From NCBI GenBank assembly GCA_035549215.1, contig DASZRI010000106.1, positions 2,687 to 66,686 of the forward strand: DNA of 64,000 bases, given 5' to 3'. The position numbers and the translations under genes were made by a program. The notes below the pieces were generated by a model. The model worked only from the letters and a program-made list of their open reading frames with translations, was not told the DNA's origin and ran no database searches. Below, piece by piece: positions 1 through 64,000 of the stretch (within the stretch, counting starts at the first letter, position 1; each line of letters starts with the position of its first letter). This DNA is from Gemmatimonadaceae bacterium (GTDB lineage Bacteria; Gemmatimonadota; Gemmatimonadetes; Gemmatimonadales; Gemmatimonadaceae).

Positions 1-248
1 AGGGGCGGGCGCTCACGCAGCCGCCGCGCCAGCTGGAACACGAGCGGCGCCAGGAGCCCGGCGCCCCACGCACCTGTCAGTTCCTCGATCAGCTTCTCGT
101 GGATCGGCTGCGTACCGCCGCGGGCCAGCACGTCCGTGTAGCGGTACATGAACTGCAGCGCGCCGAACGCCGTCCAGAAGGCGAAGCCGGCGGCCCAGCC
201 CCTCCAGCCCGAGAACAGCGCGAACTCGCGCGACCGACGTGCGCTCAT
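1..248 (-). CDS. Partial (N-terminal part only) membrane protein, possibly the N-terminus of a LytS/YehU-type sensor histidine kinase
   Basis: My own minus-strand translation from the ATG at 248 reads MSARRSREFALFSGWRGWAAGFAFWTAFGALQFMYRYTDVLARGGTQPIHEKLIEELTGAWGAGLLAPLVFQLARRLRERPP. It shows strong GC3 bias and hydrophobic segments. It runs off the window edge, so it is absent from the ORF track. Confidence 0.4.
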   Translation of the reverse strand, partial: MSARRSREFALFSGWRGWAAGFAFWTAFGALQFMYRYTDVLARGGTQPIHEKLIEELTGAWGAGLLAPLVFQLARRLRERPP

Positions 249-258
249 CGCCGGAAAG

Positions 259-2214
259 CTACCGCGAGCCCGTGGGCAGGGCGAACGCGATGATCGCGTC
301 TCCCGTCCCGAACTCCGAGCCGCCGCCCGCGGCAATCACCACGTACTGCCGGCCTCCCGCTTCGTACGTCATCGGCGTGGCACGCCCGCCAGCGGGCAGC
401 GCCCCGCGCCACAGCTCGCGGCCGGTTTCGGAGTCGAATGCGCGGATCGCGCGGTCGAGCGTCGCGGAGACGAAGATCAGCCCGCTCGCCGTCATCAGCG
501 GACCGCCCAGGCCGGGTGCGCCGGACGGATGCGGCATCGTGCCACCGGCCGGCGTCGGCAGGTCGCCCAGCGGCACCTGCCACCTGATGACGCCGGTGCG
601 CAGGTCCACCGCGACCAGCTTGCCGAACGGCGGCGGCGTGCAGGGCAGCCGGTCGGCGCCGAGCACAAGCCGCCTCCGCATGATGTACGGCGTCCCGCGC
701 ATGCGCGTGTACTGGTATCCCATGCGGTCCGCCTGCTGCTGCGCCTCACGCGGATCGTACGTGTCGGCCGGGATGAGCTGCACCTCGGCCGCAATCGTAT
801 TCACGGGCACCACGGCCAGCCCGCGCACCGTGTCCGCTGCCACGCCGCCCCACGCGGCCCCGCCGATGTTCGACGGGACCTGCAGGGTGCCCTGCTCGCT
901 GGGCGGCGTGAACGGTCCCTCGTTGCGCAGCCCCGCGACCATCGCCCGGCATGCAGCGCGCGCCGCCGGTGTCGCGCCCCACGCGCTGTCCGGCGAGAAC
1001 GTGTTCGCGACGAGCGGCGGCGTCAGTGCCGTGAACGGCTGCGTGGGCGAGGCCACCTCGCCGGGAATGTCGCTGGCCGGAACGGGGCGCTCCTCCACCG
1101 GGAACACCGGCGCGCCGGTCTCGCGATTCAGCACGAACAGCATCCCGGTCTTGGTCGCCTGCAGCACCACGGGAACCGGCTTGCCGTCGCGCATCACCGT
1201 GCTCAGCGCCGGCGGCGACGCATTGTCGTAGTCCCACAGGTCGTGGTGCACCGTCTGGAAGCTCCACACCACCGTGCCGGTGGATGCGCGGAGCGCCGTG
1301 ATCGAGTTCGCGTAGCGATTGTCGCCCAGCCGCAGCGCGCCGTAGTAGTCCGGCGCGGGGCTCCCCGTGGGCACGAACACCAGGTCCCGCGCGGAGTCCA
1401 CCACGATGACGCTCCACGCGTTTGCCGCCCCGGTGCGCGTCGCCGAGCTGTCATGCCAGGTGCGCGCGGCCGGATCGCGTGCATCCTGCGGAATCGGGTC
1501 CCACGACCAGCGCAGCGCGCCGGTGCGCGCATCAAAGGCACGAATTTCGCCGCTGGCCGGCGCGACGGACCCGTTGTCGGCAATGCCGGACCCCACGACG
1601 ACGAGCCCGTTGATCACGGCCGGTGGCGACGTCTCCTCGTACGCCGAATACCACTGCGGCGCCACGCGCAGCCCCACGCGCAGGTCCACGGTGCCGCGGT
1701 CGCCGAACGCCAGGCAGGGATTGCCGGTGGCGGCATCGAGCGCGATGAGGCGCGCATCGATCGTCGCGATGTAGATCGCGCGCGCGCACGGCGCACCGCG
1801 TCGCGCGGCGGGATCCGCCCAGGTCGCAGCACCGCGATTCGCGAAGTCGCCGTACCCCGCCTGCGGATCGATGTGCGGGTCGAACCGCCACCGCTGCGCA
1901 CCAGTCGCCGGGTCGAGCGCGATCACGCGGCCGAGCGGCGTGGTCACGTACATCGTGCCGTCCACCACGAGCGGCGTTGTTTCGAGCGCGGGCTGGGCGC
2001 CGTCCGTGACTCGCACGCCCGATTCGCCGGTGTGGTACGTCCAGGCTACGGCCAGCTTGCCCACGTTCTGCGGCGTGACCTGCGTGAGCGGAGAGAACCG
2101 GCTGCCGCCGGCGTCGTGGCCGTACGCCGGCCAGTCCGACGCCCGCGGCGCCTGCGCTGCGACATTGGCGGACATGAAGACGGCGATTGAGGCAGCCACG
2201 CGGATCGTGTGCAT
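259..2214 (-). CDS. PQQ-dependent (quinoprotein) dehydrogenase, secreted
   Basis: ORF 259..2286 trimmed to the internal Met at 2214, which precedes a signal-peptide-like MHTIRVAASIAVFMSANVAAQA. DWPAYGHDAGGSRFSPL and repeated beta-propeller W motifs are typical of soluble quinoprotein dehydrogenases. Confidence 0.8.
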   Translation of the reverse strand: MHTIRVAASIAVFMSANVAAQAPRASDWPAYGHDAGGSRFSPLTQVTPQNVGKLAVAWTYHTGESGVRVTDGAQPALETTPLVVDGTMYVTTPLGRVIALDPATGAQRWRFDPHIDPQAGYGDFANRGAATWADPAARRGAPCARAIYIATIDARLIALDAATGNPCLAFGDRGTVDLRVGLRVAPQWYSAYEETSPPAVINGLVVVGSGIADNGSVAPASGEIRAFDARTGALRWSWDPIPQDARDPAARTWHDSSATRTGAANAWSVIVVDSARDLVFVPTGSPAPDYYGALRLGDNRYANSITALRASTGTVVWSFQTVHHDLWDYDNASPPALSTVMRDGKPVPVVLQATKTGMLFVLNRETGAPVFPVEERPVPASDIPGEVASPTQPFTALTPPLVANTFSPDSAWGATPAARAACRAMVAGLRNEGPFTPPSEQGTLQVPSNIGGAAWGGVAADTVRGLAVVPVNTIAAEVQLIPADTYDPREAQQQADRMGYQYTRMRGTPYIMRRRLVLGADRLPCTPPPFGKLVAVDLRTGVIRWQVPLGDLPTPAGGTMPHPSGAPGLGGPLMTASGLIFVSATLDRAIRAFDSETGRELWRGALPAGGRATPMTYEAGGRQYVVIAAGGGSEFGTGDAIIAFALPTGSR

Positions 2215-2488
2215 CGGTGTTCTCGTGTCAGGTGACGGCGGCATGATGTCGTGTCCGCCCGCGCGCCGCCAACACGGCTGGGACATGCGGGATTGACGCG
2301 GGACGAGCGGGATTCATTGCCGGCCGGGCACGCCCCCCCGCACGCGCGCGATCCGCCGGCTCTGGCTGCCGCCGCATTCGCAGCGCATTGTTGTGCCAGC
2401 ATCCCCACGCGTGCGCTGCGTCGCCGTCGTGCGCTCGCAGTACGCCCCGCGCGCCGCCCCACCCTCACCGCCCCCGTTCGGAGTTCGC

Positions 2489-3784
2489 ATGAAGCGCCGC
2501 CACTTCCTCGCCACCACTGCCGGCGCTGCCGGTGCCCTTGCTCTCGGCTGCACGCCATCGGCGTCGGGCAGCAGCCCCGCAGCCGCGCCCGAACCGGAGC
2601 ACGACGCATCGCTGCCGGCCGTCATCCGCGCCCTCAAGCCGCTCACTCCCGCCGTCACGCCGATCTCCGTGCAGGAACGGCTCGGCCGCATCGAGAAGGC
2701 ACGGCGCCTGATGGTGGAGAACAACCTCGACGCCATCTTCATGGAGGGCGGCAGCAGCCTCTTCTACTACACGGGCGTGCGCTGGGGACTGAGCGAGCGC
2801 CCGTTCGGCGTCGTCATCCCGGCGCGCGGAGAGATGGCCTGGATCAGCCCCGGCTTCGAGGAAGCCCGCGCCCGCGAGCTGATCAGCTTCGGCGACGACG
2901 TCCGCGTGTGGCAGGAAGACGAGAGCCCGTACGCGCTCATCGCCAGCATCCTGCGCGACCGCGGCATTGCCACGGGACAGCTCGGCATCGAGGAGCGTGT
3001 GCGCTTCTTCATCGCGGACGGCATCCGCGAGGCCGCGCCGCAGCTCTCGCTGCACGGCGCGGTGCCGGTCACCGCCGGGTGCCGCATGTTCAAGTCGCCC
3101 GCCGAGATCGCGCTCATGCAGCGCGCCAACGACATCACCATCGCGGCGTACAAGGCGGCGTGGGGCACCATGTACGACGGCATGCCGCAACACGAGTTCG
3201 AGCGGAACATCTCGGCCGCATTCACCGCGCTCGGCGCCGGCGGCGCCGTGTTCGCGCAGTTCGGCAAGTACACGGCGTTCCCGCACGGCAGCGCCACGCC
3301 GCAGGTGCTCCGCGAGGGCGACATGGTGCTCGTGGATGACGGCGTCAGCGTCGAGGGCTACCAGTCCGACATCACGCGCACCGGGGTGTTCGGCAAGCCG
3401 ACCCAGCGCCAGCGCGACATCTGGGAGCTCGAGCGCCATGCGCAGGACGCCGCGTTCCGCGCCGCGCAGGTCGGCGCCACGTGCGAGTCCGTCGACGCCG
3501 CCGCGCGCAAGGTGATCACCGACGCCGGGTTCGGGCCCGGCTACAAGGTGCCCGGCCTTCCGCATCGCACCGGACACGGCATCGGCGTGGACGGCCACGA
3601 GTGGACGAACCTCGTCAAGGGAAACAAGACGCGCATCCAGCCGGGCATGTGCTTCAGCAACGAGCCCACCATCGCCATCTACGGCGAGTTCGGCGTCCGC
3701 CTCGAGGACTGCATGTACATCACCGAGGACGGCCCCCGGTTCTTCACGCAGCAGGCACCGTCCATCGACCACCTGTTCGCCTGA
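2489..3784 (+). CDS. M24 family Xaa-Pro aminopeptidase/dipeptidase with a Tat-type signal
   Basis: ORF 2393..3784 trimmed to MKRRHFLATTAGAAGALALGC (twin-Arg plus a lipobox-like LGC). The creatinase/prolidase N-domain and M24 metal-ligand context are present (HGSATP..., DDGVSVEGYQSDITRT, HRTGHGIG, SNEP, RLED). Confidence 0.85.
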   Translation: MKRRHFLATTAGAAGALALGCTPSASGSSPAAAPEPEHDASLPAVIRALKPLTPAVTPISVQERLGRIEKARRLMVENNLDAIFMEGGSSLFYYTGVRWGLSERPFGVVIPARGEMAWISPGFEEARARELISFGDDVRVWQEDESPYALIASILRDRGIATGQLGIEERVRFFIADGIREAAPQLSLHGAVPVTAGCRMFKSPAEIALMQRANDITIAAYKAAWGTMYDGMPQHEFERNISAAFTALGAGGAVFAQFGKYTAFPHGSATPQVLREGDMVLVDDGVSVEGYQSDITRTGVFGKPTQRQRDIWELERHAQDAAFRAAQVGATCESVDAAARKVITDAGFGPGYKVPGLPHRTGHGIGVDGHEWTNLVKGNKTRIQPGMCFSNEPTIAIYGEFGVRLEDCMYITEDGPRFFTQQAPSIDHLFA

Positions 3785-3945
3785 GCAGCGTCCGCGGCGT
3801 CGCGCGTGGCCCCGGGACGACCGGTCGTCCCGGGGCCGTCGCACGTCAGGGATCAGGGTCAGCCTGTTCCGGATTCCGGGGCGGCGCTATGTTGTCTCCC
3901 CTGCCACAGCAGTCCCACGGCCACCCTTCCCGGGGAATCCCTCCC

Positions 3946-4620
3946 ATGTCTCGTGCCCGAGTCGTTTGCCATGCCATCTCCCTTGCTGCCTGTGCGCTGG
4001 CCGTGATGCCCGGCGCTGCGGCCGCCCAGGGGCAGTTCGAAGGCATCATCACCTTCAAGACGGCGGCCGGCGGCGGCCCCGAGCAGAACGTCCAGTACTC
4101 GGTCAAGGGCACCAAGATCCGCATGGACATGACGGTCGGCCCGGGCATGCAGGTCTATTCGCTGTTCGACGGCGACACGAAGACCATGGACATGGTGCTC
4201 CCGCAGCGGAACATGTACATGGAGCAGTCCGTGGACGCGGCCCAGGCGCAGCAGAACGCCGCGCCGCAGAAGAAGGCCGACATCCAGTGGACGGGCAAGA
4301 AGGAAACCATCGCCGGCTACGAGTGCGAGCACGCGACGATCACCGATGACACCGGCGGCCAGACTGACGTGTGCATCGCCAAGGGCCTCGGCACCTTCAT
4401 GAGCATGGGCCGCGGCGGCATGGGCGGCATGCGCCGCGGCGGCCCGCCGCAGGGCGGCGGCTGGGAGAGCCACGTCCAGGGTGGCTTCCCGCTCAAGGTG
4501 CAGAAGGGCGGCGACGTGATCATGGAAGTCACCAGCATCGAGAAGAAGTCGCTCGACGCCTCGCTCTTCACGATCCCCAGCGGCTTCCAGAAGATGGGCA
4601 TGCCGATGGGCCGTCCCTGA
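3946..4620 (+). CDS. Secreted hypothetical protein (DUF4412-like)
   Basis: The in-frame ATG at 3946 gives MSRARVVCHAISLAACALAVMPGAAAAQGQFEGIITFK... (signal peptide). The upstream part of ORF 3481..4620 overlaps the M24 gene and is Arg-rich junk. Confidence 0.6.
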   Translation: MSRARVVCHAISLAACALAVMPGAAAAQGQFEGIITFKTAAGGGPEQNVQYSVKGTKIRMDMTVGPGMQVYSLFDGDTKTMDMVLPQRNMYMEQSVDAAQAQQNAAPQKKADIQWTGKKETIAGYECEHATITDDTGGQTDVCIAKGLGTFMSMGRGGMGGMRRGGPPQGGGWESHVQGGFPLKVQKGGDVIMEVTSIEKKSLDASLFTIPSGFQKMGMPMGRP

Positions 4621-4635
4621 TCCCGGAGCCCCGAG

Positions 4636-5526
4636 ATGCCGCTTCGCATTCATCCACGCCTTGCCGCCGCCCTCCTGGCGGCGGCCCTCCTCACCCCGCT
4701 GCGTGCCGACGCACAGCTGGGCGGCCTCCTCAAGAAGGCCAAGGACAAGGTCGAGCAGAAGCAGCAGGAGAACTCGAGCGCGCGCCCCTCTGACGCGTTC
4801 GGTCCTGCGCTCACCGAGGAATCCCTCCCCGCGGTGCTCAAGGGACTCGCGGTCACGAACGACCTGCTCACGCAGCGTGACGGCATCCAGAAGCAGCGCG
4901 ACGCCGTCAACCAGCGCCGCAGCACGCTGCTCTCGGCGCACGAGGCCGAGCGCGACGCGTGGGAACGCGCGCAGGACGCGACGTCGAGCTGCATCAGCAC
5001 CGTGCTCGAGAAGGTCAACCAGAAGCACCAGGCCGAAATGCAGGCCAGGCTCCCTGCGCTGATGGCCGACCAGGCGAAGTTCCAGGCGTTCCAGCAGGCC
5101 AACATGAAGATGTCGCAGGAACTCATGGCGGCCCAGGCCAAGCACGACACGGCCGGCATCAACGCGATCATGTCGCGCTTCTACAAGGACCAGTTCGGCA
5201 TCGACGTCAAGGCGGACAGCGCATCGGCGCAGTCGCAGTGCGGCAAGCTGGCGCCCAAGCCCGCGTGGATGATCCAGGTCGAGGCGCAGTCCGACACGGT
5301 GGACAAGCTCGATACGCAGATGCGTGACCTCGAGTCGCGCGCCGAGGCGCAGGGCGCGGTGGCCAGTGGCATGGACGCCGTGAAGTTCGCCATGGCACGC
5401 GAGCGCCTCGTGAACTGGCTCGACGGACGGAAGCGCGGCCACTACGTGCAGCAGTTCTCCAGTGACGAGATCAAGCTGTTCGAGCGGCACCAGGCCGAGA
5501 TCGAGAAGGTCTCACGGGCCTTGTAG
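4636..5526 (+). CDS. Secreted hypothetical protein, Gln/Ala/Lys-rich and probably coiled-coil
   Basis: ORF with signal peptide MPLRIHPRLAAALLAAALLTPLRADAQ. Codon bias is coding-like. I recognise no family. Confidence 0.55.
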   Translation: MPLRIHPRLAAALLAAALLTPLRADAQLGGLLKKAKDKVEQKQQENSSARPSDAFGPALTEESLPAVLKGLAVTNDLLTQRDGIQKQRDAVNQRRSTLLSAHEAERDAWERAQDATSSCISTVLEKVNQKHQAEMQARLPALMADQAKFQAFQQANMKMSQELMAAQAKHDTAGINAIMSRFYKDQFGIDVKADSASAQSQCGKLAPKPAWMIQVEAQSDTVDKLDTQMRDLESRAEAQGAVASGMDAVKFAMARERLVNWLDGRKRGHYVQQFSSDEIKLFERHQAEIEKVSRAL

Positions 5527-6461
5527 TGCGCGCTCGCGCCCTCGCCTGCACCGCCATCCTCCTGGGCGCCGGGTCACTCGGCGCCCAGGTCGTTTCACGC
5601 CCGGCCCGGGCGGCGCTCGCGCCATCGCATCTCGCCGTGCGCGACAACGGCACCTGGCACACATGGTGGCGGTCCGACCGCGCGCCGGTGGCGTGGAACG
5701 AGCCCGCCTTCGACCTCGCGGCGCACGTCGCGTGGCGCGCCGCCGGGCCCGCGGTGCAGTGGGGAGAGATGGAGCTCGCCGGCAGCGGCGAGGCCTGGCG
5801 CACGCGCGTGATCGTCGCGCGCATCGACCCGCGCCGCGCGCGACTCACGCTCGACACGGCGTTCGCGGACGGCCGTGCGGCCTGGTCCATCGAGCGCGCG
5901 CCCGCCACCGCGCGCATGGCCGTGAACGCGGGACAGTTCGCGCTCAGCATGCCATGGGGACTGGTGGTGCTCGGCGGGCACCGCTACCTGCCGCAGGGCT
6001 ACGGCCCGCTCTCGTCTGCCGTGCTCGTGGGCGCAGACGGCGCCGTGCACTGGATCGCCGGCGACACCGCACTGCGCAGCATCACGTTCCCGGTTGCGTA
6101 CGCGTTCCAGTCGTATCCCACGCTGCTCGCGCACGACTCCGTCCCGCCGGCGCTGCGAGCGCCGGGCGCGGGCGTTGACCTCGCCCACCGCGACGCGCGG
6201 CTGGCGCTCGGGCGCATGCGCGACGGCCGCCTGGTCATCGCGCTCACGCGCTTCGACGCCGCGGGCGGTGCGCTGGGCTTCGTGCCCTTCGGCCTCACGA
6301 TCCCGGAAATGGCGGCGGTCATGGGCGCCCTTGGCGCACGCGACGCCGTCGCGCTGGACGGCGGCATCTCCGCACAGCTCCTCGTGCGCGACGACGAGGG
6401 CGCGCACGCGTGGCCCGGCGTGCGCAAGGTGCCGCTCGCGCTCCTCGTGTTCGACCGCTGA
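5526..6461 (+). CDS. Phosphodiester glycosidase family protein (DUF2233-like)
   Basis: A GTG start overlaps the upstream TAG. Signal peptide MRARALACTAILLGAGSLGAQ. NAGQFA...PWGLVV and ALDGGISAQL motifs resemble uncovering-enzyme-like phosphodiester glycosidases. Confidence 0.6.
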   Translation: MRARALACTAILLGAGSLGAQVVSRPARAALAPSHLAVRDNGTWHTWWRSDRAPVAWNEPAFDLAAHVAWRAAGPAVQWGEMELAGSGEAWRTRVIVARIDPRRARLTLDTAFADGRAAWSIERAPATARMAVNAGQFALSMPWGLVVLGGHRYLPQGYGPLSSAVLVGADGAVHWIAGDTALRSITFPVAYAFQSYPTLLAHDSVPPALRAPGAGVDLAHRDARLALGRMRDGRLVIALTRFDAAGGALGFVPFGLTIPEMAAVMGALGARDAVALDGGISAQLLVRDDEGAHAWPGVRKVPLALLVFDR

Positions 6462-6467
6462 CGCCGC

Positions 6468-7829
6468 TCAGTACTTGAGCAGGTAGCTGTCCAGCTCCCA
6501 GCGGCTCACCTGCGTGATGTACTCGCGCCACTCCTGCCGCTTGGCCGCCAGGAAGTGCTGCGTCACGTGCTCGCCAAGCGCCGCCGTGATGACGTCGTTC
6601 TTCTCGAGCTCGTCGCACGCCTCGCTCAGGTTGTACGGCAGGTCGTCGATGCGCAGGCGCCGACGCTCGCGGTGCGACATCTCCCAGATGTTCTCGTTCA
6701 CCGGCTCGCGCCAGTCCGCCCTGGTCTCGATGCCGTCCAGCCCGGCCGCGAGCATCACCGCGACCGCCAGGTACGGATTCGCCGCGGGATCCGGCACGCG
6801 ATGCTCGACGCGCGTCCCCGTCCCGCGCCGCTCCGGGATGCGCAGCATCGGCGAGCGGTTGCGCATGGACCACGCCACGTTCACCGGCGCCTCGAACCCC
6901 GGCACCAGCCGCTTGTACGAGTTCACCAGCGGGTTGGTGATCGCCGTGTAGCCGCGCGCGTGCTTCAGCAGCCCGCCGATGTAGTGCAGCGCCACCTTCG
7001 ACAGCTCCCACTGCTCGCCCGGCGCGTAGAACGCGTTCTCCTTGCCGCGGAACAGCGACTGGTGCGTGTGCATCCCGCTGCCGTTCTGCCCGAACACCGG
7101 CTTGGGCATGAACGACGCGAACAGCCCGAACTTCTCCGCGACGTACTTCACGACGAAGCGGAAGGTCGCGATGTTGTCCGCCGTCGTCAGCGCGTCCGCG
7201 TAGCGGAAGTCGATCTCGTGCTGCCCGTGCGCCACCTCGTGGTGCGCCGCCTCCACCTCGAAGCCCATCTGCTCGAGCGTGTCCACGATCGCGCGACGCG
7301 CATCCTCGCCCAGGTCCACCGGCGCCAGGTCGAAGTAGCCGCCCACGTCGTTGGTCTGCGTCGTCGCCTCGCCCGCCGCCGTGCGCTTGAACATGAAGAA
7401 CTCGGCTTCCATCCCCGCGTTCATCGTGTAGCCCATGGCCGACGCGCGGGCGAGCTGCCGCTTCAACACCCCGCGCGGGTCGCCCGGGAACGGCGTCCCG
7501 TCCGGCAGGTTGATGTCGCAGATCACGCGGCACACCCGGCTCTCCGGGTCGCCCCACGGGAAGATCACGAATGTCTTCAGGTCGGGCGCGAGCAGCATGT
7601 CGGACTCCTCGATGCGCACGAACCCCTCGATCGAGGACCCGTCGAACATGATGTCGCCGTTCAGCGCCTTCTCGAACTGCGACGCCGGCACCTCGACGTT
7701 CTTGTTCACCCCCTGGATGTCGGTGAACTGCAGGCGCATGAAGCGCACCTTCATGCGGTCGGCCAGGTCCAGGATGTCGCGAATGCTGGCGCCCGAGACG
7801 TCGGGCGTGAGGGAGCGGGAGTGCGGCAT
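6468..7829 (-). CDS. glnA: Glutamine synthetase, type I
   Basis: ORF 6468..7877. Beta-grasp VRFMRLQFTDIQGVNKNVEVP..MFDGSSIEGF and catalytic-domain motifs are present (EVAHGQHEIDFRY, NGSGMHTHQSL, SYKRLVPGFEAP, NRSPMLRIP). The start is either Met at 7829 or Met at 7877. Confidence 0.92.
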   Translation of the reverse strand: MPHSRSLTPDVSGASIRDILDLADRMKVRFMRLQFTDIQGVNKNVEVPASQFEKALNGDIMFDGSSIEGFVRIEESDMLLAPDLKTFVIFPWGDPESRVCRVICDINLPDGTPFPGDPRGVLKRQLARASAMGYTMNAGMEAEFFMFKRTAAGEATTQTNDVGGYFDLAPVDLGEDARRAIVDTLEQMGFEVEAAHHEVAHGQHEIDFRYADALTTADNIATFRFVVKYVAEKFGLFASFMPKPVFGQNGSGMHTHQSLFRGKENAFYAPGEQWELSKVALHYIGGLLKHARGYTAITNPLVNSYKRLVPGFEAPVNVAWSMRNRSPMLRIPERRGTGTRVEHRVPDPAANPYLAVAVMLAAGLDGIETRADWREPVNENIWEMSHRERRRLRIDDLPYNLSEACDELEKNDVITAALGEHVTQHFLAAKRQEWREYITQVSRWELDSYLLKY

Positions 7830-7921
7830 GGCTTGAAGCTCCCCACCCCATCCGGGAATGTCAAAGGGGTGTGGCACCGCCGAGGCTGCCCACCGCCCTC
7901 GCGGCTGCTAGGTTTCCCTGC

Positions 7922-8725
7922 ATGACCGAGTCCTCCTCAGCCGCGACCTGTCCGCGTTGCGGCGCCTCGACCGCTGCGTCGGGGAAGTTCTGTTCGAGCT
8001 GCGGCGCGCCGCTTGCCGGTGCCGCCTGCGCCTCCTGCCGGACGCCACTCTCGCCGGGCGCGAAGTTCTGCCACCGCTGCGGCACGGCCGTCGGCGCAAC
8101 CGCACCGGCGTCCGAAGGATCGGGCAATGCGCTCCCGTGGGCGGTGGCCGCCATCGCGCTGCTCGCCCTCGTGGCCCTCATCGCCGGCCAGCGCTTCAGC
8201 CGCTCGTCGGCGTCCCAGGCGGCCGACGCGTCCCAGGGCGACGCCTCGCAGGCCGTCGCCCCCTTTGCCGGCGGCGCCAACGGCAACGTCCGCGCCCCTG
8301 ACATCAGCCAGATGACGCCCGACCAGCGCGCCGAACGGCTGTACGACCGCATGATGGGCGCCTTCGAGCGCGGCCAGATGGACACCGTCCGCATGTTCGC
8401 CCCGATGGCCACCGAGGCGTACCAGATGCTCGACTCGCTCACCCTCGACCAGCGCTACGACCTGGGCCGGCTGGGCGAGATCTCCGGCGACATGACGCTC
8501 GCCGCCGCCGAGGCGGACACGATCCTCAAGAAGGATCCGACCCACCTGCTCGGCCTCATCCTCGCGTCGCACGTTGCGCGCGCCCGCAACGACACGCAGG
8601 CGCAGCGCCGCTATCTCGACGCACTCCTCAAGGCGGAACCCGCCGAGCGGGCCAGGCAGCGCCCGGAATACCTGCTGCACCAGAACGACATCACGGAAGC
8701 GCTCGTCCAGGCGCGCCAGAAGTAA
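7922..8725 (+). CDS. Double zinc-ribbon membrane protein with a TPR-like C-terminal domain
   Basis: MTESSSAATCPRCGASTAASGKFCSSCGAPLAGAACASCRTPLSPGAKFCHRCG contains four CxxC pairs. It is followed by a TM helix (ALPWAVAAIALLALVALIAG). Confidence 0.7.
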   Translation: MTESSSAATCPRCGASTAASGKFCSSCGAPLAGAACASCRTPLSPGAKFCHRCGTAVGATAPASEGSGNALPWAVAAIALLALVALIAGQRFSRSSASQAADASQGDASQAVAPFAGGANGNVRAPDISQMTPDQRAERLYDRMMGAFERGQMDTVRMFAPMATEAYQMLDSLTLDQRYDLGRLGEISGDMTLAAAEADTILKKDPTHLLGLILASHVARARNDTQAQRRYLDALLKAEPAERARQRPEYLLHQNDITEALVQARQK

Positions 8726-8747
8726 CCGCTCCCTTCACGATTCGGAC

Positions 8748-9584
8748 ATGACCCGCACCATTCACGTTGCCCACAGCCCGGACTCCGACGACGCGTTCAT
8801 GTTCTACGCGCTCGCCGCGGGCAAGATCGATACGGAAGGCCTCACGTACGTGCACGAGCTGCAGGACATCGAGACGCTCAACCAGCGCGCGCTGCGCGGC
8901 GAGCTCGAGGTCACGGCGGTGTCCATCCATGCGTACGCATACCTGGCCGACACCTACGCCCTGCTCCCGCACGGCGCGTCCATCGGCGACCGCTACGGCC
9001 CGCGCCTCGTGGCGCGCACGCCGATGACGCGCGACGACCTGCGCGGCAAGCGCATCGCCATTCCCGGATTCAAGACCAGCGCCTACCTCACGTTGCGGCT
9101 CTACCAGCCGGACTTCGAGCCCATCCCCACGCACTTCGACCAGATCGAGGACGCCGTGGTGGACGGCAAGGCAGACGTGGGCCTCCTGATTCACGAGGGC
9201 CAGCTCACCTTCGGCGACAAGGGGCTGCACCTCATCGAGGACCTTGGCGAATGGTGGTTCCAGGACACCGGGCTCCCGCTCCCTCTGGGCGGCAACGTCG
9301 TCCGAAAGGACCTCGGCACCGATCTGACAAAGAAGATTTCGCGCCACTTACGCGACAGCATCGCGTATGGACTGCAGCACCGTCAGGCGGCGCTCGACCA
9401 CTCCATGCAGTATGCCCGCGGACTCGACCGGTCCCGGGCCGACACCTTCGTCGGGATGTACGTGAACGACTGGACCCTGGATTACGGCGAGCGTGGACGT
9501 CAGGCCGTGCGCCTGCTCCTGGAGCGCGGGTTCAAGGCCGGCTTCATTCCGCACGAGGTCAACGTGGAGTTCATCGACGACTGA
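8748..9584 (+). CDS. MqnA/MqnD/SBP-family protein (MqnD-like, futalosine-pathway type fold)
   Basis: MTRTIHVAHSPDSDDAFMFYALAAGKID... matches the N-terminal signature of 1,4-dihydroxy-6-naphthoate synthase-like proteins. ORF 8574..9584 was trimmed to the ATG at 8748. Confidence 0.65.
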   Translation: MTRTIHVAHSPDSDDAFMFYALAAGKIDTEGLTYVHELQDIETLNQRALRGELEVTAVSIHAYAYLADTYALLPHGASIGDRYGPRLVARTPMTRDDLRGKRIAIPGFKTSAYLTLRLYQPDFEPIPTHFDQIEDAVVDGKADVGLLIHEGQLTFGDKGLHLIEDLGEWWFQDTGLPLPLGGNVVRKDLGTDLTKKISRHLRDSIAYGLQHRQAALDHSMQYARGLDRSRADTFVGMYVNDWTLDYGERGRQAVRLLLERGFKAGFIPHEVNVEFIDD

Positions 9585-9628
9585 CGCTGGCGGGTGCGGG
9601 AACCTCCTGCCCGTCCTGTGTACTTCAG

Positions 9629-9660
9629 ACGCGCGCGCCGGCAGCAGCTGGCGCGCGCGT
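9629..9660 (+). terminator. GC-rich hairpin downstream of the MqnD-like gene (weak terminator candidate)
   Basis: An 11 bp perfect stem, ACGCGCGCGCC / GGCGCGCGCGT, with a 10 nt loop. No clear U-tract follows. Confidence 0.3.
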
Positions 9661-9920
9661 TGCGTATCCGGGGAGCGCTGTGGCATGGCCTGATGCGCCG
9701 CAGGCGCGGGCGTGCGTCGCGCAATGCATGCAGCCGCCGCGGCGGAGTGCTTGACGGATGACGGCCGCCATTGTACTAGGGAGTTGTCGGCGCGCGAGTC
9801 ATCTTGCGCGACGCTCCGCAGCAGGCTCCGTCCGCTCGACGGCCGTGCGCGCGGACTGAATGCGATATCACGACACTGCACAATGCGGGACCACTCAATC
9901 CCTACTTGAGGAGGCGGGCA

Positions 9921-10577
9921 ATGCCGCGGGGTGACGAGCTGCACGACGAGGTCCGGTTCTCTGACCGCGAGGATGACGCGGACGACCTCGGCTACGGTGG
10001 TGGCGGGTCGTTTGAAGAGGACGACGAGGAAGACGGCGGCTGGATGACCCACAAGGACGACAGCGACGACCTGTGGGACAGCACCGAGGACCTGGAAGAG
10101 GAAGAGGAGGAGGCCGAGGTGTTTGCCGAGTCCGCCGAGGAGGAGGAAGAGCTCTTCCCGCGGCCGGCCGCCGTGCGTCCCGCTGCGCCCGCGCCGGCAC
10201 CCGCCGCTCCGGCTCCCAAGCCCGCCGCTCCGGCTCCCAAGCCCGCCGCTCCGGCGCCCAAGCCCGCGGCGCCCGTCAAGGCGGCGAAGCCTGCCGCGCC
10301 GGCCAAGCCGGCCAAGGCTGCGGCGCCCGCCAAGACCGCCAAGCCCGCGGCAAAGAAGGGGAAGCCAGCCAAGAAGGCGGTGAAGAAGGCAGTCAAGAAG
10401 GCCGCCAAGAAGGCGCCCAAGAAAGCCGCGAAGAAGGTGGCGAAGAAGCCAATGAAGAAGGTGGCCAGGAAGCCAATGAAGAAGGCCGCCAAGAAGGCGG
10501 GCAAGAAGCCGGCGAAGAAGGTGATGAAGAAGGCGCCGAAGAAGCCGGCGAAGAAGGCCGGCAAGAAGCGCCGCTAG
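9921..10577 (+). CDS. Histone H1-like / AlgP-like nucleoid protein with an acidic N-terminal domain
   Basis: ATG at 9921 preceded by GAGGAGG (9908-9914). The product has a D/E-rich N-terminus (EEDDEEDGG..., EDLEEEEEEAE). The middle carries PAAPAPK repeats and the C-terminus is a KKAxKK-repeat tail ending in KKPAKKAGKKRR. Confidence 0.8.
   Translation: MPRGDELHDEVRFSDREDDADDLGYGGGGSFEEDDEEDGGWMTHKDDSDDLWDSTEDLEEEEEEAEVFAESAEEEEELFPRPAAVRPAAPAPAPAAPAPKPAAPAPKPAAPAPKPAAPVKAAKPAAPAKPAKAAAPAKTAKPAAKKGKPAKKAVKKAVKKAAKKAPKKAAKKVAKKPMKKVARKPMKKAAKKAGKKPAKKVMKKAPKKPAKKAGKKRR
10200..10262 (+). repeat. 3 x 21 bp in-frame tandem repeat (encodes PAAPAPK)
   Basis: CCCGCCGCTCCGGCTCCCAAG occurs at 10200, 10221 and 10242; the third copy has one substitution. 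Confidence 0.9.
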
Positions 10578-10603
10578 TCACCGCAGGCGTTTGGCAGTCA
10601 GCA

Positions 10604-10641
10604 AGCAGCGGGGCGCACGTCGCCCCGCTGCTTCTGTTTTC
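10604..10641 (+). terminator. Rho-independent terminator of the H1-like gene
   Basis: A 12 bp stem, AGCAGCGGGGCG / CGCCCCGCTGCT, with a 5 nt loop, followed by TCTGTTTTC. Confidence 0.8.
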
Positions 10642-10715
10642 GGGGTCTCTCACGCCGCGCCACCGTCATCGTTATTGTTGTCCCATGTTCGTCCCTCCTC
10701 CCTGCACGGCCCCGA

Positions 10716-11267
10716 ATGCCTGAGTCGCCGGTCACCCTCCTTCGCGCCCACGCACGACACGCGCCGTGGAACGCGCGCGGCCTCGCGGCGCACGCCACCG
10801 CGCTCGTGGACGCCGCCGGGATGCGCCCCACCAATGCATCGGCGCGCGCCGCGCCGAGTGCGCGCGCCATCCGGTTCTACGTGGCCAGCGGCCTGCTGGA
10901 TCACCCGGAGGGCACCGGAACCGCGGCCACGTACAGCTACCGTCACCTGCTGCAGCTCCTCGCGATCAAGATCCGCCAGCGCGAGGGCGCAACGCTCGAG
11001 GTGATCCGCCAGGAGATGAAGGGCGTGACCGGCGATGCGCTCGAGCGGCGCGTGGCCACCTCCCTCGCCCCCGCGCTCGCGGTCAACGGCGCCGCGGCCG
11101 AGGCGCCGGCGGACGACGCCCGCGCGCTGCCGCCGTGGCACCGCATCGTCGTGGCCGACGGCGTCGAACTGCACGTACGCGACGATTCCCCGGCGTCGAG
11201 CGAGGACGCGATGCTCGCCATGCGCGAGGCGGTGCGCGCGGCCCTGGGACGCCCGGAGCACCGCTGA
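10716..11267 (+). CDS. MerR-like helix-turn-helix protein
   Basis: ARAIRFYVASGLLDHP....YSYRHLLQLLAIKIRQREGATLEVIRQEM resembles the MerR HTH plus the start of its coiled coil. Confidence 0.5.
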   Translation: MPESPVTLLRAHARHAPWNARGLAAHATALVDAAGMRPTNASARAAPSARAIRFYVASGLLDHPEGTGTAATYSYRHLLQLLAIKIRQREGATLEVIRQEMKGVTGDALERRVATSLAPALAVNGAAAEAPADDARALPPWHRIVVADGVELHVRDDSPASSEDAMLAMREAVRAALGRPEHR

Positions 11268-11268
11268 C

Positions 11269-11973
11269 GTGTCGCCGCGCCTGACGCTCGTGACGGGTGT
11301 CGGCCGCGCGGGGCAGGTCGGCGAGGCCGTGGCCGCCGCATTCGCGGCCGCCGGCGACCACGTCCTGCTCGTCAGTCACGGCCTGGACGAAGTACGCGCG
11401 CGCGCTGACGACCTCGCGCGCAGCGGGGCTCGCGTCACGCCGTATGCGTGCGACCTCGCCGACGCCGCGCAGGTGGACGCGCTCGCCGCCACCATTCGCG
11501 AGGAGCACGGCTCGTCGCTCGATGCACTCGTGAACCTCGCCGGCGGCTTCGGCATGCTGGGCCCGGTGGGCGACAGCACGTCCGCCGACTGGGAGCGCAT
11601 GATGCGCATCAACCTCACCACGGCGTACCAGGCGACGCGCGCCTTCCTGCCCGCGCTGCGGCAGGCGCGCGGGGCGATCGTGTTCTTCGCGTCCGAGGCA
11701 GCGCTGCCCGGTGCACGCGTGGCCCGCATGGCGGCCTATGCCGCCGCCAAGGCGGGCGTCGTCACGCTCATGCGCGCCGTGGCACAGGAGGAGCGCGACA
11801 ACGGCGTGCGTGCCAACGCCGTGGCGCCCGCGGCCATACGCACCGCCGACAACGTGCGCGACATGGGCGCCGACGCACGCTACGTCGAGCGCGAGGACGT
11901 GGCGTCCGCGGTGCTCTTTCTCTGCTCGCCCGCCGCACGCGCCGTGACCGGGCAGGTGATCCGGCTTGGCTGA
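11269..11973 (+). CDS. SDR family oxidoreductase
   Basis: GTG start 1 nt after the upstream stop. Motifs include TGVGRAGQVG (TGxxxGxG-like), NLAG, and an active-site YAAAKAG (YxxxK). Confidence 0.8.
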   Translation: MSPRLTLVTGVGRAGQVGEAVAAAFAAAGDHVLLVSHGLDEVRARADDLARSGARVTPYACDLADAAQVDALAATIREEHGSSLDALVNLAGGFGMLGPVGDSTSADWERMMRINLTTAYQATRAFLPALRQARGAIVFFASEAALPGARVARMAAYAAAKAGVVTLMRAVAQEERDNGVRANAVAPAAIRTADNVRDMGADARYVEREDVASAVLFLCSPAARAVTGQVIRLG

Positions 11974-12018
11974 ACGCATGGCGGGCCTGCGGCCGCAACC
12001 CGGCGCATCCGAGAGGGC

Positions 12019-12936
12019 ATGAGCGTCCCCGCCCGTCGGCGCACCGCCGCGCGCTTCGTGCCGCTGGACCGCGCCCTCGAGGGACTTCCGCTCTTCCGCC
12101 TCAGCGACTCCGCCGAGGATGCCCCGCTGTCGTTCTCCACGCCCGACGGCGGCCGGTGGCGCGTGCTCCCCGCCCCCGGGGATCGGCTGCCGGGCACGTT
12201 CGACCAGGACATCTATGTGGAGCTGATGCGCCGCTTCCACGAGGCGCAGGCCCCCGCGGACGGCGTGATCACCTTCACCCTGCACGCCTTCCTGCGCTCC
12301 ATGGGGCGGCGCGTGGATGGCCGAACGTACGAACAGCTGCGCAGCGGCCTCGTGCGTCTGGAGCGCACGCGGCTCGAGTCCCTCGGCGCGTACCACTCCG
12401 CCACGGCGGGTCGCGCGGTGGACGCGTCGTTCACGCTGCTGTCGTCTGTCGCCATCGAGCGCCGGCGTGAGTCCGATCGCGCGCAGCTCGCGCTGTTCGA
12501 CACCACGACGGCACCGGAGCCGGGCGAGGCGCGCGTGGTCCTCGCGCCCCTGGTTCGCGAGAACGTCACGGCCCGGCACGTCGTCACGCTTGCCGTAGCG
12601 CGCTACCTCGCGCTCGGCTCGGCCGTCGCGCGCCGGCTGTACCGGCTGCTCGAGGTCGCGCGGGCCCAGGGACACCTGGCGTGGCGCGTGTCGCTGGAGG
12701 ATCTGAAGGAGCTGCTTCCCCTCGTGCAGCGGTACCCGTCGCACCTGCAGCGTGTGCTGCAGCCCGCCCATGACGCGCTGGTCGAGGTCGGCGTCCTTCG
12801 CAGTGCCACCGTTCGGCAGCATCGGCGGGCCTGGCACGTGGACTACGTGCTTGGCCACCGGGACGCCGGCCCCGTGGGCGGGGCGGGACAGGGAGCGTCA
12901 GCGCAGGCGGGCGGGACCGCGCCCCCTGCCACGTGA
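12019..12936 (+). CDS. Replication initiator protein A (RPA/RepA-like) family protein
   Basis: LEGLPLFRLSDS..., GTFDQDIYVELM, FTLHAFLRSMGRRVDGRTYEQLRSGLVRLERTRLES follow the pattern I know from plasmid RepA proteins of the RPA family (PLFSLS..., DxDiLiy, G..Y..l..aL.RL..T.i). Confidence 0.6.
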   Translation: MSVPARRRTAARFVPLDRALEGLPLFRLSDSAEDAPLSFSTPDGGRWRVLPAPGDRLPGTFDQDIYVELMRRFHEAQAPADGVITFTLHAFLRSMGRRVDGRTYEQLRSGLVRLERTRLESLGAYHSATAGRAVDASFTLLSSVAIERRRESDRAQLALFDTTTAPEPGEARVVLAPLVRENVTARHVVTLAVARYLALGSAVARRLYRLLEVARAQGHLAWRVSLEDLKELLPLVQRYPSHLQRVLQPAHDALVEVGVLRSATVRQHRRAWHVDYVLGHRDAGPVGGAGQGASAQAGGTAPPAT

Positions 12937-12967
12937 ACGCTTTTCGGGGTGCGGAGTAGTACGTGGC

Positions 12968-13183
12968 ATGGCCACGAAACTCACCCACGAGATCCGTCGC
13001 GAAATCGAGCTCGACGGCGAGCTGTACACCGTGGTGATCTCACCCCGGGGCATCCGGTTGTCCCGCAAGCGCTTCCGCTCGGGCCGCGGCCTGAGCTGGC
13101 GTGCGCTCTGGCGCCAGGGGCTGCCCGACATCCAGGCGGGGCCGCAGGGATCGCCTGTCCCGGGAGACCCGGCGTCGGTGTAG
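12968..13183 (+). CDS. Small hypothetical protein (71 aa)
   Basis: MATKLTHEIRREIELDGELYTVVISPRGIRLSRKRFRSGRGLSWRALW... lies directly downstream of the RepA-like gene. I recognise no family. Confidence 0.35.
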   Translation: MATKLTHEIRREIELDGELYTVVISPRGIRLSRKRFRSGRGLSWRALWRQGLPDIQAGPQGSPVPGDPASV

Positions 13184-13217
13184 TTTACGACAGCCACCTT
13201 CCGGGGTACCGCAGTCC

Positions 13218-14822
13218 ATGTTCCGCAATCGCAAGTTCGCTGCCGCCGCCATCATCCTGCTCGTGCCGGTCGTTGCCGGCGGGTTCCTGCTGCAGGAAAA
13301 GGGATCACACAACGGCGCGGTGCTGCTCGACCAGGTGTTCTCGCTCGTGTCCAGCCGCTTCGTGGACAGCGTGGACACCTCGGACCTGTATGAGAAGGCC
13401 GCGCGCGGCCTGGTCCGCGAGCTGAACGACCCGTACAGCCAGCTGTTTTCGCCCAAGGAGCTCAAGGCGTTCACCACGAACACCAACGGGCACTACGGCG
13501 GCATCGGCATGCAGATCGAGGACCACGACGGGTTCATCACCGTCAGCAAGGTCTTCCCCAACACGCCGGCCGAGGCGGCGGGCGTGATCGAAGGCGACCG
13601 GATCGTCAAGGTAGACTCGCTGTCGTCGCGCGGGTGGTCGCTGAACCAGACGTCCGACTACCTCACGGGCACGCCGGGCACGAAGGTGAAGGTCACCTTC
13701 AGCCGGCCGGGCGTCACGCAGCCCATCGAGGTGCAGTTCACGCGCGCGGTGATCCGCATTCCCGCCGTGCCCTTCGGCATCATGTTCGACGGCCGCGTGG
13801 GCTACGTGCCGCTGCAGCAGTACAACGAGACCGCCGCGTCCGAGGTGCGCACCGCCGTGCAGGCTCTCGTGAAGCAGGGCGCGCGAGGGATCATCCTCGA
13901 CGAGCGCGGGAATCCGGGCGGGATCCTGGACCAGAGCCTCGAGCTCAGCAACCTGTTCCTGAAGGACGGGCAGGAGATCGCGTCGGTGCGCGGCCGGGAA
14001 GGCCCGCCCTCGGTGTACAACGCCAAGGGCCAGCCGCTGCTCCCGAACACGCCGCTGATCGTGCTCACCGACGGTGGCACGGCATCGGCCGCGGAGATCG
14101 TGGCCGGCGCGCTGCAGGACCACGACCGCGCGCTGATCGTCGGCCAGACGAGCTTCGGCAAGGGCCTCGTGCAGTCCGTCTACAACCTGGATGACGGCTA
14201 CGCGCTCAAGCTCACGACCGCGAAGTGGTACACGCCGAGCGGCCGCTCCATCCAGCGCCCGCGCAAGTACGTGGACGGGCACTTCGTGGAGACGCCGCCG
14301 GACTCGTCGGAGAACGACTCGACCAAGAAGGCGCGCCCCGCGTACAAGTCGGACGCGGGCCGCGTGGTGTATGGCGGCGGCGGCATCACGCCGGACGTGA
14401 TCGTGTCCGACGACACGCTCACCACGGCGGAGCAGAAGTTCGCCAGGGCCATCGCCCCGCGCTCGCAGGACGTGTACCTCACGCTGTACGCGTTCGCCCT
14501 CGACCTCTCGCACCACGTGTCGCGCGGCTTCACGTTCCAGCCCGCGTGGCGCGAGGAGTTCCTCAAGCAGCTCGAGGCGCGCGGCATCACGATCGACCAC
14601 CAGCAGTACGAGGCCGCGTCGCGCTACGTGGACCGCCTGATCGAGCAGCGCCTGTCGCGCTTCGTCGAGGGCGACTCCACGGCCAAGCGCCGCGACCTCC
14701 GGTTCGACGCGCCGCTGCAGCGCGCCATCGCCCTGATGGACAAGGCGAGCACCCAGAAGGACCTGTATGCCGAAGCCGGCCTGAGCCGTACCCCTGCGGC
14801 GGCCACGGCGAAGAAGCCCTGA
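13218..14822 (+). CDS. S41 family carboxyl-terminal processing peptidase (PDZ-containing)
   Basis: N-terminal anchor MFRNRKFAAAAIILLVPVV. GGIGMQI, PDZ (PAEAAGVIEGDRIVKVD), RGNPGG, TASAAEIVAGALQD and FGKGLVQ motifs are present. Confidence 0.9.
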   Translation: MFRNRKFAAAAIILLVPVVAGGFLLQEKGSHNGAVLLDQVFSLVSSRFVDSVDTSDLYEKAARGLVRELNDPYSQLFSPKELKAFTTNTNGHYGGIGMQIEDHDGFITVSKVFPNTPAEAAGVIEGDRIVKVDSLSSRGWSLNQTSDYLTGTPGTKVKVTFSRPGVTQPIEVQFTRAVIRIPAVPFGIMFDGRVGYVPLQQYNETAASEVRTAVQALVKQGARGIILDERGNPGGILDQSLELSNLFLKDGQEIASVRGREGPPSVYNAKGQPLLPNTPLIVLTDGGTASAAEIVAGALQDHDRALIVGQTSFGKGLVQSVYNLDDGYALKLTTAKWYTPSGRSIQRPRKYVDGHFVETPPDSSENDSTKKARPAYKSDAGRVVYGGGGITPDVIVSDDTLTTAEQKFARAIAPRSQDVYLTLYAFALDLSHHVSRGFTFQPAWREEFLKQLEARGITIDHQQYEAASRYVDRLIEQRLSRFVEGDSTAKRRDLRFDAPLQRAIALMDKASTQKDLYAEAGLSRTPAAATAKKP

Positions 14823-14836
14823 TCCGGGTCACGACC

Positions 14837-15877
14837 ATGCGTACTTCCCTTCGTGCCGCCGCCATGGGTGTCCTGGCGGCGGTGTCGTCCGCCGCGGCGC
14901 AGTCCCCGGTGCTCAAGCCGTTTCCCGGCGAGCGCCACCTGGCGAACATCCGCCAGCTCACCTTCGGCGGCGAGAACGCGGAAGCGTACTTCAGCGCCGA
15001 TGGCAAGCGGCTGATCTTCCAGTCCACGCGCAATGGCCGCACGTGCGACCAGCAGTACATCATGGACATCGACGGCTCGCACGTGCACCGCGTGTCCACC
15101 GGCACCGGCAAGACGACGTGCGGCTACTTCTTTGGCGGCGACCGGAAGATCTTCTTCGCCTCCACGCACGCCGTGGACACCACATGCCCGCCCAGGCCCG
15201 ATCCGTCCAAGGGCTACGTGTGGCGCCTCGACCCGTACGACATCTACACCGCGAATGCCGACGGCACCGGGCTCAGGCGCCTGACGTCCAACAACGTCTA
15301 CACGGCAGAAGGCACGCTGTCCCCTGACGGCCAGACCATCGTGTTCACGTCGCTCAAGAACGGCGACCTGGACATCTATACGATGCGGATCGATGGCACG
15401 CATGTGAAGCAGCTCACGCACACGCCAGGGTACGACGGCGGCCCGTTCTTCTCGCCCGACGGCAAGAAGATCGTGTACCGCGCCTGGCACCCGACGGACA
15501 CCGCGCTGACGAACTACCAGGAGCTGCTGCGCCAGGGACTCGTGCGGCCGAATCGCATGGAGATCTGGGTGATGAACGCCGACGGCAGCGACCAGCATCA
15601 GGTCACGTCGCTCGGCGGCGCGAACTTCGCGCCGTACTTCACGCCCGATGGGCGCAAGATCATCTTCTCGTCGAATTACAAGAATCCGCACAGCCGGAAC
15701 TTCGACCTGTACCTGGTCAACCCGGACGGCACCGGGCTCGAGCAGGTGACCACCCACCCCGAGTTCGACGGATTCCCGATGTTCAGCCCCGACGGCAGGA
15801 AGATCGTATGGGCCTCGGACCGTCACGGGCAGAAACTCGGCGAGACCGATATCTTCATCGCCGACTGGGTGCCCTGA
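14837..15877 (+). CDS. TolB-like WD40/PD40 beta-propeller protein, secreted
   Basis: Signal peptide [22 protein letters not shown], then repeated SPDG/SADGK..IVF/IFS PD40 repeats. Confidence 0.8.
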
Positions 15878-15977
15878 CCGCCGCCGGATGCGCTGGCGAC
15901 CAGGCCCGTGGTCGCCAGTGATTCGTTCGCCGACCCGGGGGCTTCCCGTCGGCGACTCCTTCCGCGACGGAGCGGGC

Positions 15978-16922
15978 ATGGAGCGGGACAGCAAGATCTA
16001 CGTCGCAGGACACCTCGGGCTCGTGGGATCGGCACTCGTGCGCGAGCTGCGCGCACAGGGGTACCAACGGCTAGTGCACCGCACGCGCGCCGAGCTCGAC
16101 CTGCTGCGACGTGATGCCGTGGACGCGTTCTTCCGCGAGGAACGGCCCGACTACGTGCTGCTCGCGGCCGCGCGCGTGGGCGGCATCGTGGCGAACAACA
16201 CGTATCCCGCCGACTTCATCCGCGAGAACCTCGAGGTCCAGCTCAACGTCATCGACGCCGCGTATCGGCACGGCGTGCGCAAGCTGCTCTTCCTGGGCAG
16301 CGCGTGCATCTACCCGAAGATCGTGCCGCAGCCGATCCGCGAGGCGTACCTGCTGTCGGGCCCGCTCGAGCCCACCAACGCGCCGTACGCGATCGCAAAG
16401 ATCGCCGGCATCTCGCTCTGCCAGTCGTACAACCGGCAGTACGGCACGAACTTCGTCAGCGTGATGCCGACGAACCTCTACGGCCCCGGCGACAACTTCG
16501 ACCTGCAGAACAGCCACGTGATCCCGGCGCTGCTCCGCAAGTTCGACGAGGCGCGCGAGGCGCGGCTGCCCAGCGTCACGATCTGGGGAAGCGGCACGCC
16601 GCGGCGCGAGTTCCTCCATGTGGACGACATGGCGAGCGCCTGCGTGTTCGTCATGCAGCGCTACGACTCGTCCGAGATCATCAACATCGGGTGCGGGGAA
16701 GACATCTCGATCGGCGAACTCGCGGAGCTTGTGCGCCAGGTCACCGGATTCGAGGGTGCGCTCGAGTTCGACCGGTCAAAACCCGATGGGACTCCAATGC
16801 GTCGCCTGGACGTGAGCCGGCTCCAGGCCATGGGCTGGGCGCCTCGCATCCCCCTGCGAGAGGGACTCGAGTCCACCTACGCCTGGTACAGGGCGAACAA
16901 GGAAACCGCGAGGCACGGCTAG
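15978..16922 (+). CDS. fcl: GDP-L-fucose synthase
   Basis: [50 protein letters not shown] (YxxxK) and PALLRKF...[16 protein letters not shown] are classic Fcl/WcaG features. Confidence 0.9.
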
Positions 16923-17108
16923 CGGCCGTGTCAATGCATTGAAATTCATGTAATTCCGGCCGGGCGGATTGGGAGCCGGTGTCTCGTTTCTTTACGTTGC
17001 CTAATTTCTGGTGGGGCGTCACTTTACTGTCGTCGCCGCACCTCAGCGTATCGGCGGCACGACGGCCTGGTGCGACGATGCACTGGGACACCCCAGACGA
17101 CCCGCTCG

Positions 17109-18632
17109 ATGGCCCTGACCATCCTCATCCTCGCAACGCTTGCTTCACTGGCCGCTACGCGGTGGCTGGTGAGAGTGGCTCCGACGCAGCGTGAGCCCAG
17201 CATCGTGCCGATCACGTATCGGCCGGGTTCGGCGCCTGCCGTCCCGCGCGTGGGTGGTGTCGCGGTGTTCGTTGCGCTGATGGTCGCACTTGTCATTGCT
17301 GCGCTCGCCGGCTCACGCGGCGTGGACATGATGCTCGAGCACGCGCAGTTGTACGCCGGCATCCTGGCCGGCAGCGTGCTCATCCTCGCAGTCGGCCTGG
17401 CCGACGACCTGCTCGACCTCTCCCCCGCCGTGAAGCTCGCGGCGCAGGCGATTGCCGCGACGGTCGCGTGCACGGGTGGCCTTTGCCTCAAGACCGTCGC
17501 GCTGACGCCGTCGCTGACGGTGTCGCTCGGCTGGGTCGGCATCCCGCTCACGATCCTCTGGGTCGTGACGGTCACGAACGCGTTCAACTTCATCGACGGC
17601 CTGGACGGCCTCGCGTCGAGCATCGGCATCGTGGGCTTCGGCGCCACGCTGGTGTCGGCGTGGGTGCTTGGGCGCGCCGACGTCATGCTCCTCTCGGTCG
17701 GCATGATCGGCGCGCTGCTCGGCTTCCTGCGCTACAACTTCGCGCCGGCGCGCATCTACCTCGGCGACTGCGGCAGCCTGTTCGTCGGCTACATGCTCGC
17801 GGTCGGCTCGCTGGTCGGCGCCACTTCGCCGTCCTCCGGATCGCTGATCTACGTCCCGGTGTTCGCGCTCGCGCTGCCGCTCCTCGATGCGGCCGTCGCA
17901 ATCGTCCGGCGGTGGCTGCGCAGCATGCCGGTGTGGAAGGGCGACCACCGGCACATCCACCATCGCGTCCAGTCGCTCGGCCTGTCCAAGCCGGCCAGCG
18001 TCGGCGTGCTGGTGCTCGGCGCGGCCCTGCTTGCCACCAGCGGCCTGCTCGCCGCGTTCGCGAGCGCGGACGCCTTCCCGTCCGTTGCGGTGATGATTGC
18101 GGCGACGGTGGTGACGATGGTCGGCTACGGACTGCGCCGCCTGGGATACTACGAGTTTGCCGCGCTGCGCGCCGCCCTGCGGGCGCGGCCGGCCTCGGTG
18201 CGGCAGTTCATCCGGGAGGAGATCCGCCTGCGTGACGCCGAGTGCGAGATCCGCACGGCGCGCGACATGGAGGACCTGCGGACCACGCTGGACCGGTGCG
18301 CGCTGGCGTTCGGCCTCGATCGGATCGAGATTTCGCGCAGCAGGCCCCGGATCCGTCGCTCGTGGCAGGGCACCTATCGCGACCTGGTCATCACGCCCGC
18401 GGCGCAACGCGCCTCCGATGCGTGGAACCTGCGCGTCTGGCACGGCGAGTATGGCTCGCCCGGCGAGGCCCTTGTGCAGCGCGTGGGTGCAGCGCTGGCG
18501 CGGGCGACGGAAGGGTGGCTGCGTGACTATGGCTTGCTGCTCGCAGGCCGGCCTTCGCCGGCCCTTACCGAACCCGCGGCGCACTTGCGCCTGCGCACCG
18601 CGTTCCGCCGATCGCGCCTGGCCGAGGCCTGA
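17109..18632 (+). CDS. WecA/MraY-family polyprenyl-phosphate sugar-1-phosphate transferase with a C-terminal extension of about 150 aa
   Basis: Multi-TM protein with LADDLLDLSP and VTNAFNFIDGLDGLA signature motifs. The last ~150 residues (ALRAALRARPASVRQF...RSRLAEA) are soluble and of unknown family. Confidence 0.85.
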   Translation: MALTILILATLASLAATRWLVRVAPTQREPSIVPITYRPGSAPAVPRVGGVAVFVALMVALVIAALAGSRGVDMMLEHAQLYAGILAGSVLILAVGLADDLLDLSPAVKLAAQAIAATVACTGGLCLKTVALTPSLTVSLGWVGIPLTILWVVTVTNAFNFIDGLDGLASSIGIVGFGATLVSAWVLGRADVMLLSVGMIGALLGFLRYNFAPARIYLGDCGSLFVGYMLAVGSLVGATSPSSGSLIYVPVFALALPLLDAAVAIVRRWLRSMPVWKGDHRHIHHRVQSLGLSKPASVGVLVLGAALLATSGLLAAFASADAFPSVAVMIAATVVTMVGYGLRRLGYYEFAALRAALRARPASVRQFIREEIRLRDAECEIRTARDMEDLRTTLDRCALAFGLDRIEISRSRPRIRRSWQGTYRDLVITPAAQRASDAWNLRVWHGEYGSPGEALVQRVGAALARATEGWLRDYGLLLAGRPSPALTEPAAHLRLRTAFRRSRLAEA

Positions 18633-18656
18633 TCCACGGTGCCGGGAGGTCGTGTC

Positions 18657-18944
18657 ATGCCCGGCCCGCTGACGATCGACTCGCGGGTCGCCGCGGCGCC
18701 CGACCAGCTCTCGACGCAGCTCTCCGGCGAGACCGTCATCCTCGCCCTGCAGAGCGGGCAGTACTTCGGGCTCGATCCCGTCGGCACGTACATCTGGGAG
18801 TTCCTGCGCGAGCCGCGCCGCGTGCACGAGGTGGTGGCGCACGTCGTCTCCCGGTACGACGTCAGCGACGAGCAGTGCACGCGCGACGTGCTGGCGCTGA
18901 TGGGTGAGCTCGCGTCGCACGGCCTCGTCACCATCGAGGAGTGA
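18657..18944 (+). CDS. PqqD-family RiPP recognition element (lasso B1-type)
   Basis: ATG at 18657, 6 nt after GGGAGGT. The sequence is ...LSGETVILALQSGQYFGLDPVGTYIWEFLREPRRVHEVVAHVVSRYDVSDEQCTRDVLALMGELASHGLVTIEE. This fits the PqqD pattern (x-v-l-l-sg-yy-LN-vg--iW, then an acidic helix, then L---gli). Confidence 0.8.
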   Translation: MPGPLTIDSRVAAAPDQLSTQLSGETVILALQSGQYFGLDPVGTYIWEFLREPRRVHEVVAHVVSRYDVSDEQCTRDVLALMGELASHGLVTIEE

Positions 18945-18969
18945 GGCTGCGCCGTCGGCTGCGCATGCC

Positions 18970-20847
18970 ATGAGCGGATTCGTCGTCCTGCTCGCGCGCC
19001 ACGGCGCGGCCGTGGATCGCGCGCAGCTCGGGCGCCTGGCGCAGGGGCTCGCATTCCGTGGGCCGGACAGCACCCACACGCTCGTCCGCGGCCCGGCGGG
19101 GTTCGGCGTGTCGCTGCTGCATGCGTCCATGCATCGTTCGCCCGCGGATTCCGTGCGGCAGGCGCTCGTGGACGACGGCGACATGGTGCTGGTCGGCGAC
19201 GTGCGCCTGGACGACCGGGACCGTGTGCGTCGAGACCTCGAGGGCGCCGGCGCTGCGGCACGACCCGACGCGACAGATGCTGAACTGTGGCTCGCGGCAT
19301 ATCGCACCTGGGGATCGTCGTGCGTCACGCATCTTTCCGGCGACTTTGCCGTTGTCGTCTGGGACGAGCCCCGGCAGCGCCTGCTCCTGGCCCGCGATCA
19401 GTTCGGGGTTGCGCCGCTCTACTACGCGCAGGCCGGGGGGGACCTCGTCGTCTCCAACACGCTCGACGCCATTCGCGCGCACCCGGGCGTCAGCGCTGAA
19501 CTCGACGACGGCGCCGTCGGCGATTTCCTGCGCGTCGGGTACAACACCGACCTCGCATCCACGGTGTTCCGCCAGGTGCGCTGCGTTCCGCCCGCGCATG
19601 TTGCTGGGGTCCGCGACGGCGTCGTGCACGTCGAGCGCTACTGGGAGCTGCCCGTCGAGGAGCCAGTGGCGTTCGGGAGCATCGCGGAATGCGCTGCGGC
19701 ATTCAACGAGGTCCTGCGCGCGGCCGTGCGGGACCGCCTGCGGGACACCGACGCCGCGGCGCTCCTGCTGAGCGGCGGCCGCGATTCCACTGCGGTGGCG
19801 GCGACGGCGCGCGACGTGGTGCCGGCCGGAACCCTGCCGGCCCTGCGTGCCTTCACGATCCACTACGACTACGCCGTTCCCGATGAGGAGCGTGCATTCG
19901 CCAGTGCGGCCGCCGCGCACCTCGGCATTCCGGCGGAGTTCGTCGCTGCCGACGAATACGCGCTGTTTGGCGGCCGCACTCGCACGGATTGCTGGCGTCC
20001 CGCGCCGGTTGAGGATGCGCAGCTTGCGGCCGATGCGGATTTCATGGCGCGCGTCGCGCGGCACGCGCGGGTTGCGCTGGATGGGCACGGGGGTGACGCC
20101 GCCCTGCGTGAGAGCGAGTCGCGATTGGCCCGCCTGCTGCTTGGTGGCCACTGGTGGCGCGCGCTGCGCGAGGCAACCACGTACACGATGCTGCACCACC
20201 GACTGCCGCGGCCGGGGTTCCGCCGGCTCCGCGCACGGCGCGCACAGGCGCTGCCGCTGCTCAACCCGATCCCGCAATGGATGCGACCGGAATTCATTCG
20301 CGCAGCGCGCCTCGAGGAGCGATGGCGTGCCGTCGAGCGCGCGGCGGAGCGCGACGCGCAGCATCATCCGTGGCGGCCGGAGGCGTACGGCAAGCTCGTG
20401 TCGTGGTTCTGGCCGCGAATGTTCGAGGAGATGGACCCCGGGTTCACCGGCGTTCCTGTCCATGTGCGCCACCCACTCATGGACCTGCGCGTCGTCCGGT
20501 TCCTGCTGCGCGTGCCCCCTGCGCAGTGGTACAACGACAAGGGAATCCTGGTCGCGGCCATGAAGGGGCGGCTGCCCGACCGCGTGCGCTTCCGGAACAA
20601 GACGCCGCTGGTGGGCGATGCAAATGCCGTTGCACTGGCCGCTGGCGGGGTGCCTGCCACCGAGCTCCAGCGCGTGTCGCCCCGCATCGAGCCGTACGTC
20701 GATCCCGCCGGGTTCGGGACGACGCCCTCGAGTCCGGACAGCGATGACTCGTGGGACTGGCTGCGTGCCGTGAGCCTTTCCGAGTGGCTCGCGCGAGTCG
20801 AGCGTGGAGACTCGTTCGTGAGGGCGGGGGGAGAGCCAGGAATGTGA
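18970..20847 (+). CDS. Asparagine-synthetase-like lasso peptide cyclase (C protein)
   Basis: The N-terminus is MSGFVV, so it lacks the catalytic Cys2 of true AsnB (MCG). The PP-loop LLLSGGRDSTAVAA (SGGxDS) is present. At 625 aa it sits between the RRE and precursor genes. Confidence 0.8.
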   Translation: MSGFVVLLARHGAAVDRAQLGRLAQGLAFRGPDSTHTLVRGPAGFGVSLLHASMHRSPADSVRQALVDDGDMVLVGDVRLDDRDRVRRDLEGAGAAARPDATDAELWLAAYRTWGSSCVTHLSGDFAVVVWDEPRQRLLLARDQFGVAPLYYAQAGGDLVVSNTLDAIRAHPGVSAELDDGAVGDFLRVGYNTDLASTVFRQVRCVPPAHVAGVRDGVVHVERYWELPVEEPVAFGSIAECAAAFNEVLRAAVRDRLRDTDAAALLLSGGRDSTAVAATARDVVPAGTLPALRAFTIHYDYAVPDEERAFASAAAAHLGIPAEFVAADEYALFGGRTRTDCWRPAPVEDAQLAADADFMARVARHARVALDGHGGDAALRESESRLARLLLGGHWWRALREATTYTMLHHRLPRPGFRRLRARRAQALPLLNPIPQWMRPEFIRAARLEERWRAVERAAERDAQHHPWRPEAYGKLVSWFWPRMFEEMDPGFTGVPVHVRHPLMDLRVVRFLLRVPPAQWYNDKGILVAAMKGRLPDRVRFRNKTPLVGDANAVALAAGGVPATELQRVSPRIEPYVDPAGFGTTPSSPDSDDSWDWLRAVSLSEWLARVERGDSFVRAGGEPGM

Positions 20848-20887
20848 CGGACGCCGCCCGAAGCGGTCGGTCGATGGCGCCGGCGCG

Positions 20888-21130
20888 GTGGATTTCCGGC
20901 GGTCGGCAACGTATCCTGTTTCCATGGGCCTTCATGAAAACTGCACGGCCACAGCGGGCCAGTCCGCTGGTTCAAGCCAACGCGCTTCCTCGGCAGAAAC
21001 CGGGGCCGCGCGCGAGCCCTACACCTCGCCACAGGTGAACCACCTTGGCCTCGTGAAAGAGCTCACCGAGACGGTGGGGTCGCGCGGCAAGAAGGACGGC
21101 AAGACCGGGAACCGCAGGACGGGATACTAG
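20888..21130 (+). CDS. Lasso-type precursor peptide A1 (80 codons from the GTG at 20888; the true start is uncertain)
   Basis: ...EPYTSPQVNHLGLVKELTE-TVGSRGKKDGKTGNRRTGY*. The leader carries Y-17, P-14, V-12, G-8 and T-2. The C-terminal 19 aa are nearly identical to those of the adjacent ORF, with synonymous differences between them (AAC CGC AGG versus AAT CGC CGC, both N-R-R). Confidence 0.7.
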   Translation: MDFRRSATYPVSMGLHENCTATAGQSAGSSQRASSAETGAAREPYTSPQVNHLGLVKELTETVGSRGKKDGKTGNRRTGY

Positions 21131-21132
21131 AC

Positions 21133-21378
21133 ATGACCGGTGAGAATGGACGTCCGGTCGCGGCTATACATGGGAGCCCAATTACAGGCCCCCATCGGGA
21201 AATGCCGTCTCCGGATCTGCCCGGCACAGCGACGGCGCCAGAGGCCGGCCAGAAGCCCCGGCTGCCGTATGCACCGCCGCGACTGACTGTGCTCGGAACC
21301 GTAGCCGATATCACCCGGACGGTGGGAACGCGCGGCCGCAAGGACGGGAAGAGAGGTAATCGCCGCACGGGATACTGA
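21133..21378 (+). CDS. Lasso-type precursor peptide A2 (81 codons)
   Basis: The ATG lies 2 nt after the A1 stop. ...LPYAPPRLTVLGTVADITR-TVGTRGRKDGKRGNRRTGY*. The leader carries Y-17, P-14, L-12, G-8 and T-2, an exact match to YxxPxLxxxGxxxxxTx. Confidence 0.75.
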   Translation: MTGENGRPVAAIHGSPITGPHREMPSPDLPGTATAPEAGQKPRLPYAPPRLTVLGTVADITRTVGTRGRKDGKRGNRRTGY

Positions 21379-21442
21379 ACCCGCGCGAGGCTCGTGTCGG
21401 CCTGTTCGTGCGAGGGCGGATCCGGTATCCTCCCACGCATCC

Positions 21443-22411
21443 ATGTCGGCCTTCCAAGCGCGCGTGTACGGCCTCGTCCTGCAGTGTGACGAGGCAATCC
21501 CGGGACTGTCCGCGACGGACCAGGGCCCGGCGGATGTGGTGGTGCGCCTTCGGGCGCTCCCGGCGTGGCTCGAACGCGAGGATGGTTCATCTCGCACCAT
21601 CTGGACCGCGCGCGCAGGCGATGATCGTGACACGGACGATCTCGTCGTCCGCACCTGGCGCGACGGCGCCTACGTCGAGGTCGCCTACGACGACGGTACG
21701 CGCTTCGTGATGGATCACGGGGGCACGCAGGTCTGGGCCCAGTGGCGCAACGCGTCGTCCATCGAGGACATGGCGACCTACCTGCTGGGCCCGGTGCTCG
21801 GCCTGCTCCTCCGACTGCGCGGAACGCTCTCCCTGCACGCAAGCGCCGTCACGTTTGGCGATACGGCGGTGGCGTTCACCGGGCAGGCAGGCGCTGGCAA
21901 GTCCACCACCGCCGCGGCGTTCGCCCAGCGTGGCGCGCGCGTGATCGCCGACGACATCGCGGCGCTGTTCGTGCGCGATGCTCGCTGGTGGGTGGAGGCA
22001 GGCCCTGCGTCCGTCCGCCTGTGGCCGGAGAGCGCAACGGCGCTGTTCGGCGACGCTTCCACGCTTCCCCTGCTCGCACCGTCCTGGGAGAAGCGGCAGG
22101 TGACGCCCGGCGTCCTGCCCGCAGCATTTGCCGGCGAATCACCCGTCGCACTCTCTGCCGTCGTCATTCTCGGCGCCCGCGGAACGGGAAGTGCGCCCAC
22201 GCTGGCTCCACTCTCCCAGCGCGACGCACTCGTCGCTCTCGTGGCCGACACCTACGCCAGCGTCCTGCTCGACCCAGCGCAGCGCGGCGTCGAGTTCCTG
22301 GCGCTCTCGCGGCTCGTGCAGGACGTGCCCGTGTATCGCGCCACCCCCGCGGATGACATCGGGCGCCTTGATGAGCTCTGCGACGCCGTGCGCCGGCTCG
22401 TCCATGGCTGA
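21443..22411 (+). CDS. HPr-kinase-related (HprK-like) kinase, RiPP tailoring type
   Basis: LHASAVTFGDTAVAFTGQAGAGKSTTAAAFAQRGARVIADD resembles the HprK C-terminal P-loop domain, in a RiPP gene context. Confidence 0.7.
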   Translation: MSAFQARVYGLVLQCDEAIPGLSATDQGPADVVVRLRALPAWLEREDGSSRTIWTARAGDDRDTDDLVVRTWRDGAYVEVAYDDGTRFVMDHGGTQVWAQWRNASSIEDMATYLLGPVLGLLLRLRGTLSLHASAVTFGDTAVAFTGQAGAGKSTTAAAFAQRGARVIADDIAALFVRDARWWVEAGPASVRLWPESATALFGDASTLPLLAPSWEKRQVTPGVLPAAFAGESPVALSAVVILGARGTGSAPTLAPLSQRDALVALVADTYASVLLDPAQRGVEFLALSRLVQDVPVYRATPADDIGRLDELCDAVRRLVHG

Positions 22412-23591
22412 GCATGCGCCGCTGCACCACCCGCTGCTCGACGTAGCCCGGTGGTGCGCGCGTGCCGAGCTTGACGACACGGCACGCGCCGCACTCGATG
22501 CGTGCACGGCGACGCCGCTCGCATGGGATGCGCTGCCGCCATTGCTGCGCGCGCATGGGCTCACCGCGCTCGCGGTGCGGCACCTCTCACACGTTCGCAC
22601 GCGCATCCCGCCGCCGGTGTGGGACACACTGTCGGGGCAGTCCGCGGAGGACCAGGCGCGCGCGCTGCGCATGACCGCCGAGTTGCTGCGCATCGTGGAT
22701 GCGCTCGGCGCCGAGGGGATCGCGGTGCTGCCGTACAAGGGGCCGCTGCTCGGCCTCGTGGCGTACGGCGACCTGGCTATGCGCCGCTCATCCGACCTCG
22801 ACGTGCTCATCCACCCGGCCGACATGGCGCGAGCGATCGCAGCACTGGCGCCACTCGGCTATCGGAACGCGGATCGCATGTCGCCGGCGCAGGCAGCGTG
22901 GTTCCTGCGCGCCGACGGGGACGTGTCCGTCGTCCACGACGACACGGGGCTGCTCGTCGAGCTCCACGCATACGCGACCACACGCCGGCTTGGCCCCACG
23001 CCCGGGTTCGCCGAATTGTGGGAGCGGCGGAAGGACCTCCAGGTCGCGGGGCGCCGTGTTCCCGCGCTCGACGCACATGACCAGCTGCTGCTCCTCGCAC
23101 TGCACGGCACCAAGCACGGCTGGCGAAAGCTGGAATGGCTCGCCGGTCTTGCATCGCTGGCCGCCCGCAATCCGGACGCACTCGAGCGACTCATCGCCGC
23201 AGCGCCGTCCGGTGCCCGCGCCCTGCGCCTCGCGTGCGCACTGTCGGCCTCGCTGCTCAGCGTGGAACTGCCCGAGCGCGTGCGGCACGCCGTCGCCGCG
23301 GATGCCGCTGCGAATGCCCTGGCCGCGCAGGTGGTGACACACATGCAGCAGCCGGAGGACGACCCCAAGCGCGATGACACGTTCGAGCGGCTGCTCTTCA
23401 ACTGGCGTGCGCAGGACGGCACCCGCGCGCGGGTGCGCTATGCATGGCGTTGGGGAACCTGGCCGTCGCCGGAGGACTGGCAGCAGGTGAGGCTGCCGGA
23501 CGCGTTGTTTCCCGCCTATCGCCTGGTGAGGCCGATCCGCCTGGCATGGCGCTTCGGCCCTCGCGCGCTGGCGTCCATCTTCGCGCGCTGA
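22404..23591 (+). CDS. Nucleotidyltransferase family protein (uncharacterised NTase, NTP_transf_5-like)
   Basis: The ATG overlaps the kinase stop by 8 nt (ATGGCTGA). KGPLLGLVAYGDLAMRRSSDLDVLIHPAD fits the pol-beta-type G[GS]...DxD motif. The partnership with an HprK-like kinase is as in other lasso loci. Confidence 0.65.
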   Translation: MAEHAPLHHPLLDVARWCARAELDDTARAALDACTATPLAWDALPPLLRAHGLTALAVRHLSHVRTRIPPPVWDTLSGQSAEDQARALRMTAELLRIVDALGAEGIAVLPYKGPLLGLVAYGDLAMRRSSDLDVLIHPADMARAIAALAPLGYRNADRMSPAQAAWFLRADGDVSVVHDDTGLLVELHAYATTRRLGPTPGFAELWERRKDLQVAGRRVPALDAHDQLLLLALHGTKHGWRKLEWLAGLASLAARNPDALERLIAAAPSGARALRLACALSASLLSVELPERVRHAVAADAAANALAAQVVTHMQQPEDDPKRDDTFERLLFNWRAQDGTRARVRYAWRWGTWPSPEDWQQVRLPDALFPAYRLVRPIRLAWRFGPRALASIFAR

Positions 23592-23599
23592 GGATCGGG

Positions 23600-26104
23600 T
23601 CAGCCGCCTTCCTGCGGCGCGTACCCGTAGCCGTAGTAGTAGTCGCCGTAGCGTCCGTAGCGCGGCGTGCGTGCGTCAGGGTCGTTGAGCACGGCGCCAA
23701 GGATGCGGCCGCCCACGTTGCGGATCTGCTCCACGGCGTGGCGCGCGGCTTCGCGTTCGGTCCTGCCCGCGCGCACGACAACGAGCACGCCGTCAGCCTG
23801 CACGCTCATGAGCGCCGCATCGGCAGTGACGAGCACCGGCGGCGTATCCACGAGGATGACGTCGAATTTCGCCCGCAGCGTATCGAGCAGCTCGTGCATG
23901 CGCTCGCCGCCCAGGAACTCGAGCGGGTTCGGCGGCAACGTGCCGCCCGGAAGGACACTGAGCCCCGCCACGCCCGATGCGCGCAGTCCCTGGTCGAGGG
24001 TGTTCTTGCCGACCAGCACGTCGGTGAGCCCCGGCTCGAGTGCCAGGCCGAACACATCATGCACGCGCGCGCGGCGCAGGTCCGCGTCGATCAGCACCAC
24101 GCGGCGTCCCTGCTGGGCGAATGCGACGGCGAGGTTGGCCGAGGTCGTCGTCTTGCCCTCGCCAGCCGAGGCGCTGGTCACGACCATGACCTTGAGCCCC
24201 GGGCGGGACGCCGAGTACATCAGGTTGGTCATGAGCTTGCGGTACGCCTCGGCACTGGCCGAACGCACGTCGCTGATCATGACCAGCTCCTGCCCGTCGC
24301 CCTCGCTCGCCAGCACTCGCGTCGACGGGATCATGCTCGGCAGCAGCCGGCTTGCCGTGGCCCGGGCGCGCGCGCGCAGGGTGGCGTGGGCGTCCGCGCT
24401 GATCTGCGGCACGAGGGCGAGCCCGGGCACGTGCATGACGCTGTCCAGGTCGTCCCAGCGGCGGATGGTGCTGTTCAACCGGTCGGTGACGATGGCCAGC
24501 CCGATACCGAACAGGAGCCCGATCAGGAGGGCGTACGCCAGCTTGCGCCGCCGTCCCGCGGTGATCGCGCCCATCGGGTAGCGCGCGAGGTCCACCACCT
24601 GCACCTGCCCCGCCTCGACGGCCTCGGCGATGCGCGCCACCTGGAGCTCGTCGTTCAGCTTGTCCGACATCTTGCGGATGTTGTCCACGTCGCGGAGCAG
24701 GCGCTGCTCTGTCTCCTCGGACGACGGCAGGGACGCGATCTGGCCCGCGGCCTGCTGCCGGCGCGCGTTGACGGCGGACAGGTTGCCGTCGATCACGGCG
24801 AGCTGGTTGCGCACGGCGGCGATCAGCTTGGGTTCCGTGCTTGCGATGAGCGCGTCCACGCGTTGCACGTCCGGGTGCTGCGGCGTGCGCGCGAACATGC
24901 CCGTCGTGAGCGAGTCGCGCGCGTGCTCGTAGCGCATCAGGTCGGTGTACAGCGCGCCGACCGCCGCGTTGCCGCTGGGATCCGGCGTGAACGCCAGCGT
25001 CCGCAGCGCAGCGGGATCGCCGTTGGTGTGGCGCTCGAGCGCGCTCAGCAGCCCCTGGTACGACCGCCGTGCATCGTCGAGCTGCTGGACACGCTGGTCG
25101 AGCGTCGCGAGATCCTGCTGCTCGGTGGCGTAGCGGTCCTTGGCGCTGAATGCGAGGGTGCCGCGGCGATAGGCGGCCACGCGCGCCTCCGCCAATTGCA
25201 GCATCGAGTCGGTGGCCGCGAGCTGCGTCTCGATGAAGATGCGGCGACGGTGTGACTGCTGGCGCGCCGTGCGCGCATTGAACGCCTGGTACTGCAGGGC
25301 GGCGGCGCTCGCCACCCGCTGCACGACATAGGGATCGTTGCCCGTAAACGAGATATCGATCACCGATGTCATGTCGCGCGGCTTGGCGCTGATGCCGCCG
25401 AGCACCGCGTCGATGGCCGCCTCACGCGGGAGGACGGCCAGCGAGGCGTCCTGCCAGCCGGGCTGCGGGCCGGGAATCGTGAACGTGGCGCTGGCAATCT
25501 CGATTGGCGTGCCGTACGCGGCGGTCACCGTGTCGCGCGGCCCGCTCACGGTCACGCTCTTCGACGTGAAGTGCAGTCGCAGCGTTGCGGGAACGGCGTT
25601 CGGCGCCACCCGCACGTCCTCGAAGTTCGCGAGGTAGAAGCCCGGCGTAATACTCTGCAATTGGAGGCCAAGCGAGTCCACGACCAGCTCTGCGATGGCG
25701 CGGCTCTGGATCACCTGCACCTGCGTCAGCACCGGGTCCGTGTACCCGCCGTAAGCGCTCGCGTAGTCGGGCACGAGGTCGCCAGCCACCTGCGGCCGCT
25801 GGTCGGTGAGCTGCACCGCGCTGGACGTCCGGAACAGCGGCAGGTCGTGGCGCGTGCGGTACCACTGGTAACTGATCCCGACGAGCGCCGAGAGGACGAT
25901 GAGCCACCAGTACCGGCGCAGGATGCCCAGGTACTGCCGGATCGGGTTGGCGGCGGGAAGCGACGCATCCGGCCCGAAGCCGGGCGGGAATCCGGCGCCC
26001 GGAGGCGGGTACGCGAAATTCGGCATCATCGCACCCGGCATCGGGCGGCGCACTTCCACGGGTCGGTTCTCAGTCACGGCCCCTCCGGCGGGATCGAGAC
26101 GCAT
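23600..26104 (-). CDS. Polysaccharide co-polymerase / tyrosine autokinase (Wzc/GumC-type)
   Basis: It has a Wzz-like periplasmic domain, a second TM helix, a Walker A (SASAGEGKTTTSANLA) and DADLRR. The C-terminal Tyr cluster reads YGRYGDYYYGYGY. The start is Met at 26104 or Met at 26041. Confidence 0.85.
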   Translation of the reverse strand: MRLDPAGGAVTENRPVEVRRPMPGAMMPNFAYPPPGAGFPPGFGPDASLPAANPIRQYLGILRRYWWLIVLSALVGISYQWYRTRHDLPLFRTSSAVQLTDQRPQVAGDLVPDYASAYGGYTDPVLTQVQVIQSRAIAELVVDSLGLQLQSITPGFYLANFEDVRVAPNAVPATLRLHFTSKSVTVSGPRDTVTAAYGTPIEIASATFTIPGPQPGWQDASLAVLPREAAIDAVLGGISAKPRDMTSVIDISFTGNDPYVVQRVASAAALQYQAFNARTARQQSHRRRIFIETQLAATDSMLQLAEARVAAYRRGTLAFSAKDRYATEQQDLATLDQRVQQLDDARRSYQGLLSALERHTNGDPAALRTLAFTPDPSGNAAVGALYTDLMRYEHARDSLTTGMFARTPQHPDVQRVDALIASTEPKLIAAVRNQLAVIDGNLSAVNARRQQAAGQIASLPSSEETEQRLLRDVDNIRKMSDKLNDELQVARIAEAVEAGQVQVVDLARYPMGAITAGRRRKLAYALLIGLLFGIGLAIVTDRLNSTIRRWDDLDSVMHVPGLALVPQISADAHATLRARARATASRLLPSMIPSTRVLASEGDGQELVMISDVRSASAEAYRKLMTNLMYSASRPGLKVMVVTSASAGEGKTTTSANLAVAFAQQGRRVVLIDADLRRARVHDVFGLALEPGLTDVLVGKNTLDQGLRASGVAGLSVLPGGTLPPNPLEFLGGERMHELLDTLRAKFDVILVDTPPVLVTADAALMSVQADGVLVVVRAGRTEREAARHAVEQIRNVGGRILGAVLNDPDARTPRYGRYGDYYYGYGYAPQEGG

Positions 26105-27209
26105 GACGTGCGGACACGTCCGCGTAGAGGGCGCGGGTCCGCTCGCCCATGCTCTGCAAGCTAAACTCTTCTGCGACGCGCTGCCTGCCCGCAACCCCGA
26201 GGGTGTGCCGGAGTCCCGGGTCGTTCAGCAGGCGGTTGATGGCCGCGGCAAGGGCCTGCGGATCGGCCGGCGGCACGGTCAGGCCCGTTTCCCCATCACG
26301 CGACACCTCGGGCACCCCCGACGGAATGTTGGTGTTGACCACGGGGATCCCGCTGGCCATCGCCTCGAGCTGCACGATGCCGAACGCCTCGCTGCGCAGG
26401 TGGGATGGAAGGGCGAACACCGACGCGGCGTGGTACCACGGCGTGGTGTCGGCCACATGCCCGACGAACGTCACGCGATCGGCGACTCCCACACTGCGGG
26501 CCTCGGCCTCGAGGGCGGCGCGCATGGGCCCCTGGCCCACGATCACGAGTCGCGCATCCACGCGGGACATGGCGCGGATCAGGTACTCCAACCCCTTGTA
26601 GTACACGAGCCGCCCCACCGCGAGCACGATGCGATCGCCGTACGCCTGCCGGATGCGCGCCACCGCAGCGGGATCCGCGGTCGCGTAGGCGGCGGGATCA
26701 ATCGCCATCGGGATCTCGACGCAGCGGTCCGAATGCCGCTGCAGCATGGGCGAGCCTCGCATGTAGGCGGTGGAGCTCACGATCACCGCATCGGCCCGCC
26801 GCAACACACCGCGCACGATCGGTTCATACACCACGTTGAGCAGCTGCTGCTGCACCACGTCGCTGTGATAGGTCACGACGAGCGGGCCCCGGTGCCCGCT
26901 GGCCAGGTAGCTCGCGAAGGCCGACGGATTCGGGTGGTGCAGGTGCACGATGTCCGCACGCGCCGAGCGGATGCGCCAGGGCAGCGTCGGGCAGATGGGC
27001 GCGCTGCGCACCGTCGCGATCGTCGCCATGCGCGTCACCGGCACGCCGTCAATCACCTCGTTGGTGGTGTGCGCGCTGTGGCTCGCCACGACGACGTCGA
27101 GCGTCACGTAGTCACGCAGCACGCGGCACAACCCTTCCAGGTGTGTCTCCATGCCGCCTTCATCAGGCGGGTAGTACTTGCCGACCTGCAGTACGCGTAC
27201 GTCACGCAT
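26070..27209 (-). CDS. Glycosyltransferase, GT4-type (GT-B fold)
   Basis: MRDVRVLQVGKYYPPDEGGMETH... and SEAFGIVQLEAMASGIPVV (E-x7-E). The start overlaps the upstream stop (ATGCGTGA). Confidence 0.85.
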   Translation of the reverse strand: MRDVRVLQVGKYYPPDEGGMETHLEGLCRVLRDYVTLDVVVASHSAHTTNEVIDGVPVTRMATIATVRSAPICPTLPWRIRSARADIVHLHHPNPSAFASYLASGHRGPLVVTYHSDVVQQQLLNVVYEPIVRGVLRRADAVIVSSTAYMRGSPMLQRHSDRCVEIPMAIDPAAYATADPAAVARIRQAYGDRIVLAVGRLVYYKGLEYLIRAMSRVDARLVIVGQGPMRAALEAEARSVGVADRVTFVGHVADTTPWYHAASVFALPSHLRSEAFGIVQLEAMASGIPVVNTNIPSGVPEVSRDGETGLTVPPADPQALAAAINRLLNDPGLRHTLGVAGRQRVAEEFSLQSMGERTRALYADVSARHASRSRRRGRD

Positions 27210-28335
27210 GCGCCACCTCGGCGTACAGTCTCGCCATGCGCTCGGCGCAGCGCGGCCACGTGAACTGCGCGGCGCGCGTGATGCCGGCCTGCCGGCGCGC
27301 CTCCCAGGCACCCGGATTCGATGCCTGCTCATCGAGCAGGGACAGCGTGGTGCGCGTCCACGCCCCGACGTCAGCGGCCGGCGCGTAGGTCGCAGCCTCG
27401 CCGCCAACTTCACGCAGCACGCCAAGGTCGCTGGCCAGCACGGGCGTGCCGCACGCCAGCGCCTCCACGAGCGGCAGCCCGAACCCCTCGCGATCCGAGG
27501 GCAGGAGCACGAGCGTTGCGCTGCGATAGACGCCCGCCAGCGCCTGCGTCGAGAGGAACGGGAGCGTGCGGATCGCTGCCAGGACGCCGAGCTCCCGGGC
27601 CAGCGCCGACTGCTCCGCCGTCAGTTCGCCTCCCACCCGCACGAGCACTGCCTCCGGCAGCACCGCCCGCACACCGGCGAACGTCCTGAGGAGCACATCG
27701 ATGCGCTTGCGCGGAATCGTGCTTCCGACGTGCAGCAGCGTGACGGATCGTGTCGGCTCCAGCTGCGCGGGGGGCGAGAACGTCGCGTCCACGCCCAGCG
27801 GCACGACGACGGTGCCTTCACGGCGCAGCCCATTGTCGGCCAGCGCCCGGCGCGTGGCCTCGCTGTCACACGCCACCAGCGCCGCTGCCCGCAGTCCATC
27901 GAGGACGCGCGCAGTCATGCGCCGGAATGCCCGCGATCGCGGTTCGGCCGACGGATCAAACAGGCATCGAAAGGCATCCACATCGTGGCACGTGACGACC
28001 GTGCGCGCCGCGGGCAACTCGTGGACCAGGTGGGCGTATGTATGGTCCACCACGTGGTACACGTCGGCATCACCCCGGTTCGCGCGCAGCCAGCGCGGGT
28101 ACCGCAGGTGACGGTCCGCGTATCGATTCGCGTTGCGCAGCGCGCGGATGCCGGTGCCATCAGCCAGTGCCGCGGCCCACCGCGGCATGGCCGGACGCAG
28201 GCGCACGGCAGCGATGCGCGGATCAGGGACATCCGGCAGCGCGCGCAGCAACTGGTCGGCGACCAGGTCCATGCTCGGCCACCGCTCCTCGAGCAGGTCG
28301 CAGACGATGCCGACTGCCAGCGGTTGCGCGGTCAT
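27202..28335 (-). CDS. Glycosyltransferase, GT4-type
   Basis: REGFGLPLVEALACGTPVLASD. The ATG at 28335 overlaps the upstream stop (ATGA). Confidence 0.85.
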   Translation of the reverse strand: MTAQPLAVGIVCDLLEERWPSMDLVADQLLRALPDVPDPRIAAVRLRPAMPRWAAALADGTGIRALRNANRYADRHLRYPRWLRANRGDADVYHVVDHTYAHLVHELPAARTVVTCHDVDAFRCLFDPSAEPRSRAFRRMTARVLDGLRAAALVACDSEATRRALADNGLRREGTVVVPLGVDATFSPPAQLEPTRSVTLLHVGSTIPRKRIDVLLRTFAGVRAVLPEAVLVRVGGELTAEQSALARELGVLAAIRTLPFLSTQALAGVYRSATLVLLPSDREGFGLPLVEALACGTPVLASDLGVLREVGGEAATYAPAADVGAWTRTTLSLLDEQASNPGAWEARRQAGITRAAQFTWPRCAERMARLYAEVAHA

Positions 28336-29483
28336 TGCGCCACGATCCGCGAGAAGAAGTCCAGGTGCCGCTCGCCGACCACGCGCCACGAGAACTCGGC
28401 CTCCGCGCGGGCCCGGCCCCGCTGTCCGAGCGACACGCGCTCATCCGCGTTGGAGAGCAGGTGCTCGATCGCGCGGGTCCATCCTGCCTCATCACGCTCG
28501 CCGACGATGATCCCTGCGTCCCCGACCACGTGTGGAATTTCCCCGCTGTCACTCCCGACGACGGGCACGCCGCATGCGAACGCCTCGACGATCATCCGCC
28601 CGAACTGCTCCCGCCACGCAGGCGTGGTCTGGCTCGGTGCGCACAGCATGTCCATTGCGTTCAGGTAACGGGGGACATCGTCGTGCGCCACTCCGGTCGC
28701 CACGGCGACGCGCCCGTCCTGCTCCTGCGCGAAGGCGCGAAGCCCGGCTTCCAGCGGACCGCCGCCGACGAACAATGCGCGCCACGCCACGCCGCGGCGG
28801 GCAAGCGCGCGGAGCGCCTCGACCAGCATCGGCAGTCCCTTGCCCTCGACGAACCGTCCGACGAAGCCGACGACCGGGACGCTGTCGTCCTGCCACTGCA
28901 GCACGCGCCGCACGACAAGCCGTGCCGACGCATCCGGCGCGAATCGCGTCGTGTCCACGCCGAACGGGATGACCGTGTGCGGGCGGTCCGCGTAACCGCG
29001 ACGACGCTCGAGTGCGCGTTCCACGGAACGCCCGAAGGCGATCCATCCGTTCGCGCGCCGCAAGGACGCGCGCTCAATGGCGTTGAACGGGGGCGGGTAG
29101 CGCTTCGTGATGTTCTGGAAGGTGGCGTAGACCAGCGCCGAGCGCGGTGCGCACGCGCGCGCGACCTGCCAGCCGGCAACGATGTACGGTTCCTCCCAGC
29201 AGTGCACGACGTCCCACGGCTCGGACAGGATGTCTCGCAGCTTCCGGCTGTAGCGCATGACGTGAATCCACCGCGCGCCCTGCACCGGGAGCGGAACGAC
29301 GTTGCAGTGCTCGCCCGGCTCGCGCTGCAGCGTGAGTGGCCCGAGGTCGCCCGGAAACGCTGACGGCGCGACGATGGACACCTCCCAGGCGCCCTGCCCC
29401 GCGGCAGCCACTGCCTCGGCCAGCTCGCGGTTGCGGCGCACCACGTACGAGTGGCCGATCGTCAGGATGCGGCGTACGCTCAT
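28332..29483 (-). CDS. Glycosyltransferase, GT4-type
   Basis: MSVRRILTIGHSY... and REQFGRMIVEAFACGVPVVGSD. ATGA overlap with the upstream gene. Confidence 0.85.
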   Translation of the reverse strand: MSVRRILTIGHSYVVRRNRELAEAVAAAGQGAWEVSIVAPSAFPGDLGPLTLQREPGEHCNVVPLPVQGARWIHVMRYSRKLRDILSEPWDVVHCWEEPYIVAGWQVARACAPRSALVYATFQNITKRYPPPFNAIERASLRRANGWIAFGRSVERALERRRGYADRPHTVIPFGVDTTRFAPDASARLVVRRVLQWQDDSVPVVGFVGRFVEGKGLPMLVEALRALARRGVAWRALFVGGGPLEAGLRAFAQEQDGRVAVATGVAHDDVPRYLNAMDMLCAPSQTTPAWREQFGRMIVEAFACGVPVVGSDSGEIPHVVGDAGIIVGERDEAGWTRAIEHLLSNADERVSLGQRGRARAEAEFSWRVVGERHLDFFSRIVAQ

Positions 29484-30403
29484 GACGCTGGCTCCGCGTA
29501 CGGTTCGGGCTGGCGGACCAGCTTCCTCCAGTGTCGGAACGTGGACCACCGCACGGGGCGGCGGATGCGGAGCGCCGCAGGCCCGTCATGCCAGAGCGCA
29601 CGCAGGACACGGCGAAAGCCGCCAGGGTCGGCGATGCCCAGCGCGCGCCGAAGCCGGAAATAGCCGACGAGCCGGAGCGGCGCCTGCACGCACAGCACGA
29701 GGAACGGATCGTCGTAGAGTGACGAGAGCACGCCGTTGCGCACCACGAGGTGCAAGTACTGCCGTGTGTCCCGGCCGGTCGGGTCAGGCAGGTGTGCGAC
29801 GCACGCGGGTGGCAGGTAGGCGACGCGCCACCCACGGTCCAGTGCGCGCAGGCAGAGCTCGCGCTCCTCTCCCATCACGACGAGCTGCTCGCGGAAGCCA
29901 CCGAGCGCAAGCATTGCATCCCGGCGCAGCAGGTGGCCATAGCCGATAAACGACGCGATGAGGGACGGCACGCGCACCGGCGCCGGCTGCGCATGGGGTG
30001 GATACGGTGCGCCGCTGGCGTCAGCTTGCACAAATGCCACGGCGAAGACGCGCTGATCGCGCTTCAGCACGTCCAGCCCGCGGCGGATCGAGTCCACGGA
30101 CACGATCGCGGCATCGTCGTCCAGGTTCAGCACCCACGGTGTCGCCGCCTGCTCGATGAACGTGTTGCGCGCCGCGCAGAGCCCACGCGGTGTGTCGAAC
30201 CGGATGAACGTGACGCCGTTGATCCCCTCATCGCCGGCCAGCGCCCGGACGCGCGGCTCCACGGGTTCCTCGGAACCATCGTCCACGACAATCACGTCAT
30301 GCACGAGCGGCCCGAGCGCGCGCAGCGATCGCAGGCAGCGCAGCAGCGCAGCCGGCCGGTTGCGCGTCCCGATCCCGACCGTGATCCGCTCCGGCGCGCT
30401 CAC
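29480..30403 (-). CDS. Glycosyltransferase, GT2 family
   Basis: ITVGIGTRNRPAALLRCLRSL, VIVVDDGSEEP, NLDDDA (DxD). I chose the GTG at 30403 because it forms a GTGA overlap with the upstream stop; the alternative start is 30472. Confidence 0.8.
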   Translation of the reverse strand: MSAPERITVGIGTRNRPAALLRCLRSLRALGPLVHDVIVVDDGSEEPVEPRVRALAGDEGINGVTFIRFDTPRGLCAARNTFIEQAATPWVLNLDDDAAIVSVDSIRRGLDVLKRDQRVFAVAFVQADASGAPYPPHAQPAPVRVPSLIASFIGYGHLLRRDAMLALGGFREQLVVMGEERELCLRALDRGWRVAYLPPACVAHLPDPTGRDTRQYLHLVVRNGVLSSLYDDPFLVLCVQAPLRLVGYFRLRRALGIADPGGFRRVLRALWHDGPAALRIRRPVRWSTFRHWRKLVRQPEPYAEPAS

Positions 30404-31560
30404 GCGCCCCTCCGCCGCGACGCGATTGCCGCCCGATAGCACGTCACGGTCTGCTCCGCCGTGCGAGCCCACGTGAACGTGCGGGCCGCCCGGAAGGCCG
30501 CGTTGCCCAGCCGGGTACGCAAGGCGCTGTCATCCAGCAGCCGTCGCATGGCTTCCATCAGGGCCGACGCCGATCGCCGAGGCACCAGGAGCCCGGTCTC
30601 GCCGTCGCGCACGAGCGCGATGGCACTTCCCTGCGGCGTGGCAATCACCGGCATCCGCTGGCTCATCGCTTCCACCAGCACCATGCCGAACCCTTCATAC
30701 GACGACGGCATGACCAGCATGTCATGCCGGCGATACGCCGCCATCACCTCCGCTTCCCCTGCCCGGCCAACGACAGTCACGGCCTCGCGGACGTCAGGGG
30801 GGAAATGCGAGAACACGGCGGCATCCGGCACATTCGCGCCGAAGACGGTGAGCCGGGAGGACGGCCGTTCGCGCCGGAGCTGGGTGAACGCCGCCGCAAG
30901 GTATCGCACGCCCTTGATGTCGTCCCAGGTGCCGCAGAACAGGATCCCCGCACCCCGCGGCGCATCGCTCGCGGGCGCTTCCTCGATGAAGCGTGCCGAC
31001 ACTCCGTGCGCGATGATGTCGATCTCGCCCGGTGCCTTCCAGCCGTGCGCCAGTGCAAACTCCCGATCGCCTGCGTTCAGCACGATCAGCCGGTCGGCAA
31101 GGCGCGCGGCCATCGCCACTTGCGACAACCGCGCGGCCGGGTGCCACCAGCGACGCAGCCACCCCTTTCGGATGAATCCCGCCTCCGCATCCTCGAGCAG
31201 GCGTCGGTAGTTCAGGTGTTCCAGGCCGTGCGACCGGCTCACGATGGCGGTGGGGCGATCCGGGGCCAGCGCGTTGCGCAGGCCAATGATCGATCCTTCC
31301 GCGCTGGCGACATCGATCACGTCGTATGGCCCGCGCTCCCGTTCGCGGCGCGCGATGGCTCGCGCCGCCACGACTGGTCCGAGCGCCCAGCGCAACTTGC
31401 CCCATGGCGGCCAGGCGCCAAGGCCGGGCTGCAGCATCACGTCGCACGTGTGGCCCAGCGCTTCGAGCTCCTCGTGCAGCTTGTAGTACACCTTCGCAGA
31501 GCCGAGGCGCGGGTCGGCGGGATAGTCCCCGACGAGCAGGATCCGGAGTGGCGAGGTCAT
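30400..31560 (-). CDS. Glycosyltransferase, GT4-type
   Basis: MTSPLRILLVGDYP... and YEGFGMVLVEAMSQRMPVIATP. ATGA overlap upstream. Confidence 0.85.
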   Translation of the reverse strand: MTSPLRILLVGDYPADPRLGSAKVYYKLHEELEALGHTCDVMLQPGLGAWPPWGKLRWALGPVVAARAIARRERERGPYDVIDVASAEGSIIGLRNALAPDRPTAIVSRSHGLEHLNYRRLLEDAEAGFIRKGWLRRWWHPAARLSQVAMAARLADRLIVLNAGDREFALAHGWKAPGEIDIIAHGVSARFIEEAPASDAPRGAGILFCGTWDDIKGVRYLAAAFTQLRRERPSSRLTVFGANVPDAAVFSHFPPDVREAVTVVGRAGEAEVMAAYRRHDMLVMPSSYEGFGMVLVEAMSQRMPVIATPQGSAIALVRDGETGLLVPRRSASALMEAMRRLLDDSALRTRLGNAAFRAARTFTWARTAEQTVTCYRAAIASRRRGA

Positions 31561-32723
31561 GCCCGTCCCTCACCGCCGTCCATGAGCGCCTGCACCGTGC
31601 GCGACATGCTGAAGCGCGCATCGTACAGCGTGCGCCCCGCGGCGCCCAGCGCACGGCGCGCCGCCTCGCTGGTGAGCAACGACTCCGCAGTTGCGGCGAG
31701 TGCCGATGCCGCAGCCGAATCCGCGAGCGCGAGCGCGCGCTGCTCGCCCCAGACACGCTCGGTGGCGGCGCCACGATTGCTCACCACGGCCACGCCGTTC
31801 GCCAGCGCGGCCATCAGCGTCGTGCGACGCCCGCTCGCCCCATCCTTGTACGGCTGCACCACGAGGTCGCATGCCTGCAGCGACACCGACACCCGCTCGG
31901 GAGCCTGCCGCCCTGTCGCGCTGATGCGCTGCGCATGCGCCGGGAGCTGCGCGCGAAGCGCTGCAGCGAGGCGGTCGCTGCCATCGCCCATGAACAGGAA
32001 GTGTACGGTCGCGTGCGCGTCCAGCAGCCTCCGGGCCGCCTCGGCAACCAGCGGAGCCACGAGCGCTCCGTAGGTGCCGAAGTGCCCGATGAGGACTGCG
32101 TCCCGTGCGTCACCGATCGCCGCGCGCCGGGCTGCGTCCACCGCTGGCGCATCGTCCACGCGCGGGATGGCCGAGGGAATTGGCAGCCAGGTGAAGGCCA
32201 GCCCGCGCGGGGCGTAGGGACGCAGGCGTCGCGCCCATGACTCGGCGGACACGTACGCGACGCGTGCGCCCGCCATCAGCTCATGCGCCATCCACCGATT
32301 GACCAACGCGAGCAGGTTTCGATGCGGCGGCCATGCCTCGAATGGGTAGAATGCCTCATGGAACATCACCCGCACGTCGTCGTGATGGGCCTCGGCGCGC
32401 CGTCGCACCCAGCGACAGAAGCCGACGTTCATTCCGCGCCGCCCAAATGACTGCGGGACGTACTGCACAATCAAGTGTCGCGGCGATGGCATGGTGCCCA
32501 GCGCGTCGTCCAGCGCCTGCAGCGCACCGCGGTCGAACACTCCCGGCAGCCGATGCACCGTTACGCCCGTCGGCGCACCCTCACCTGCGCTCGTCTCCGG
32601 AGCCCAGACATGCACCTCCCGGCCTTGCGCATGCAGGGCGGATGCGACCGCGGCGGTGTAGTCCGCCACGCCCCCGCGCTGCGGCGGGTACTCGCCCGTG
32701 ACCAGATGCAGCGGCGCCGTCAT
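31557..32723 (-). CDS. Glycosyltransferase (divergent GT-B fold)
   Basis: MTAPLHLVTGEYPPQRGGVADY... and a C-terminal GRRTTLMAALANGVAVVSN. ATGA overlap upstream. Confidence 0.7.
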   Translation of the reverse strand: MTAPLHLVTGEYPPQRGGVADYTAAVASALHAQGREVHVWAPETSAGEGAPTGVTVHRLPGVFDRGALQALDDALGTMPSPRHLIVQYVPQSFGRRGMNVGFCRWVRRRAEAHHDDVRVMFHEAFYPFEAWPPHRNLLALVNRWMAHELMAGARVAYVSAESWARRLRPYAPRGLAFTWLPIPSAIPRVDDAPAVDAARRAAIGDARDAVLIGHFGTYGALVAPLVAEAARRLLDAHATVHFLFMGDGSDRLAAALRAQLPAHAQRISATGRQAPERVSVSLQACDLVVQPYKDGASGRRTTLMAALANGVAVVSNRGAATERVWGEQRALALADSAAASALAATAESLLTSEAARRALGAAGRTLYDARFSMSRTVQALMDGGEGRA

Positions 32724-33904
32724 GCCCACTCCACGTTCGACGCCTGTGACAGCAGGTGCTCGATGACGTCGAGGTGCCGCTCGCGCGACATCTCCTGCGC
32801 CACCTGCCATGCTCGCAGCCGGAACGCCTGCAGCGCGCCGCGTTCCGCAACGGCCGCCGCGATCGCGGCCCCCAGCGCACGCGCCCCGCCTGCCGCAGGC
32901 ACGAGCCAGCCGTTGTGCCCGTCGCGCAGCCACTCACCAATCCCGCCGACATCGAATGCGACCGCCGGAACGCCGAACGCGCCGGCCTCGAGCCCGACCA
33001 GGCCGAATGGCTCTGGCCACACGCTCGGCACGGCGATCAGCGCCGCTTGCTGGTATTGCGCGTCGCGCGAGCGCTCGTCGAGCCAGCCCGTGAACTCTGC
33101 CTCCACCCCGACGCGCTCCGCGAGGGCGGACCAATCGGCGCGCTGCGGGCCATCACCCACGAACGTCGCGGAGATGCGGACGCCAGTGGTGTCCTGCGCA
33201 TGTGCAATGGCGCGAACCAGCGCGTCGCCGCCCTTGTGCGCGGTCATCCGGCCGACGAACAGCACGCGAAACGGATCGGGCGTCACCCCCGCGTGCGGCG
33301 TCCCCCCCGCGGTGGCGAACAACCGGGCGACGGTGAGCCGTTGCTCCGGCACGCCGTTCCCGGCATACTCGCGCCGCATGTGCTCGCTCGCCACGACGAC
33401 GGCCGCGTACCGGGCAAACAGGCCCTGCTGTGCCCGAGCCCATGCATACTGCTCGCTCAGCGCCCCAACGCTCCAGCTTCCGCAGTGCCGCGGCAGGTAC
33501 AGCGCCGCGCACCCAATGCCGAACCGGCGGACGCACGCGACCATCGACGGGAACTTGTGCACCTTCTCGCCGCCGATGCACGTGCCGAAGTAGCCGTGCA
33601 TCATCTTCACGACGGGCACCCTTGCGGCAAGCGCCTCGTCCACGCGGAGGGCGCTCATGTTGTGCGAGAAGCAGGCGTCAGGCTTCCACGCCAGCGCGTC
33701 CCGCACGGCGGAATCCCCGCCTGTCGCCACGCAGAAGTGGGGCGCCGCGCTCCCCGCCGGCGACGTCGCGCCCTCCCGCATCGGGTCCACGTGCAGGAAC
33801 GCGACCTCGTGCCCGCGCCCTCGCAAGGCGTGGATGACGGCCTGCAGGTAGACCTGCACGCCGCCGCCGTCCCCGATGCCGTCGTTCGCGAACAGGATGC
33901 GCAT
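32720..33904 (-). CDS. Glycosyltransferase, GT4-type
   Basis: MRILFANDGIGDGGGVQVY... and PEPFGLVGLEAGAFGVPAVAFD. Confidence 0.85.
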   Translation of the reverse strand: MRILFANDGIGDGGGVQVYLQAVIHALRGRGHEVAFLHVDPMREGATSPAGSAAPHFCVATGGDSAVRDALAWKPDACFSHNMSALRVDEALAARVPVVKMMHGYFGTCIGGEKVHKFPSMVACVRRFGIGCAALYLPRHCGSWSVGALSEQYAWARAQQGLFARYAAVVVASEHMRREYAGNGVPEQRLTVARLFATAGGTPHAGVTPDPFRVLFVGRMTAHKGGDALVRAIAHAQDTTGVRISATFVGDGPQRADWSALAERVGVEAEFTGWLDERSRDAQYQQAALIAVPSVWPEPFGLVGLEAGAFGVPAVAFDVGGIGEWLRDGHNGWLVPAAGGARALGAAIAAAVAERGALQAFRLRAWQVAQEMSRERHLDVIEHLLSQASNVEWA

Positions 33905-33907
33905 GGA

Positions 33908-34786
33908 TCAGGTCGGCACCAGCCGCACGCACTCGCCTTCCATCGACCACGGGTCGATGCCGGTGCGCAGCCCCTCGACGCGCAGGCCCTGCGCGGCCAG
34001 CTCGGCCTCGAGGTCGCCACGCGTCATGCCGTACGACGCCCACGCCGCCGGGTGCAGTTCCATGAACACCACGCCAGCCGGGCGCATGGCCGCCAACGTC
34101 CGGCGCGCGCCGCGCAGCACCGAGAGCTCCGCACCCTCGACATCGATCTTGACCAGGCGCGGCGTCACGCCGGAGGCCGCGCACACGGCGTCCACGGTCG
34201 TGGTCGGCACGCGCGTCACCGCCCCGGGCGACGCGGCTTGCCCGTGCATGATGTGGTTCGTGCCCTGGAAGCCGTCGCTTGCGAACGCCACCTCGCCTTC
34301 TGCATCGCTCACGGCCACCGGGCGGCATTCCACGACCGCGGAAACGTGGTTCAGCGCGACGTGCTGCTGCAGTGCCGTGAAGGCGCCCGGCGCCGGCTCG
34401 AAGGAGATCACGCGCCCGCCGGGCCGCACCCACTGCGCGAACAGCAGCGTGTACGCACCCACATTGGCGCCAATGTCCAGCGCCACGTCACCGGGCCTGA
34501 GTGCGCCGCGAAATGCCTCGTACTCGATGGGATTCCAGCTCATCAGCCGGTACTGCGGTGCCACGCGGACCACTTCGCCGTGCGGCAGCGTGCTCACCAG
34601 CGCGCCGCTTCCCCCGCCAAGCATGCCGTGGTATGCCGCGCGAAGTACGCGGCGCAACGCCCCATTCCCGACAACGCGCGAGACCATAACACCAAGGCGC
34701 TCGAGCACCGTGGTCTTGCGATAGGCCGAGCTGCCGGCGCGCGCCGGCGCGCCGCGATCGCCAGTCGGGGTCATGCCGCCCGCCAT
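33908..34786 (-). CDS. FkbM family methyltransferase
   Basis: GDVALDIGANVGAYTLLFA...ISFEP...VKIDVEGAELSVLRGA. The start is Met at 34786 or Met at 34774. Confidence 0.8.
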   Translation of the reverse strand: MAGGMTPTGDRGAPARAGSSAYRKTTVLERLGVMVSRVVGNGALRRVLRAAYHGMLGGGSGALVSTLPHGEVVRVAPQYRLMSWNPIEYEAFRGALRPGDVALDIGANVGAYTLLFAQWVRPGGRVISFEPAPGAFTALQQHVALNHVSAVVECRPVAVSDAEGEVAFASDGFQGTNHIMHGQAASPGAVTRVPTTTVDAVCAASGVTPRLVKIDVEGAELSVLRGARRTLAAMRPAGVVFMELHPAAWASYGMTRGDLEAELAAQGLRVEGLRTGIDPWSMEGECVRLVPT

Positions 34787-34793
34787 TGGGATT

Positions 34794-35705
34794 TCACGCG
34801 CCTCCAGTGCCCGACGACGGGTGAATGGCATGCCGCACCGCGGCAATCACCGCGCTCGTGGCCGACCGCGGCGTGAGCAGGCGACGCCACGTCCGGTGCG
34901 GGCGACCGTGCTCGGCGTGGATCATCGCGTCCCATCGCTCGTAGAAGATCCTGGCGTTGCGCAGGCCGATCGCCTGGCGCCGCTCCGACGGTGTCTGCGA
35001 GTAGGTGGTGCTGAGCAGGTGGCGGTAGGCGCCGTCGCGCTCGTAACCATGCGTCGCGATTCGCCACCCGGCCTGCCGGATCCGGTAGCACAGGTCGGCT
35101 TCATCCCATTCCGTCGGACGGAAGACCTCGTCCATTGGCCCCACCGCGTCCAGGCAGGCGCGTCGCACGACCCATGGCCGCATGACCGCGTCCACCTCGT
35201 ACAGGCGCACCCAGTTCCAGGGGGCCGGGCCGATTGTGCTCTGCAGGCGCCGCCAGTCCACGGAATCTTCCCATGTCAGCACCGGCGCATCTACCGCGGA
35301 CACCAGCAGCCCGCGGCTCAGGCTCATCAGCCCGATGTCCGGATACGCCCCGAATGTGCGCAACAGCTCCGGCACGAACCACGATGCCTGCAGGAACATG
35401 TCGTCGTGCCAGCTCATGATCAGCGGCGCACGCGCCTCGCGGAATCCACGATTGGTGCACATCAGCTCGTGCACGTTGTCCTCGTGCAGGACACGCAGCG
35501 CCGGCCCGCTCCACCCGTCGCCGGCAAGCTGCGCCAGGTACTCGGCCGTGCCGTCCGTGCACCCGTCCTCGACCACCAGCAGTTCTACTGGCGCGTCCGC
35601 CGCGAACCGCTGCCAGCATTCGAGGCACTTCTGCAGCACCGCGCGGTTGTTGTGCGTCGCGATGATGACCGAGAGCTGCGGCGCGCGCGTCGTGATTGGC
35701 GTCAT
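34794..35705 (-). CDS. Glycosyltransferase, GT2 family
   Basis: LSVIIATHNNRAVLQKCLECW, LLVVEDGCTDGT, SWHDDMF. ATGA overlap upstream. Confidence 0.85.
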   Translation of the reverse strand: MTPITTRAPQLSVIIATHNNRAVLQKCLECWQRFAADAPVELLVVEDGCTDGTAEYLAQLAGDGWSGPALRVLHEDNVHELMCTNRGFREARAPLIMSWHDDMFLQASWFVPELLRTFGAYPDIGLMSLSRGLLVSAVDAPVLTWEDSVDWRRLQSTIGPAPWNWVRLYEVDAVMRPWVVRRACLDAVGPMDEVFRPTEWDEADLCYRIRQAGWRIATHGYERDGAYRHLLSTTYSQTPSERRQAIGLRNARIFYERWDAMIHAEHGRPHRTWRRLLTPRSATSAVIAAVRHAIHPSSGTGGA

Positions 35706-36652
35706 GGAATCCGGGCGTAGGCCTGGAGGTGAAGGGCAAGCGGGGTGTGGACACCACCGGGAAGCGCACGCGTCGTGGTGTAGAAGCTGCGCCGGGCGCC
35801 GTTCATCAGCAGGCGGCGCAGCGTGCCGCCGTGCCCGTGCGGGACGAGCTCCGGCGCGGCAACCGTCACGCGGACGTCGGTGAACCCGGCGCGCTCGAGC
35901 GCCAGGCGAAGCGATCGCGGCGTGAAGTGGTTCACATGCACGAGGTTGTCCGCAACCGTCGCGCGATACCCGCGCACGAGCCGCGCACGCAGGACTTCCT
36001 TCCGCAGCTGCGCCGGGCCGTGCGGCACCTTCACGGCGACCCACCCGCCCGGTGCCAGCACGCGCGCGATCCCGGCCACCACGGGCACCGGGTCGGGAAT
36101 GTGCTCGAGCACGTCGATCAGCGTTGCGGCGTCGAACCGCCGCCCTCGCTCGGCCAGGTCGTGCGCGTCCAGCTGGTGCACCGGACGACCGGTCGCCCGC
36201 CGGGCAAACGCCGAGGTCTGCGGATTCAGCTCGATGCCCTCCGCGTCCCACCCTTCGGCGAGCGCCAGCCGGATCAGGCGGCCGACGTGCGCGCCGACGT
36301 CGAGCAGCGTCCGCCGGCCCGGCGGCAGTCGCCGAGCCAGTGCGCCGAGCACGGTGCGGAAGATCAGGTCCTTGTAGTCACTCGCGAACTCCTGCGCCAT
36401 CCAGTCACCGGACCAGCGCTGGTCGTACATGCGCGCGAAGTACTGCGGCAGTACGGGGAGCGCCGCAGGCTGCCCGAAGCCACAGCGCGCGCAGCGCATC
36501 AGCGCGACACGCTGGCCCGTGTACGCGGCGAGCTCGGGATCCTGGTCGCGAAAGGCGCTATGGTCGAAGATCGCCTCATGCACGCGCACGAGGCGATCGC
36601 CCCCGCACACCCAGCACTGGCCCAGCGGCGAGAAACGCGGCACGTCGCCCAT
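35702..36652 (-). CDS. Class I SAM-dependent methyltransferase with an N-terminal Cys4 zinc ribbon
   Basis: CWVCGG...CARCGF, then LLDVGAHVGRLIRLALAEGWDAEGIELNP and LIDVLEHIPDP. Confidence 0.8.
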   Translation of the reverse strand: MGDVPRFSPLGQCWVCGGDRLVRVHEAIFDHSAFRDQDPELAAYTGQRVALMRCARCGFGQPAALPVLPQYFARMYDQRWSGDWMAQEFASDYKDLIFRTVLGALARRLPPGRRTLLDVGAHVGRLIRLALAEGWDAEGIELNPQTSAFARRATGRPVHQLDAHDLAERGRRFDAATLIDVLEHIPDPVPVVAGIARVLAPGGWVAVKVPHGPAQLRKEVLRARLVRGYRATVADNLVHVNHFTPRSLRLALERAGFTDVRVTVAAPELVPHGHGGTLRRLLMNGARRSFYTTTRALPGGVHTPLALHLQAYARIP

Positions 36653-36653
36653 G

Positions 36654-37790
36654 TCAGGCCACCTCCTGCATGGCGCGCACGATGGCCGCACTCATGTCGT
36701 CCCAGGTCCACGCCCGCAAGGCTGCGCTGCATTCTTCCGCCTTGCGCCGCCACGCCTCGCGGTCGGCGTACCACACCGCCATCGCCGCGTGAACCCCGCC
36801 GGGATCCCGCAGGTCGTTCACCTGCAGTCCCTCGAGCCCGCGCAGCCGCTCGGAGACGCCGGCCTCTGCGCTGGTGATTGCGGGCAGCCCGCAGCACACC
36901 GCCTCGTGCACGGCCAGTCCGTAGGCCTCGTACCGCGACGGCGCGACGACCGCGTCGCAGGCCCACAGGTGCCCTCGCACGTCCTGCGTGAACCCGATGA
37001 ACCGGATGACGTCCGCGAGCCCTTCACGGCGGGCGCGCGCCTGCCACTCGGGAAGCTCCTGCCCCGCGCCCATGACCACGAGGCGCGCGTGCCAGGTTCG
37101 CTCGCGCGCCGCCAGCCGCCACGCCTCGAACACGAGGTCGAATCCCTTGCGCCGATCCCCGAGCGCCCCGACGAACGCAACAGCAGGCGTGTCGTCCCGC
37201 CAGCCGAGCTGTGCGCGTGCCTCGCGCCGCTCTGCGGCGGTCGGCGGCCGGTGCACCGCCGGATCGGTTCCGTAGTACACCGTCCGGACGCGCGAGTCGG
37301 GCACGCCTACCCGCTGCACGACGTCCGCGCGCGTGCGCTCCGAGTTCACGATCACCAGGCGCGCTGCACGAAGTGCGACGCGTTCATCTTGCACGAACCG
37401 CCGGTGCGCCCATGTCCGCACCACGCGCCGGGAGCCACCCTCGGCGGACGCAGGCGCGTGCGCCGCATGCACGTAGTGCACCCAGTTCGTGTCGGTGCTG
37501 ATGCAGTTGCCGCCATTCACAACCTGGCGCCCGCCACGCGCGGTGATCACGCGCCCCCACCGCTGTCCGGCACGGGCGAGCAGCGGTGCGCCCAGCAGGT
37601 AGGAACCCAGTGGCTTGGGCACGCGATGCATCACCACGCCGGGCATCTCCAGCAGTGCGGCATCCGCGCGGTGCGCGACCAGGTGCACCTCCTCGCCGCG
37701 CGCCGCGAGGTGCCGCGCGAGCGCCAGGTTCGCCACGTCCATGCCGCCCGTGCGCACGAAGTCGCCGGTCACGAGGGCATACGCCGTCAT
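36654..37790 (-). CDS. Glycosyltransferase, GT4-type
   Basis: MTAYALVTGDFVRTGGMD... and YEAYGLAVHEAVCCGLPAITS. ATGA overlap upstream. The rest of ORF 36654..39293 runs in frame through the next gene's region and is not coding. Confidence 0.85.
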   Translation of the reverse strand: MTAYALVTGDFVRTGGMDVANLALARHLAARGEEVHLVAHRADAALLEMPGVVMHRVPKPLGSYLLGAPLLARAGQRWGRVITARGGRQVVNGGNCISTDTNWVHYVHAAHAPASAEGGSRRVVRTWAHRRFVQDERVALRAARLVIVNSERTRADVVQRVGVPDSRVRTVYYGTDPAVHRPPTAAERREARAQLGWRDDTPAVAFVGALGDRRKGFDLVFEAWRLAARERTWHARLVVMGAGQELPEWQARARREGLADVIRFIGFTQDVRGHLWACDAVVAPSRYEAYGLAVHEAVCCGLPAITSAEAGVSERLRGLEGLQVNDLRDPGGVHAAMAVWYADREAWRRKAEECSAALRAWTWDDMSAAIVRAMQEVA

Positions 37791-39166
37791 GCCCCGCTCC
37801 ACCGGCGCCAGGCATCGCGCCAGGCCAGCGTTCGCGCGGCGGCGTACACGCACGCGCTCAGCAGCCAGAACTCCATCCCCGTTTGCGACAGGAACACCGG
37901 GTACGAGAACGTCCACGCCACCGCGCCGATCGAATACCCCAGGATCACCGTGGACCAGAGCGACAACGATGCGTCGCCGCTCGCCCGCCAGCGCGCCACC
38001 CGGAATGTCGTCCACAAGGTCACCAGCAGCGCGCCGACATAGGTCAGCACCAGTGGGATCCCGCCGTCCAGGATCCACCCGGTCCACTGGATCTCCGCCC
38101 ACAGGCTCTTGGACGGATCGGACTTGTCGCCGAAGTAGGCGTTCATCATCCCCCACCGCCCCATGCCCGCACCAAGCGGATACTCGGGCAGCAGCGTGTT
38201 GAACGCCTCGTTGAGGAACTGGCCGCGGTTGCGCGCGTACACCTGCGTCGGCGTGCCCTGCGCGAGCGACCCGACGCGCTGCTCCACGCTCTCGCGCGCT
38301 AGCGACACCGCGCTGCGGAAGCTGACCACGGCCAGCAGCGCGAGCACGATGGCGAACGAGCCAAGGCGCCGGAAGTCGCGCCGCGCCCCGAGCACGGCGC
38401 TCACGCCGATCACGCTGATGCCGGTCATCACCAGCAGGGCGCGCACCTGCGCCAGGTACAGGCACATCAGGCCGAGCAGGATGCTGGCAATCGCAGTCCA
38501 CGCGAGCTTCCGGCTGCGCGCCGTCAGGAACACGCCGAGCCCCAGCACCACGGCGTACAGGCCCGACGAAGCCGCGCCCCCTGGCACGTCCGTCAGCCCC
38601 ATGGGCCGCAGCACGCGCAGCCCGGTATTCGTCGTGATCATCAGGCCGTCCAGGTAGCCGCGTCCCATCCCGATGATCACCGGCGAGATCGGTGGGTCGA
38701 ACCGGCCGGGAAAGTAGACCTGCAGCACGCCGAGACTCGCGCCCACCGTGTGGTAGGCCCACAGGGTCAACAGCAGCACCTGCAGGTGCCGCGCGCCGAC
38801 TTGCAGCCTCGGCACCCAGAACAGCGGCGACAGCACGGCCACGTACAGCATCAGCTGCGCCGTCGCGGCGAGCAGTGAGTTCGACGTCGGATGGAAGACG
38901 TTCACGGCCAGCACCGCAATCGCCGCCAGCGCGGCAGGCCGCGCAGGGTGTGCTCCACCGGAGCCCCGCACGACGAGCAGGTACGCCAGCCCCACGCCGA
39001 ACGAAGCCACGCGCAGCAGCGTGCGCAGTGATCCCAGCGGGCTGATTACGGCGAGCTGGCACGCGATCTCCAGCCCCAGGAAGGTGTACAGCCAGAAGGC
39101 CGCCGTGCGCTCTTCCGCAAGTTGCGCAGTCGCCGTCGCGGGCGCCGCCGTCGCCACCGCAGTCAC
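37787..39166 (-). CDS. O-antigen ligase / Wzy-like polysaccharide polymerase (multi-TM)
   Basis: About 10 or more hydrophobic helices, with a loop (RPMGLTDVPGGAASSGLYAVVLGLGVFL) that looks like the Wzy_C region. I chose the GTG at 39166 because of its GTGA overlap with the upstream stop. Confidence 0.7.
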   Translation of the reverse strand: MTAVATAAPATATAQLAEERTAAFWLYTFLGLEIACQLAVISPLGSLRTLLRVASFGVGLAYLLVVRGSGGAHPARPAALAAIAVLAVNVFHPTSNSLLAATAQLMLYVAVLSPLFWVPRLQVGARHLQVLLLTLWAYHTVGASLGVLQVYFPGRFDPPISPVIIGMGRGYLDGLMITTNTGLRVLRPMGLTDVPGGAASSGLYAVVLGLGVFLTARSRKLAWTAIASILLGLMCLYLAQVRALLVMTGISVIGVSAVLGARRDFRRLGSFAIVLALLAVVSFRSAVSLARESVEQRVGSLAQGTPTQVYARNRGQFLNEAFNTLLPEYPLGAGMGRWGMMNAYFGDKSDPSKSLWAEIQWTGWILDGGIPLVLTYVGALLVTLWTTFRVARWRASGDASLSLWSTVILGYSIGAVAWTFSYPVFLSQTGMEFWLLSACVYAAARTLAWRDAWRRWSGA

Positions 39167-40284
39167 GCTGCGCCTCCACGCTGCGCCACGTCCGCGAGCA
39201 CGCGGTGCAGCTGCGCGAGCCGGTCCGTCGGGTCGCACAAGGCGCGCGCCCGTTCTGGGCCGAGCGCGCCGAGCGCGCGCCGCGCCGACGCATCGGCGAT
39301 CAGCGTGCGCAGCGCATCTGCGTAAAGCCGGGGATTGCCCTTGGGCACGAGGACGCCACCCGCGCCGCCCGCCAGGATCTCCGATGGGCCACCCATGTCC
39401 GTGGCCACCACCGGAAGCCCCGCGTACAGCGCCTCGATGATCGCCACGCCGAATGCCTCAGGCTGGGTGTTCGGCTGGCAGAGGACGTCGGCGTTGCGCA
39501 GGATCACGGGCACGTCGTTTCGCTCGCCCAGGAAGCGCACGCGCTTCCGGATGCCGCGCGATGTCGCCAGCGTCCGCAGCTGCGACTCGTACAGCCGCTC
39601 GAGCGCACGCTGCGCGCCGCCCACGATCCAGCACTCCCATCCCGGAACGTCGCCCAGGAAGCCGAGTGCATGCAGCAGCAATGCGTGCCCCTTGAGCCGC
39701 TCCATCCGCCCCACCTGCACCAGCACGACGGTTTCCGGCGCAGCACCAAGCTCCCGCCGGATCGAACTGCGATCCGCGTCACCTGACGGCGGTGCCACCG
39801 GGCAGTGCACCAGCTCGCGCCGCGCGCGCGCGAACACCGACGCCGCTGCACGCCCCGTGAACTCGCTGTTGTAGATCACCACGTCCGGCGTGCGCAGGCG
39901 CGCCCACCGCTCGGTCCAGTGCTTGCCGCGCACCGCATCGTGCAGCCAGAACGCGACAGGCAACCCCGCGCTGCGAGCCGTCCCTGCGAAGAGTGCGTAC
40001 GGCCACGCCGAGTGGCAGACCACGATGTCTGGCTTCAGGTCGGCCAGCAGCGCGCGAAGTGCCCGTCGCGCGCGCCAGATCGACCTCGGATGCCGCACGC
40101 GCACGTCGCCCAGCAGGTGCACCGGAGTGCCGCACGCGCGCAGCTCGCTCGCCAGCCGGCCGTCAAAGCAGAGCGCGAAGTGCGGCTCCATCTCGGCGCA
40201 ACGCGCCCGCTCGCGCGCCAGCACGACCAGCGTGGATTCCACGCCGCCGTACAGGTTGCCGCTGTACACGTGGAGCACCTTCAT
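39163..40284 (-). CDS. Glycosyltransferase, GT4-type
   Basis: MKVLHVYSGNLYGGVES... and PEAFGVAIIEALYAGLPVVATD. ATGA overlap upstream. Confidence 0.85.
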   Translation of the reverse strand: MKVLHVYSGNLYGGVESTLVVLARERARCAEMEPHFALCFDGRLASELRACGTPVHLLGDVRVRHPRSIWRARRALRALLADLKPDIVVCHSAWPYALFAGTARSAGLPVAFWLHDAVRGKHWTERWARLRTPDVVIYNSEFTGRAAASVFARARRELVHCPVAPPSGDADRSSIRRELGAAPETVVLVQVGRMERLKGHALLLHALGFLGDVPGWECWIVGGAQRALERLYESQLRTLATSRGIRKRVRFLGERNDVPVILRNADVLCQPNTQPEAFGVAIIEALYAGLPVVATDMGGPSEILAGGAGGVLVPKGNPRLYADALRTLIADASARRALGALGPERARALCDPTDRLAQLHRVLADVAQRGGAA

Positions 40285-41555
40285 GGGCAGGCCCGCTCCC
40301 CGTTGGCCAGCTGTTCGTAGATCGGGATCAGCGCCGCCGAGACGCGACGCCGATCGAAGCGCGCCTCCGCCGTGCGGCGCGCCGCCGCGCCGAGCGAAGC
40401 CCGCAGGTTCGCGTTGCCGATCAGGCGTTCCAGCGCGCGCGACAGCCCGGCGGCGTCGCCCGGCACGTGCGCCAGCGCGTTCACGCCGTCATCCACAATC
40501 TCCGCGGCCCCGCCACCGGCGCTCGCCACCACCGCGCGGGCGCACGCCATCCCCTCGGCGATCACCAGCCCGAACGGCTCCGCAACCGTCGTGGCATGCA
40601 CGACGACATCAAGGGCGCGCATGGCATCGGCGGGCGCAGCCACGAACCCCGTGAAGCCGACGCGATCGGCAATGCCCAGCTCGCGCGCCAGTTCGCGCAG
40701 GGAGTCCGGCGCGAACTCGCTCCCGCGCGTCTCGTACACAGGGCCGCCAACGACGTACGCACGCCACGACGCATCCCTCGGCAACTGCGCCAGCGCCCGC
40801 AGGAATACGTCGTGCCCCTTGAACCGGCCAAAGGTGGCCACGAGCCCGATGCGGACCGCGCCGGTCGGCGCGGCGTCGAGCCCGGCAAGCGCGTCGAGGT
40901 CCGCCGCCGGCCCGTCGGGCGCGAACTCGTCCACGTTCACGCCGTTGTACACCACCCGCACCGGCAGCCGATCCCCGAACACCCGACGCGCATCGTCGCC
41001 GACGCTGGAGGACACCGCGATTGCCATCCGCGCACGCGGCGCCAGCCGACGCAGCGCCCGCGCCATCACGCGGCGCATGGAGGTGTAATCGTGCAGGTGC
41101 CACACGATCGGGACATCCGGCACGCTGCGCGCGCTGAGTACGTGCATCTTCAAGCCGTTCGAGTGCACGAGATCCGGGCACGCCTCGCGCACGACGTCGC
41201 GCAGGGCGCGCTCATATGACCGCGCCGCAATCACGGCGCGCGCGCCGCGCGCGCCAAGCGCCACCAGGTCGAGCACGCTGCCGCTTGCGGCCGCGTCACC
41301 GACCGACGCGAGTGCCCGGGGAAAGGGCAGCACCACCACCTCGACGCCAAGCGCGCGCGCACGGACGGCCACCGGACCGTCACCCGGTGACACCAGGAGC
41401 AACGACCATTCCGGTCGCGCCACCCGGATCCCCTCCAGCACGTCCAGCAGGCAGCGCTCCGCGCCGCCCATCTGCGCACTTGTCGTCAGGTAGGCAATCC
41501 GCACGCGCGTCAGGAGGTCACCCGGCGCATCCCGCGCAGCGGAGTGGCGCTCCAT
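40281..41555 (-). CDS. Glycosyltransferase, GT4-type (first gene of the EPS operon)
   Basis: VRIAYLTTSAQMGGAERC... and AEPFGLVIAEGMACARAVVAS. Start taken as Met at 41555 (MERHSAAR). Confidence 0.8.
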   Translation of the reverse strand: MERHSAARDAPGDLLTRVRIAYLTTSAQMGGAERCLLDVLEGIRVARPEWSLLLVSPGDGPVAVRARALGVEVVVLPFPRALASVGDAAASGSVLDLVALGARGARAVIAARSYERALRDVVREACPDLVHSNGLKMHVLSARSVPDVPIVWHLHDYTSMRRVMARALRRLAPRARMAIAVSSSVGDDARRVFGDRLPVRVVYNGVNVDEFAPDGPAADLDALAGLDAAPTGAVRIGLVATFGRFKGHDVFLRALAQLPRDASWRAYVVGGPVYETRGSEFAPDSLRELARELGIADRVGFTGFVAAPADAMRALDVVVHATTVAEPFGLVIAEGMACARAVVASAGGGAAEIVDDGVNALAHVPGDAAGLSRALERLIGNANLRASLGAAARRTAEARFDRRRVSAALIPIYEQLANGERACP

Positions 41556-41562
41556 GCCGCAG

Positions 41563-41592
41563 GGCACACCGATGAAAACGAATGTTTGTGCC
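41563..41592 (-). promoter_or_regulatory. Inverted repeat in the 5' leader of the EPS operon
   Basis: GGCACA-N18-TGTGCC begins 8 nt upstream of the ATG at 41555. It could be a protein operator or an RNA hairpin. Confidence 0.3.
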
Positions 41593-41734
41593 GGATCGTG
41601 CGCACCGCTGGTGCCTGGGAAGGGAGGGTCGGCTGCATCTCGGCCCGATCCTAGAGATATAATGTCCACTCCCGTCAACGGCCAATACACCTCTCGCCGC
41701 TGTCGTACGCCCCGACCTTCCTTATCTTGCCTGC

Positions 41735-42679
41735 ATGCGACGCGGCCTCACCCACACCCCCCCCACGAGCATCCTGCGCGCGGCGCTGCTCGTGGCCTGC
41801 GTCGGGCTGGCGCTGGGAGACGTCGCACGCGTCGGCGCGCAGCAACCGACGACGACGCCGGCAGCGACGTCACCGCACCTGGATTCCCTCCGCCGCGCGT
41901 GGCGCGTCCCGCCGCCCCCCGTCCAGCTCATCACCACTGCCGCGTTCCTCGGCGCGCCCGGCAGCAGCCTTGGCAACCCGTCGGCCACCGGCACCGGCAC
42001 CGGTGACTACTTCGTCGGCGCCGGCTTCCAGGGACGCACGCGCTATACGCACGACGCGGACGGCGGCTTCGGCTTCGGCTTCGGCCTCGGTGATCCCGAG
42101 CAGGGCGTGGGGCTCGAGACCGTCGTCACGTCGTTCTCCTCGGTGCGCCATCCGCCGTTCTCGATCGGCGGCATCAGCGCGAAGCTGCACCGGCGCTTCG
42201 ACAACAATCAGGTGCTTGTGGCGGCCGGCTACGAAAACCTCGCCTCATGGGGCGCGCTCTCCGATGGCGGGCGCAGCATCTACGCCGAGGTCGGCCGGAT
42301 CTTCCTGCTGCGGGAATCTGCCGAGTCGCCGTTCAGCATCCTGAGCGCCTCGGTGGGCCTCGGCGACGGACGCTTCCGCTCGGAGCAGGACGTCAAGGAC
42401 AAGCGCGAGACGATTGGCGTCTTCGGTGGCCTCGGGTTGCGCATCACGCCACAAGTCGCGCTGTCCAGCGAATGGACGGGACAGAACCTGAACGCCGGCT
42501 TCATGCTCACGCCGCTGCCAGGTCGCGGCATCGTCGCCACCGTGGGAATGGCGGACCTCACGCACCACTCGGGTGACGGCGCCCGCTTCATCATGAGCCT
42601 GGGGTTCGGCCTGAGCACGCGGCAGGATCGCCGCATCCTGTCGGAGGAGGACCGCAATGCCATCTTCAAGCAGCCGTAA
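41735..42679 (+). CDS. Secreted hypothetical protein, possibly an outer-membrane beta-barrel
   Basis: An N-terminal hydrophobic signal followed by alternating beta-strand-like segments (GFGFGFGLG, VGLGDGRF, GGLGLRITPQVALSSEW, ARFIMSLGFGLS). Confidence 0.55.
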   Translation: MRRGLTHTPPTSILRAALLVACVGLALGDVARVGAQQPTTTPAATSPHLDSLRRAWRVPPPPVQLITTAAFLGAPGSSLGNPSATGTGTGDYFVGAGFQGRTRYTHDADGGFGFGFGLGDPEQGVGLETVVTSFSSVRHPPFSIGGISAKLHRRFDNNQVLVAAGYENLASWGALSDGGRSIYAEVGRIFLLRESAESPFSILSASVGLGDGRFRSEQDVKDKRETIGVFGGLGLRITPQVALSSEWTGQNLNAGFMLTPLPGRGIVATVGMADLTHHSGDGARFIMSLGFGLSTRQDRRILSEEDRNAIFKQP

Positions 42680-43274
42680 CGCGCGCCTCGCGCTCGCGCT
42701 CATCGCCCTCGTCCCCGCGGCCGCGCGCGCGCAGAAGGGCAACGAGTCCGACGTCTCCGGGGTTCCGGTGACGACCAGCAACGTCGTCAGTTCGGTCTTC
42801 TCACCGACGCTCGGCGGGGCCATCCGCGTGCTCACCTTCATCACGCCGCAGGTGGCCCGCGACTACCAGCAGACCACGGCTCGGCTGTCGGCCCAGCTCG
42901 GCTCGCAGGTGTACACCGGCGCAGGCGGCTACCGCCCGCCCGCGGCCACGCAGAACCTGCTCTATGAGTTGATGTCCGGCGGGTCCGCGAGCAACGCTGC
43001 CGGCGCGCGCCTCGTCCAGGCACTCACCGCCGGCAACGCGTCACCGGACGCGGTCGCCAACGCACAGCAGCTCGCGCTCTCCCTGCGCGGGATCCTGTCC
43101 CGCGGGGCATCCGTGGACCCGCGCTACTTCAACACCCTCGCCGCCACGCAGCTCGCCAACGCCTCGGCGTCCTTCAATGCGTTCATTGACGCGAGCGGCG
43201 AAGGGCTCCTCTCGTCGCCTCCGCCCGAGGTGCAGGCCATCCACGCGGTGCTGGCAACGCTCACCGGACGCTGA
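42657..43274 (+). CDS. Secreted hypothetical protein
   Basis: Signal peptide MPSSSSRNARLALALIALVPAAARAQ. It overlaps the upstream gene by 23 nt. Confidence 0.5.
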   Translation: MPSSSSRNARLALALIALVPAAARAQKGNESDVSGVPVTTSNVVSSVFSPTLGGAIRVLTFITPQVARDYQQTTARLSAQLGSQVYTGAGGYRPPAATQNLLYELMSGGSASNAAGARLVQALTAGNASPDAVANAQQLALSLRGILSRGASVDPRYFNTLAATQLANASASFNAFIDASGEGLLSSPPPEVQAIHAVLATLTGR

Positions 43275-43329
43275 ACGGTCGAGCACCGTGCAGCGGCGCG
43301 CCTTGAGGCGCGCCGCTTTCTTGTTCCGG

Positions 43330-43974
43330 TCAGGGATGGCGGGCCAGCGCGACGACCAACCCCACCGTCTGCAGCAGCGTGAGCGCCGTCTGCCACGTCA
43401 GCCACGACGCCTGCTTCTCCGGCACCACGATGCGATCACCGGATTGCAGCAGCAGCCCGAGGATCGGCGCGCCGGTCTGCATCTGCTGCTGCGCGTCGAG
43501 CACGATCACCTGGTCGTTGCGGATCAACCGCACGCGCTCGGCGTCCGCATTCGGCGCCATCCCGCCCGCCTGGCTGAGCGCGTCGAACACCGTCTGCGAC
43601 GCGTCCGCCTGGTAGAGCCCGGGCCGCTGTACCGCGCCGATCACGCTCACGCGGAATTGCAACGAGACGACCACCACGCCGTTCGTCGTGAGTGCCGCAT
43701 ACCGCTGGCGCAGGTCGGTCCGCACGTCGCCCAGCGTCTTGCCGCCGACATGCACCTCGCCGAGCAGGGGCACGACTGCGGCGCCCGAGGGCTCCACCGG
43801 ATAGTCGCCTGAATACTGCTGGTCGGGCCACAGCTTCAGTCGCAGCACGTCGCCGGGCCGCACGATCACGTCGGTCACGGCGTGCGGCTCGGCCGCCGCG
43901 TTCTGGGCGCGCGCGGGCGCCGCAAAGAGAAGGGCAAGCAACGTGATGACGCCGGCGCGAAGCATTCGTGTCAT
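43330..43974 (-). CDS. Polysaccharide export protein (Wza/GumB-like, Poly_export plus SLBB)
   Basis: MTRMLRAGVITLLALLFAAPARAQ is the signal. IRPGDVLRLKLW...YPVEPSGAAVVPLLGEVHVGGKTLGDV...VSVIGAVQRPGLY...DRIVVPE. ATGA overlap with the upstream gene. Confidence 0.8.
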   Translation of the reverse strand: MTRMLRAGVITLLALLFAAPARAQNAAAEPHAVTDVIVRPGDVLRLKLWPDQQYSGDYPVEPSGAAVVPLLGEVHVGGKTLGDVRTDLRQRYAALTTNGVVVVSLQFRVSVIGAVQRPGLYQADASQTVFDALSQAGGMAPNADAERVRLIRNDQVIVLDAQQQMQTGAPILGLLLQSGDRIVVPEKQASWLTWQTALTLLQTVGLVVALARHP

Positions 43975-45020
43975 GGGATCAGGGGCTTGGGAATCGCCAC
44001 CAACATAGCACGCTGGTCGCCGCGCTGGCGATGATGCGTCTGGCCAGGCGCCGACAGCCACAGGTCGCCCGACGCGAGCCCCGCCGCTTCCCACAGGGCG
44101 TGCGTGCGCCGCGGCGGCTCGTCCATGGGCTCGTCCGTGAGCCGGAACGTGCCCCAGTGAATGGGCAGCATTGCCGGCGGCGGCGCTTCCGGCCATGCGC
44201 GTCGCACGGCCTCGTACGCCTGCACGGCGTCGTCGGGGTTCATGTGCACGCGCTGCATGAACCAACGCGGCTCGTACGCGCCAACGGGAATCAGCGCCAC
44301 GTCGAACGGCCCATGCCGCCGCGAGATCTCCCCGAACTCGGGGTGCAGCGCGGTATCGCCGGCGAAGTAGGCGCGCCACCCGTTCGCCGTCACCGTCCAT
44401 CCGCACCAGAGCGTGCGCCCCCGGTCGTTGAGCCCGCGCGCGCTGAAATGGCGCGCGGGCACGCACGACGCCTGCACGCCGCCGGCGGACTCGGTGTCCC
44501 ACCAGTCCAGCTCGCTCACGTCGCGCGCACCCCATCGCTGCAGCAGGGGGCGAACCCCGAGCGGCGCAAACCACACGGCGTCCGGATGCCGCGCGGCAAG
44601 CCGCTGCACCGTGGCGCGATCCAGGTGGTCGTAGTGATTGTGCGAGATCAGCACGACATGGATCGGCGGCAGCGCATCCAGTGATACGCCGGGGGGCGAC
44701 AGTCGCGCCGGCCCGGCCCACGACACCGGGCTCGCCCGCTGGCTCCACATGGGATCCGTCAGCACGTTCACGCCGCCCAGTTGCAGCAGCACCGTCGAGT
44801 GCCCCACCCAGGTCGTCGTCAGCGTGTCGCGCCCGGCCGCCGGCGTCGCGAATGCGGATGGCACCGCCGCCACCGGTTGCGATCCGTCGGACGTCCGCGC
44901 GCGTCGCGCCTCTTCCGAGAATCGCCACCGGAGCACGTCGCCGAACGAATGCGGGCCATCGTCGTCTCCCCACGGATTCCGGAAGCCGCCGCCTGGCGCA
45001 TGATGCGACGGGCGCGTCAT
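43971..45020 (-). CDS. MBL-fold metallo-hydrolase (NAPE-PLD-like)
   Basis: TWVGHSTVLLQLGG..., VLISHNHYDHLD (HxHxDH), FAGDT. Confidence 0.8.
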   Translation of the reverse strand: MTRPSHHAPGGGFRNPWGDDDGPHSFGDVLRWRFSEEARRARTSDGSQPVAAVPSAFATPAAGRDTLTTTWVGHSTVLLQLGGVNVLTDPMWSQRASPVSWAGPARLSPPGVSLDALPPIHVVLISHNHYDHLDRATVQRLAARHPDAVWFAPLGVRPLLQRWGARDVSELDWWDTESAGGVQASCVPARHFSARGLNDRGRTLWCGWTVTANGWRAYFAGDTALHPEFGEISRRHGPFDVALIPVGAYEPRWFMQRVHMNPDDAVQAYEAVRRAWPEAPPPAMLPIHWGTFRLTDEPMDEPPRRTHALWEAAGLASGDLWLSAPGQTHHRQRGDQRAMLVAIPKPLIP

Positions 45021-45118
45021 GGGCGTGGCCCCACTGTCGCCGGCCAAGCCCCGGGCGCATTCTTTCCAATGCCCGCCGCGTGCCGCGGCGCCGTCACCCG
45101 ACGCACTTCCCTGCCCCC

Positions 45119-46561
45119 ATGGCCATCCACGCCCCCGAATTTCCCGCCGACCTCGACTGGATTCACGCTGGTCCTCCCTCACCCACGCTCGCGTCCCTCC
45201 GCGGCCGCATCGTCATCCTCGACTTCTGGACCTACGGCTGAATCAACTGCATCCACATCCTTCCGCAGTTGCGGAAGCTCGAGGAAAGATACGCCGGCGC
45301 GGTTGAAGTCATCGGTGTCCACAGCGGCAAGTACATCACGGAGCGCATTACCGACCGCGTCCGCGACGCGTCGCTCCGCCTGGACATTCGCCATCCCATC
45401 GTCAATGACCGCCAGTTTCGCACCTGGCGCGCGTACACTGTTTCCGCCTGGCCAACTATCGTCGTCATCAATCCGCTCGGCCACGTCGTCGGTTCGCACG
45501 CCGGCGAATTCACCGCCGAGATGGTCCAGGCGTTCCTGGACGACCTTGTGGCCCGCCACGATGCTGATGGGACCCTCGTGCGGAGCCCTTCCGCCTACGC
45601 TGCACAGCCCCCGACGCAGGCCCCCGGCATCCTCCGCTATCCGGGCGGCGTCGCGTGGGACGGATCGCGCATGGCCATCGCCGATTCCGGCCATGACCGC
45701 ATCCTCTTTGCCTCGCTGACGCCCGACCGTCAGGCCGCGACGGTCACGCGCATCGTCGGCGGTACGCGCGGCATGCGCGACGGAGACGATCCGCAGTTTC
45801 ACTCCCCGCAGGGCGTGCGCTTTCACGACGGCGAGCTTCTCGTCGCCGACGCCGGCAATCACGCCATCCGGGCCGTCTCCCCGGGCACGGGCCGCACGCG
45901 CACGCTCGCCGGCACCGGTGCGCAGGTTCGCACGACGCACGACCTCCAGCAGGGCGCCCTCTCGTCCCCGTGGGACCTCGACGTCGTCGGCGATACGATC
46001 TTCGTGGCCATGGCCGGCATTCACCAGGTGTGGACGTTGCCTCGCCGCGGCGGTCAGTGCGTGCCATTCAGTGGGTCCCGCCGCGAGGACATCGCGGACG
46101 GACCGCACGCCGACGCCGCGCTCGCGCAGCCCATGGGCATCGCGGCAGCCATCGACGTGCTCTACTTCGTGGACGCGGAGTCCAGCGCCGTGCGTCGCCT
46201 CGAACCCGCGCCTGACGGCGGCGTGCGCACCATCGTCGGGACGGGGCTCTTCGACTTCGGCGACGAGGACGGCACTGGCGATGACGTCCGGCTCCAGCAT
46301 CCGCAAGGAGTCGCCGTCGCCGACGACGGTCGCCTGCTCATCTCCGACACATATAATGATGCGCTGAAATGGGTCGATCCGCGGATGCGGACCGTGAACA
46401 CGCTCGCCCGCGGGCTCAACGAGCCGGGCGGGCTCTGCCTGCTGGACGGACTGGCGCTTGTCGCCGACACGAACGCGCATCGCATTGCCGTTGCTCGGCT
46501 TGCAGACGGCACGGTATCCGCCCTTGCCCTCTCTGTGGCCCCCGCCAGCGACCTTTGCTAG
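45119..46561 (+). CDS. Thioredoxin-like/NHL-repeat protein with an in-frame TGA (candidate Sec) in the redox motif
   Basis: A single frame runs from the ATG at 45119 to the TAG at 46561, apart from a TGA at 45239-45241. The local translation is ILDFWTYG-[TGA]-INCIHILP, aligning with the YCCINC.H motif of Cys homologues. Six-bladed NHL-type repeats follow downstream. Confidence 0.65.
45260..45277 (+). other. Candidate bacterial SECIS hairpin
   Basis: CTTCCGC-AGTT-GCGGAAG, a 7 bp stem whose loop contains GU. It starts 19 nt 3' of the in-frame UGA. Confidence 0.5.
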
Positions 46562-46611
46562 ATTGAATGGTTACGCGTCCCGGGGTCATGTCGGGGCGTT
46601 CCCCTTCCCCT

Positions 46612-46637
46612 CCCGTCCCTGGGACGGGTCGCTTTTC
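46612..46637 (+). terminator. Rho-independent terminator after the NHL gene
   Basis: CCCGTCC-CTG-GGACGGG followed by TCGCTTTTCC. Confidence 0.6.
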
Positions 46638-46657
46638 CTGAACACACGGAGCTTGGA

Positions 46658-47410
46658 ATGCCGGGATTCGGCGCACTGGCTGCACGCTGGTGGATCCCCA
46701 TCCTGTTCATCATCATCGCGGGCCATCTGACGAACGTCAGTGTCACGCTGTTCCTGCATCGCGCGCAGACGCATCGCGGTGTCCGCCTGCATTATCTGGC
46801 GGCGCTGCCCATGCGCATCTGGCTCTGGCTGACCACCGCCATCGTCACCAAGGAGTGGGTCGCCTGCCATCGCAAGCACCATGCGTTCGCGGACCGTGAG
46901 GGCGATCCGCACAGCCCCGTCATCGAGGGCCTGCGGAACATCATCCTCAAGGGTGCCTTCTACTATCGTCGCGCCGTGCGCCAGCCCGGCATGCTCGAGA
47001 AGTACGGCCGCGGCACGCCCAACGACTGGATCGAGCGTCACCTGCTGTCGCCCCTGAACTGGGTCGGCATCCTGATCATGCTCGGCATCGACATCTACCT
47101 GTTCGGGTTCCTGGTCGGGCCGATCGTGTGGGCCGTGCAGATGATGTGGATCCCGTTCTGGGCCGCCGGCATCGTCAACGGCGTCGGACACGCCCTCGGC
47201 TACCGCAACTTCGACGTCAAGGATGAGAGCCGGAATATCACGCCCATTGCCATCTGGCTCGCGGGTGAGGAACTCCACAACAACCACCACGCCGATCCCA
47301 AGTCCGCCAAGTTCAAGGCCAAGTGGTATGAGTTCGACATCGGCTGGATGTACATCCGCATGTTGCAGCTCCTTGGCCTCGCCAAGGTGGACTACGCTCG
47401 CGAGCAGTAG
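46658..47410 (+). CDS. Membrane acyl-CoA/lipid (delta-9-type) fatty acid desaturase
   Basis: The three His boxes HRAQTH, HRKHH and HNNHH, plus TM segments. Confidence 0.85.
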   Translation: MPGFGALAARWWIPILFIIIAGHLTNVSVTLFLHRAQTHRGVRLHYLAALPMRIWLWLTTAIVTKEWVACHRKHHAFADREGDPHSPVIEGLRNIILKGAFYYRRAVRQPGMLEKYGRGTPNDWIERHLLSPLNWVGILIMLGIDIYLFGFLVGPIVWAVQMMWIPFWAAGIVNGVGHALGYRNFDVKDESRNITPIAIWLAGEELHNNHHADPKSAKFKAKWYEFDIGWMYIRMLQLLGLAKVDYAREQ

Positions 47411-47425
47411 GCGGTTGGTCGTCCC

Positions 47426-47704
47426 ATGGCAGAACTCACGTGTGTGCACTGTGGCGAACGGAAGCCCGGTTTCGACCGGGCCCCGTTCCCGGGTCCCATC
47501 GGTGCGCGGATAGTGGCCGAGGTGTGTCAGGACTGTTGGGCGCAGTGGCTGCGACAGCAGACCATGCTCATCAATCACTACGGCCTGAATGTCATGGATC
47601 CGCAGGCGCGCACGTTCCTCACGAAGAACATGCAGGCCTTCCTCTTCAAGACGGGCAGCGGTGAGGACGTGGACACGAGCAAGAAAGGCACGATCGAGTG
47701 GTGA
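47426..47704 (+). CDS. yggX: Fe(2+)-trafficking / oxidative damage protection protein
   Basis: WAQWLRQQTMLINHYGLNVMDPQARTFLTKNMQAFLF is closely parallel to E. coli YggX ([21 protein letters not shown]...). Confidence 0.85.
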   Translation: MAELTCVHCGERKPGFDRAPFPGPIGARIVAEVCQDCWAQWLRQQTMLINHYGLNVMDPQARTFLTKNMQAFLFKTGSGEDVDTSKKGTIEW

Positions 47705-47780
47705 CGCGCTAACCATCGCGCACGACGGTTGACGGTCGTGGCGCACAACGGTATATACCGACGCACGCACAGCACACGAC

Positions 47781-47812
47781 AAGGGCCCCGCAATCGCGGG
47801 GCCCTTGACTTT
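47781..47812 (+). terminator. Rho-independent terminator after yggX
   Basis: An 11 bp stem, AAGGGCCCCGC / GCGGGGCCCTT, with loop AATC, followed by GACTTT. Confidence 0.7.
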
Positions 47813-47831
47813 AGTGCCGATTTGCTACTAA
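47811..47831. promoter_or_regulatory. 21 bp palindromic box immediately upstream of the NrtR-like gene
   Basis: In TTAGTGCCGATTTGCTACTAA, 7 of 10 positions are symmetric. The right half is the exact reverse complement of TTAGTAGCAA at 48599. Confidence 0.45.
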
Positions 47832-47838
47832 TTCGCGC

Positions 47839-48543
47839 GTGATGCGCGACCGATCTACCACAACCGCACGACCCGCCGCGCGCCAGACGACCGTCTCGGT
47901 CGACGTTGTCCTCCTCACTCCGCAGTCCAGTGCCCTCACCGTGCTGCTCGCCAAGTCTGGCGACCCACGCGCGCGTGAGCGGTGGGCATTGCCGTGGGAC
48001 GCAACGCGCGGCGAGGAAGCCCTGGCTGACGCCGCGCTGCGCATCGCGCGGGGCGTGCTCGGCACCGCCCCTGCGGCGCTCGAGCAGATCGCCGCGTTCG
48101 GCGACAGCCGCCGGCATCCTGGCGACGCCGAGCTCTCCGTCGGATATGTTGGCCTCGTCCCGCAGGACGGCCAGCTCCGCGGCACCCAGGACGTGGCCTG
48201 GTTCCCGCTGGCCGAGCTGCCGGCGGTGCAGCCGCGGCATCGCGAGATCATCGAGGCCGCATTCGAGGCCGTGCGGCTGCGCGTGGACCAGTCGCCCCTC
48301 GCCTTCCGGCTTCTCCCGCCGACGTTCACGCTGAGCGAGCTGCAGCAGGTGTACGAGCTGCTGCTCGGGCGTCGCCTGCACAAGGCGAGCTTCCGGCGCG
48401 CATTGCAGGCCGCGTTCCTGGTGGAACCGACCGATGAATGGCGCAGCGAGGGGCGCGGCCGCCCGGCGCAGCTCTTCCGGTATGCCCCGCGCAAGCGCCG
48501 CGATGCGCGGCGCGGCGTCCGTTTCGACCTGCTGGGCGGGTAG
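47839..48543 (+). CDS. Nudix-related transcriptional regulator (NrtR-like: degenerate Nudix domain plus C-terminal winged helix)
   Basis: VSVDVVLLT...LLAKSG...WALPWD..., then a C-terminal LLPPTFTLSELQQVYELLLGRRLHKASFRRAL typical of NrtR. The start is the GTG at 47839 or the ATG at 47842. Confidence 0.75.
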   Translation: MMRDRSTTTARPAARQTTVSVDVVLLTPQSSALTVLLAKSGDPRARERWALPWDATRGEEALADAALRIARGVLGTAPAALEQIAAFGDSRRHPGDAELSVGYVGLVPQDGQLRGTQDVAWFPLAELPAVQPRHREIIEAAFEAVRLRVDQSPLAFRLLPPTFTLSELQQVYELLLGRRLHKASFRRALQAAFLVEPTDEWRSEGRGRPAQLFRYAPRKRRDARRGVRFDLLGG

Positions 48544-48598
48544 GCGACGCGGGATCAGCCGTCGTGCGGCGCGATTTCACCCTTGCAAAACGGGTGAT

Positions 48599-48619
48599 TT
48601 AGTAGCAATGTGTATTTAA
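48599..48619. promoter_or_regulatory. Second copy of the TTAGTAGCAA-containing 21 bp box
   Basis: TTAGTAGCAATGTGTATTTAA keeps the TTA-N15-TAA outer symmetry. It lies in an AT-rich patch 18 nt upstream of the ATG at 48637. Confidence 0.35.
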
Positions 48620-48636
48620 CGACAAAACCTGCCTCC

Positions 48637-48900
48637 ATGCTCGCCTTCCTGGATGCCCTGTGCGCCGCGCTCGTGCGCCGCGACCGCGACGAGATCCGTC
48701 GGTTGCTGCGGCATCCGCTTGCCCACGCGTTGCCGCGCCCCGTCCGCGAGGAGGGCACGCGCATTGCGCGCCAGGGACCGGCGGGACACTTGGCGCCCGT
48801 GCAGTCGCTGCGGTTCTACCACCAGACCATGCAGCTCCTCGCGACGCCCACCCACGGGGCGGCGCCGGCACCAACCAGCGCGCCGACGCAGCCCAGGTAG
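48637..48900 (+). CDS. Hypothetical protein
   Basis: MLAFLDALCAALVRRDRDEIRRLLRHPLAHALPRPVREEG... is followed by a strong hairpin at 48919. I recognise no family. The track ORF starts at the GTG at 48610. Confidence 0.35.
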   Translation: MLAFLDALCAALVRRDRDEIRRLLRHPLAHALPRPVREEGTRIARQGPAGHLAPVQSLRFYHQTMQLLATPTHGAAPAPTSAPTQPR

Positions 48901-48918
48901 CACGCCACTGGAACGCAA

Positions 48919-48952
48919 GACGACTGCCAGCCGAAATCGGCCAGCAGTCGTC
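48919..48952 (+). terminator. Long hairpin (candidate terminator)
   Basis: GACGACTGC...GCAGTCGTC forms 9 bp, plus an inner CCG/CGG-type 4 bp stem. It is followed by CGGTATCCTTCT. Confidence 0.45.
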
Positions 48953-49070
48953 CGGTATCCTTCTGTGGCGCAGTTGCAGCAGGCACTGGCGCTCGACGGA
49001 CGGGAACCTTAGGTGAGCCCCGCGGTCCTGCGCAGTTGTCGCTGTCTCGCTGTTGCCGATTCCCGCCGTT

Positions 49071-49101
49071 TCGGTCCTGCGCCGCGGTCGGTCCTGCGCC
49101 G
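49071..49101. repeat. Direct repeat, 2 x TCGGTCCTGCGCCG (period 17), with a third partial copy at 49023-49033
   Basis: Read directly from the sequence; it lies just 3' of the csp gene. Confidence 0.6.
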
Positions 49102-49118
49102 TCCCTGTGGTCCGTCGT

Positions 49119-49325
49119 TCAGACTTTCGTGACGTCGGCCGCCTGCGGGCCCTTCTGCCCCTGCACGATCTCGAACTCGACCTTGTCTCCCTCAGCCAGC
49201 GTCTTGAATCCAGTGCCCTGGATGGCGCTGTAGTGCACGAATACGTCCGGCCCCCCCTCACGAGAAATGAAGCCAAACCCCTTCGCGTCGTTGAACCACT
49301 TCACGGTGCCGGTGATGCGAGCCAT
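49119..49325 (-). CDS. cspA: Cold-shock protein (CspA family)
   Basis: [35 protein letters not shown] contains the RNP1 (KGFGFI) and RNP2 (VFVHY) motifs. Confidence 0.95.
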
Positions 49326-49385
49326 GGAACCTTGCTCCGAAAAGGAAGTGCTGTTGCGGCCGTACCATCTGACCAGCAGCAGGAA

Positions 49386-49607
49386 CTATGCCGCGCCTGC
49401 CGCCGGTCCCGCCACGTAGCGCGCCACGCGTCCGCATTCGCGGCAGCGCAGGGTGACCTGGGTGCGGGGCGGGGCTGGATGCACGCCAGGGGTTCGTTCG
49501 ATCTTGCCCGCGCACGACGGGCAACTCAGGGGCTCCCCGCTCCGGTCGCTGGCGATCAGGTGCAGGGCTTGGGCCGGATTGAAGGTCGCCGGTCTCGGCT
49601 TGCGCAT
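49386..49607 (-). CDS. Small zinc-ribbon protein (hypothetical)
   Basis: MRKPRPATF...CPSCAGKIE...CRECGRVARY has two CxxC pairs. It was trimmed from ORF 49386..49736. Confidence 0.4.
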   Translation of the reverse strand: MRKPRPATFNPAQALHLIASDRSGEPLSCPSCAGKIERTPGVHPAPPRTQVTLRCRECGRVARYVAGPAAGAA

Positions 49608-49909
49608 GGATCCTCCGATGGCGCTGCAGGGATCGTTCGCGTGCGCTGCCGCTCCACGATCCCGATTCATGAGGGGAGCATCTCGCGGGACCTGGAATGC
49701 GAGGCGCCCATGGAGCCGGACCACGGCGGCAGGCACATCGCCTCACGGTGCGCAACCGGACGTGTGTCGGATCCCTTGGGCATACGCATCTGCATCGGTA
49801 ACCGCTGATCGCGTCCGCTGCGCCATTTGTGCTTTCTTAACGACGCGCGCCGCCAAGAGGTGTACCTCCGGCGGCGCCAATTAGTTCCCGTTCCCTGCGC
49901 GATCGCGCG

Positions 49910-50890
49910 CTATTCCCACCCGTGCGGGCGGCGCCAGACTCGTCGTCCCACGCGCCACGGCCGACGGTCCGAGAATTCGCCACCTCCCGAAAACTCCGCG
50001 TCGTCGCCGATCGATTCCACCATGTCGTTCGCCTTTGCGGAAGCTTCATCCGCCCAGTGCACGATCTCCGCCTCTGCTGTCATCGGTTGCACCGGGCTGC
50101 CGAACTCCAGCGCGCCGTGGTGCGACAGCAGCATGTGCTGCAGCTCGAGCAGTTGCCCTTCGCTGCAGGGCGGCGTGGCCTGCGCGCGTACCCGCTCGGT
50201 GAGCATCAGGCACCCCAGCACCACGTGGCCCAGCAGGTTGCCGCTCGAGGTGTACGCGAACCCCCCCTTGTCGATCGTGTACGCCTCGACCTTGCCGATG
50301 TCATGCAGCAGCGCGCCGGCCACCACGAGGTCCGTGTTCACCTGCATCACGCGCCCCGCCGACTTCGCGATCGCCGTGACCTCGACGATGTGCTTGAGCA
50401 GTCCCCCCACCTTCGCGTGATGGCCCGACACCGATCCCGGCGTGCGCTCGAAGCGCATGCGGAACACGTCGTCGCGGAAGAACAGGTCGAGCACGCGCGC
50501 GACCGGCGCCGAGCTGATGTCGCCCCGCGTGCGATCGATCCAGTCCCAGAGCTTTTCCGGATCCTCGGCAATGCGCTCGACAAAGTCGTCGGCGTTCACC
50601 TGGTCGTCCGGGATCACCCGCAGCGGGCTCGTGAGCTGGATCTGGCGCTTGCCGCGGTACACGCCGACGTCGCCGATCACCTGCACCACGCGCCCGCGCT
50701 CCGCCCCCTCGATCCAGTGCAGCTTGTCCGCCCACACCGGCGCGGACTCCAGGCGGCCGGTGGCGTTCCCGAGCGTCAGCACGACGAACGGGTCGCCCGA
50801 CGCCTGCTTCCGCTCCGTGCGCGCCAGCACGAGCAGCTCGTGCTGCACGCGGGCGCCCGGCTCGAGTCGCGTGAGGTCCAGTGGCGGCAT
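49910..50890 (-). CDS. OB-fold plus HD-domain 3'-5' exoribonuclease (YhaM-like)
   Basis: An N-terminal OB fold (FVVLTLGNATGRLESAPVW..., VGVYRGKRQIQL), then an HD domain (HHAKVGGLLKHIVEV, ALLHDIGK, LLSHHG). Confidence 0.8.
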   Translation of the reverse strand: MPPLDLTRLEPGARVQHELLVLARTERKQASGDPFVVLTLGNATGRLESAPVWADKLHWIEGAERGRVVQVIGDVGVYRGKRQIQLTSPLRVIPDDQVNADDFVERIAEDPEKLWDWIDRTRGDISSAPVARVLDLFFRDDVFRMRFERTPGSVSGHHAKVGGLLKHIVEVTAIAKSAGRVMQVNTDLVVAGALLHDIGKVEAYTIDKGGFAYTSSGNLLGHVVLGCLMLTERVRAQATPPCSEGQLLELQHMLLSHHGALEFGSPVQPMTAEAEIVHWADEASAKANDMVESIGDDAEFSGGGEFSDRRPWRVGRRVWRRPHGWE

Positions 50891-50932
50891 GTCGCCCCCT
50901 ATTCCATGGCGCGCCGCTGGCGCGCGCCCATG

Positions 50933-51154
50933 CTACGTGACATAGACGATCTCGCCGTCCGCATCGATGCCCAGCTCGTGCACCGCACCGCAGATGCCGC
51001 ACGTCTTGGACGCCAGCCACTCCACGCCCATGGACGTCCGCGCCTCGGCGTCAGCCGGCTTGACCGCCAGCTTCTTGTAGTTGTACTCGCCGCACACCTC
51101 ACAGGCGTGCGCACGCGCGATGCGCTCGGCGCGCTCCCGGGTGATCTTCGCCAC
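50933..51154 (-). CDS. Small zinc-ribbon protein (hypothetical)
   Basis: CEVCGEYNY...CGICGAVHE. Its start abuts the SPFH gene's stop (51155), so the two genes are contiguous with no intergenic gap. Confidence 0.5.
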   Translation of the reverse strand: MAKITRERAERIARAHACEVCGEYNYKKLAVKPADAEARTSMGVEWLASKTCGICGAVHELGIDADGEIVYVT

Positions 51155-52141
51155 TCACTTCTCCGGCGCCGCCGGCGCCTTCTGCAGGAGCTGCTGCACC
51201 GACGCCACCGCGCTGAGCACACCGCTCGCTTCCGCCGGCAGGAACAGCGTCGTTCCCTTGCCCTCGGCCAGCCGCGGCAGCGCCTCCAGGTACTTGAGCC
51301 CCAGCAGGTACGTCGCCGCCTGCCCATCGGGGAGCGCGGTGGCAATGCGCCGGATCGCCTCTGCTTCCGCCTCCGCCATGGCCAGGCGCGCCTCGGCCAG
51401 GCCCTGTGCGCGGAGCACCGCAGCCGCTTTCTCGCCTTCCGCCTTCTGCGTCTGCGACTCGCGCGAGCCCTCCGCCTCCAGGATCTGCGCGCGCTTGCTC
51501 GCCTCGGCGTTCGTCACGGCGGCGCGGCGCTCGCGTTCGGCACGCATCTGCAGCTCCATGGACTGCTGGATGTCGCGCGGCGGCTCGATGGCCTGCAGTT
51601 CCACGCGCGTGACATCCACGCCCCAGCCGATCGATGCCTCCTCGATCACCTCGCGCATGCGCTTGTTGATCTGGTCGCGGCTCGCCAGCGTCTGGTCCAG
51701 CTCCATCTCGCCCACGATGTTGCGCAGCGTCGTGCGCGTCAGCGTCTCGAGCGCGTACGGCAGGTTCTGCACGGCGTACGTCGCCTTCTGCGGGTCGGCA
51801 ATGCGATAGTACAGCACCGCATCGATGTCGATGGTCACGTTGTCCTTCGTGATCACCGGCTGGCTGGGGAAGTTCAGCACCTGCTCGCGCAGGTCGATGC
51901 GCGGCGTGGACCGCGATGCGATGCGCTTCTGCCCGCTGACGTCAGACTCGAGGTAGCGCACGTCGATCGCGCGTGGACGCTCGATGAACGGGATCAGGAT
52001 GTTGAACCCGGACCGCGCCAGCCGGTGGAAGCGGCCCAGGCGCTCGACCACCATGACCTCGGCCTGCCCGACGATCTTGAAGGATTTCGCCGCGATCATG
52101 ACCAGCACAACGGCCACGATGAGGAAGATCGGTCCCAGCAT
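51155..52141 (-). CDS. SPFH/band 7 (stomatin-like) membrane protein
   Basis: An N-terminal TM helix, then IVGQAEVMVVERLGRFHRLARSGFNILIPFIE...ITKDNVTIDIDAVLYYRI, then an Ala/Glu-rich coiled coil. Confidence 0.9.
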   Translation of the reverse strand: MLGPIFLIVAVVLVMIAAKSFKIVGQAEVMVVERLGRFHRLARSGFNILIPFIERPRAIDVRYLESDVSGQKRIASRSTPRIDLREQVLNFPSQPVITKDNVTIDIDAVLYYRIADPQKATYAVQNLPYALETLTRTTLRNIVGEMELDQTLASRDQINKRMREVIEEASIGWGVDVTRVELQAIEPPRDIQQSMELQMRAERERRAAVTNAEASKRAQILEAEGSRESQTQKAEGEKAAAVLRAQGLAEARLAMAEAEAEAIRRIATALPDGQAATYLLGLKYLEALPRLAEGKGTTLFLPAEASGVLSAVASVQQLLQKAPAAPEK

Positions 52142-52184
52142 CAGGTCTCCAGAGGGGGGGCGTTCCCCGGAACGTACGTCGCCT

Positions 52185-53081
52185 TCAGGACCTGAGCAAC
52201 GACGATGCGCCGTGCGTGTCCAGCCAGTCGGCCACCGCGGCGAACACGCGGTCGCGCCCGTAATCCACGGTGATCACGTGCCCACCATCGGAAATCCACT
52301 CCAGGCGCTTGTCGGCCGGCCCCAGCGCCGCGAACGCCTGCTCGGCCACGCGCTCCGCCACCCGGTTGTCCTGCCGGGACTGGATGATGAGCGTCGGCGC
52401 CACGATCCGCGGCAGCACGGCCCGCGCGCCGTCGGCGACCTCGCGGAGCGTGCGCAGTCCCGCCGGCGTGAACACGCCGTAGGCCCGGCTCTCCGTCGCC
52501 GCGCGCGGGTCGCGCACCGAGCGGGAATCTTCCGCCGAGAAGTAGGGCAGCAGCGGCCCCAGCAGCCACCCCAGGTGCGATACGATGCGAATGGGCAGCG
52601 GAAGGTCCAGGTATGGCGCGAGCAGGACGAGCGCCGGCACGTCGCGCTCACTTGCCGTCTCGATGGCCGAGAGCGCCCCGCCCATCGAGAGGCCGACGAT
52701 CGCCACCCAGCGATGTTCGGCACGCAGCGCCTCATGCGCGCGATGCACCGCGTCACGCAAGGCCCTCGACGAAACATGCCGGAACTCGCGGATGGATGTC
52801 CCGTGCGCGGGGAGGCGGGGTGCGGCAACCGCGAACCCGCGCGCGTGCAGGTACGCGCCCAGTCCGCGCAGCGTCTGCGGCGTATCGCCGGCCCCGTGCA
52901 CGAGCAGCACGGCGGGAGCGCCGGGGCGCGGAAGCGCGAATCCCTCCGCGCCCGCAAGTTCGCCGTCCGCATTGCGCGGCCGGTCACGATCCGCTCCCTC
53001 GACGTGGCGCACGTACCACGTGCGCCACGCGAGGAGTCCAGCCGCCACCAGGCCAGCGCCGAGCAGCAGCGGAACGGGCAC
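52185..53081 (-). CDS. Alpha/beta hydrolase (lysophospholipase/esterase-like), membrane-anchored
   Basis: VLLVHGAGDTP, the nucleophile elbow GLSMGG, and a C-terminal DGGHVIT. Confidence 0.8.
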   Translation of the reverse strand: MPVPLLLGAGLVAAGLLAWRTWYVRHVEGADRDRPRNADGELAGAEGFALPRPGAPAVLLVHGAGDTPQTLRGLGAYLHARGFAVAAPRLPAHGTSIREFRHVSSRALRDAVHRAHEALRAEHRWVAIVGLSMGGALSAIETASERDVPALVLLAPYLDLPLPIRIVSHLGWLLGPLLPYFSAEDSRSVRDPRAATESRAYGVFTPAGLRTLREVADGARAVLPRIVAPTLIIQSRQDNRVAERVAEQAFAALGPADKRLEWISDGGHVITVDYGRDRVFAAVADWLDTHGASSLLRS

Positions 53082-53089
53082 GATGGCGG

Positions 53090-55237
53090 TCAGCGCCCCG
53101 TCGCCGCGCGGCGGGCGTCGCCGAGCGCGGCCGTCGCCGCGTCAATGTGCGCCGAGAGGTCGGCCAGCTCGCGCGCCGTGCGCGCCTCGTCCTTGTCGCG
53201 GATCGCCTCATTCACGGACGGGAACACCATGTTGGCGTAGCCGTTGTCACGGTCGGCCACATACAGCAGGTTGCGGAACCACTCGCGCCCCTGCAGGCCG
53301 TTCGGGCGCGTGAAGGAACGCTCGACGCGCATCAGCGCCGCGTTCGTCTGGACGAGCACGTCGTGCGCCGGCGACGCCGCGAGCACGGAATCGCGCGTCG
53401 CGTTGAACGCGGTCGCTGCCGCCTCGAGCCGGTCGATCGCCTGCGCCACCTGCGCCGTGGACGTATTCCAGTGACGGGCCTGCATCTCCTTGTCCATCGC
53501 CGGCAGGTACGTCTTCATCGTCTGCGCCAGCTCGACGTAGTCGTACGGCAGGATGTCCGCATTCGCGATGCGCAGCACCATTGCGGCGCCGATGCTCCCC
53601 GCCGCCGCATGGTACTTGAACCCCGGATCGCCGAACTTCGACATCCAGTTGAAGTCGTCATACTGCGAGTGGTACACGCCGCCCGGGCCGCCAAAGCTCC
53701 ACTCCGCGATCGGCACGCCCAGGTGATTGTAGAAGCCGGCAAAGTCGGAGCCGCCGCCCGGATCTCCCATTGCGGGCTCGGCGCCCGCCGGGGTCCGCGT
53801 CGCCAGGCGCCACTGGTCGTAGACGCTTCCCTTGCCGTTCGGATCGGGCACTTCGCGCGCCACGTCGCGCAGCGTCGGGCGGAGCGACGGCGCGCCGCCC
53901 CCGCCGAATCGCACGCCCTGTGCGGCGACATCCTGGTTGAAGTAGGCCGCGCCGCCCTTCAGCAGGCGCAGCGAGTCGTCCTCGACGTACTCCGTCGACC
54001 CGATCAGCCCCCACTCCTCGGCGTCCCACGTCGCGAACACGATCGTGCGGCGCGGCCGCTTCCCTTCCTTGAGCTGCTCGGCCACCGCGCGCGCCGCCTC
54101 CAGCACGCTCACCGTGCCGCTGACGTTGTCCGCGGTACCCGGCGTCCATGCATCGCGATGCCCGCCGATGATCACGAACTCGTCCGGGAACTCCGTGCCC
54201 CGGACAATCCCGAACGTGTCGAAGATCTTCTTGAATCCGTTCCTCGCGCGGTCATCCTGGACGGCAAGGCGCGCGCGCACCGGCCCGGGGCCGACATGGT
54301 ACCGGAACGGAAGCCCGCCCTGCCACGCCTGCGGGATCTCGGCGCCGCGCAGGTCGCGCAGCAGCTCGCTCGCATTGCCGTACCCGATCGGGACGACGGG
54401 AATGTGCGGTACGTCCATCTGGTCGGCCGGGATGCGCTTTGCACCCGGGGTGCTGGGGTAGCCCGGGGTGGACGGATCGCCATCCACGTTCATGACGCTC
54501 CCACGCTGCACGCCGCCGGGCGGGCGCATCGGGCCATCGGGATAGACATCGCCACGCACGTAGCCATCATCCTGCGGATCGCTGTAGATGAGCAGGGCAA
54601 TTGCGCCGTGCTTCTCCGCCTCGCGCGCCTTGATGCCGCGGAAGCTGCGGCCGTAGCGCGCAACCACGATCTTTCCCTTCACGGACACGCCCATCGAGTC
54701 GAGCTCGGCGTAGTCCTCGATCAATCCATAGTTGACGTAGACCACGTCTCCGGTCACGTCCCCCACCCCGCTGTAGCCGTTCACGGTCGGGTACTGCGGC
54801 AGCGCCGACGCTGGATCGCCCTTCACGGGCGGCTCGGCCAGCGGCAGCTCCTTTGCGCCCCTGTCCACGCGCCAGAGGTGCACCGAGGTCGGGATCGGCA
54901 TCCACACGTCATAGGTGCGGACGTCGGTGTCCAGGCCCCACTGCTTCATCAGGGACACGACGTAGTCACGCGTGCGCGCCTGCGCCGGCGTGCCGGAGAC
55001 GTGCGTCTCCTTGCTCAGCGCGCGGGACCATGCCTCCGCGCTTGCCGGAGTCGTACGCGCAATGGCATCGGCTTCCAGCGCGCGCTCCCGCTGCGCGCCG
55101 GTGCTGGTGTAACCGGGGAGCTGCTGGGCCGCGGCAGCAGAGGCCAGCGCCACGGACAGGCAGAGGGAAAGTCGAAGGGACACGGGCAATCTCGTCAGGA
55201 TGGGGACGACTCGAATTAATCGCTGGATCCGCCCCAT
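53090..55237 (-). CDS. M28 family peptidase, glutamate carboxypeptidase II / transferrin-receptor-like
   Basis: Signal sequence, PA domain (GKIVVARYG), M28 core (IIGGHRDAW..., WDAEEWGLIGSTEY, GGGSDFAGF) and a C-terminal TFR-dimer-like helical domain. Confidence 0.85.
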   Translation of the reverse strand: MGRIQRLIRVVPILTRLPVSLRLSLCLSVALASAAAAQQLPGYTSTGAQRERALEADAIARTTPASAEAWSRALSKETHVSGTPAQARTRDYVVSLMKQWGLDTDVRTYDVWMPIPTSVHLWRVDRGAKELPLAEPPVKGDPASALPQYPTVNGYSGVGDVTGDVVYVNYGLIEDYAELDSMGVSVKGKIVVARYGRSFRGIKAREAEKHGAIALLIYSDPQDDGYVRGDVYPDGPMRPPGGVQRGSVMNVDGDPSTPGYPSTPGAKRIPADQMDVPHIPVVPIGYGNASELLRDLRGAEIPQAWQGGLPFRYHVGPGPVRARLAVQDDRARNGFKKIFDTFGIVRGTEFPDEFVIIGGHRDAWTPGTADNVSGTVSVLEAARAVAEQLKEGKRPRRTIVFATWDAEEWGLIGSTEYVEDDSLRLLKGGAAYFNQDVAAQGVRFGGGGAPSLRPTLRDVAREVPDPNGKGSVYDQWRLATRTPAGAEPAMGDPGGGSDFAGFYNHLGVPIAEWSFGGPGGVYHSQYDDFNWMSKFGDPGFKYHAAAGSIGAAMVLRIANADILPYDYVELAQTMKTYLPAMDKEMQARHWNTSTAQVAQAIDRLEAAATAFNATRDSVLAASPAHDVLVQTNAALMRVERSFTRPNGLQGREWFRNLLYVADRDNGYANMVFPSVNEAIRDKDEARTARELADLSAHIDAATAALGDARRAATGR

Positions 55238-55312
55238 GCAATGCCCGCACGCGCGCCGGCCCGGCACCGGTCGGCGTCGTCGGTGAATTGCCCGGCACGC
55301 GCGGGCCCGGCG

Positions 55313-56620
55313 TCAGAAGAAGATCACGCCACCACTGCCGGAGCTCCCGAACCGCGGGTTGACGACGTTGTTGAACACCGAGCCGAAGGTGTAGCTCAAC
55401 CCGAAGAAGGCATACCAGCGATATCCAGTGAGCAACTGACGCTGCTGCAGCAGCACGTCCGACTCCGACGCTGCGCCCTTGGCCAGGTACACCTGGTCGT
55501 GCACGATGCTGTAATTGCCGGAGAGATTCAGGTTGAGCCCGCGCAGCACCCGCAGCGACACTCCCCCGCTGACCGCCGCGCTGTGCTTCGCACCGTCGTT
55601 GATGTAGCTGCTGCCGTCCGCGCCGACGTTGATCGTCCCCCACGCTTCCTGGCGCGCATAGGCCACCGAGAGCGTCTGCACCGGCAGCGTTTCCGAAGTC
55701 TTGAGGAAGATCGTCGTGTCGTTGTAGGCGAAGGCGTCGAACCCGAGCCCGTAGAGCACGCGAAGCTGGCGGCGCGTGGATTCGGCGTACGGAAAGAGAT
55801 CGTACTCGACCGCCGGTGTCACCCGCAGGTATCGTTTCTCGTTCAGGTATGTGGACGACGTCAGCGAGCCGCGGAGCCCCGCGGACCAGTGGTCCGAGAT
55901 GGCGCGCACCACGAGGCCGCTCGCCCCGAAGGACCGCGAGATGTTCTCGATCGTCGTTCCCGAGTCGTCGATCACGAACCGCGACTGGCTGTAGCTCTCG
56001 CTCAGGGCCAGGTTGGCCTTCCATGCGTTCGTCGTTCGCGACGCACTGAGCTGGCCGTACAGCGAGGAGAACCGCGTGCGCTCCTCCGCCTGCAGGTTCC
56101 CGTTCAGGCTCGTCGTGAATACCCACGCATGCCAGGGGTCGGACGTCGGCGTTGTCTGCGCCGGGGCGCCGGCCGTCGCGGGCACCGACACTTGCACCCG
56201 GGCGGCGAGCCCCGTGTGCGCAAGGTAGCGCACCAGCCCGAGGCTCAGCGTGTGGCCGAGGTCGCGCCGCAGGTCGTCGCTGGTCGCGTCCGGCCGCGTC
56301 GAGAACGCCAGCGTGTCCACCAGCTGCGCGAACCGGGCCCCGCCCAGGAACGTCAGCGTGAAGCGCGTGCCCCCGGAGCCGGTTGTCTCTGGAGACACCA
56401 GCACGTCCACGTCCGCATCGGCCCGATCGCGCACCCAGTCCACGTACGCAATGCTGGTTCTCAGGTAGTCGAGGTCGCACAGGTACGTGCAATCCAGGTA
56501 CACCGTCAGAGCATGCGGCCTCTCAGCACGCCTCGGGGCCGATGGGCCCTGGCTACGCGCAATGCCGGGGATCACTGCCAGCGCGAGGGCCAGCAGCGTC
56601 GACAACGCACGTCGTGTCAT
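55313..56620 (-). CDS. Outer-membrane beta-barrel protein (hypothetical)
   Basis: Signal peptide MTRRALSTLLALALAVIPGIARSQ, alternating-strand pattern, and a C-terminal ...GGVIFF aromatic terminus. Confidence 0.6.
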   Translation of the reverse strand: MTRRALSTLLALALAVIPGIARSQGPSAPRRAERPHALTVYLDCTYLCDLDYLRTSIAYVDWVRDRADADVDVLVSPETTGSGGTRFTLTFLGGARFAQLVDTLAFSTRPDATSDDLRRDLGHTLSLGLVRYLAHTGLAARVQVSVPATAGAPAQTTPTSDPWHAWVFTTSLNGNLQAEERTRFSSLYGQLSASRTTNAWKANLALSESYSQSRFVIDDSGTTIENISRSFGASGLVVRAISDHWSAGLRGSLTSSTYLNEKRYLRVTPAVEYDLFPYAESTRRQLRVLYGLGFDAFAYNDTTIFLKTSETLPVQTLSVAYARQEAWGTINVGADGSSYINDGAKHSAAVSGGVSLRVLRGLNLNLSGNYSIVHDQVYLAKGAASESDVLLQQRQLLTGYRWYAFFGLSYTFGSVFNNVVNPRFGSSGSGGVIFF

Positions 56621-56830
56621 CTTCAGTCTCCGTGCTGCGTGAGCGTGCGCGCGGGCGGGTGGGGGCACCTCGGCGCGAGGAGGGATTCGCTCGGAACCGC
56701 GTCGTGCGAAGCCAGTATGCCACGCCAGTATCGGCGCGCCAGTACAAGGGCGCCGAATTGCCGAAACCTCATCCCCTGCTCACGCGGCCTTCATCGGTTT
56801 TTCATGTTCGCGCGGCGATGCGCACGTCGC

Positions 56831-58075
56831 TCACTTGACCTGGCGCCTGGCGGCGAGCGCCGTCGCGATCGCGACACTCAGTGCCAGGAACGCCAGCACG
56901 ATCGGTGCCGTGCCATCCGGCAGCGCGGGACCGCGCGTGTCACGTCCATAGACCCGCCACATCCAGGCCTGGGTCCACGATCCCCACGATTCGTGCATGG
57001 CGGACGCAAATGCGGAATCGACCGGCAGCGAAGAGCGCCAGAACTGCCCGAACCGCTCGCGACCCATGTCGTGGATCACGTCCGAGATGAACGATCCCTG
57101 GTTCGGGCCGACGATCCCGTAGTTGAACATCGCCCACCACGCCCACTCCGGACGCTCACGATTGCCCACCGTCGCTGAGTCCCAGGCGGCGTCACCGTTC
57201 TGCACAGGGGGGTGTGTTACCGCTGTTTCGCACGCCGTCGTGTCACCGCCCATGCAACGGATCGCGTTGTCTGGCATGTATTGCCGAACGATCCACGCCT
57301 GCTGCTCGTGCGGTGTGACCTGCCAGAGGGTGAATGGCAACGGGGTGCTGGAATGGAATGGAGCCGATCGCCCGTCCCACGCGGCTGAATGCGCAAGCTG
57401 CCACCCCGTGGCCCGCAGCCACCCCGCCACGTGCGGCCCCGGCATGCCGAATGTCCCGACGAGTGCGCACGGGCTCAGCAGCGCGGCCGCCGTCTGGCTG
57501 GACGTGAGATCGCCGATGCGGGCCCGCTGCCACGTCGGCGCCTTCGCGTTCCAGATCGAGACGCCAATGCGGGCGACTATGAGGCATCGGCCGTGCGTTG
57601 CCTCGCCCGGCAGGAAGGTGACGGATGAGACCCACTGGCCGGCGGGAAGCACTGGAAGGCCGTTGAATGCGCGAAGGGAATCGAAGACGAGTGCGACGGT
57701 CACGGGGTGATGCCCCCCGGCACCGAGCCTGCTCCACTGTCCACGAGTCGCGGCCGCGAATTTCGTGGCAATGGAATCGGGGATGGCAGTGCTGTGCACG
57801 ACCTCGAGCTCATGGTCGCTCGTCGACGTGGCTGCGCCCGCCCGCATGATGGAGTCGCGCAGCGCCAGCAGCCGCAGCTTCGTGTTGTCCGATCGGATGC
57901 GCGCACCGGCATCCGGGCTTCCGGCCCGCACCGTCCGACCATCGGTGAGTTGCACCATGCCGCCGAAGTGCATGTGCGCGACCACATCCTCGTCACGCGC
58001 GGGCAGTTTCCACGCCGCGATCGCCGCGCACGCCAGGCACGCGATCACGACCCACCGCGACATCGTCAGCGCCAT
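56831..58075 (-). CDS. Hypothetical protein with an N-terminal signal/anchor and a C-terminal TM anchor
   Basis: MALTMSRWVVIACLACAAIAAW... and a C-terminal APIVLAFLALSVAIATALAARRQVK. Last gene of the GntR-ABC operon. Confidence 0.5.
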   Translation of the reverse strand: MALTMSRWVVIACLACAAIAAWKLPARDEDVVAHMHFGGMVQLTDGRTVRAGSPDAGARIRSDNTKLRLLALRDSIMRAGAATSTSDHELEVVHSTAIPDSIATKFAAATRGQWSRLGAGGHHPVTVALVFDSLRAFNGLPVLPAGQWVSSVTFLPGEATHGRCLIVARIGVSIWNAKAPTWQRARIGDLTSSQTAAALLSPCALVGTFGMPGPHVAGWLRATGWQLAHSAAWDGRSAPFHSSTPLPFTLWQVTPHEQQAWIVRQYMPDNAIRCMGGDTTACETAVTHPPVQNGDAAWDSATVGNRERPEWAWWAMFNYGIVGPNQGSFISDVIHDMGRERFGQFWRSSLPVDSAFASAMHESWGSWTQAWMWRVYGRDTRGPALPDGTAPIVLAFLALSVAIATALAARRQVK

Positions 58076-59190
58076 CGCGAGCTCCGGAGCGAGAGGGCAC
58101 CGCACACCCCGACACAGAACAGCGCGCCGACCGCGGTCGACAAGCGGAGCGTCGCATCCTGTTCGCGCGCCTGGATTACCAGGGTGTGCCATGTGGCGAG
58201 CACCGAATCTGTCGAGATCCCTGCCGCAGCCTGCACCACGGCAGCGGGGTCGTCGGCCGCGGCCTGCATCCGCGCAAAGGCTCCCGGTCCCCCAATGCTC
58301 ATTGCGAGCCGCAGCACGTCCCGGCCTTCACCGCCCAACAAGGGCGTCAGCGCGTCGGTCGGCAGCGTGGCCAGCACGGAGTTGCACGCGCTGTCCAGCC
58401 GAGCCGCCACGCAGCCAGCCGCATCTCGCTGGAGCCCAGGCGTCCACTGCCCGCGCATCCGCTCCACCAGGAACCGCCGATCCTGCGCATCGTACCAGTT
58501 GGCCAGCGGCGCATCGCGCCCCACCAGTCCGAGCGCGCGGCCGCACGCCGAGACGTCGCCGTCCAGGCAGGCGCGCGCGATCGATGATTGCGAGAGCACC
58601 AGGTCGATGTGCGCATTCCGCCACGCGTCAGTGCCCGGCAAGTCGAGTGGGATGTCACGGCCAGCCCAGCGCTGCACCGCGGGCCCGAACGCGCTCATCA
58701 GGCGTCGCGCACTCCGCTCCTCCAGGTCCCGCGCGACGGCGTCGACGTCCGCCACCTGCTGCTGAGCACCCGTCAGCCGCCCGGTCGAGTCCACATCCAT
58801 CACCTCGACCACCGGCGGCGTGCCCGGTTTGTTGGCGCGCGCAACGCGCCGCACCGCGATGGTGCGCGCGGCCGCCGCCACCCCGGCTGCCCCCATGCGA
58901 GACGCTATCACGCGTGTCGCGCGGGCTGCCGCAGATCGTGCCAGCGCGCGATCAGCGGAATCCACGAGGATGGTGAACGCCCCCTCCACGATCGTGTCGC
59001 GCGGGATGGCGCCACGGCGCGCGGAGTCCTGCCGCGCGGCAAGTGCCGCCAGCGCGGCCTGCGTGCGCTGCAACCGCTCGATGCGCGCCCGGTACGCGGC
59101 AGGATCCTGTCCGCGCAGCGTGCGGGCACCGGCCGTGGCGAGCACCACGAGCAGCGACAGGCAGGTGGCTAGGCGCCGCGCATCACACAT
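58066..59190 (-). CDS. Hypothetical secreted protein with a C-terminal TM anchor
   Basis: MCDARRLATCLSLLVVLATAGARTLRGQ... and a C-terminal AVGALFCVGVCGALSLRSSRWR. Confidence 0.5.
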   Translation of the reverse strand: MCDARRLATCLSLLVVLATAGARTLRGQDPAAYRARIERLQRTQAALAALAARQDSARRGAIPRDTIVEGAFTILVDSADRALARSAAARATRVIASRMGAAGVAAAARTIAVRRVARANKPGTPPVVEVMDVDSTGRLTGAQQQVADVDAVARDLEERSARRLMSAFGPAVQRWAGRDIPLDLPGTDAWRNAHIDLVLSQSSIARACLDGDVSACGRALGLVGRDAPLANWYDAQDRRFLVERMRGQWTPGLQRDAAGCVAARLDSACNSVLATLPTDALTPLLGGEGRDVLRLAMSIGGPGAFARMQAAADDPAAVVQAAAGISTDSVLATWHTLVIQAREQDATLRLSTAVGALFCVGVCGALSLRSSRWR

Positions 59191-59827
59191 CGATCAGCAT
59201 CCAGCGGCCCGTGAACACCGACAGCAAGCCAGGGCTCACGAACACAAATCGGCCTACGTGGTCCAGGATGCCGACGTCAAGCCCGGCGCTGTCCGTCAGG
59301 ATCTCGGCGACGACCAGCACCGCGATGAGCCCGAGGACCGCCGCGGCCGCCCGGCTTGTCGCCGAGGACGCCGCGAAGAACAGCGCGAACGCCACCAGCG
59401 CCGCCAGCGCGAAGCGGATCGTCAGGGCGACAGGATAGCCGTGCAAGCCATCTGGCAGTGCATGCGTGGATGTCACGAGCACCGCGGACACGCCAAGCGC
59501 AATCACCGGCGGGATCAGGCACACTACGCCGGCGCCGAAGCGAAGCAGCACGTATCGCCACCGCTCGATCGGCAGCGAGAGCGCATACACGTGGCGGCCA
59601 CGATAGTCGGATGACCACGCCGACATCGCGACGAGCAAGCCGAGGACGCCGGCAAGGAAGCCGTAGGCGGCACCCCACCCCTGCATGGCGTCAATGAAGG
59701 CCCGCGGCGACACGGCGTCGCGGGCGGAAGCGAACGAGAACATCGGCACCGCAAACGCCCCCACGACGCCTGCCAGCACGGCGATGCGCGCCCACTTCCA
59801 TTGTGTCTTCAGGATCATCCGGAACAT
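59183..59827 (-). CDS. ABC-2-type transporter permease-like membrane protein
   Basis: MFRMILKTQWKWARIAVLAGVVGAF... with 5-6 TM helices, directly downstream of an ABC ATPase. Confidence 0.6.
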   Translation of the reverse strand: MFRMILKTQWKWARIAVLAGVVGAFAVPMFSFASARDAVSPRAFIDAMQGWGAAYGFLAGVLGLLVAMSAWSSDYRGRHVYALSLPIERWRYVLLRFGAGVVCLIPPVIALGVSAVLVTSTHALPDGLHGYPVALTIRFALAALVAFALFFAASSATSRAAAAVLGLIAVLVVAEILTDSAGLDVGILDHVGRFVFVSPGLLSVFTGRWMLIDV

Positions 59828-59843
59828 CTGCGCTCCCTCCCCG

Positions 59844-60737
59844 TCAGCCGTTGTCGCGGAACGACCGCAGCATTTCCACGAATCCATCCTCGAGGTCCAG
59901 GTCCACCACGTCCGTCACCGTGGCGCCGACGCCCTCCAGGAACTCGCGCATGCCCGGCGCCCACCCGCGCACGAGCCATTGCTCCCCCACGCCCGGCACG
60001 TCCTTGCGCGTCAGCAGGGTGAATGGCGCGCCATCCAGCGCGGACGGGGCATCGCGCACCAGCAGCCGCTTGATGCCGTTCTTGAAGTCTTCCATCGGCA
60101 TCTCCGCTACCAGCCGGCCACGATCCAGCACGCCCACCCAGTCGCAGATCCGCTCGAGTTCATGGACCAGGTGGCTCGAGATAAGCACCGTCGCCCGGCG
60201 CTCCGACACGTACTCCAGCACCGCCTCGAGCACGTCGCGGCGCACCACGGGATCCAGCCCGTCTGTCGGCTCGTCCAGCACGAGCAGCTCCGGCTGCTGC
60301 GCCAGCGCGAGCAGCATCATGAGCTTCCCGGTCTCGCCCTTCGAGAGTGCCCCGACGCGCGCGTCACCGCGCAACCGGAATTGCTGCTGCAGCGTCGTGG
60401 CCCACGCGGCATCCCACCGCCGGTGAAACGCGGCATGCAACTCCATCGACTCCGCCACGCTCAGCGTCGGGTCCAGGTGCGGGCGCTCCGGCACGTATCC
60501 GGTGCGCGCCAGGACATCCACGTACTCCCCGGGCATGGCGCGCCCGAGGATCCGGATCGTGCCGCCCTGTGGACGAAGCAGCCCGAGGAGCAGTCGCAGC
60601 GTCGTCGTCTTCCCGGCGCCGTTCGGGCCCAGGAAGCCATAGATCGCCCCCTCGGGCACGTGCAGCGACAGGTCCGCGAGCGCGAACGACTTCCCCGGCT
60701 GGTACCGCAGCCCCTGCGTCTCGACCGCCAGCGTCAT
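59844..60737 (-). CDS. ABC transporter ATP-binding protein
   Basis: Walker A GPNGAGKTT, signature LSKGETGKL and Walker B LLVLDEPTDGLD. Confidence 0.9.
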   Translation of the reverse strand: MTLAVETQGLRYQPGKSFALADLSLHVPEGAIYGFLGPNGAGKTTTLRLLLGLLRPQGGTIRILGRAMPGEYVDVLARTGYVPERPHLDPTLSVAESMELHAAFHRRWDAAWATTLQQQFRLRGDARVGALSKGETGKLMMLLALAQQPELLVLDEPTDGLDPVVRRDVLEAVLEYVSERRATVLISSHLVHELERICDWVGVLDRGRLVAEMPMEDFKNGIKRLLVRDAPSALDGAPFTLLTRKDVPGVGEQWLVRGWAPGMREFLEGVGATVTDVVDLDLEDGFVEMLRSFRDNG

Positions 60738-61114
60738 CGGCTGCCTCCGTTGAGCTCATGATCCAGCGCGTCGCGCACGTCATCCGGCGTCAGCCCCAGG
60801 CGCCCCGCGTCGCGCAGCAGCGTGCGCACCAGGCGCCGCGCGGCGCCGCGCCGCTCCCGCGCGCGGACATCCCGCGCTACGTCCTGCACGAAGGTGCCGG
60901 CCCCGTGTCGCGTGACCACAAACCCGTCCGCCTCCAGCGCCCGATATGCCTGCACGACGGTCGCTGGATTGACGCGCAGCTCCGCGGCCAGCTGCCGGAC
61001 CGACGGCAGCGCGTCGCCGTCGCGCAGCGTGCCTGCGGCGATCGCCAGCCGCACGCGGTCGGCGATCTGCGCATACAGCGGAACCGGGCTTCGAGGATCG
61101 AGGTGGTCGAACAT
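60734..61114 (-). CDS. GntR family transcriptional regulator (YtrA-like short form)
   Basis: PLYAQIADRVRLAIAAGTLRDGDALPSVRQLAAELRVNPATVVQAYRALEADGFVVTRHGAGTFV. It overlaps the ABC gene by 4 nt. Confidence 0.9.
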   Translation of the reverse strand: MFDHLDPRSPVPLYAQIADRVRLAIAAGTLRDGDALPSVRQLAAELRVNPATVVQAYRALEADGFVVTRHGAGTFVQDVARDVRARERRGAARRLVRTLLRDAGRLGLTPDDVRDALDHELNGGSR

Positions 61115-61123
61115 CGGCGGGAA

Positions 61124-61147
61124 AGTGTATCGTTGTTCTGATACACT
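61124..61147. promoter_or_regulatory. Perfect inverted repeat, a candidate GntR operator
   Basis: AGTGTATC-N8-GATACACT lies 10-33 nt upstream of the GntR start. On the minus strand it is adjacent to a TATAGT -10-like hexamer. Confidence 0.55.
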
Positions 61148-61279
61148 ATAACTCTTGCCCCGGCCCGTCAATACCGGATTCCCGCGCTCCCCCGGGACTG
61201 CGCGAAGGGGCGAGCCGTGGTGGCTCGCCCCTTCATATGATGCGGACGCGGCTTCTCCAATCCCGCCGCGCCGGGGTCA

Positions 61280-61774
61280 TCAGGCCGCGATCGTCAGCGC
61301 TTCCACGTGCAGGTTCTTCGCGAAGCACCATTCGTTGCACGCGAATCGCCGCGCGCAGCCGAGGCAGTCGCGCCGGATCTTCTCCGGGTACCGCGCGCGG
61401 TCCACCTGGGTGTAGCCGCACGCGTCGAAGAACTTCGGCTGCAGCGTGAGCGCGAACACGTCATAGATGCCGCGCTTCACGGCGAGCCGCTCCACCGCAT
61501 CCACGATCGCGCGCCCGATGCCCTGCCCGTGCGCTGCCCGCGAGACCGCGATCGCCGCCACCTCGGCCACCGACGGCGAGTATTCCTTCAGTGCGCCACA
61601 GCCGAGCAGTTCCCCGTGGCCGTCCACCGCAACGATGTAGTCGTCGATGGACAGCGCAATCATCTCCGGAGACCGGCGCAGCATCAGCATCTCGTCGGCG
61701 AACTGGTTGTTCAGCCGCGAGATGGCCTCCGCTTCATGTGCGCGCGCCGGCCGGATCCGGATGTCCGGGCTCAC
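61280..61774 (-). CDS. GNAT N-acetyltransferase, probably a short-form N-acetylglutamate synthase
   Basis: The GTG start forms a GTGA overlap with the argD stop. Acetyl-CoA motif SRAAHGQGIGRAIVDAVE. Last gene of the arg operon. The C-terminus is Cys-rich: CLGCARRFACNEWC. Confidence 0.7.
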   Translation of the reverse strand: MSPDIRIRPARAHEAEAISRLNNQFADEMLMLRRSPEMIALSIDDYIVAVDGHGELLGCGALKEYSPSVAEVAAIAVSRAAHGQGIGRAIVDAVERLAVKRGIYDVFALTLQPKFFDACGYTQVDRARYPEKIRRDCLGCARRFACNEWCFAKNLHVEALTIAA

Positions 61775-62946
61775 TGCAGGACTTTCTCCAGGATGGCCAG
61801 GCCGTCCGCCAGCTCTTCCCGCGTCGTCACCAGCGGCGGCAGCAGGCGCAGCGTGTACTCGCCGGCGGTGCAGATCAGCAGCCCCGCGGTGAGCGCCTCG
61901 GCCACGACGTGCGACGCGACGCCCGTGACGTCCATGCCCCACATGAAGCCGACGCCCCGGATGCTGCGCACGCTCCCCGTGCGCTGCGCGATGCCCTGCA
62001 GCTGCTCGCCGAACCACGCACCCGCGTCGCGCACGTGCGCGAGCAGCGCGGGATCGGACAGCCGCTCCACGACGTACGACGCGACCGACGACACGAACGG
62101 GCCCGCGCCGAATGTCGTGCCATGGTCCCCCGGCTTGATCGACGACGCCACGTCCTCGGTCACCAGCACGGCGCCCATCGGGAGCCCACCCGCCAGCGGC
62201 TTGGCCAGCGTCAGGATGTCCGGCTCCACCCCTGCCTGCTCGTAGGCGAAGAGCGTGCCCGTGCGCCCCAGGCCGCACTGGATCTCGTCGAAGATCAGCA
62301 GCGCGCCCTTCTCGCGCGTGAGCGCGCGGAGCTCGCGCAGGAACCCGTGGTCCAGCACCCGCACGCCGCCCTCACCCTGCACCGGCTCGACGATCACCGC
62401 GGCGGCCGTGTCGGGATTGAGCGCGTTCGCAATGTCCTCGATGTCGCGCTCGACGATCGTGATGCCACCCGCCAGCGGGCGGAATGGAATCCGGTACGAC
62501 GGCCGGTCCGTGGACGCGAGCGTGCCGAACAGCCGCCCGTGGAACGCGCCGCGAAGCGACACGATCTCATGCTTCGCGTCGCCGGCGCGTCGCGCCCAGC
62601 GCCGCGCGAACTTGAACGCCGCCTCGTTCGCCTCGCCGCCCGAATTGCAGAAGAAGACCTTGTCCGCGAACGAGTGCTCCACGAGCTTCGCGGCAAGCTG
62701 CGCCCCGGGCGCCGTCCAGTAGAGGTTCGACGTATGGATGAGCCCGTCGGACGCGGCATGCAGCGCGCTGCGCAGCCCCGCGTCGGAATAGCCCAGTGCG
62801 TTCACGGCGATCCCGCTCACGAAATCCAGGTAGCGGTTGCCTTCGGCGTCAAACAGGTACACGCCTTCGCCGCGCACCAGCTCCATCTCCGGCCGCTTGT
62901 ACGTGCCCAGGACGGCGTCGTGGGACACCGGTGCACTCGTCGTCAT
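61771..62946 (-). CDS. argD: Acetylornithine aminotransferase
   Basis: GVAVNALGY-type N-terminus, [31 protein letters not shown] and [10 protein letters not shown] (PLP Lys), in an arg operon context. Confidence 0.9.
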
Positions 62947-63707
62947 GCTGCTGCACTCCCGCGTGTCAGTGTGGTCCCGCGCGACCGGTTGGTGATCGCC
63001 GCCAGGTCGCTGATCCGCACCGTCGCCACGCCGCCCTTCACGGCGGTGATTCCGGCACGGAGCTTTGCTGCCATCCCGCCCACGGCGGTTCCCCGCGCGA
63101 TCAGCGCTTCCGCCGCCGCAATGTCCAGCGTCGGCACCACCTGGTCGCCGTCGAGCACGCCCGGCACATCGGACACGAGCAGCAGTTCCTCCGCCTCGAG
63201 CGCCACGGCGATTGCCGCGGCGGCATCGTCGCCGTTCACGTTCAGTGTTGCGCCCAGCTCCAGCCCCACGTTGCGGCTCACCGGCGAGATCACGGGCAGG
63301 TAGCCGCCGTCCAGCAGGTGCCAGACCAGCGAGGCATTGATGCGCTGCGGCTCGCCGACGTGGCCCAGGCGCTCCGCGTCCGTCGGCGTCGCCGCGATCA
63401 GCGACGCATCCTCGCCGGAAATGCCCACCGCGCGCACGCCCTCGCGCACGAGCATCGCCACCAGGCGCTTGTTCGCGCTGCCCGAGAGCGCCATGCGCAC
63501 GAGCTCCATGTCACGCGCTGTCGTCACGCGCTTGCCATCCACGAACTGCGCCGTCAACCCGAAGGCCTTCTGCAGGGCCGTCACTTCGTCGCCGCCGCCG
63601 TGCACCAGCACCAGCGAGCGGTTGAGCGCATCCCACGCCTCGGCGATCGTCTGCGCCAGCGCCGGGTCCCCCTGCGGGCGGCCGCCGACCTTGATGACAC
63701 GCGTCAT
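62943..63707 (-). CDS. argB: Acetylglutamate kinase
   Basis: VIKVGG..., [17 protein letters not shown]. Lies between argC and argD. Confidence 0.85.
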
Positions 63708-64000
63708 AGCGGCAACCCCGCGGTCTCGTCGAGCCCGAGCATCACGTTCGCGTTCTGCACCGCCTGGCCGGCGGCGCCCTTCACCAGGTTGTCGATCGCC
63801 GACAGGATGAGCAGCATCGGCCGGCGCGTTCCTGCCAGCGGCTGCACGTTGATCTGCACGACGTTGCGGTATGCGACGTCCCGCAGCGTCGGGGGCGCGG
63901 ACACGAGCTCGATGAACGGCTCGTTCGCGTACCGCGCACGCCAGGGCGCCATCAGGTCGTCCAGCGGCGCGCGCAGTTCCACGGTGATGGACGACAGGAT
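63704..64000 (-). CDS. argC: N-acetyl-gamma-glutamyl-phosphate reductase (C-terminal part; the gene continues beyond the window)
   Basis: [32 protein letters not shown] is the conserved ArgC C-terminus. Confidence 0.85.

Follow-up and report, generated by a model that had tools for sequence, protein, structure and literature searches.

The window analysed here (the whole stretch of 64,000 nt, lying on a 71-kb contig of a Gemmatimonadaceae metagenome-assembled genome) contains a split-B lasso peptide cluster composed of B1, C, two precursors, an HprK-like kinase and an NTP_transf_5 nucleotidyltransferase, and all six lasso genes are intact in the source genome. The cluster is preceded by an operon neighbour encoding a WecA-like GT4 priming transferase with a C-terminal tail of ~165 aa (17109–18632, forward strand; PF00953, 133.9 bits). 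B1 (18639–18944, forward), a PqqD-type RiPP recognition element that represents the leader-binding chaperone, is the sole PqqD-like gene detected in the genome (PF05402: 70 bits, cut-off 23.4; top NCBIfam match: lasso PqqD family NF033536, lasso_PqqD_Bac, 70.2 bits, under the cut-off of 80). It is separated from C by 25 nt or overlaps it. C (18970–20847, forward) is the lasso macrolactam synthetase with the Asn-synthase fold (PF00733: 108 bits; top NCBIfam match: lasso cyclase NF033535, 279 bits, under the cut-off of 525); its N-terminus reads MSG, hence the GATase catalytic Cys is missing, and the PP-loop motif SGGRDS is kept. Orthologues of C in the same synteny are found in 12 genomes of the genus (49–54% identity), while a single-cyclase search of genome contigs for related loci returned distant matches only (28–37% identity). 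Downstream of the precursors, K (21443–22411, forward) is an HprK-like P-loop kinase and a putative tailoring enzyme, assigned from profile matches short of their cut-offs (PF07475: 26.9 bits, cut-off 33.3; TIGR04352: 35 bits, cut-off 200) and from synteny; the P-loop is present and a syntenic K occurs in all relatives (42–45% identity). It is followed by N (22404–23591, forward), an NTP_transf_5 nucleotidyltransferase and PsmN-like tailoring enzyme (PF14907: 147.6 bits, cut-off 31.2), which a junction of 8 nt (23592–23599) separates from the convergent Wzc-like gene (23600–26194, reverse). An S41 protein and a PD40 protein are also adjacent; the latter consists of a propeller only and has an apparent N-terminal signal peptide, as read from its sequence.

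The conserved part of precursor A1 (21020–21130, forward) comprises the leader motif YTSPQVNHLGLVKELTE (21020–21070) and the predicted core TVGSRGKKDGKTGNRRTGY (21071–21127), and its ORF may start as far upstream as 20888. That of precursor A2 (21268–21378, forward; lasso leader family NF033521, 22 bits, cut-off 19) comprises the leader motif YAPPRLTVLGTVADITR (21268–21318) and the predicted core TVGTRGRKDGKRGNRRTGY (21319–21375), with a possible ORF start at 21133 or at Met24. Both fit the pattern Y(-17)xxP(-14)x[LV](-12)xxxG(-8)xxxxxT(-2)x followed by Asp9, in a register common to 30 related precursors, and YxxPxL is known to occupy leader positions -17 to -12 (PMC10368454). The sequence-only reading of this DNA had noted a Thr at position -2 of both leaders; such a Thr is indeed present, but the cut site assumed there was wrong, as comparison of the 30 related precursors places the invariant Thr two residues upstream of it. 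The predicted cleavage site thus moves two residues upstream, giving a core that would begin with TVG and close a 9-residue ring at Asp9. The invariance of T(-2) in 30/30 lasso precursors argues that B2-type cleavage has been retained. The first residue of the core varies (T, S, A, K, L or N), Asp9 is invariant, and the C-termini read RTGY in both paralogous precursors here, which keep the full leader motif, and (R/K)TG(F/Y) or ...T in relatives. The C-terminal Ser that is phosphorylated in peptides of the paeninodin/pseudomycoidin type does not occur in the cores found here; the kinase BsfK demonstrates that residues elsewhere can be phosphorylation targets (PMC10368454).

The leader peptidase B2 had been reported as missing between 17.1 and 26.1 kb and from the rest of the window, with all gaps between genes at 64 nt or less. 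Both statements hold: the widest intergenic gap in this region measures exactly 64 nt (21378 to 21443), and the absence of B2 extends to the whole 71-kb contig, on which a six-frame, genome-wide search with PF13471 and NF033537 (E<=10) gave zero matches and a custom HMM built from B2s of Gemmatimonadota, applied with --max to every stop-to-stop frame, scored no higher than 6.6 bits. The genome-wide profile search, which the earlier reading had proposed, did locate a B2 gene on other contigs. The top PF13471 match in the genome (on contig C90, 25.5 bits) belongs to a protein of 516 aa whose hydrophobic N-terminus suggests a membrane anchor; since this protein matches Transglut_core (PF01841) with 77.6 bits, it was ruled out as a lasso B2. 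The first clue to the genuine gene was a weak match of 19.6 bits at a contig end.

This gene encodes 134 aa; it straddles the break between two contigs, C452 and C149, and so escaped notice in the assembly. Residues 1–37 are encoded at the end of the former (C452:22485–22595) and residues 86–133 at the end of the latter (C149:6823–6680), both segments being 100% identical to P0126. A metagenome contig of 990 bp (L075), which overlaps C452 with 99.8% identity over 631 bp and C149 with 98.6% over 218 bp, bridges the 141-bp gap and carries the gene intact; the middle third of B2, including the catalytic Cys, is absent from the source genome assembly and is read only from this near-identical contig. 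The gene occupies a fixed site, QueC-QueE-OmpA-[B2]-DUF3311-SSF, which lies 590 kb from the lasso cluster in G010, a near-complete relative. Of the explanations offered earlier for the missing peptidase, the one that placed it elsewhere in the genome is thus supported by a genuine off-contig B2 gene conserved across the genus.

The orphan gene is identified as a B2 by profile matches (NF033537: 52.8 bits, cut-off 33; PF13471 also matched), and its orthologues carry the NCBI name 'lasso peptide biosynthesis B2 protein'. It shares with canonical lasso B2 proteins (MEROPS C96, PF13471, NF033537, e.g. the in-cluster B2 of G018) the transglutaminase-like core, a length of about 130–150 aa, and the invariant Cys68 and the His106 of the HAW motif, found in 36/36 homologues. 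It differs from them in forming a distinct clade, in its Cys motif (CLYESVAE, in the subfamily CLY[ER]SVAEC, versus the canonical CLxRSxAL) and in a shorter C-terminus (model positions 24–110 of 132) that lacks the canonical Asp of VxGD/E about 12 residues past the His; an Asp about 9 residues past the His is conserved within the genus only. Its AF2 model has a pLDDT of 85. A PDB sequence search identified a transglutaminase alone (E=0.2), and a Foldseek comparison with the PDB returned only transglutaminase-fold matches, which are non-significant (E>=0.12) though consistent. The gene is present as a single copy in 14/17 genomes of the genus and is under purifying selection (dN/dS 0.07–0.43).

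Losses of the orphan B2 and of the lasso core genes are correlated. The orphan B2 is present in all 13 assessable same-genus genomes that carry the cluster, and in G015 and G016, where the lasso core genes are gone, it has been cleanly deleted from the syntenic site. A match to NF033537 in G016 (17.3 bits, with a stop codon) is spurious, since there is no B2 similarity at that position and nothing remains at the real syntenic site. G004 retains B2 without a lasso cluster, where the gene may serve a different function or have been orphaned recently. A one-sided Fisher test of the association gives p = 0.025; it ignores phylogeny, and the 16 assessable genomes are a small sample and not phylogenetically independent. 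G011, G014 and G002 each possess exactly one lasso cyclase and one B2, unlinked, and the source genome likewise has one PqqD and one cyclase; B2 thus has no other evident partner.

Taken together, these observations suggest, with a probability that we put at about 0.7, that the split-B cluster is served by the solitary 134-aa B2 encoded elsewhere on the chromosome, which replaced a lost in-cluster B2. On genomic grounds alone, this protein most likely cuts the A1 and A2 leaders in trans. In such a pathway B1 would bind the Y(-17)xxP(-14)xL(-12) part of both leaders, the trans-encoded B2 would use Cys68 and His106 to cut after T(-2)-x(-1), C would join the N-terminus of Thr1 to Asp9, yielding a 9-residue ring with a 10-residue cationic tail, and K and N would decorate the peptide.

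A probable origin of the solitary gene is indicated by its relatives. The orphan B2 clade groups with B2s of a cyclase-less radical-SAM/PqqD/B2/HprK-like module, the usual home of this subfamily, and apart from in-cluster lasso B2s. Precursors of the module exhibit W(-17)xxP(-14)xV(-12)...T(-2)L, i.e. the same leader grammar as the lasso precursors. In L137, whose cyclase is 47% identical to C, rSAM-PD40-PD40-PqqD-B2-K2-X lies directly downstream of the cluster B1-C-A-C-A-A-K-M-N-D and in the same orientation, and in the more distant relative G018 B2 resides inside the lasso cluster. The source genome contains no rSAM, K2 or B1b module, and K2 is found in 0/17 genomes of the genus. An in-cluster B2 as in G018 was probably lost and its role taken over by the paralogue from the rSAM module, of which B2 would be the sole survivor in the source genus; the ABC exporter and the methyltransferase of relatives would have been lost in addition in the present lineage. 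We offer, tentatively and as the less probable side of the matter, the suggestion that the lasso pathway swapped its own peptidase for that of an undescribed radical-SAM/PD40/PqqD/B2/HprK-like RiPP system whose cores are Gly-rich (...GGSTV(V/F)P) and whose leader is of the lasso type. In L137 and similar relatives a single peptidase may then process both classes of RiPP, whereas in the source genus it would act stand-alone and in trans.

Alternatively, the leader could be trimmed by general proteases or aminopeptidases, with C cyclising the freed core and the orphan B2 serving another substrate. Its retention in G004 would fit such a role. Trimming without B2 would also fit pseudomycoidin, cited earlier as a B2-less cluster that works; in fact the native cluster encodes both psmB1 and psmB2, and it is the peptide's continued production in E. 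coli and B. subtilis after deletion of both that shows them to be dispensable there (PMC6993621). However, the pseudomycoidin yield without B proteins is limited by leader removal (PMC6993621), the presence of B1 in every cluster together with the invariant T(-2) makes sense only for B1/B2-type processing, and the orphan B2 has gone from G015 and G016 along with the lasso core genes. With an off-contig B2 at hand, a housekeeping protease is no longer needed as an explanation, and we regard this one as unlikely.

It could also be argued that the cluster, deprived of its B2, exporter and methyltransferase, is a decaying remnant which no longer yields a mature peptide, and that the solitary B2 has no connection with it but is left over from the lost rSAM module, as its position in the tree might suggest. 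Same-genus relatives encode a 582-aa ABC exporter (D) between N and the Wzc-like gene, intact in G011, G014, G002 and G016 but broken into fragments in G010; it is missing from the present cluster, where the 8 nt between these genes leave no room for it; the methyltransferase M of relatives is absent as well. No orthologue of D was found in the genome (best match 32% identical, on another contig), so the absence of an exporter noted in the sequence-only reading is real, but it is a lineage-specific deletion and not a trait of the cluster type. The same reading was also right in seeing no isopeptidase near the lasso genes, and no Atxe2-type enzyme was identified in the genome (best match to NF033523 109 bits, cut-off 400). 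Erosion of the locus is evident in some lineages, with D and M lost here, D decayed in G010 and the core genes deleted in G016, and the lasso genes are far less similar to those of relatives (43–53% identity) than the flanking genes (66–84%). Nonetheless, none of the six genes is disrupted, the cyclase PP-loop and the full set of precursor motifs are kept, and purifying selection acts on B2 in 14 genomes, all devoid of the rSAM module. Natural kinase-type lasso clusters without D or without N are documented (PMC10368454). An inactive remnant is accordingly improbable. Finally, a B2 concealed in the window, whether in the tail of WecA, in the C-terminal part of N, in the N-terminal part of K or in one of the neighbouring S41 and PD40 proteins, has precedents in N-B2 (PMC8498205) and B2-ABC fusions (PMC10885120) of other lasso clusters, and no Pfam family is assigned to the tail of WecA or to the ~120 N-terminal residues of K, but such a B2 is very improbable, given the silence of all three profiles, the lack of any B2 signal in the WecA tail, N (no PF13471 match), K and C, the plain ABC_membrane + ABC_tran architecture of D in relatives, the score of the WecA tail against the B2 profile (hhalign probability 0.1%), its non-conserved Cys (Ser in G010), and the persistence of the tail and of both the S41 and PD40 genes in G016 after deletion of the lasso genes, which disposes of the unrecognisable fusion entertained earlier.

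The cluster resembles those of paeninodin, pseudomycoidin (psmA-K-B1-B2-N-C-D) and Bradymonas bsf in its PqqD-type B1, Asn-synthase-type cyclase, HprK-like kinase and NTP_transf_5 protein, and in the leader motif YxxPxL at -17 to -12. In those systems B2 adjoins B1 and the cores end in Ser, whereas here B2 is unlinked, the polycationic cores terminate in (R/K)TG(F/Y), and the cluster lies within an EPS locus, co-oriented with the WecA-like gene. Proteases encoded away from their cluster and found by co-occurrence are known for other RiPPs, such as those of lanthipeptides identified by correlational networking (PMC8960859) and TldD/E for microcin B17, but these are general or class-unrelated enzymes, while the unlinked enzyme described here is a class-specific, RRE-dependent B2. 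No report of unclustered or absent lasso B2 genes was found in the limited collection of literature searched.

In the mining rules of RODEO and antiSMASH, the B, C and RRE genes of a lasso cluster are expected side by side. Lasso mining would underestimate a conserved clade whose class-specific peptidase lies hundreds of kilobases from the cluster, and refactoring of the visible cluster alone could fail or yield little. A gene apparently missing from a metagenome-assembled genome can sit in an assembly gap, and the present one provides a concrete, testable case of a trans-encoded B2. The shared leader motif suggests cross-talk between two RiPP systems, and if the peptidase has indeed been exchanged between them, cluster-based mining tools that demand a B2 adjacent to C would overlook an entire clade of lasso clusters in Gemmatimonadota.

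The lasso locus belongs to a metagenome-assembled genome from Gemmatimonadota (2.9 Mb, 472 contigs, 93% complete, ~70% G+C). The window corresponds to positions 2687–66686 of C106, a contig of 71 kb. The locus comprises a WecA-like GT4 extended by a long C-terminal tail (17109–18632), the PqqD-type leader-binding protein B1 (18639–18944) and the Asn-synthase-type lasso cyclase C (18970–20847), whose best NCBIfam matches are the lasso-specific models NF033536 and NF033535, respectively, two small, paralogous precursors A1 and A2 (ending at 21130 and 21378; the A2 leader matches NF033521 above the cut-off), the HprK-like kinase K (21443–22411), the NTP_transf_5 nucleotidyltransferase N (22404–23591) and, convergent to N, a Wzc-like gene (23600–26194). 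The widest intergenic gap is 64 nt, precisely the maximum given by the sequence-only reading, which had also reported that the B2 leader peptidase, an exporter and an isopeptidase are missing near the lasso genes. These absences were confirmed: a six-frame search of the whole genome with the lasso B2 models PF13471 and NF033537 (E≤10) produced no match on C106, the contig of the window; a custom HMM of Gemmatimonadota B2s, run unfiltered on all open frames of this contig, reached a top score of only 6.6 bits; and neither an exporter orthologue nor an Atxe2-type isopeptidase is present.

The proposal that the peptidase hides in the WecA C-terminal extension fails, as the tail shows no profile similarity to B2 (hhalign probability 0.1%) and its sole Cys is replaced by Ser in one relative. 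The tail is independent of the lasso genes and is kept in a relative without them (G016). It is a cytoplasmic, genus-conserved region of ~165 aa (18090–18632) with the motifs YYEF...FIREEIRLRDAE...LDRCALAFGLDRIEISR...LRVWHGEY. Fusions of N and B2 occur in other systems (PMC8498205); the window's N carries no B2 domain.

The suggestion that the peptidase is encoded elsewhere proved right for the gene. The genome-wide profile search that the earlier reading had called for left C106 blank and provided the first clue, a 19.6-bit match to NF033537 at the extreme end of another contig, C149, where the reading frame contains ...AAVCIGVRRGTGGSAGTLSAHAWVARSATDRQFHGY.... Genomes of the same genus each carry a B2-like gene of ~134 aa distant from the cyclase, and a database search with one of these proteins retrieved a tight family named by NCBI 'lasso peptide biosynthesis B2 protein'. 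One member, P0126, is encoded on a 990-bp metagenome contig; its residues 1–37 are 100% identical to C452:22485–22595 and its residues 86–133 are 100% identical to C149:6823–6680, both fragments being located at contig ends of the window's genome. The metagenome contig overlaps C452 with 99.8% and C149 with 98.6% identity and bridges a gap of 141 bp; therefore, the window's genome encodes a B2, the middle third of which, including the catalytic Cys, was lost to a gap in the assembly. The score of P0126 against NF033537 is 52.8 bits (cut-off 33), its AF2 model is confident (pLDDT 85), and comparison with solved structures yields only weakly transglutaminase-like matches.

Of the 17 genus genomes, 14 hold a single copy of this solitary ('orphan') B2, at the fixed chromosomal site QueC-QueE-OmpA-[B2]-DUF3311-SSF; its distance from the cyclase is 590 kb in G010, a genome of four contigs. 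With dN/dS values of 0.07–0.43, the gene is under purifying selection. In the window's genome ~4.4 kb (C452:18072–22485) separate OmpA from B2, which are adjacent in most relatives, and an alpha/beta hydrolase 3' of B2 replaces DUF3311-SSF; thus, the site has been rearranged here.

Several observations bear on whether the orphan B2 is the partner of the cluster. PqqD and the lasso cyclase each occur once in the window's genome, which holds no further RRE-dependent system, and G011, G014 and G002 have exactly one cyclase and one B2 apiece. The orphan B2 is present in all 13 assessable cluster-bearing genomes and is cleanly excised from the syntenic site both in G015, where the whole cluster is absent, and in G016, where B1-C-A-K-N are gone and the exporter is kept; the exception is G004, which retains B2 without the cluster (one-sided Fisher p = 0.025 for co-occurrence, in a small sample and with kinship ignored). 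The order S41-PD40-epimerase-GT4-B1-C-A-K-(M)-N-D-Wzc, where M is a methyltransferase and D an ABC exporter, recurs without B2 in every genus member and in a more distant lineage (L060/L061), while the still more distant G018 has an in-cluster B2 (B1-B2-C-A-K-M-N-D). The cluster type of this lineage never carries a B2 of its own.

Thirty related precursors share invariant Y(-17), P(-14), L/V(-12) and G(-8), as well as a Thr that is followed by a single variable position and, exactly nine positions further on, an Asp. The rule that places YxxPxL at -17 to -12 has been applied, and validated by experiment, in a related kinase-type cluster (PMC10368454), and together with the invariant register it leads to the predicted cores TVGSRGKKDGKTGNRRTGY and TVGTRGRKDGKRGNRRTGY, in which the ring joins Thr1 to Asp9. 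A conserved Thr does exist in both leaders, as the sequence-only reading held, but its register was wrong; the residue it took for T(-2) is Ala in G011. The first core residue varies to an unusual degree (T, S, A, K, L or N). All genus cores (including those at 21071–21127 and 21319–21375 of the window) end in (R/K)TG(F/Y), those of L060/L061 end in Thr, and none has the C-terminal Ser that is the known target of paeninodin-type kinases.

In relatives, a 582-aa ABC exporter is encoded between N and the Wzc-like gene; in the window these genes are 8 nt apart, and D and M have been wholly lost from the genome. The exporter of G010 (L071 5459–6652, from contig C2) is split into three pieces, has an internal deletion and changes frame, and in G016 (L078 5162–11055, from contig C8) GT4-D-Wzc remain, with B1, C, A, K and N lost and the exporter the sole survivor of the cluster genes. 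Across these genomes, the window's included, the locus is eroding in different ways. A PrmA/PRMT_C-like methyltransferase is found between K and N in L059 (13359–14558), L060, L061 and L065 and is absent from the window, G014, G002 and G010; the Arg/Lys-rich cores beside it suggest Arg or Lys methylation of the lasso peptide in the relatives that bear it. In the related lineage of L060 (7960–12235) and L061 (7957–12494), the cluster has a tandem pair of cyclases, three or four precursors and, directly upstream of PqqD, two genes (269 and 228 aa) with no Pfam match. Between two genus members, those of the window (13218–23591) and L059, the lasso genes are far more diverged (identity: B1 46%, C 53%, K 43%, N 45%) than the flanks (S41 71%, PD40 84%, epimerase 77%, GT4 66%), which suggests that the RiPP cassette, whose site is fixed, evolves fast or has undergone allelic replacement.

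As for the origin of the orphan B2, in a tree its clade (support 100/98) stands apart from the B2s inside lasso clusters and groups with those of a different gene module, in the order small ORF/precursor, radical SAM, one or two PD40 propellers, PqqD, B2, HprK-like, ~325-aa protein. This module recurs on many Gemmatimonadota metagenome contigs, with no cyclase within 10 kb. Itself devoid of a cyclase, it is present in L063:2698–8387, L064, L085, L087, L107, L108, L117, L124 and L137:8855–15584. Its precursors have the leader W(-17)xxP(-14)xV(-12)...T(-2)L and cores that are rich in Gly and end in STV(V/F)(P/F); they have the leader grammar of lasso precursors but no lasso core. The module may be a RiPP class not yet described, with leader removal by B1/B2 of lasso type. 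In L137, which encodes a cyclase 47% identical to that of the window, the module directly follows the lasso exporter on the same strand. None of the 17 genus genomes has the module's HprK-like gene. In the simplest history, the lasso cluster would have lost its own B2 beside a module with a B2 that recognises the same leader, and the module would have decayed later, with its B2 alone retained.

Regarding the mechanism, B1 would hand both precursors to the trans-encoded B2, cleavage would fall after T(-2)-x, and C would make the Thr1-Asp9 lactam. K would phosphorylate a hydroxyl, the candidates being the Thr conserved in the (R/K)TG(F/Y) terminus or Thr1/Ser4, and N would add a sugar or nucleotide, like PsmN. 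Without D, the peptide would stay cell-associated or exit by another route. Pseudomycoidin was given in the sequence-only reading as the product of a B2-less cluster, but its native cluster encodes both psmB1 and psmB2, which are reported to be dispensable in heterologous hosts (PMC6993621). No lasso cluster with an unlinked B2 was described in the literature searched, although such reports may exist. The missing B2 is a real observation, now largely explained: this is a lasso system of a known kind, unusual in that its class-specific peptidase is encoded in trans and is of paralogous origin.

Follow-up and report, generated by a model that had tools for sequence, protein, structure and literature searches.

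The window, i.e. the whole 64-kb stretch of DNA analysed here, carries a putative lasso peptide operon with the gene order PqqD(RRE), cyclase, A1, A2, HprK-like kinase and NTP_transf_5, in which A1 and A2 are the precursor genes. The features of the locus are as follows.

15888-16922, + strand: NAD-dependent epimerase (Pfam Epimerase 1e-69)
17070-18632, + strand: WecA/MraY-type sugar-phosphate transferase (Glycos_transf_4 7e-39; ECA_wecA 2e-38)
18657-18944, + strand: PqqD-family RRE (lasso B1); ATG 18657 with GGGAGG ahead
18970-20847, + strand: Asn-synthetase-like lasso cyclase (C); frame open from GTG 18904 onwards, with homologues aligning from Met23 (M-S-G-F...)
20924-21130, + strand: precursor A1, 68 aa from ATG 20924 (80 aa from the alternative GTG 20888); leader motif 21020-21070, predicted core TVGSRGKKDGKTGNRRTGY 21071-21127, stop 21128-21130
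21133-21378, + strand: precursor A2, 81 aa from ATG 21133 (58 aa from the alternative ATG 21202); leader motif 21268-21318, predicted core TVGTRGRKDGKRGNRRTGY 21319-21375, stop 21376-21378
21443-22411, + strand: HprK-related kinase (lasso "K"); P-loop GQAGAGKST, ADD motif
22404-23591, + strand: NTP_transf_5 nucleotidyltransferase (lasso "N", PsmN-like); its ATG 22404 overlaps the stop codon of the kinase gene
23600-26194, - strand: Wzc-type polysaccharide co-polymerase/tyrosine autokinase (eps_fam 2e-57, Wzc 1e-55)
26070-41747: GT4/GT2 genes

As judged from these neighbours, the lasso operon is embedded in an exopolysaccharide locus. The sugar-phosphate transferase stop lies 24 nt ahead of the RRE start, and the upstream order of epimerase and transferase is kept in every Gemmatimonadaceae relative examined. 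The convergent Wzc-type gene forms the downstream edge of the operon and is the first of the glycosyltransferase gene run. The initial annotation of this DNA was silent on the polysaccharide context, on the kinase and nucleotidyltransferase, and on the missing B2 gene treated below.

The RRE was recognised by Pfam PqqD (2.3e-19) and by the NCBIfam model lasso_PqqD_Bac (NF033536; 1.3e-19, 70 bits, under the naming cut-off of 80). Its matches in the PDB were 9x90_B, a "lasso peptide biosynthesis PqqD family chaperone" (1e-12), TbiB1 (5v1u/5v1v, 4e-11) and TfuB1 (7e-3). The cyclase is described by Pfam Asn_synthase (8e-31) and GATase_7 (2e-22), and by NCBIfam lass_lactam_cya (NF033535; 7e-83, 279 bits against a cut-off of 525). 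A large protein search returned 116 cyclase homologues, mostly from Gemmatimonadota, with a best identity of 53%; their alignment consensus begins MSGFVG, the N-terminus reads M-S-G in place of the M-C-G of AsnB, and the PP-loop SGGRDS is intact. Together with lasso_leader_L3 (NF033521) and lasso_cyano (NF033528), which match A2 at 22.0 bits (above the curated cut-off of 19) and 7e-5, respectively, these are the best curated models for A2, the cyclase and the RRE. A1 had no match among the NCBIfam lasso models, and only A2 against NF033521 clears a curated lasso cut-off. As both the cyclase and the RRE score below theirs, the Gemmatimonadota group lies outside the curated NCBIfam families. The kinase matched Pfam Hpr_kinase_C (4e-6) and NCBIfam HprK_rel_A (8e-9), both under their cut-offs, and the HPr kinases 1jb1/2qmh in the PDB (2e-5). 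Of the 61 family loci with enough flanking sequence, 60 have a kinase homologue after the precursor. The nucleotidyltransferase (PF14907, 6e-43; DxD motif SSDLDV) is present in 53 of these 61 loci; on the near-identical contig L088, gene prediction gives it 395 aa.

Re-reading of the DNA reproduced the coordinates and C-terminal sequences of both precursor ORFs given in the initial annotation. Counted from the proposed cut, Y-17, P-14, V/L-12, G-8 and T-2 are spaced in both leaders as had been claimed. Translated in six frames, the window contains two instances of the strict form of this motif (Y..P.[LVI]...G.....T. with 10-30 residues behind it and then a stop), against a mean of 0.01 and a maximum of 1 in 200 dinucleotide-preserving shuffles. 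The two cores share 45 of 57 bases and 16 of 19 residues, the changes being S4T, K7R and T12R, and five codons (G3, G10, G13, N14, R16) differ synonymously only; N-R-R is indeed encoded by AAC CGC AGG in A1 and AAT CGC CGC in A2. The suggestion that selection acts on the peptide is thus borne out by changes that are chiefly synonymous or conservative, with a Nei-Gojobori dN/dS of 0.28 in the core and 0.41 over the segment from Y-17 through the C-terminus, both from a small sample. Moreover, A1 and A2 are unchanged in a near-identical environmental contig. Besides a single Asp, the A1 core has 6 basic residues and the A2 core 7, in agreement with the net charges of +6 and +7 stated earlier, which assume that Asp9 is consumed in the ring and leave out the C-terminal carboxylate.

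The leader lengths needed partial correction. A leader of 61-62 aa holds for A2 when read from ATG 21133 (62 aa; ATG 21202 would leave 39 aa), but A1 probably starts at ATG 20924 with a leader of 49 rather than 61 aa. This ATG is the nearest in-frame start to Y-17, and it also opens the 68-aa A1 protein called in JGI metagenomes (P0117). In P0182, an 85%-identical A1 homologue, identity rises from 58% ahead of the corresponding Met to 84% behind it. None of the candidate starts of A1 or A2 has a clear Shine-Dalgarno sequence in front.

A word-indexed protein search with A2 alone returned no relatives; an exhaustive profile search of 1.84 billion (1.84e9) proteins was needed, and gave 56 matches at E<=1e-3. 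These represent about 55 distinct related cores, mostly from Gemmatimonadota, with the pattern x-V-G-x-[RK]-G-[KR]-[KR]-D9...R-R-T-G-[F/Y], a median net charge of +6 and a commonest length of 19 aa; one member is named "lasso RiPP family leader peptide-containing protein" by NCBI. An alignment of 32 members shows no variation at Y-17, P-14, G-8, T-2, V2, G3, G6, D9 or the T-G close to the C-terminus. Residue 1 in the 55 unique cores is T (31), A (7), K (5), S (5) or R (3) in most cases, and the last residue is F (41) or Y (14). Thr1, the strong positive charge, the aromatic last residue and the length of the leader had been listed as unusual; as they are the rule in this family, they are better described as typical of it. 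Likewise, the C-terminal Tyr noted for A1 and A2 is present in both cores yet is not a family constant, and Phe in 41 of 55 cores identifies R-R-T-G-[F/Y] as the conserved element rather than the Tyr hydroxyl. Based on these sequence comparisons, A1 and A2 belong to a sizeable polycationic lasso family in Gemmatimonadota without characterised members.

Precursors with identical Y-to-T spacing were also found in 75 of 80 homologous loci anchored on the cyclase, less than 150 nt downstream of that gene. In-cluster relatives include the core TVGRRRRRDARRGRRRTGY (locus L087) and, in loci L001-3 and L084-86, cores of the form S/A-[GV]-G...D9...RTGF. Closer genomic relatives may have escaped the genome-collection scan, as its pattern [LHI]GDF... 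is not matched by the window's own cyclase (SGDF). In the wider kinase-associated family, the Y/P/L/G/T spacing is found in all 84 unique precursors; reading into the core, the acidic residue reached first is D9 in 50, D10 in 24 and D/E8 in 9 of these, 73 carry a Thr among their final four residues, and only six end in Ser. Supported by gene context and family conservation, A1 and A2 are probably functional lasso precursor genes with an RRE-binding leader and a Thr1...Asp9 core, i.e. two diverged copies of a class-II-type precursor gene.

The biosynthetic pathway can be sketched by homology. The leader segment Y-17xxP-14xL-12 would be bound by the RRE, as suggested by its relation to TbiB1- and TfuB1-type RREs, and the leader would be cut after T-2/x-1. 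As the locus encodes no peptidase for this cut, a protease encoded elsewhere or a host protease is presumed to act. The ATP-dependent cyclase would then join the Thr1 alpha-amine to the Asp9 side chain, giving a predicted product whose 9-residue ring is followed by an Arg/Lys-rich tail of 10 residues. For the Thr1-Asp9 lasso, monoisotopic masses of 2019.07 Da (A1) and 2116.15 Da (A2) were calculated; the polycationic family itself is well supported by the comparative sequence data. If paeninodin and pseudomycoidin serve as a guide, the kinase would phosphorylate a hydroxyl near the C-terminus. Thr17, the sole invariant hydroxyl in the tail, is proposed as its substrate, and the NTP_transf_5 enzyme may afterwards decorate the Thr17 phosphate.

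The position of the cut deserves separate consideration. Asp9 is present in both cores and invariant in the aligned subfamily, and alignment of homologues supports a Thr1-Asp9 boundary, favoured because the invariant Thr sits at the canonical -2 spacing. Alternatively, the leader might be cut two residues later, after Thr-Val, so that the core begins at Gly3 and closes a 7-residue Gly-Asp ring (GSRGKKD..., 1818.96 Da for A1; GTRGRKD..., 1916.03 Da for A2). Such a ring had been set aside in the initial annotation as not established. However, huascopeptin has a 7-residue ring closed on Asp (Gly1-Asp7), so that the objection based on ring size is weaker than stated there. Gly3 is found in 55 of 55 cores and Val2 in 47 of 55, residue 1 is variable (T/A/K/S/R/N/L/Q), its commonest residue, Thr, could serve as the -2 Thr of the shifted cut, and Gly, Ala, Ser or Cys open most characterised lasso peptides (PMC12670498). 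Still, the later cut appears unlikely. Every family member has a Thr at the canonical -2 with exact Y-17/P-14/L-12/G-8 spacing, whereas Thr is residue 1 in just 31 of 55 cores; the closest in-cluster relatives have Ser or Ala there, which would leave no Thr at -2, and position 3 is not a conserved Gly across the wider family. Non-canonical ring-forming first residues are moreover documented for metanodin (Asn1), the palassoptides (Phe1/Glu1) and fusilassin (Trp1), and large surveys report all residues but Pro at position 1 (PMC12670498; PMC13632552). For these peptides, as for A1 and A2, the boundary was assigned from T-2 and ring size, although their clusters encode B or B1/B2 proteins and no kinase, in contrast to the kinase and missing B2 of the present cluster. 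An experimentally shown Thr1 lasso peptide was not reported in the literature searched.

Returning to the Thr1-Asp9 product, the closest known systems are the paeninodin and pseudomycoidin clusters of Firmicutes, with the kinases PadeK and PsmK and, in the pseudomycoidin cluster, the NTP_transf_5-like PsmN. Shared features are the cyclase, the split-B RRE, the precursor, an HprK-family kinase and an "uncharacterised nucleotidyltransferase", as well as a nine-residue ring (Ala1-Asp9 or Ala1-Glu9 in the known peptides, Thr1-Asp9 as predicted here). In pseudomycoidin the kinase step is followed by hexosylation via PsmN and the lasso can be formed without B1/B2, and a B-less cyanobacterial cluster with a kinase has already been noted (PMC6993621; PMC8498205). 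There are also differences: the cores of A1 and A2 are polycationic rather than acidic, and the cluster lies in a polysaccharide locus of Gemmatimonadota, with neither B2 nor an exporter in the window. Characterised lasso kinases target the side chain of a C-terminal Ser (PMC8498205). No such acceptor is available in A1 or A2, both of which end in Tyr; instead, the family combines a C-terminal Tyr/Phe with a conserved Thr three residues from the end. By analogy, this invariant Thr is the likely target of the kinase, and A1 and A2 would be a variant of the kinase-tailored lasso peptides.

The lack of a B2 protein (Transglut_core3) was addressed with an iterated HMM, run with filtering disabled on every window ORF of at least 40 aa. 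None was found in the 64-kb window, the best hit of an HMM made from 55 B2 proteins of the family being noise (E=0.02, 10 bits). B2 was also absent within 8-10 kb in any close relative, and no match to PF13471 was obtained in any Gemmatimonadaceae relative examined; a copy elsewhere in the genome may exist. A B2 domain hidden in the C-terminus of the NTP_transf_5 protein was rejected, as Pfam searches at E<=5 on the whole protein and on its C-terminal part were negative and the whole 364-position domain is common to loci with and without B2, with equal extent. The S41 peptidase and upstream PD40/Tricorn-like genes were likewise discarded as substitute peptidases: in other phyla, loci without B2 lack these genes, which, being syntenic only in Gemmatimonadaceae, represent neighbours rather than cluster members. 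The B2-less layout PqqD-C-A-K-(M)-N occurs in 21 of 61 loci and in several phyla, which argues for a stable architecture rather than recent decay. Downstream of NTP_transf_5 the window contains no exporter, unlike all relatives examined, where an ABC transporter follows this gene.

The cluster might accordingly no longer make a threaded lasso, leaving its peptides unmatured or yielding linear or branched-cyclic phosphorylated products. The absence of B2 and, as far as the window extends, of an ABC exporter would fit such a loss, and pseudomycoidin made without its tailoring enzymes was not a threaded lasso (PMC6993621). We consider this scenario improbable: purifying selection acts on both precursors, which the environmental contig carries unaltered, the PP-loop, P-loop/DD and DxD motifs are intact, RRE and leader motif are kept together, the B2-less layout recurs across phyla, and pseudomycoidin can form without B1/B2 (PMC6993621). 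That A1 and A2 are chance open frames is effectively ruled out by the comparative data, for even though long spurious ORFs are common in DNA of 70% G+C such as this, A2 is absent from the predictions of a metagenome gene caller, and neither a clear Shine-Dalgarno sequence nor, between 18.4 and 23.8 kb, a sigma-70-like promoter or intrinsic terminator was found, the leader motif count far exceeds expectation, 75 of 80 loci have a homologous peptide in the equivalent place, the exhaustive search gave 56 significant matches, and the substitutions are chiefly synonymous or conservative.

Highly cationic lasso peptides are known and can be ribosome-targeting antibiotics (PMC11451635; PMC12070363). 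Triculamin, lariocidin and gelatinamin share with A1 and A2 short, Gly-rich and Lys/Arg-rich cores with a ring closed on Asp. The triculamin/lariocidin type is distinguished by Ser1-Asp8 rings and a nearly invariant PGDG motif (PMC12070363), by leaders without the Y-17/P-14/L-12 motif or follower peptides instead, and by an accessory GNAT acetyltransferase, which serves self-resistance, and often a clostripain-like peptidase. A1 and A2 have KKDGK/RKDGK, Asp at position 9, a canonical leader, and putative kinase and nucleotidyltransferase tailoring; no acetyltransferase (GNAT) is encoded between 15.8 and 26.2 kb of the window. Since motif, ring size, leader type and accessory genes all differ, membership in the triculamin/lariocidin type was dismissed.

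Lasso peptides form stable scaffolds, several of them with antibiotic activity. The cationic lariocidin and triculamin, which hit the ribosome, were described only recently, and the A1/A2 locus would represent a separate cationic family from the poorly studied phylum Gemmatimonadota. It raises the questions of how the leader is removed without B2, whether an HprK-type kinase can act on an internal Thr, and whether a cyclase can use Thr (Lys, Arg, Asn or Gln in relatives) as ring-forming N-terminus. The constant position within the polysaccharide locus hints at a physiological role. Combining these strands, the family may comprise vertically inherited Gemmatimonadota Thr1-Asp9 polycationic lassos that mature without a dedicated B2, are phosphorylated on an internal near-C-terminal Thr rather than a C-terminal Ser and are then glycosylated or nucleotidylated. 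Co-transcribed with the priming sugar-phosphate transferase of the exopolysaccharide locus, they would target the cell envelope or an anionic polymer, or serve as nucleic acid- or ribosome-binding antibiotics convergent with lariocidin, and not as conventional secreted lasso antibiotics. In its entirety, this joint reading is put forward as a tentative and rather doubtful proposal.

At the level of local sequence signals, the spacer between A2 and the kinase folds no better than shuffled sequence (z=-0.4). The heptamer GTATCCT is found upstream of the ATG codons of both A1 and the kinase, and the corresponding 8-mer (<=1 mismatch) is mildly enriched, with 26 occurrences against 15 expected.

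The sequence evidence places the A1/A2 pair in a Gemmatimonadota subfamily, so far uncharacterised, of lasso clusters of the kinase/nucleotidyltransferase type. Four features set it apart from characterised systems: the core is polycationic and starts with Thr, Ser is missing at the C-terminus, no B2 (transglutaminase-like leader peptidase) is encoded in cis, and the genes lie within a polysaccharide locus. GC3-guided ORF picking with Pfam and NCBIfam scans resolved one co-directional run in the window (G+C ~70%):

15888-16922, + strand, epimerase
17070-18632, + strand, WecA-type sugar-phosphate transferase
18657-18944, + strand, PqqD/RRE, its ATG preceded by GGGAGG
18970-20847, + strand, Asn-synthetase-type cyclase; homologue alignments begin at M-S-G-F
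20924-21130, + strand, precursor A1
21133-21378, + strand, precursor A2
21443-22411, + strand, HprK-related kinase
22404-23591, + strand, NTP_transf_5 nucleotidyltransferase, overlapping the kinase stop

The RRE matches the solved lasso RREs 9x90_B, TbiB1 and TfuB1, and the similarity of the kinase to HPr kinases is confined to the P-loop region. Downstream come a Wzc gene in convergent orientation and then many glycosyltransferase genes.

A1 and A2 are real lasso precursor genes. Their reading frames (20888..21130 and 21133..21378, + strand) translate as given in the initial annotation, and both copies carry the leader motif it described, with Y-17, P-14, V/L-12, G-8 and T-2 counted back from the proposed cut. 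Six-frame translation of the window gives two occurrences of the strict leader pattern followed by a stop 10-30 residues on, compared with a mean of 0.01, and never two, in 200 dinucleotide-preserving shuffles. A2 scores above the curated cut-off of NCBIfam lasso_leader_L3. The two cores are identical at 45/57 bases and 16/19 residues, with S/T, K/R and T/R as the three replacements and a further five codons that differ by synonymous changes alone. The dN/dS ratio, 0.28 over the core and 0.41 over the stretch from Y-17 to the C-terminus, is in line with the proposed selection on the peptide. The 11 differences between the window and a near-identical environmental contig of 3.3 kb (L088) all lie outside A1 and A2.

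The closest cyclase homologues (50-53% identity) are from Gemmatimonadota. Scanning a single genome for each species provided 80 loci, whose hosts are Gemmatimonadota, Acidobacteriota, cyanobacteria and members of other phyla. In 75 of the 80, a small ORF that keeps the Y-to-T spacing begins less than 150 nt downstream of the cyclase; homologous loci thus do carry these ORFs, as the initial annotation required, and chance matches elsewhere are rare. Of 84 unique precursors, 50 have D9 as their first acidic core residue, 24 have D10 and 9 have D/E8; residue 1 includes N (18), T (17), S (16), A (16) and G (8). Thr occurs among the last four residues in 73/84, C-terminal Ser in only 6/84. With positions counted from the canonical T-2 cut, the D10 members would form 10-residue rings or else be cleaved at a shifted site. 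A census of the 61 loci flanked on each side by 3 kb or more found the kinase in 60, the RRE in 55, NTP_transf_5 in 53 and the B2 peptidase in 40, which makes the kinase and NTP_transf_5 near-core parts of the lasso lineage.

A search of 1.84 billion representative proteins with a 36-position profile built on A1 and A2 gave 56 matches at E ≤ 1e-3, and their named sources are Gemmatimonadota or Gemmatimonadaceae. One is labelled 'lasso RiPP family leader peptide-containing protein' by NCBI. In most of them the core reads x-V-G-x-[RK]-G-[KR]-[KR]-D-(6-9 residues)-R-R-T-G-[F/Y]. A 32-sequence alignment has Y-17, P-14, G-8, T-2, V2, G3, G6, D9 and the T-G close to the C-terminus invariant. The 55 unique cores are most commonly 19 aa long, with a median net charge (K+R-D-E) of +6; they begin with T (31), A (7), K (5), S (5), R (3), N (2), L (1) or Q (1) and end in F (41) or Y (14). 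In-cluster relatives include some with the core TVGRRRRRDARRGRRRTGY (L087) or S/A-[GV]-G...D9...[RK]TGF (L001-3, L084-86). The family traits are Thr1, high charge, an aromatic residue at the C-terminus, and an N-terminal extension that is long, unconserved and rich in Pro, Ala and Ser. Given the shared core pattern and these residue-1, charge and C-terminus statistics, the window peptides are therefore typical members: the Thr1, charge, C-terminal Tyr and long leader singled out earlier as unusual are present, but are not unusual among the 55 cores. Leader position -9 is Leu in both window copies (21044-21046, 21292-21294), Tyr in 76/84 of the wider family, and Tyr (40), Phe (14) or Leu (3) in the polycationic subfamily. 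Membership of the triculamin/lariocidin group was rejected, as none of its PGDG, Ser1-Asp8 rings, non-canonical leaders or followers, or GNAT genes applies; the resemblance is solely in charge and Gly content.

Orphan polycationic precursors lie in conserved synteny between Peptidase_M28 and CopD genes in two further loci (L089 9648-10201, P0186 and P0120 in tandem; L090 10001-10201, P0132), with no cyclase or RRE within 10 kb. P0166 is a third family member on the same 1.77-Mb contig as P0120. Among the public proteins that the profile matched, P0129, P0152, P0153, P0127 and P0172 contain 2-4 tandem YxxPxLxxxGxxxxxT leader motifs, each followed by a core-like stretch, and may be multi-cassette lasso-type precursors; P0129 (199 aa) has four repeats and ends ...DEPSGS.VK.SD.RLK.D.

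The cut after T-2/x-1, giving the Thr1-Asp9 core as first proposed, is the boundary best supported by the alignments. Cleavage after Thr-Val would instead give a seven-residue Gly3-Asp9 ring, in keeping with the invariance of Gly3 and with a variable residue 1 that is at times Lys, Arg or Gln. Huascopeptin, with its Gly1-Asp7 ring, is a precedent for a seven-residue ring closed on Asp, contrary to the earlier remark that such rings are not established, and ring size alone is thus not decisive against this alternative. We nevertheless consider it unlikely, because the -2 Thr never varies and keeps its exact distance to Y, P, L and G, the closest relatives have Ser or Ala at residue 1 and hence no Thr two residues before Gly3, and position 3 is unconserved across the wider family. 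Residue 1 of lasso peptides has recently been shown to be Asn, Phe or Glu in some cases, and in surveys all residues but Pro occur there (PMC12670498, PMC13632552).

The A1 leader is probably 49 aa, because ATG 20924 is the in-frame start closest to Y-17 and because identity to P0182 (85% identical to A1) drops from 84% over the 32 residues after that Met to 58% over the 12 before it. The best profile-search match was A1 itself, in a gene call starting at this ATG. The leaders of about 61-62 aa initially read from the annotated starts are hence probably too long for A1; A2 would have a 62-aa leader from 21133 or a 39-aa leader from 21202. Called family members have Met 5-49 residues upstream of Y-17, and the P0179 leader is only 24 aa. 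No Shine-Dalgarno sequence deciding between the A1 or A2 starts was found. The heptamer GTATCCT precedes the A1 ATG by 6 nt (20911-20917) and the kinase ATG by 11 nt (21425-21431); the corresponding 8-mer, with at most one mismatch, is only mildly enriched in the window (26 vs 15 expected).

In the 64-kb window, an HMM built iteratively on 55 B2 proteins from the lineage detected no B2, even when filters were off (best E=0.02), and it detected none within 8-10 kb in any close Gemmatimonadaceae relative. The B2-less layout PqqD-C-A-K-(methyltransferase)-N (C, cyclase; A, precursor; K, kinase; N, NTP_transf_5) recurs in 21/61 loci, e.g. Pyrinomonadaceae L032. The C-terminal part of NTP_transf_5 was rejected as a disguised B2, since it is common to loci with and without B2. 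Just upstream of the operon (11974-15877), genes for a replication-initiator-like RPA protein, a PDZ-containing S41 C-terminal processing peptidase and a PD40/Tricorn-like beta-propeller are kept in synteny throughout the Gemmatimonadaceae relatives; their absence from B2-less loci of other phyla leaves a role in leader removal unsupported. B1/B2 can be dispensable, as for pseudomycoidin, and a cyanobacterial cluster with a kinase but without B has been noted (PMC6993621). Despite the pseudomycoidin precedent, removal of the A1/A2 leader is unexplained.

The window and all Gemmatimonadaceae loci examined share the order DZR - VitK2_biosynth - MerR - (SDR) - RPA - S41 peptidase - PD40 - (epimerase) - WecA - RRE - C - A - K - N - (ABC) - Wzc (reverse) - GT4s (reverse), which points to vertical inheritance at a fixed site within a polysaccharide locus. 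The ABC exporter found after NTP_transf_5 in every Gemmatimonadaceae relative examined is absent there in the window, where the NTP_transf_5 and convergent Wzc stops are 8 nt apart (23591-23600); the sole ABC genes seen in the window are of ABC-2 type (59183-60755, minus strand), ~36 kb from this junction.

In characterised systems, the lasso kinase phosphorylates Ser at the C-terminus, after which PsmN hexosylates the phosphate (PMC8498205, PMC6993621). In contrast, A1 and A2 have no C-terminal Ser, and the Tyr is mostly replaced by Phe in the subfamily. As the Thr of R-R-T-G-[F/Y] (Thr17) is the sole invariant hydroxyl of the tail, we infer by analogy that it could be the phospho-acceptor of the kinase. 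A PRMT-like methyltransferase gene (PrmA + PRMT_C domains) lies between kinase and NTP_transf_5 in B2-less clusters of two phyla, from Gemmatimonadaceae (L081 13359-14558, the same locus as L002) and Pyrinomonadaceae (L032 11053-12192), and may provide one more tailoring reaction; Arg is abundant in the L002 core but absent from that of L032.
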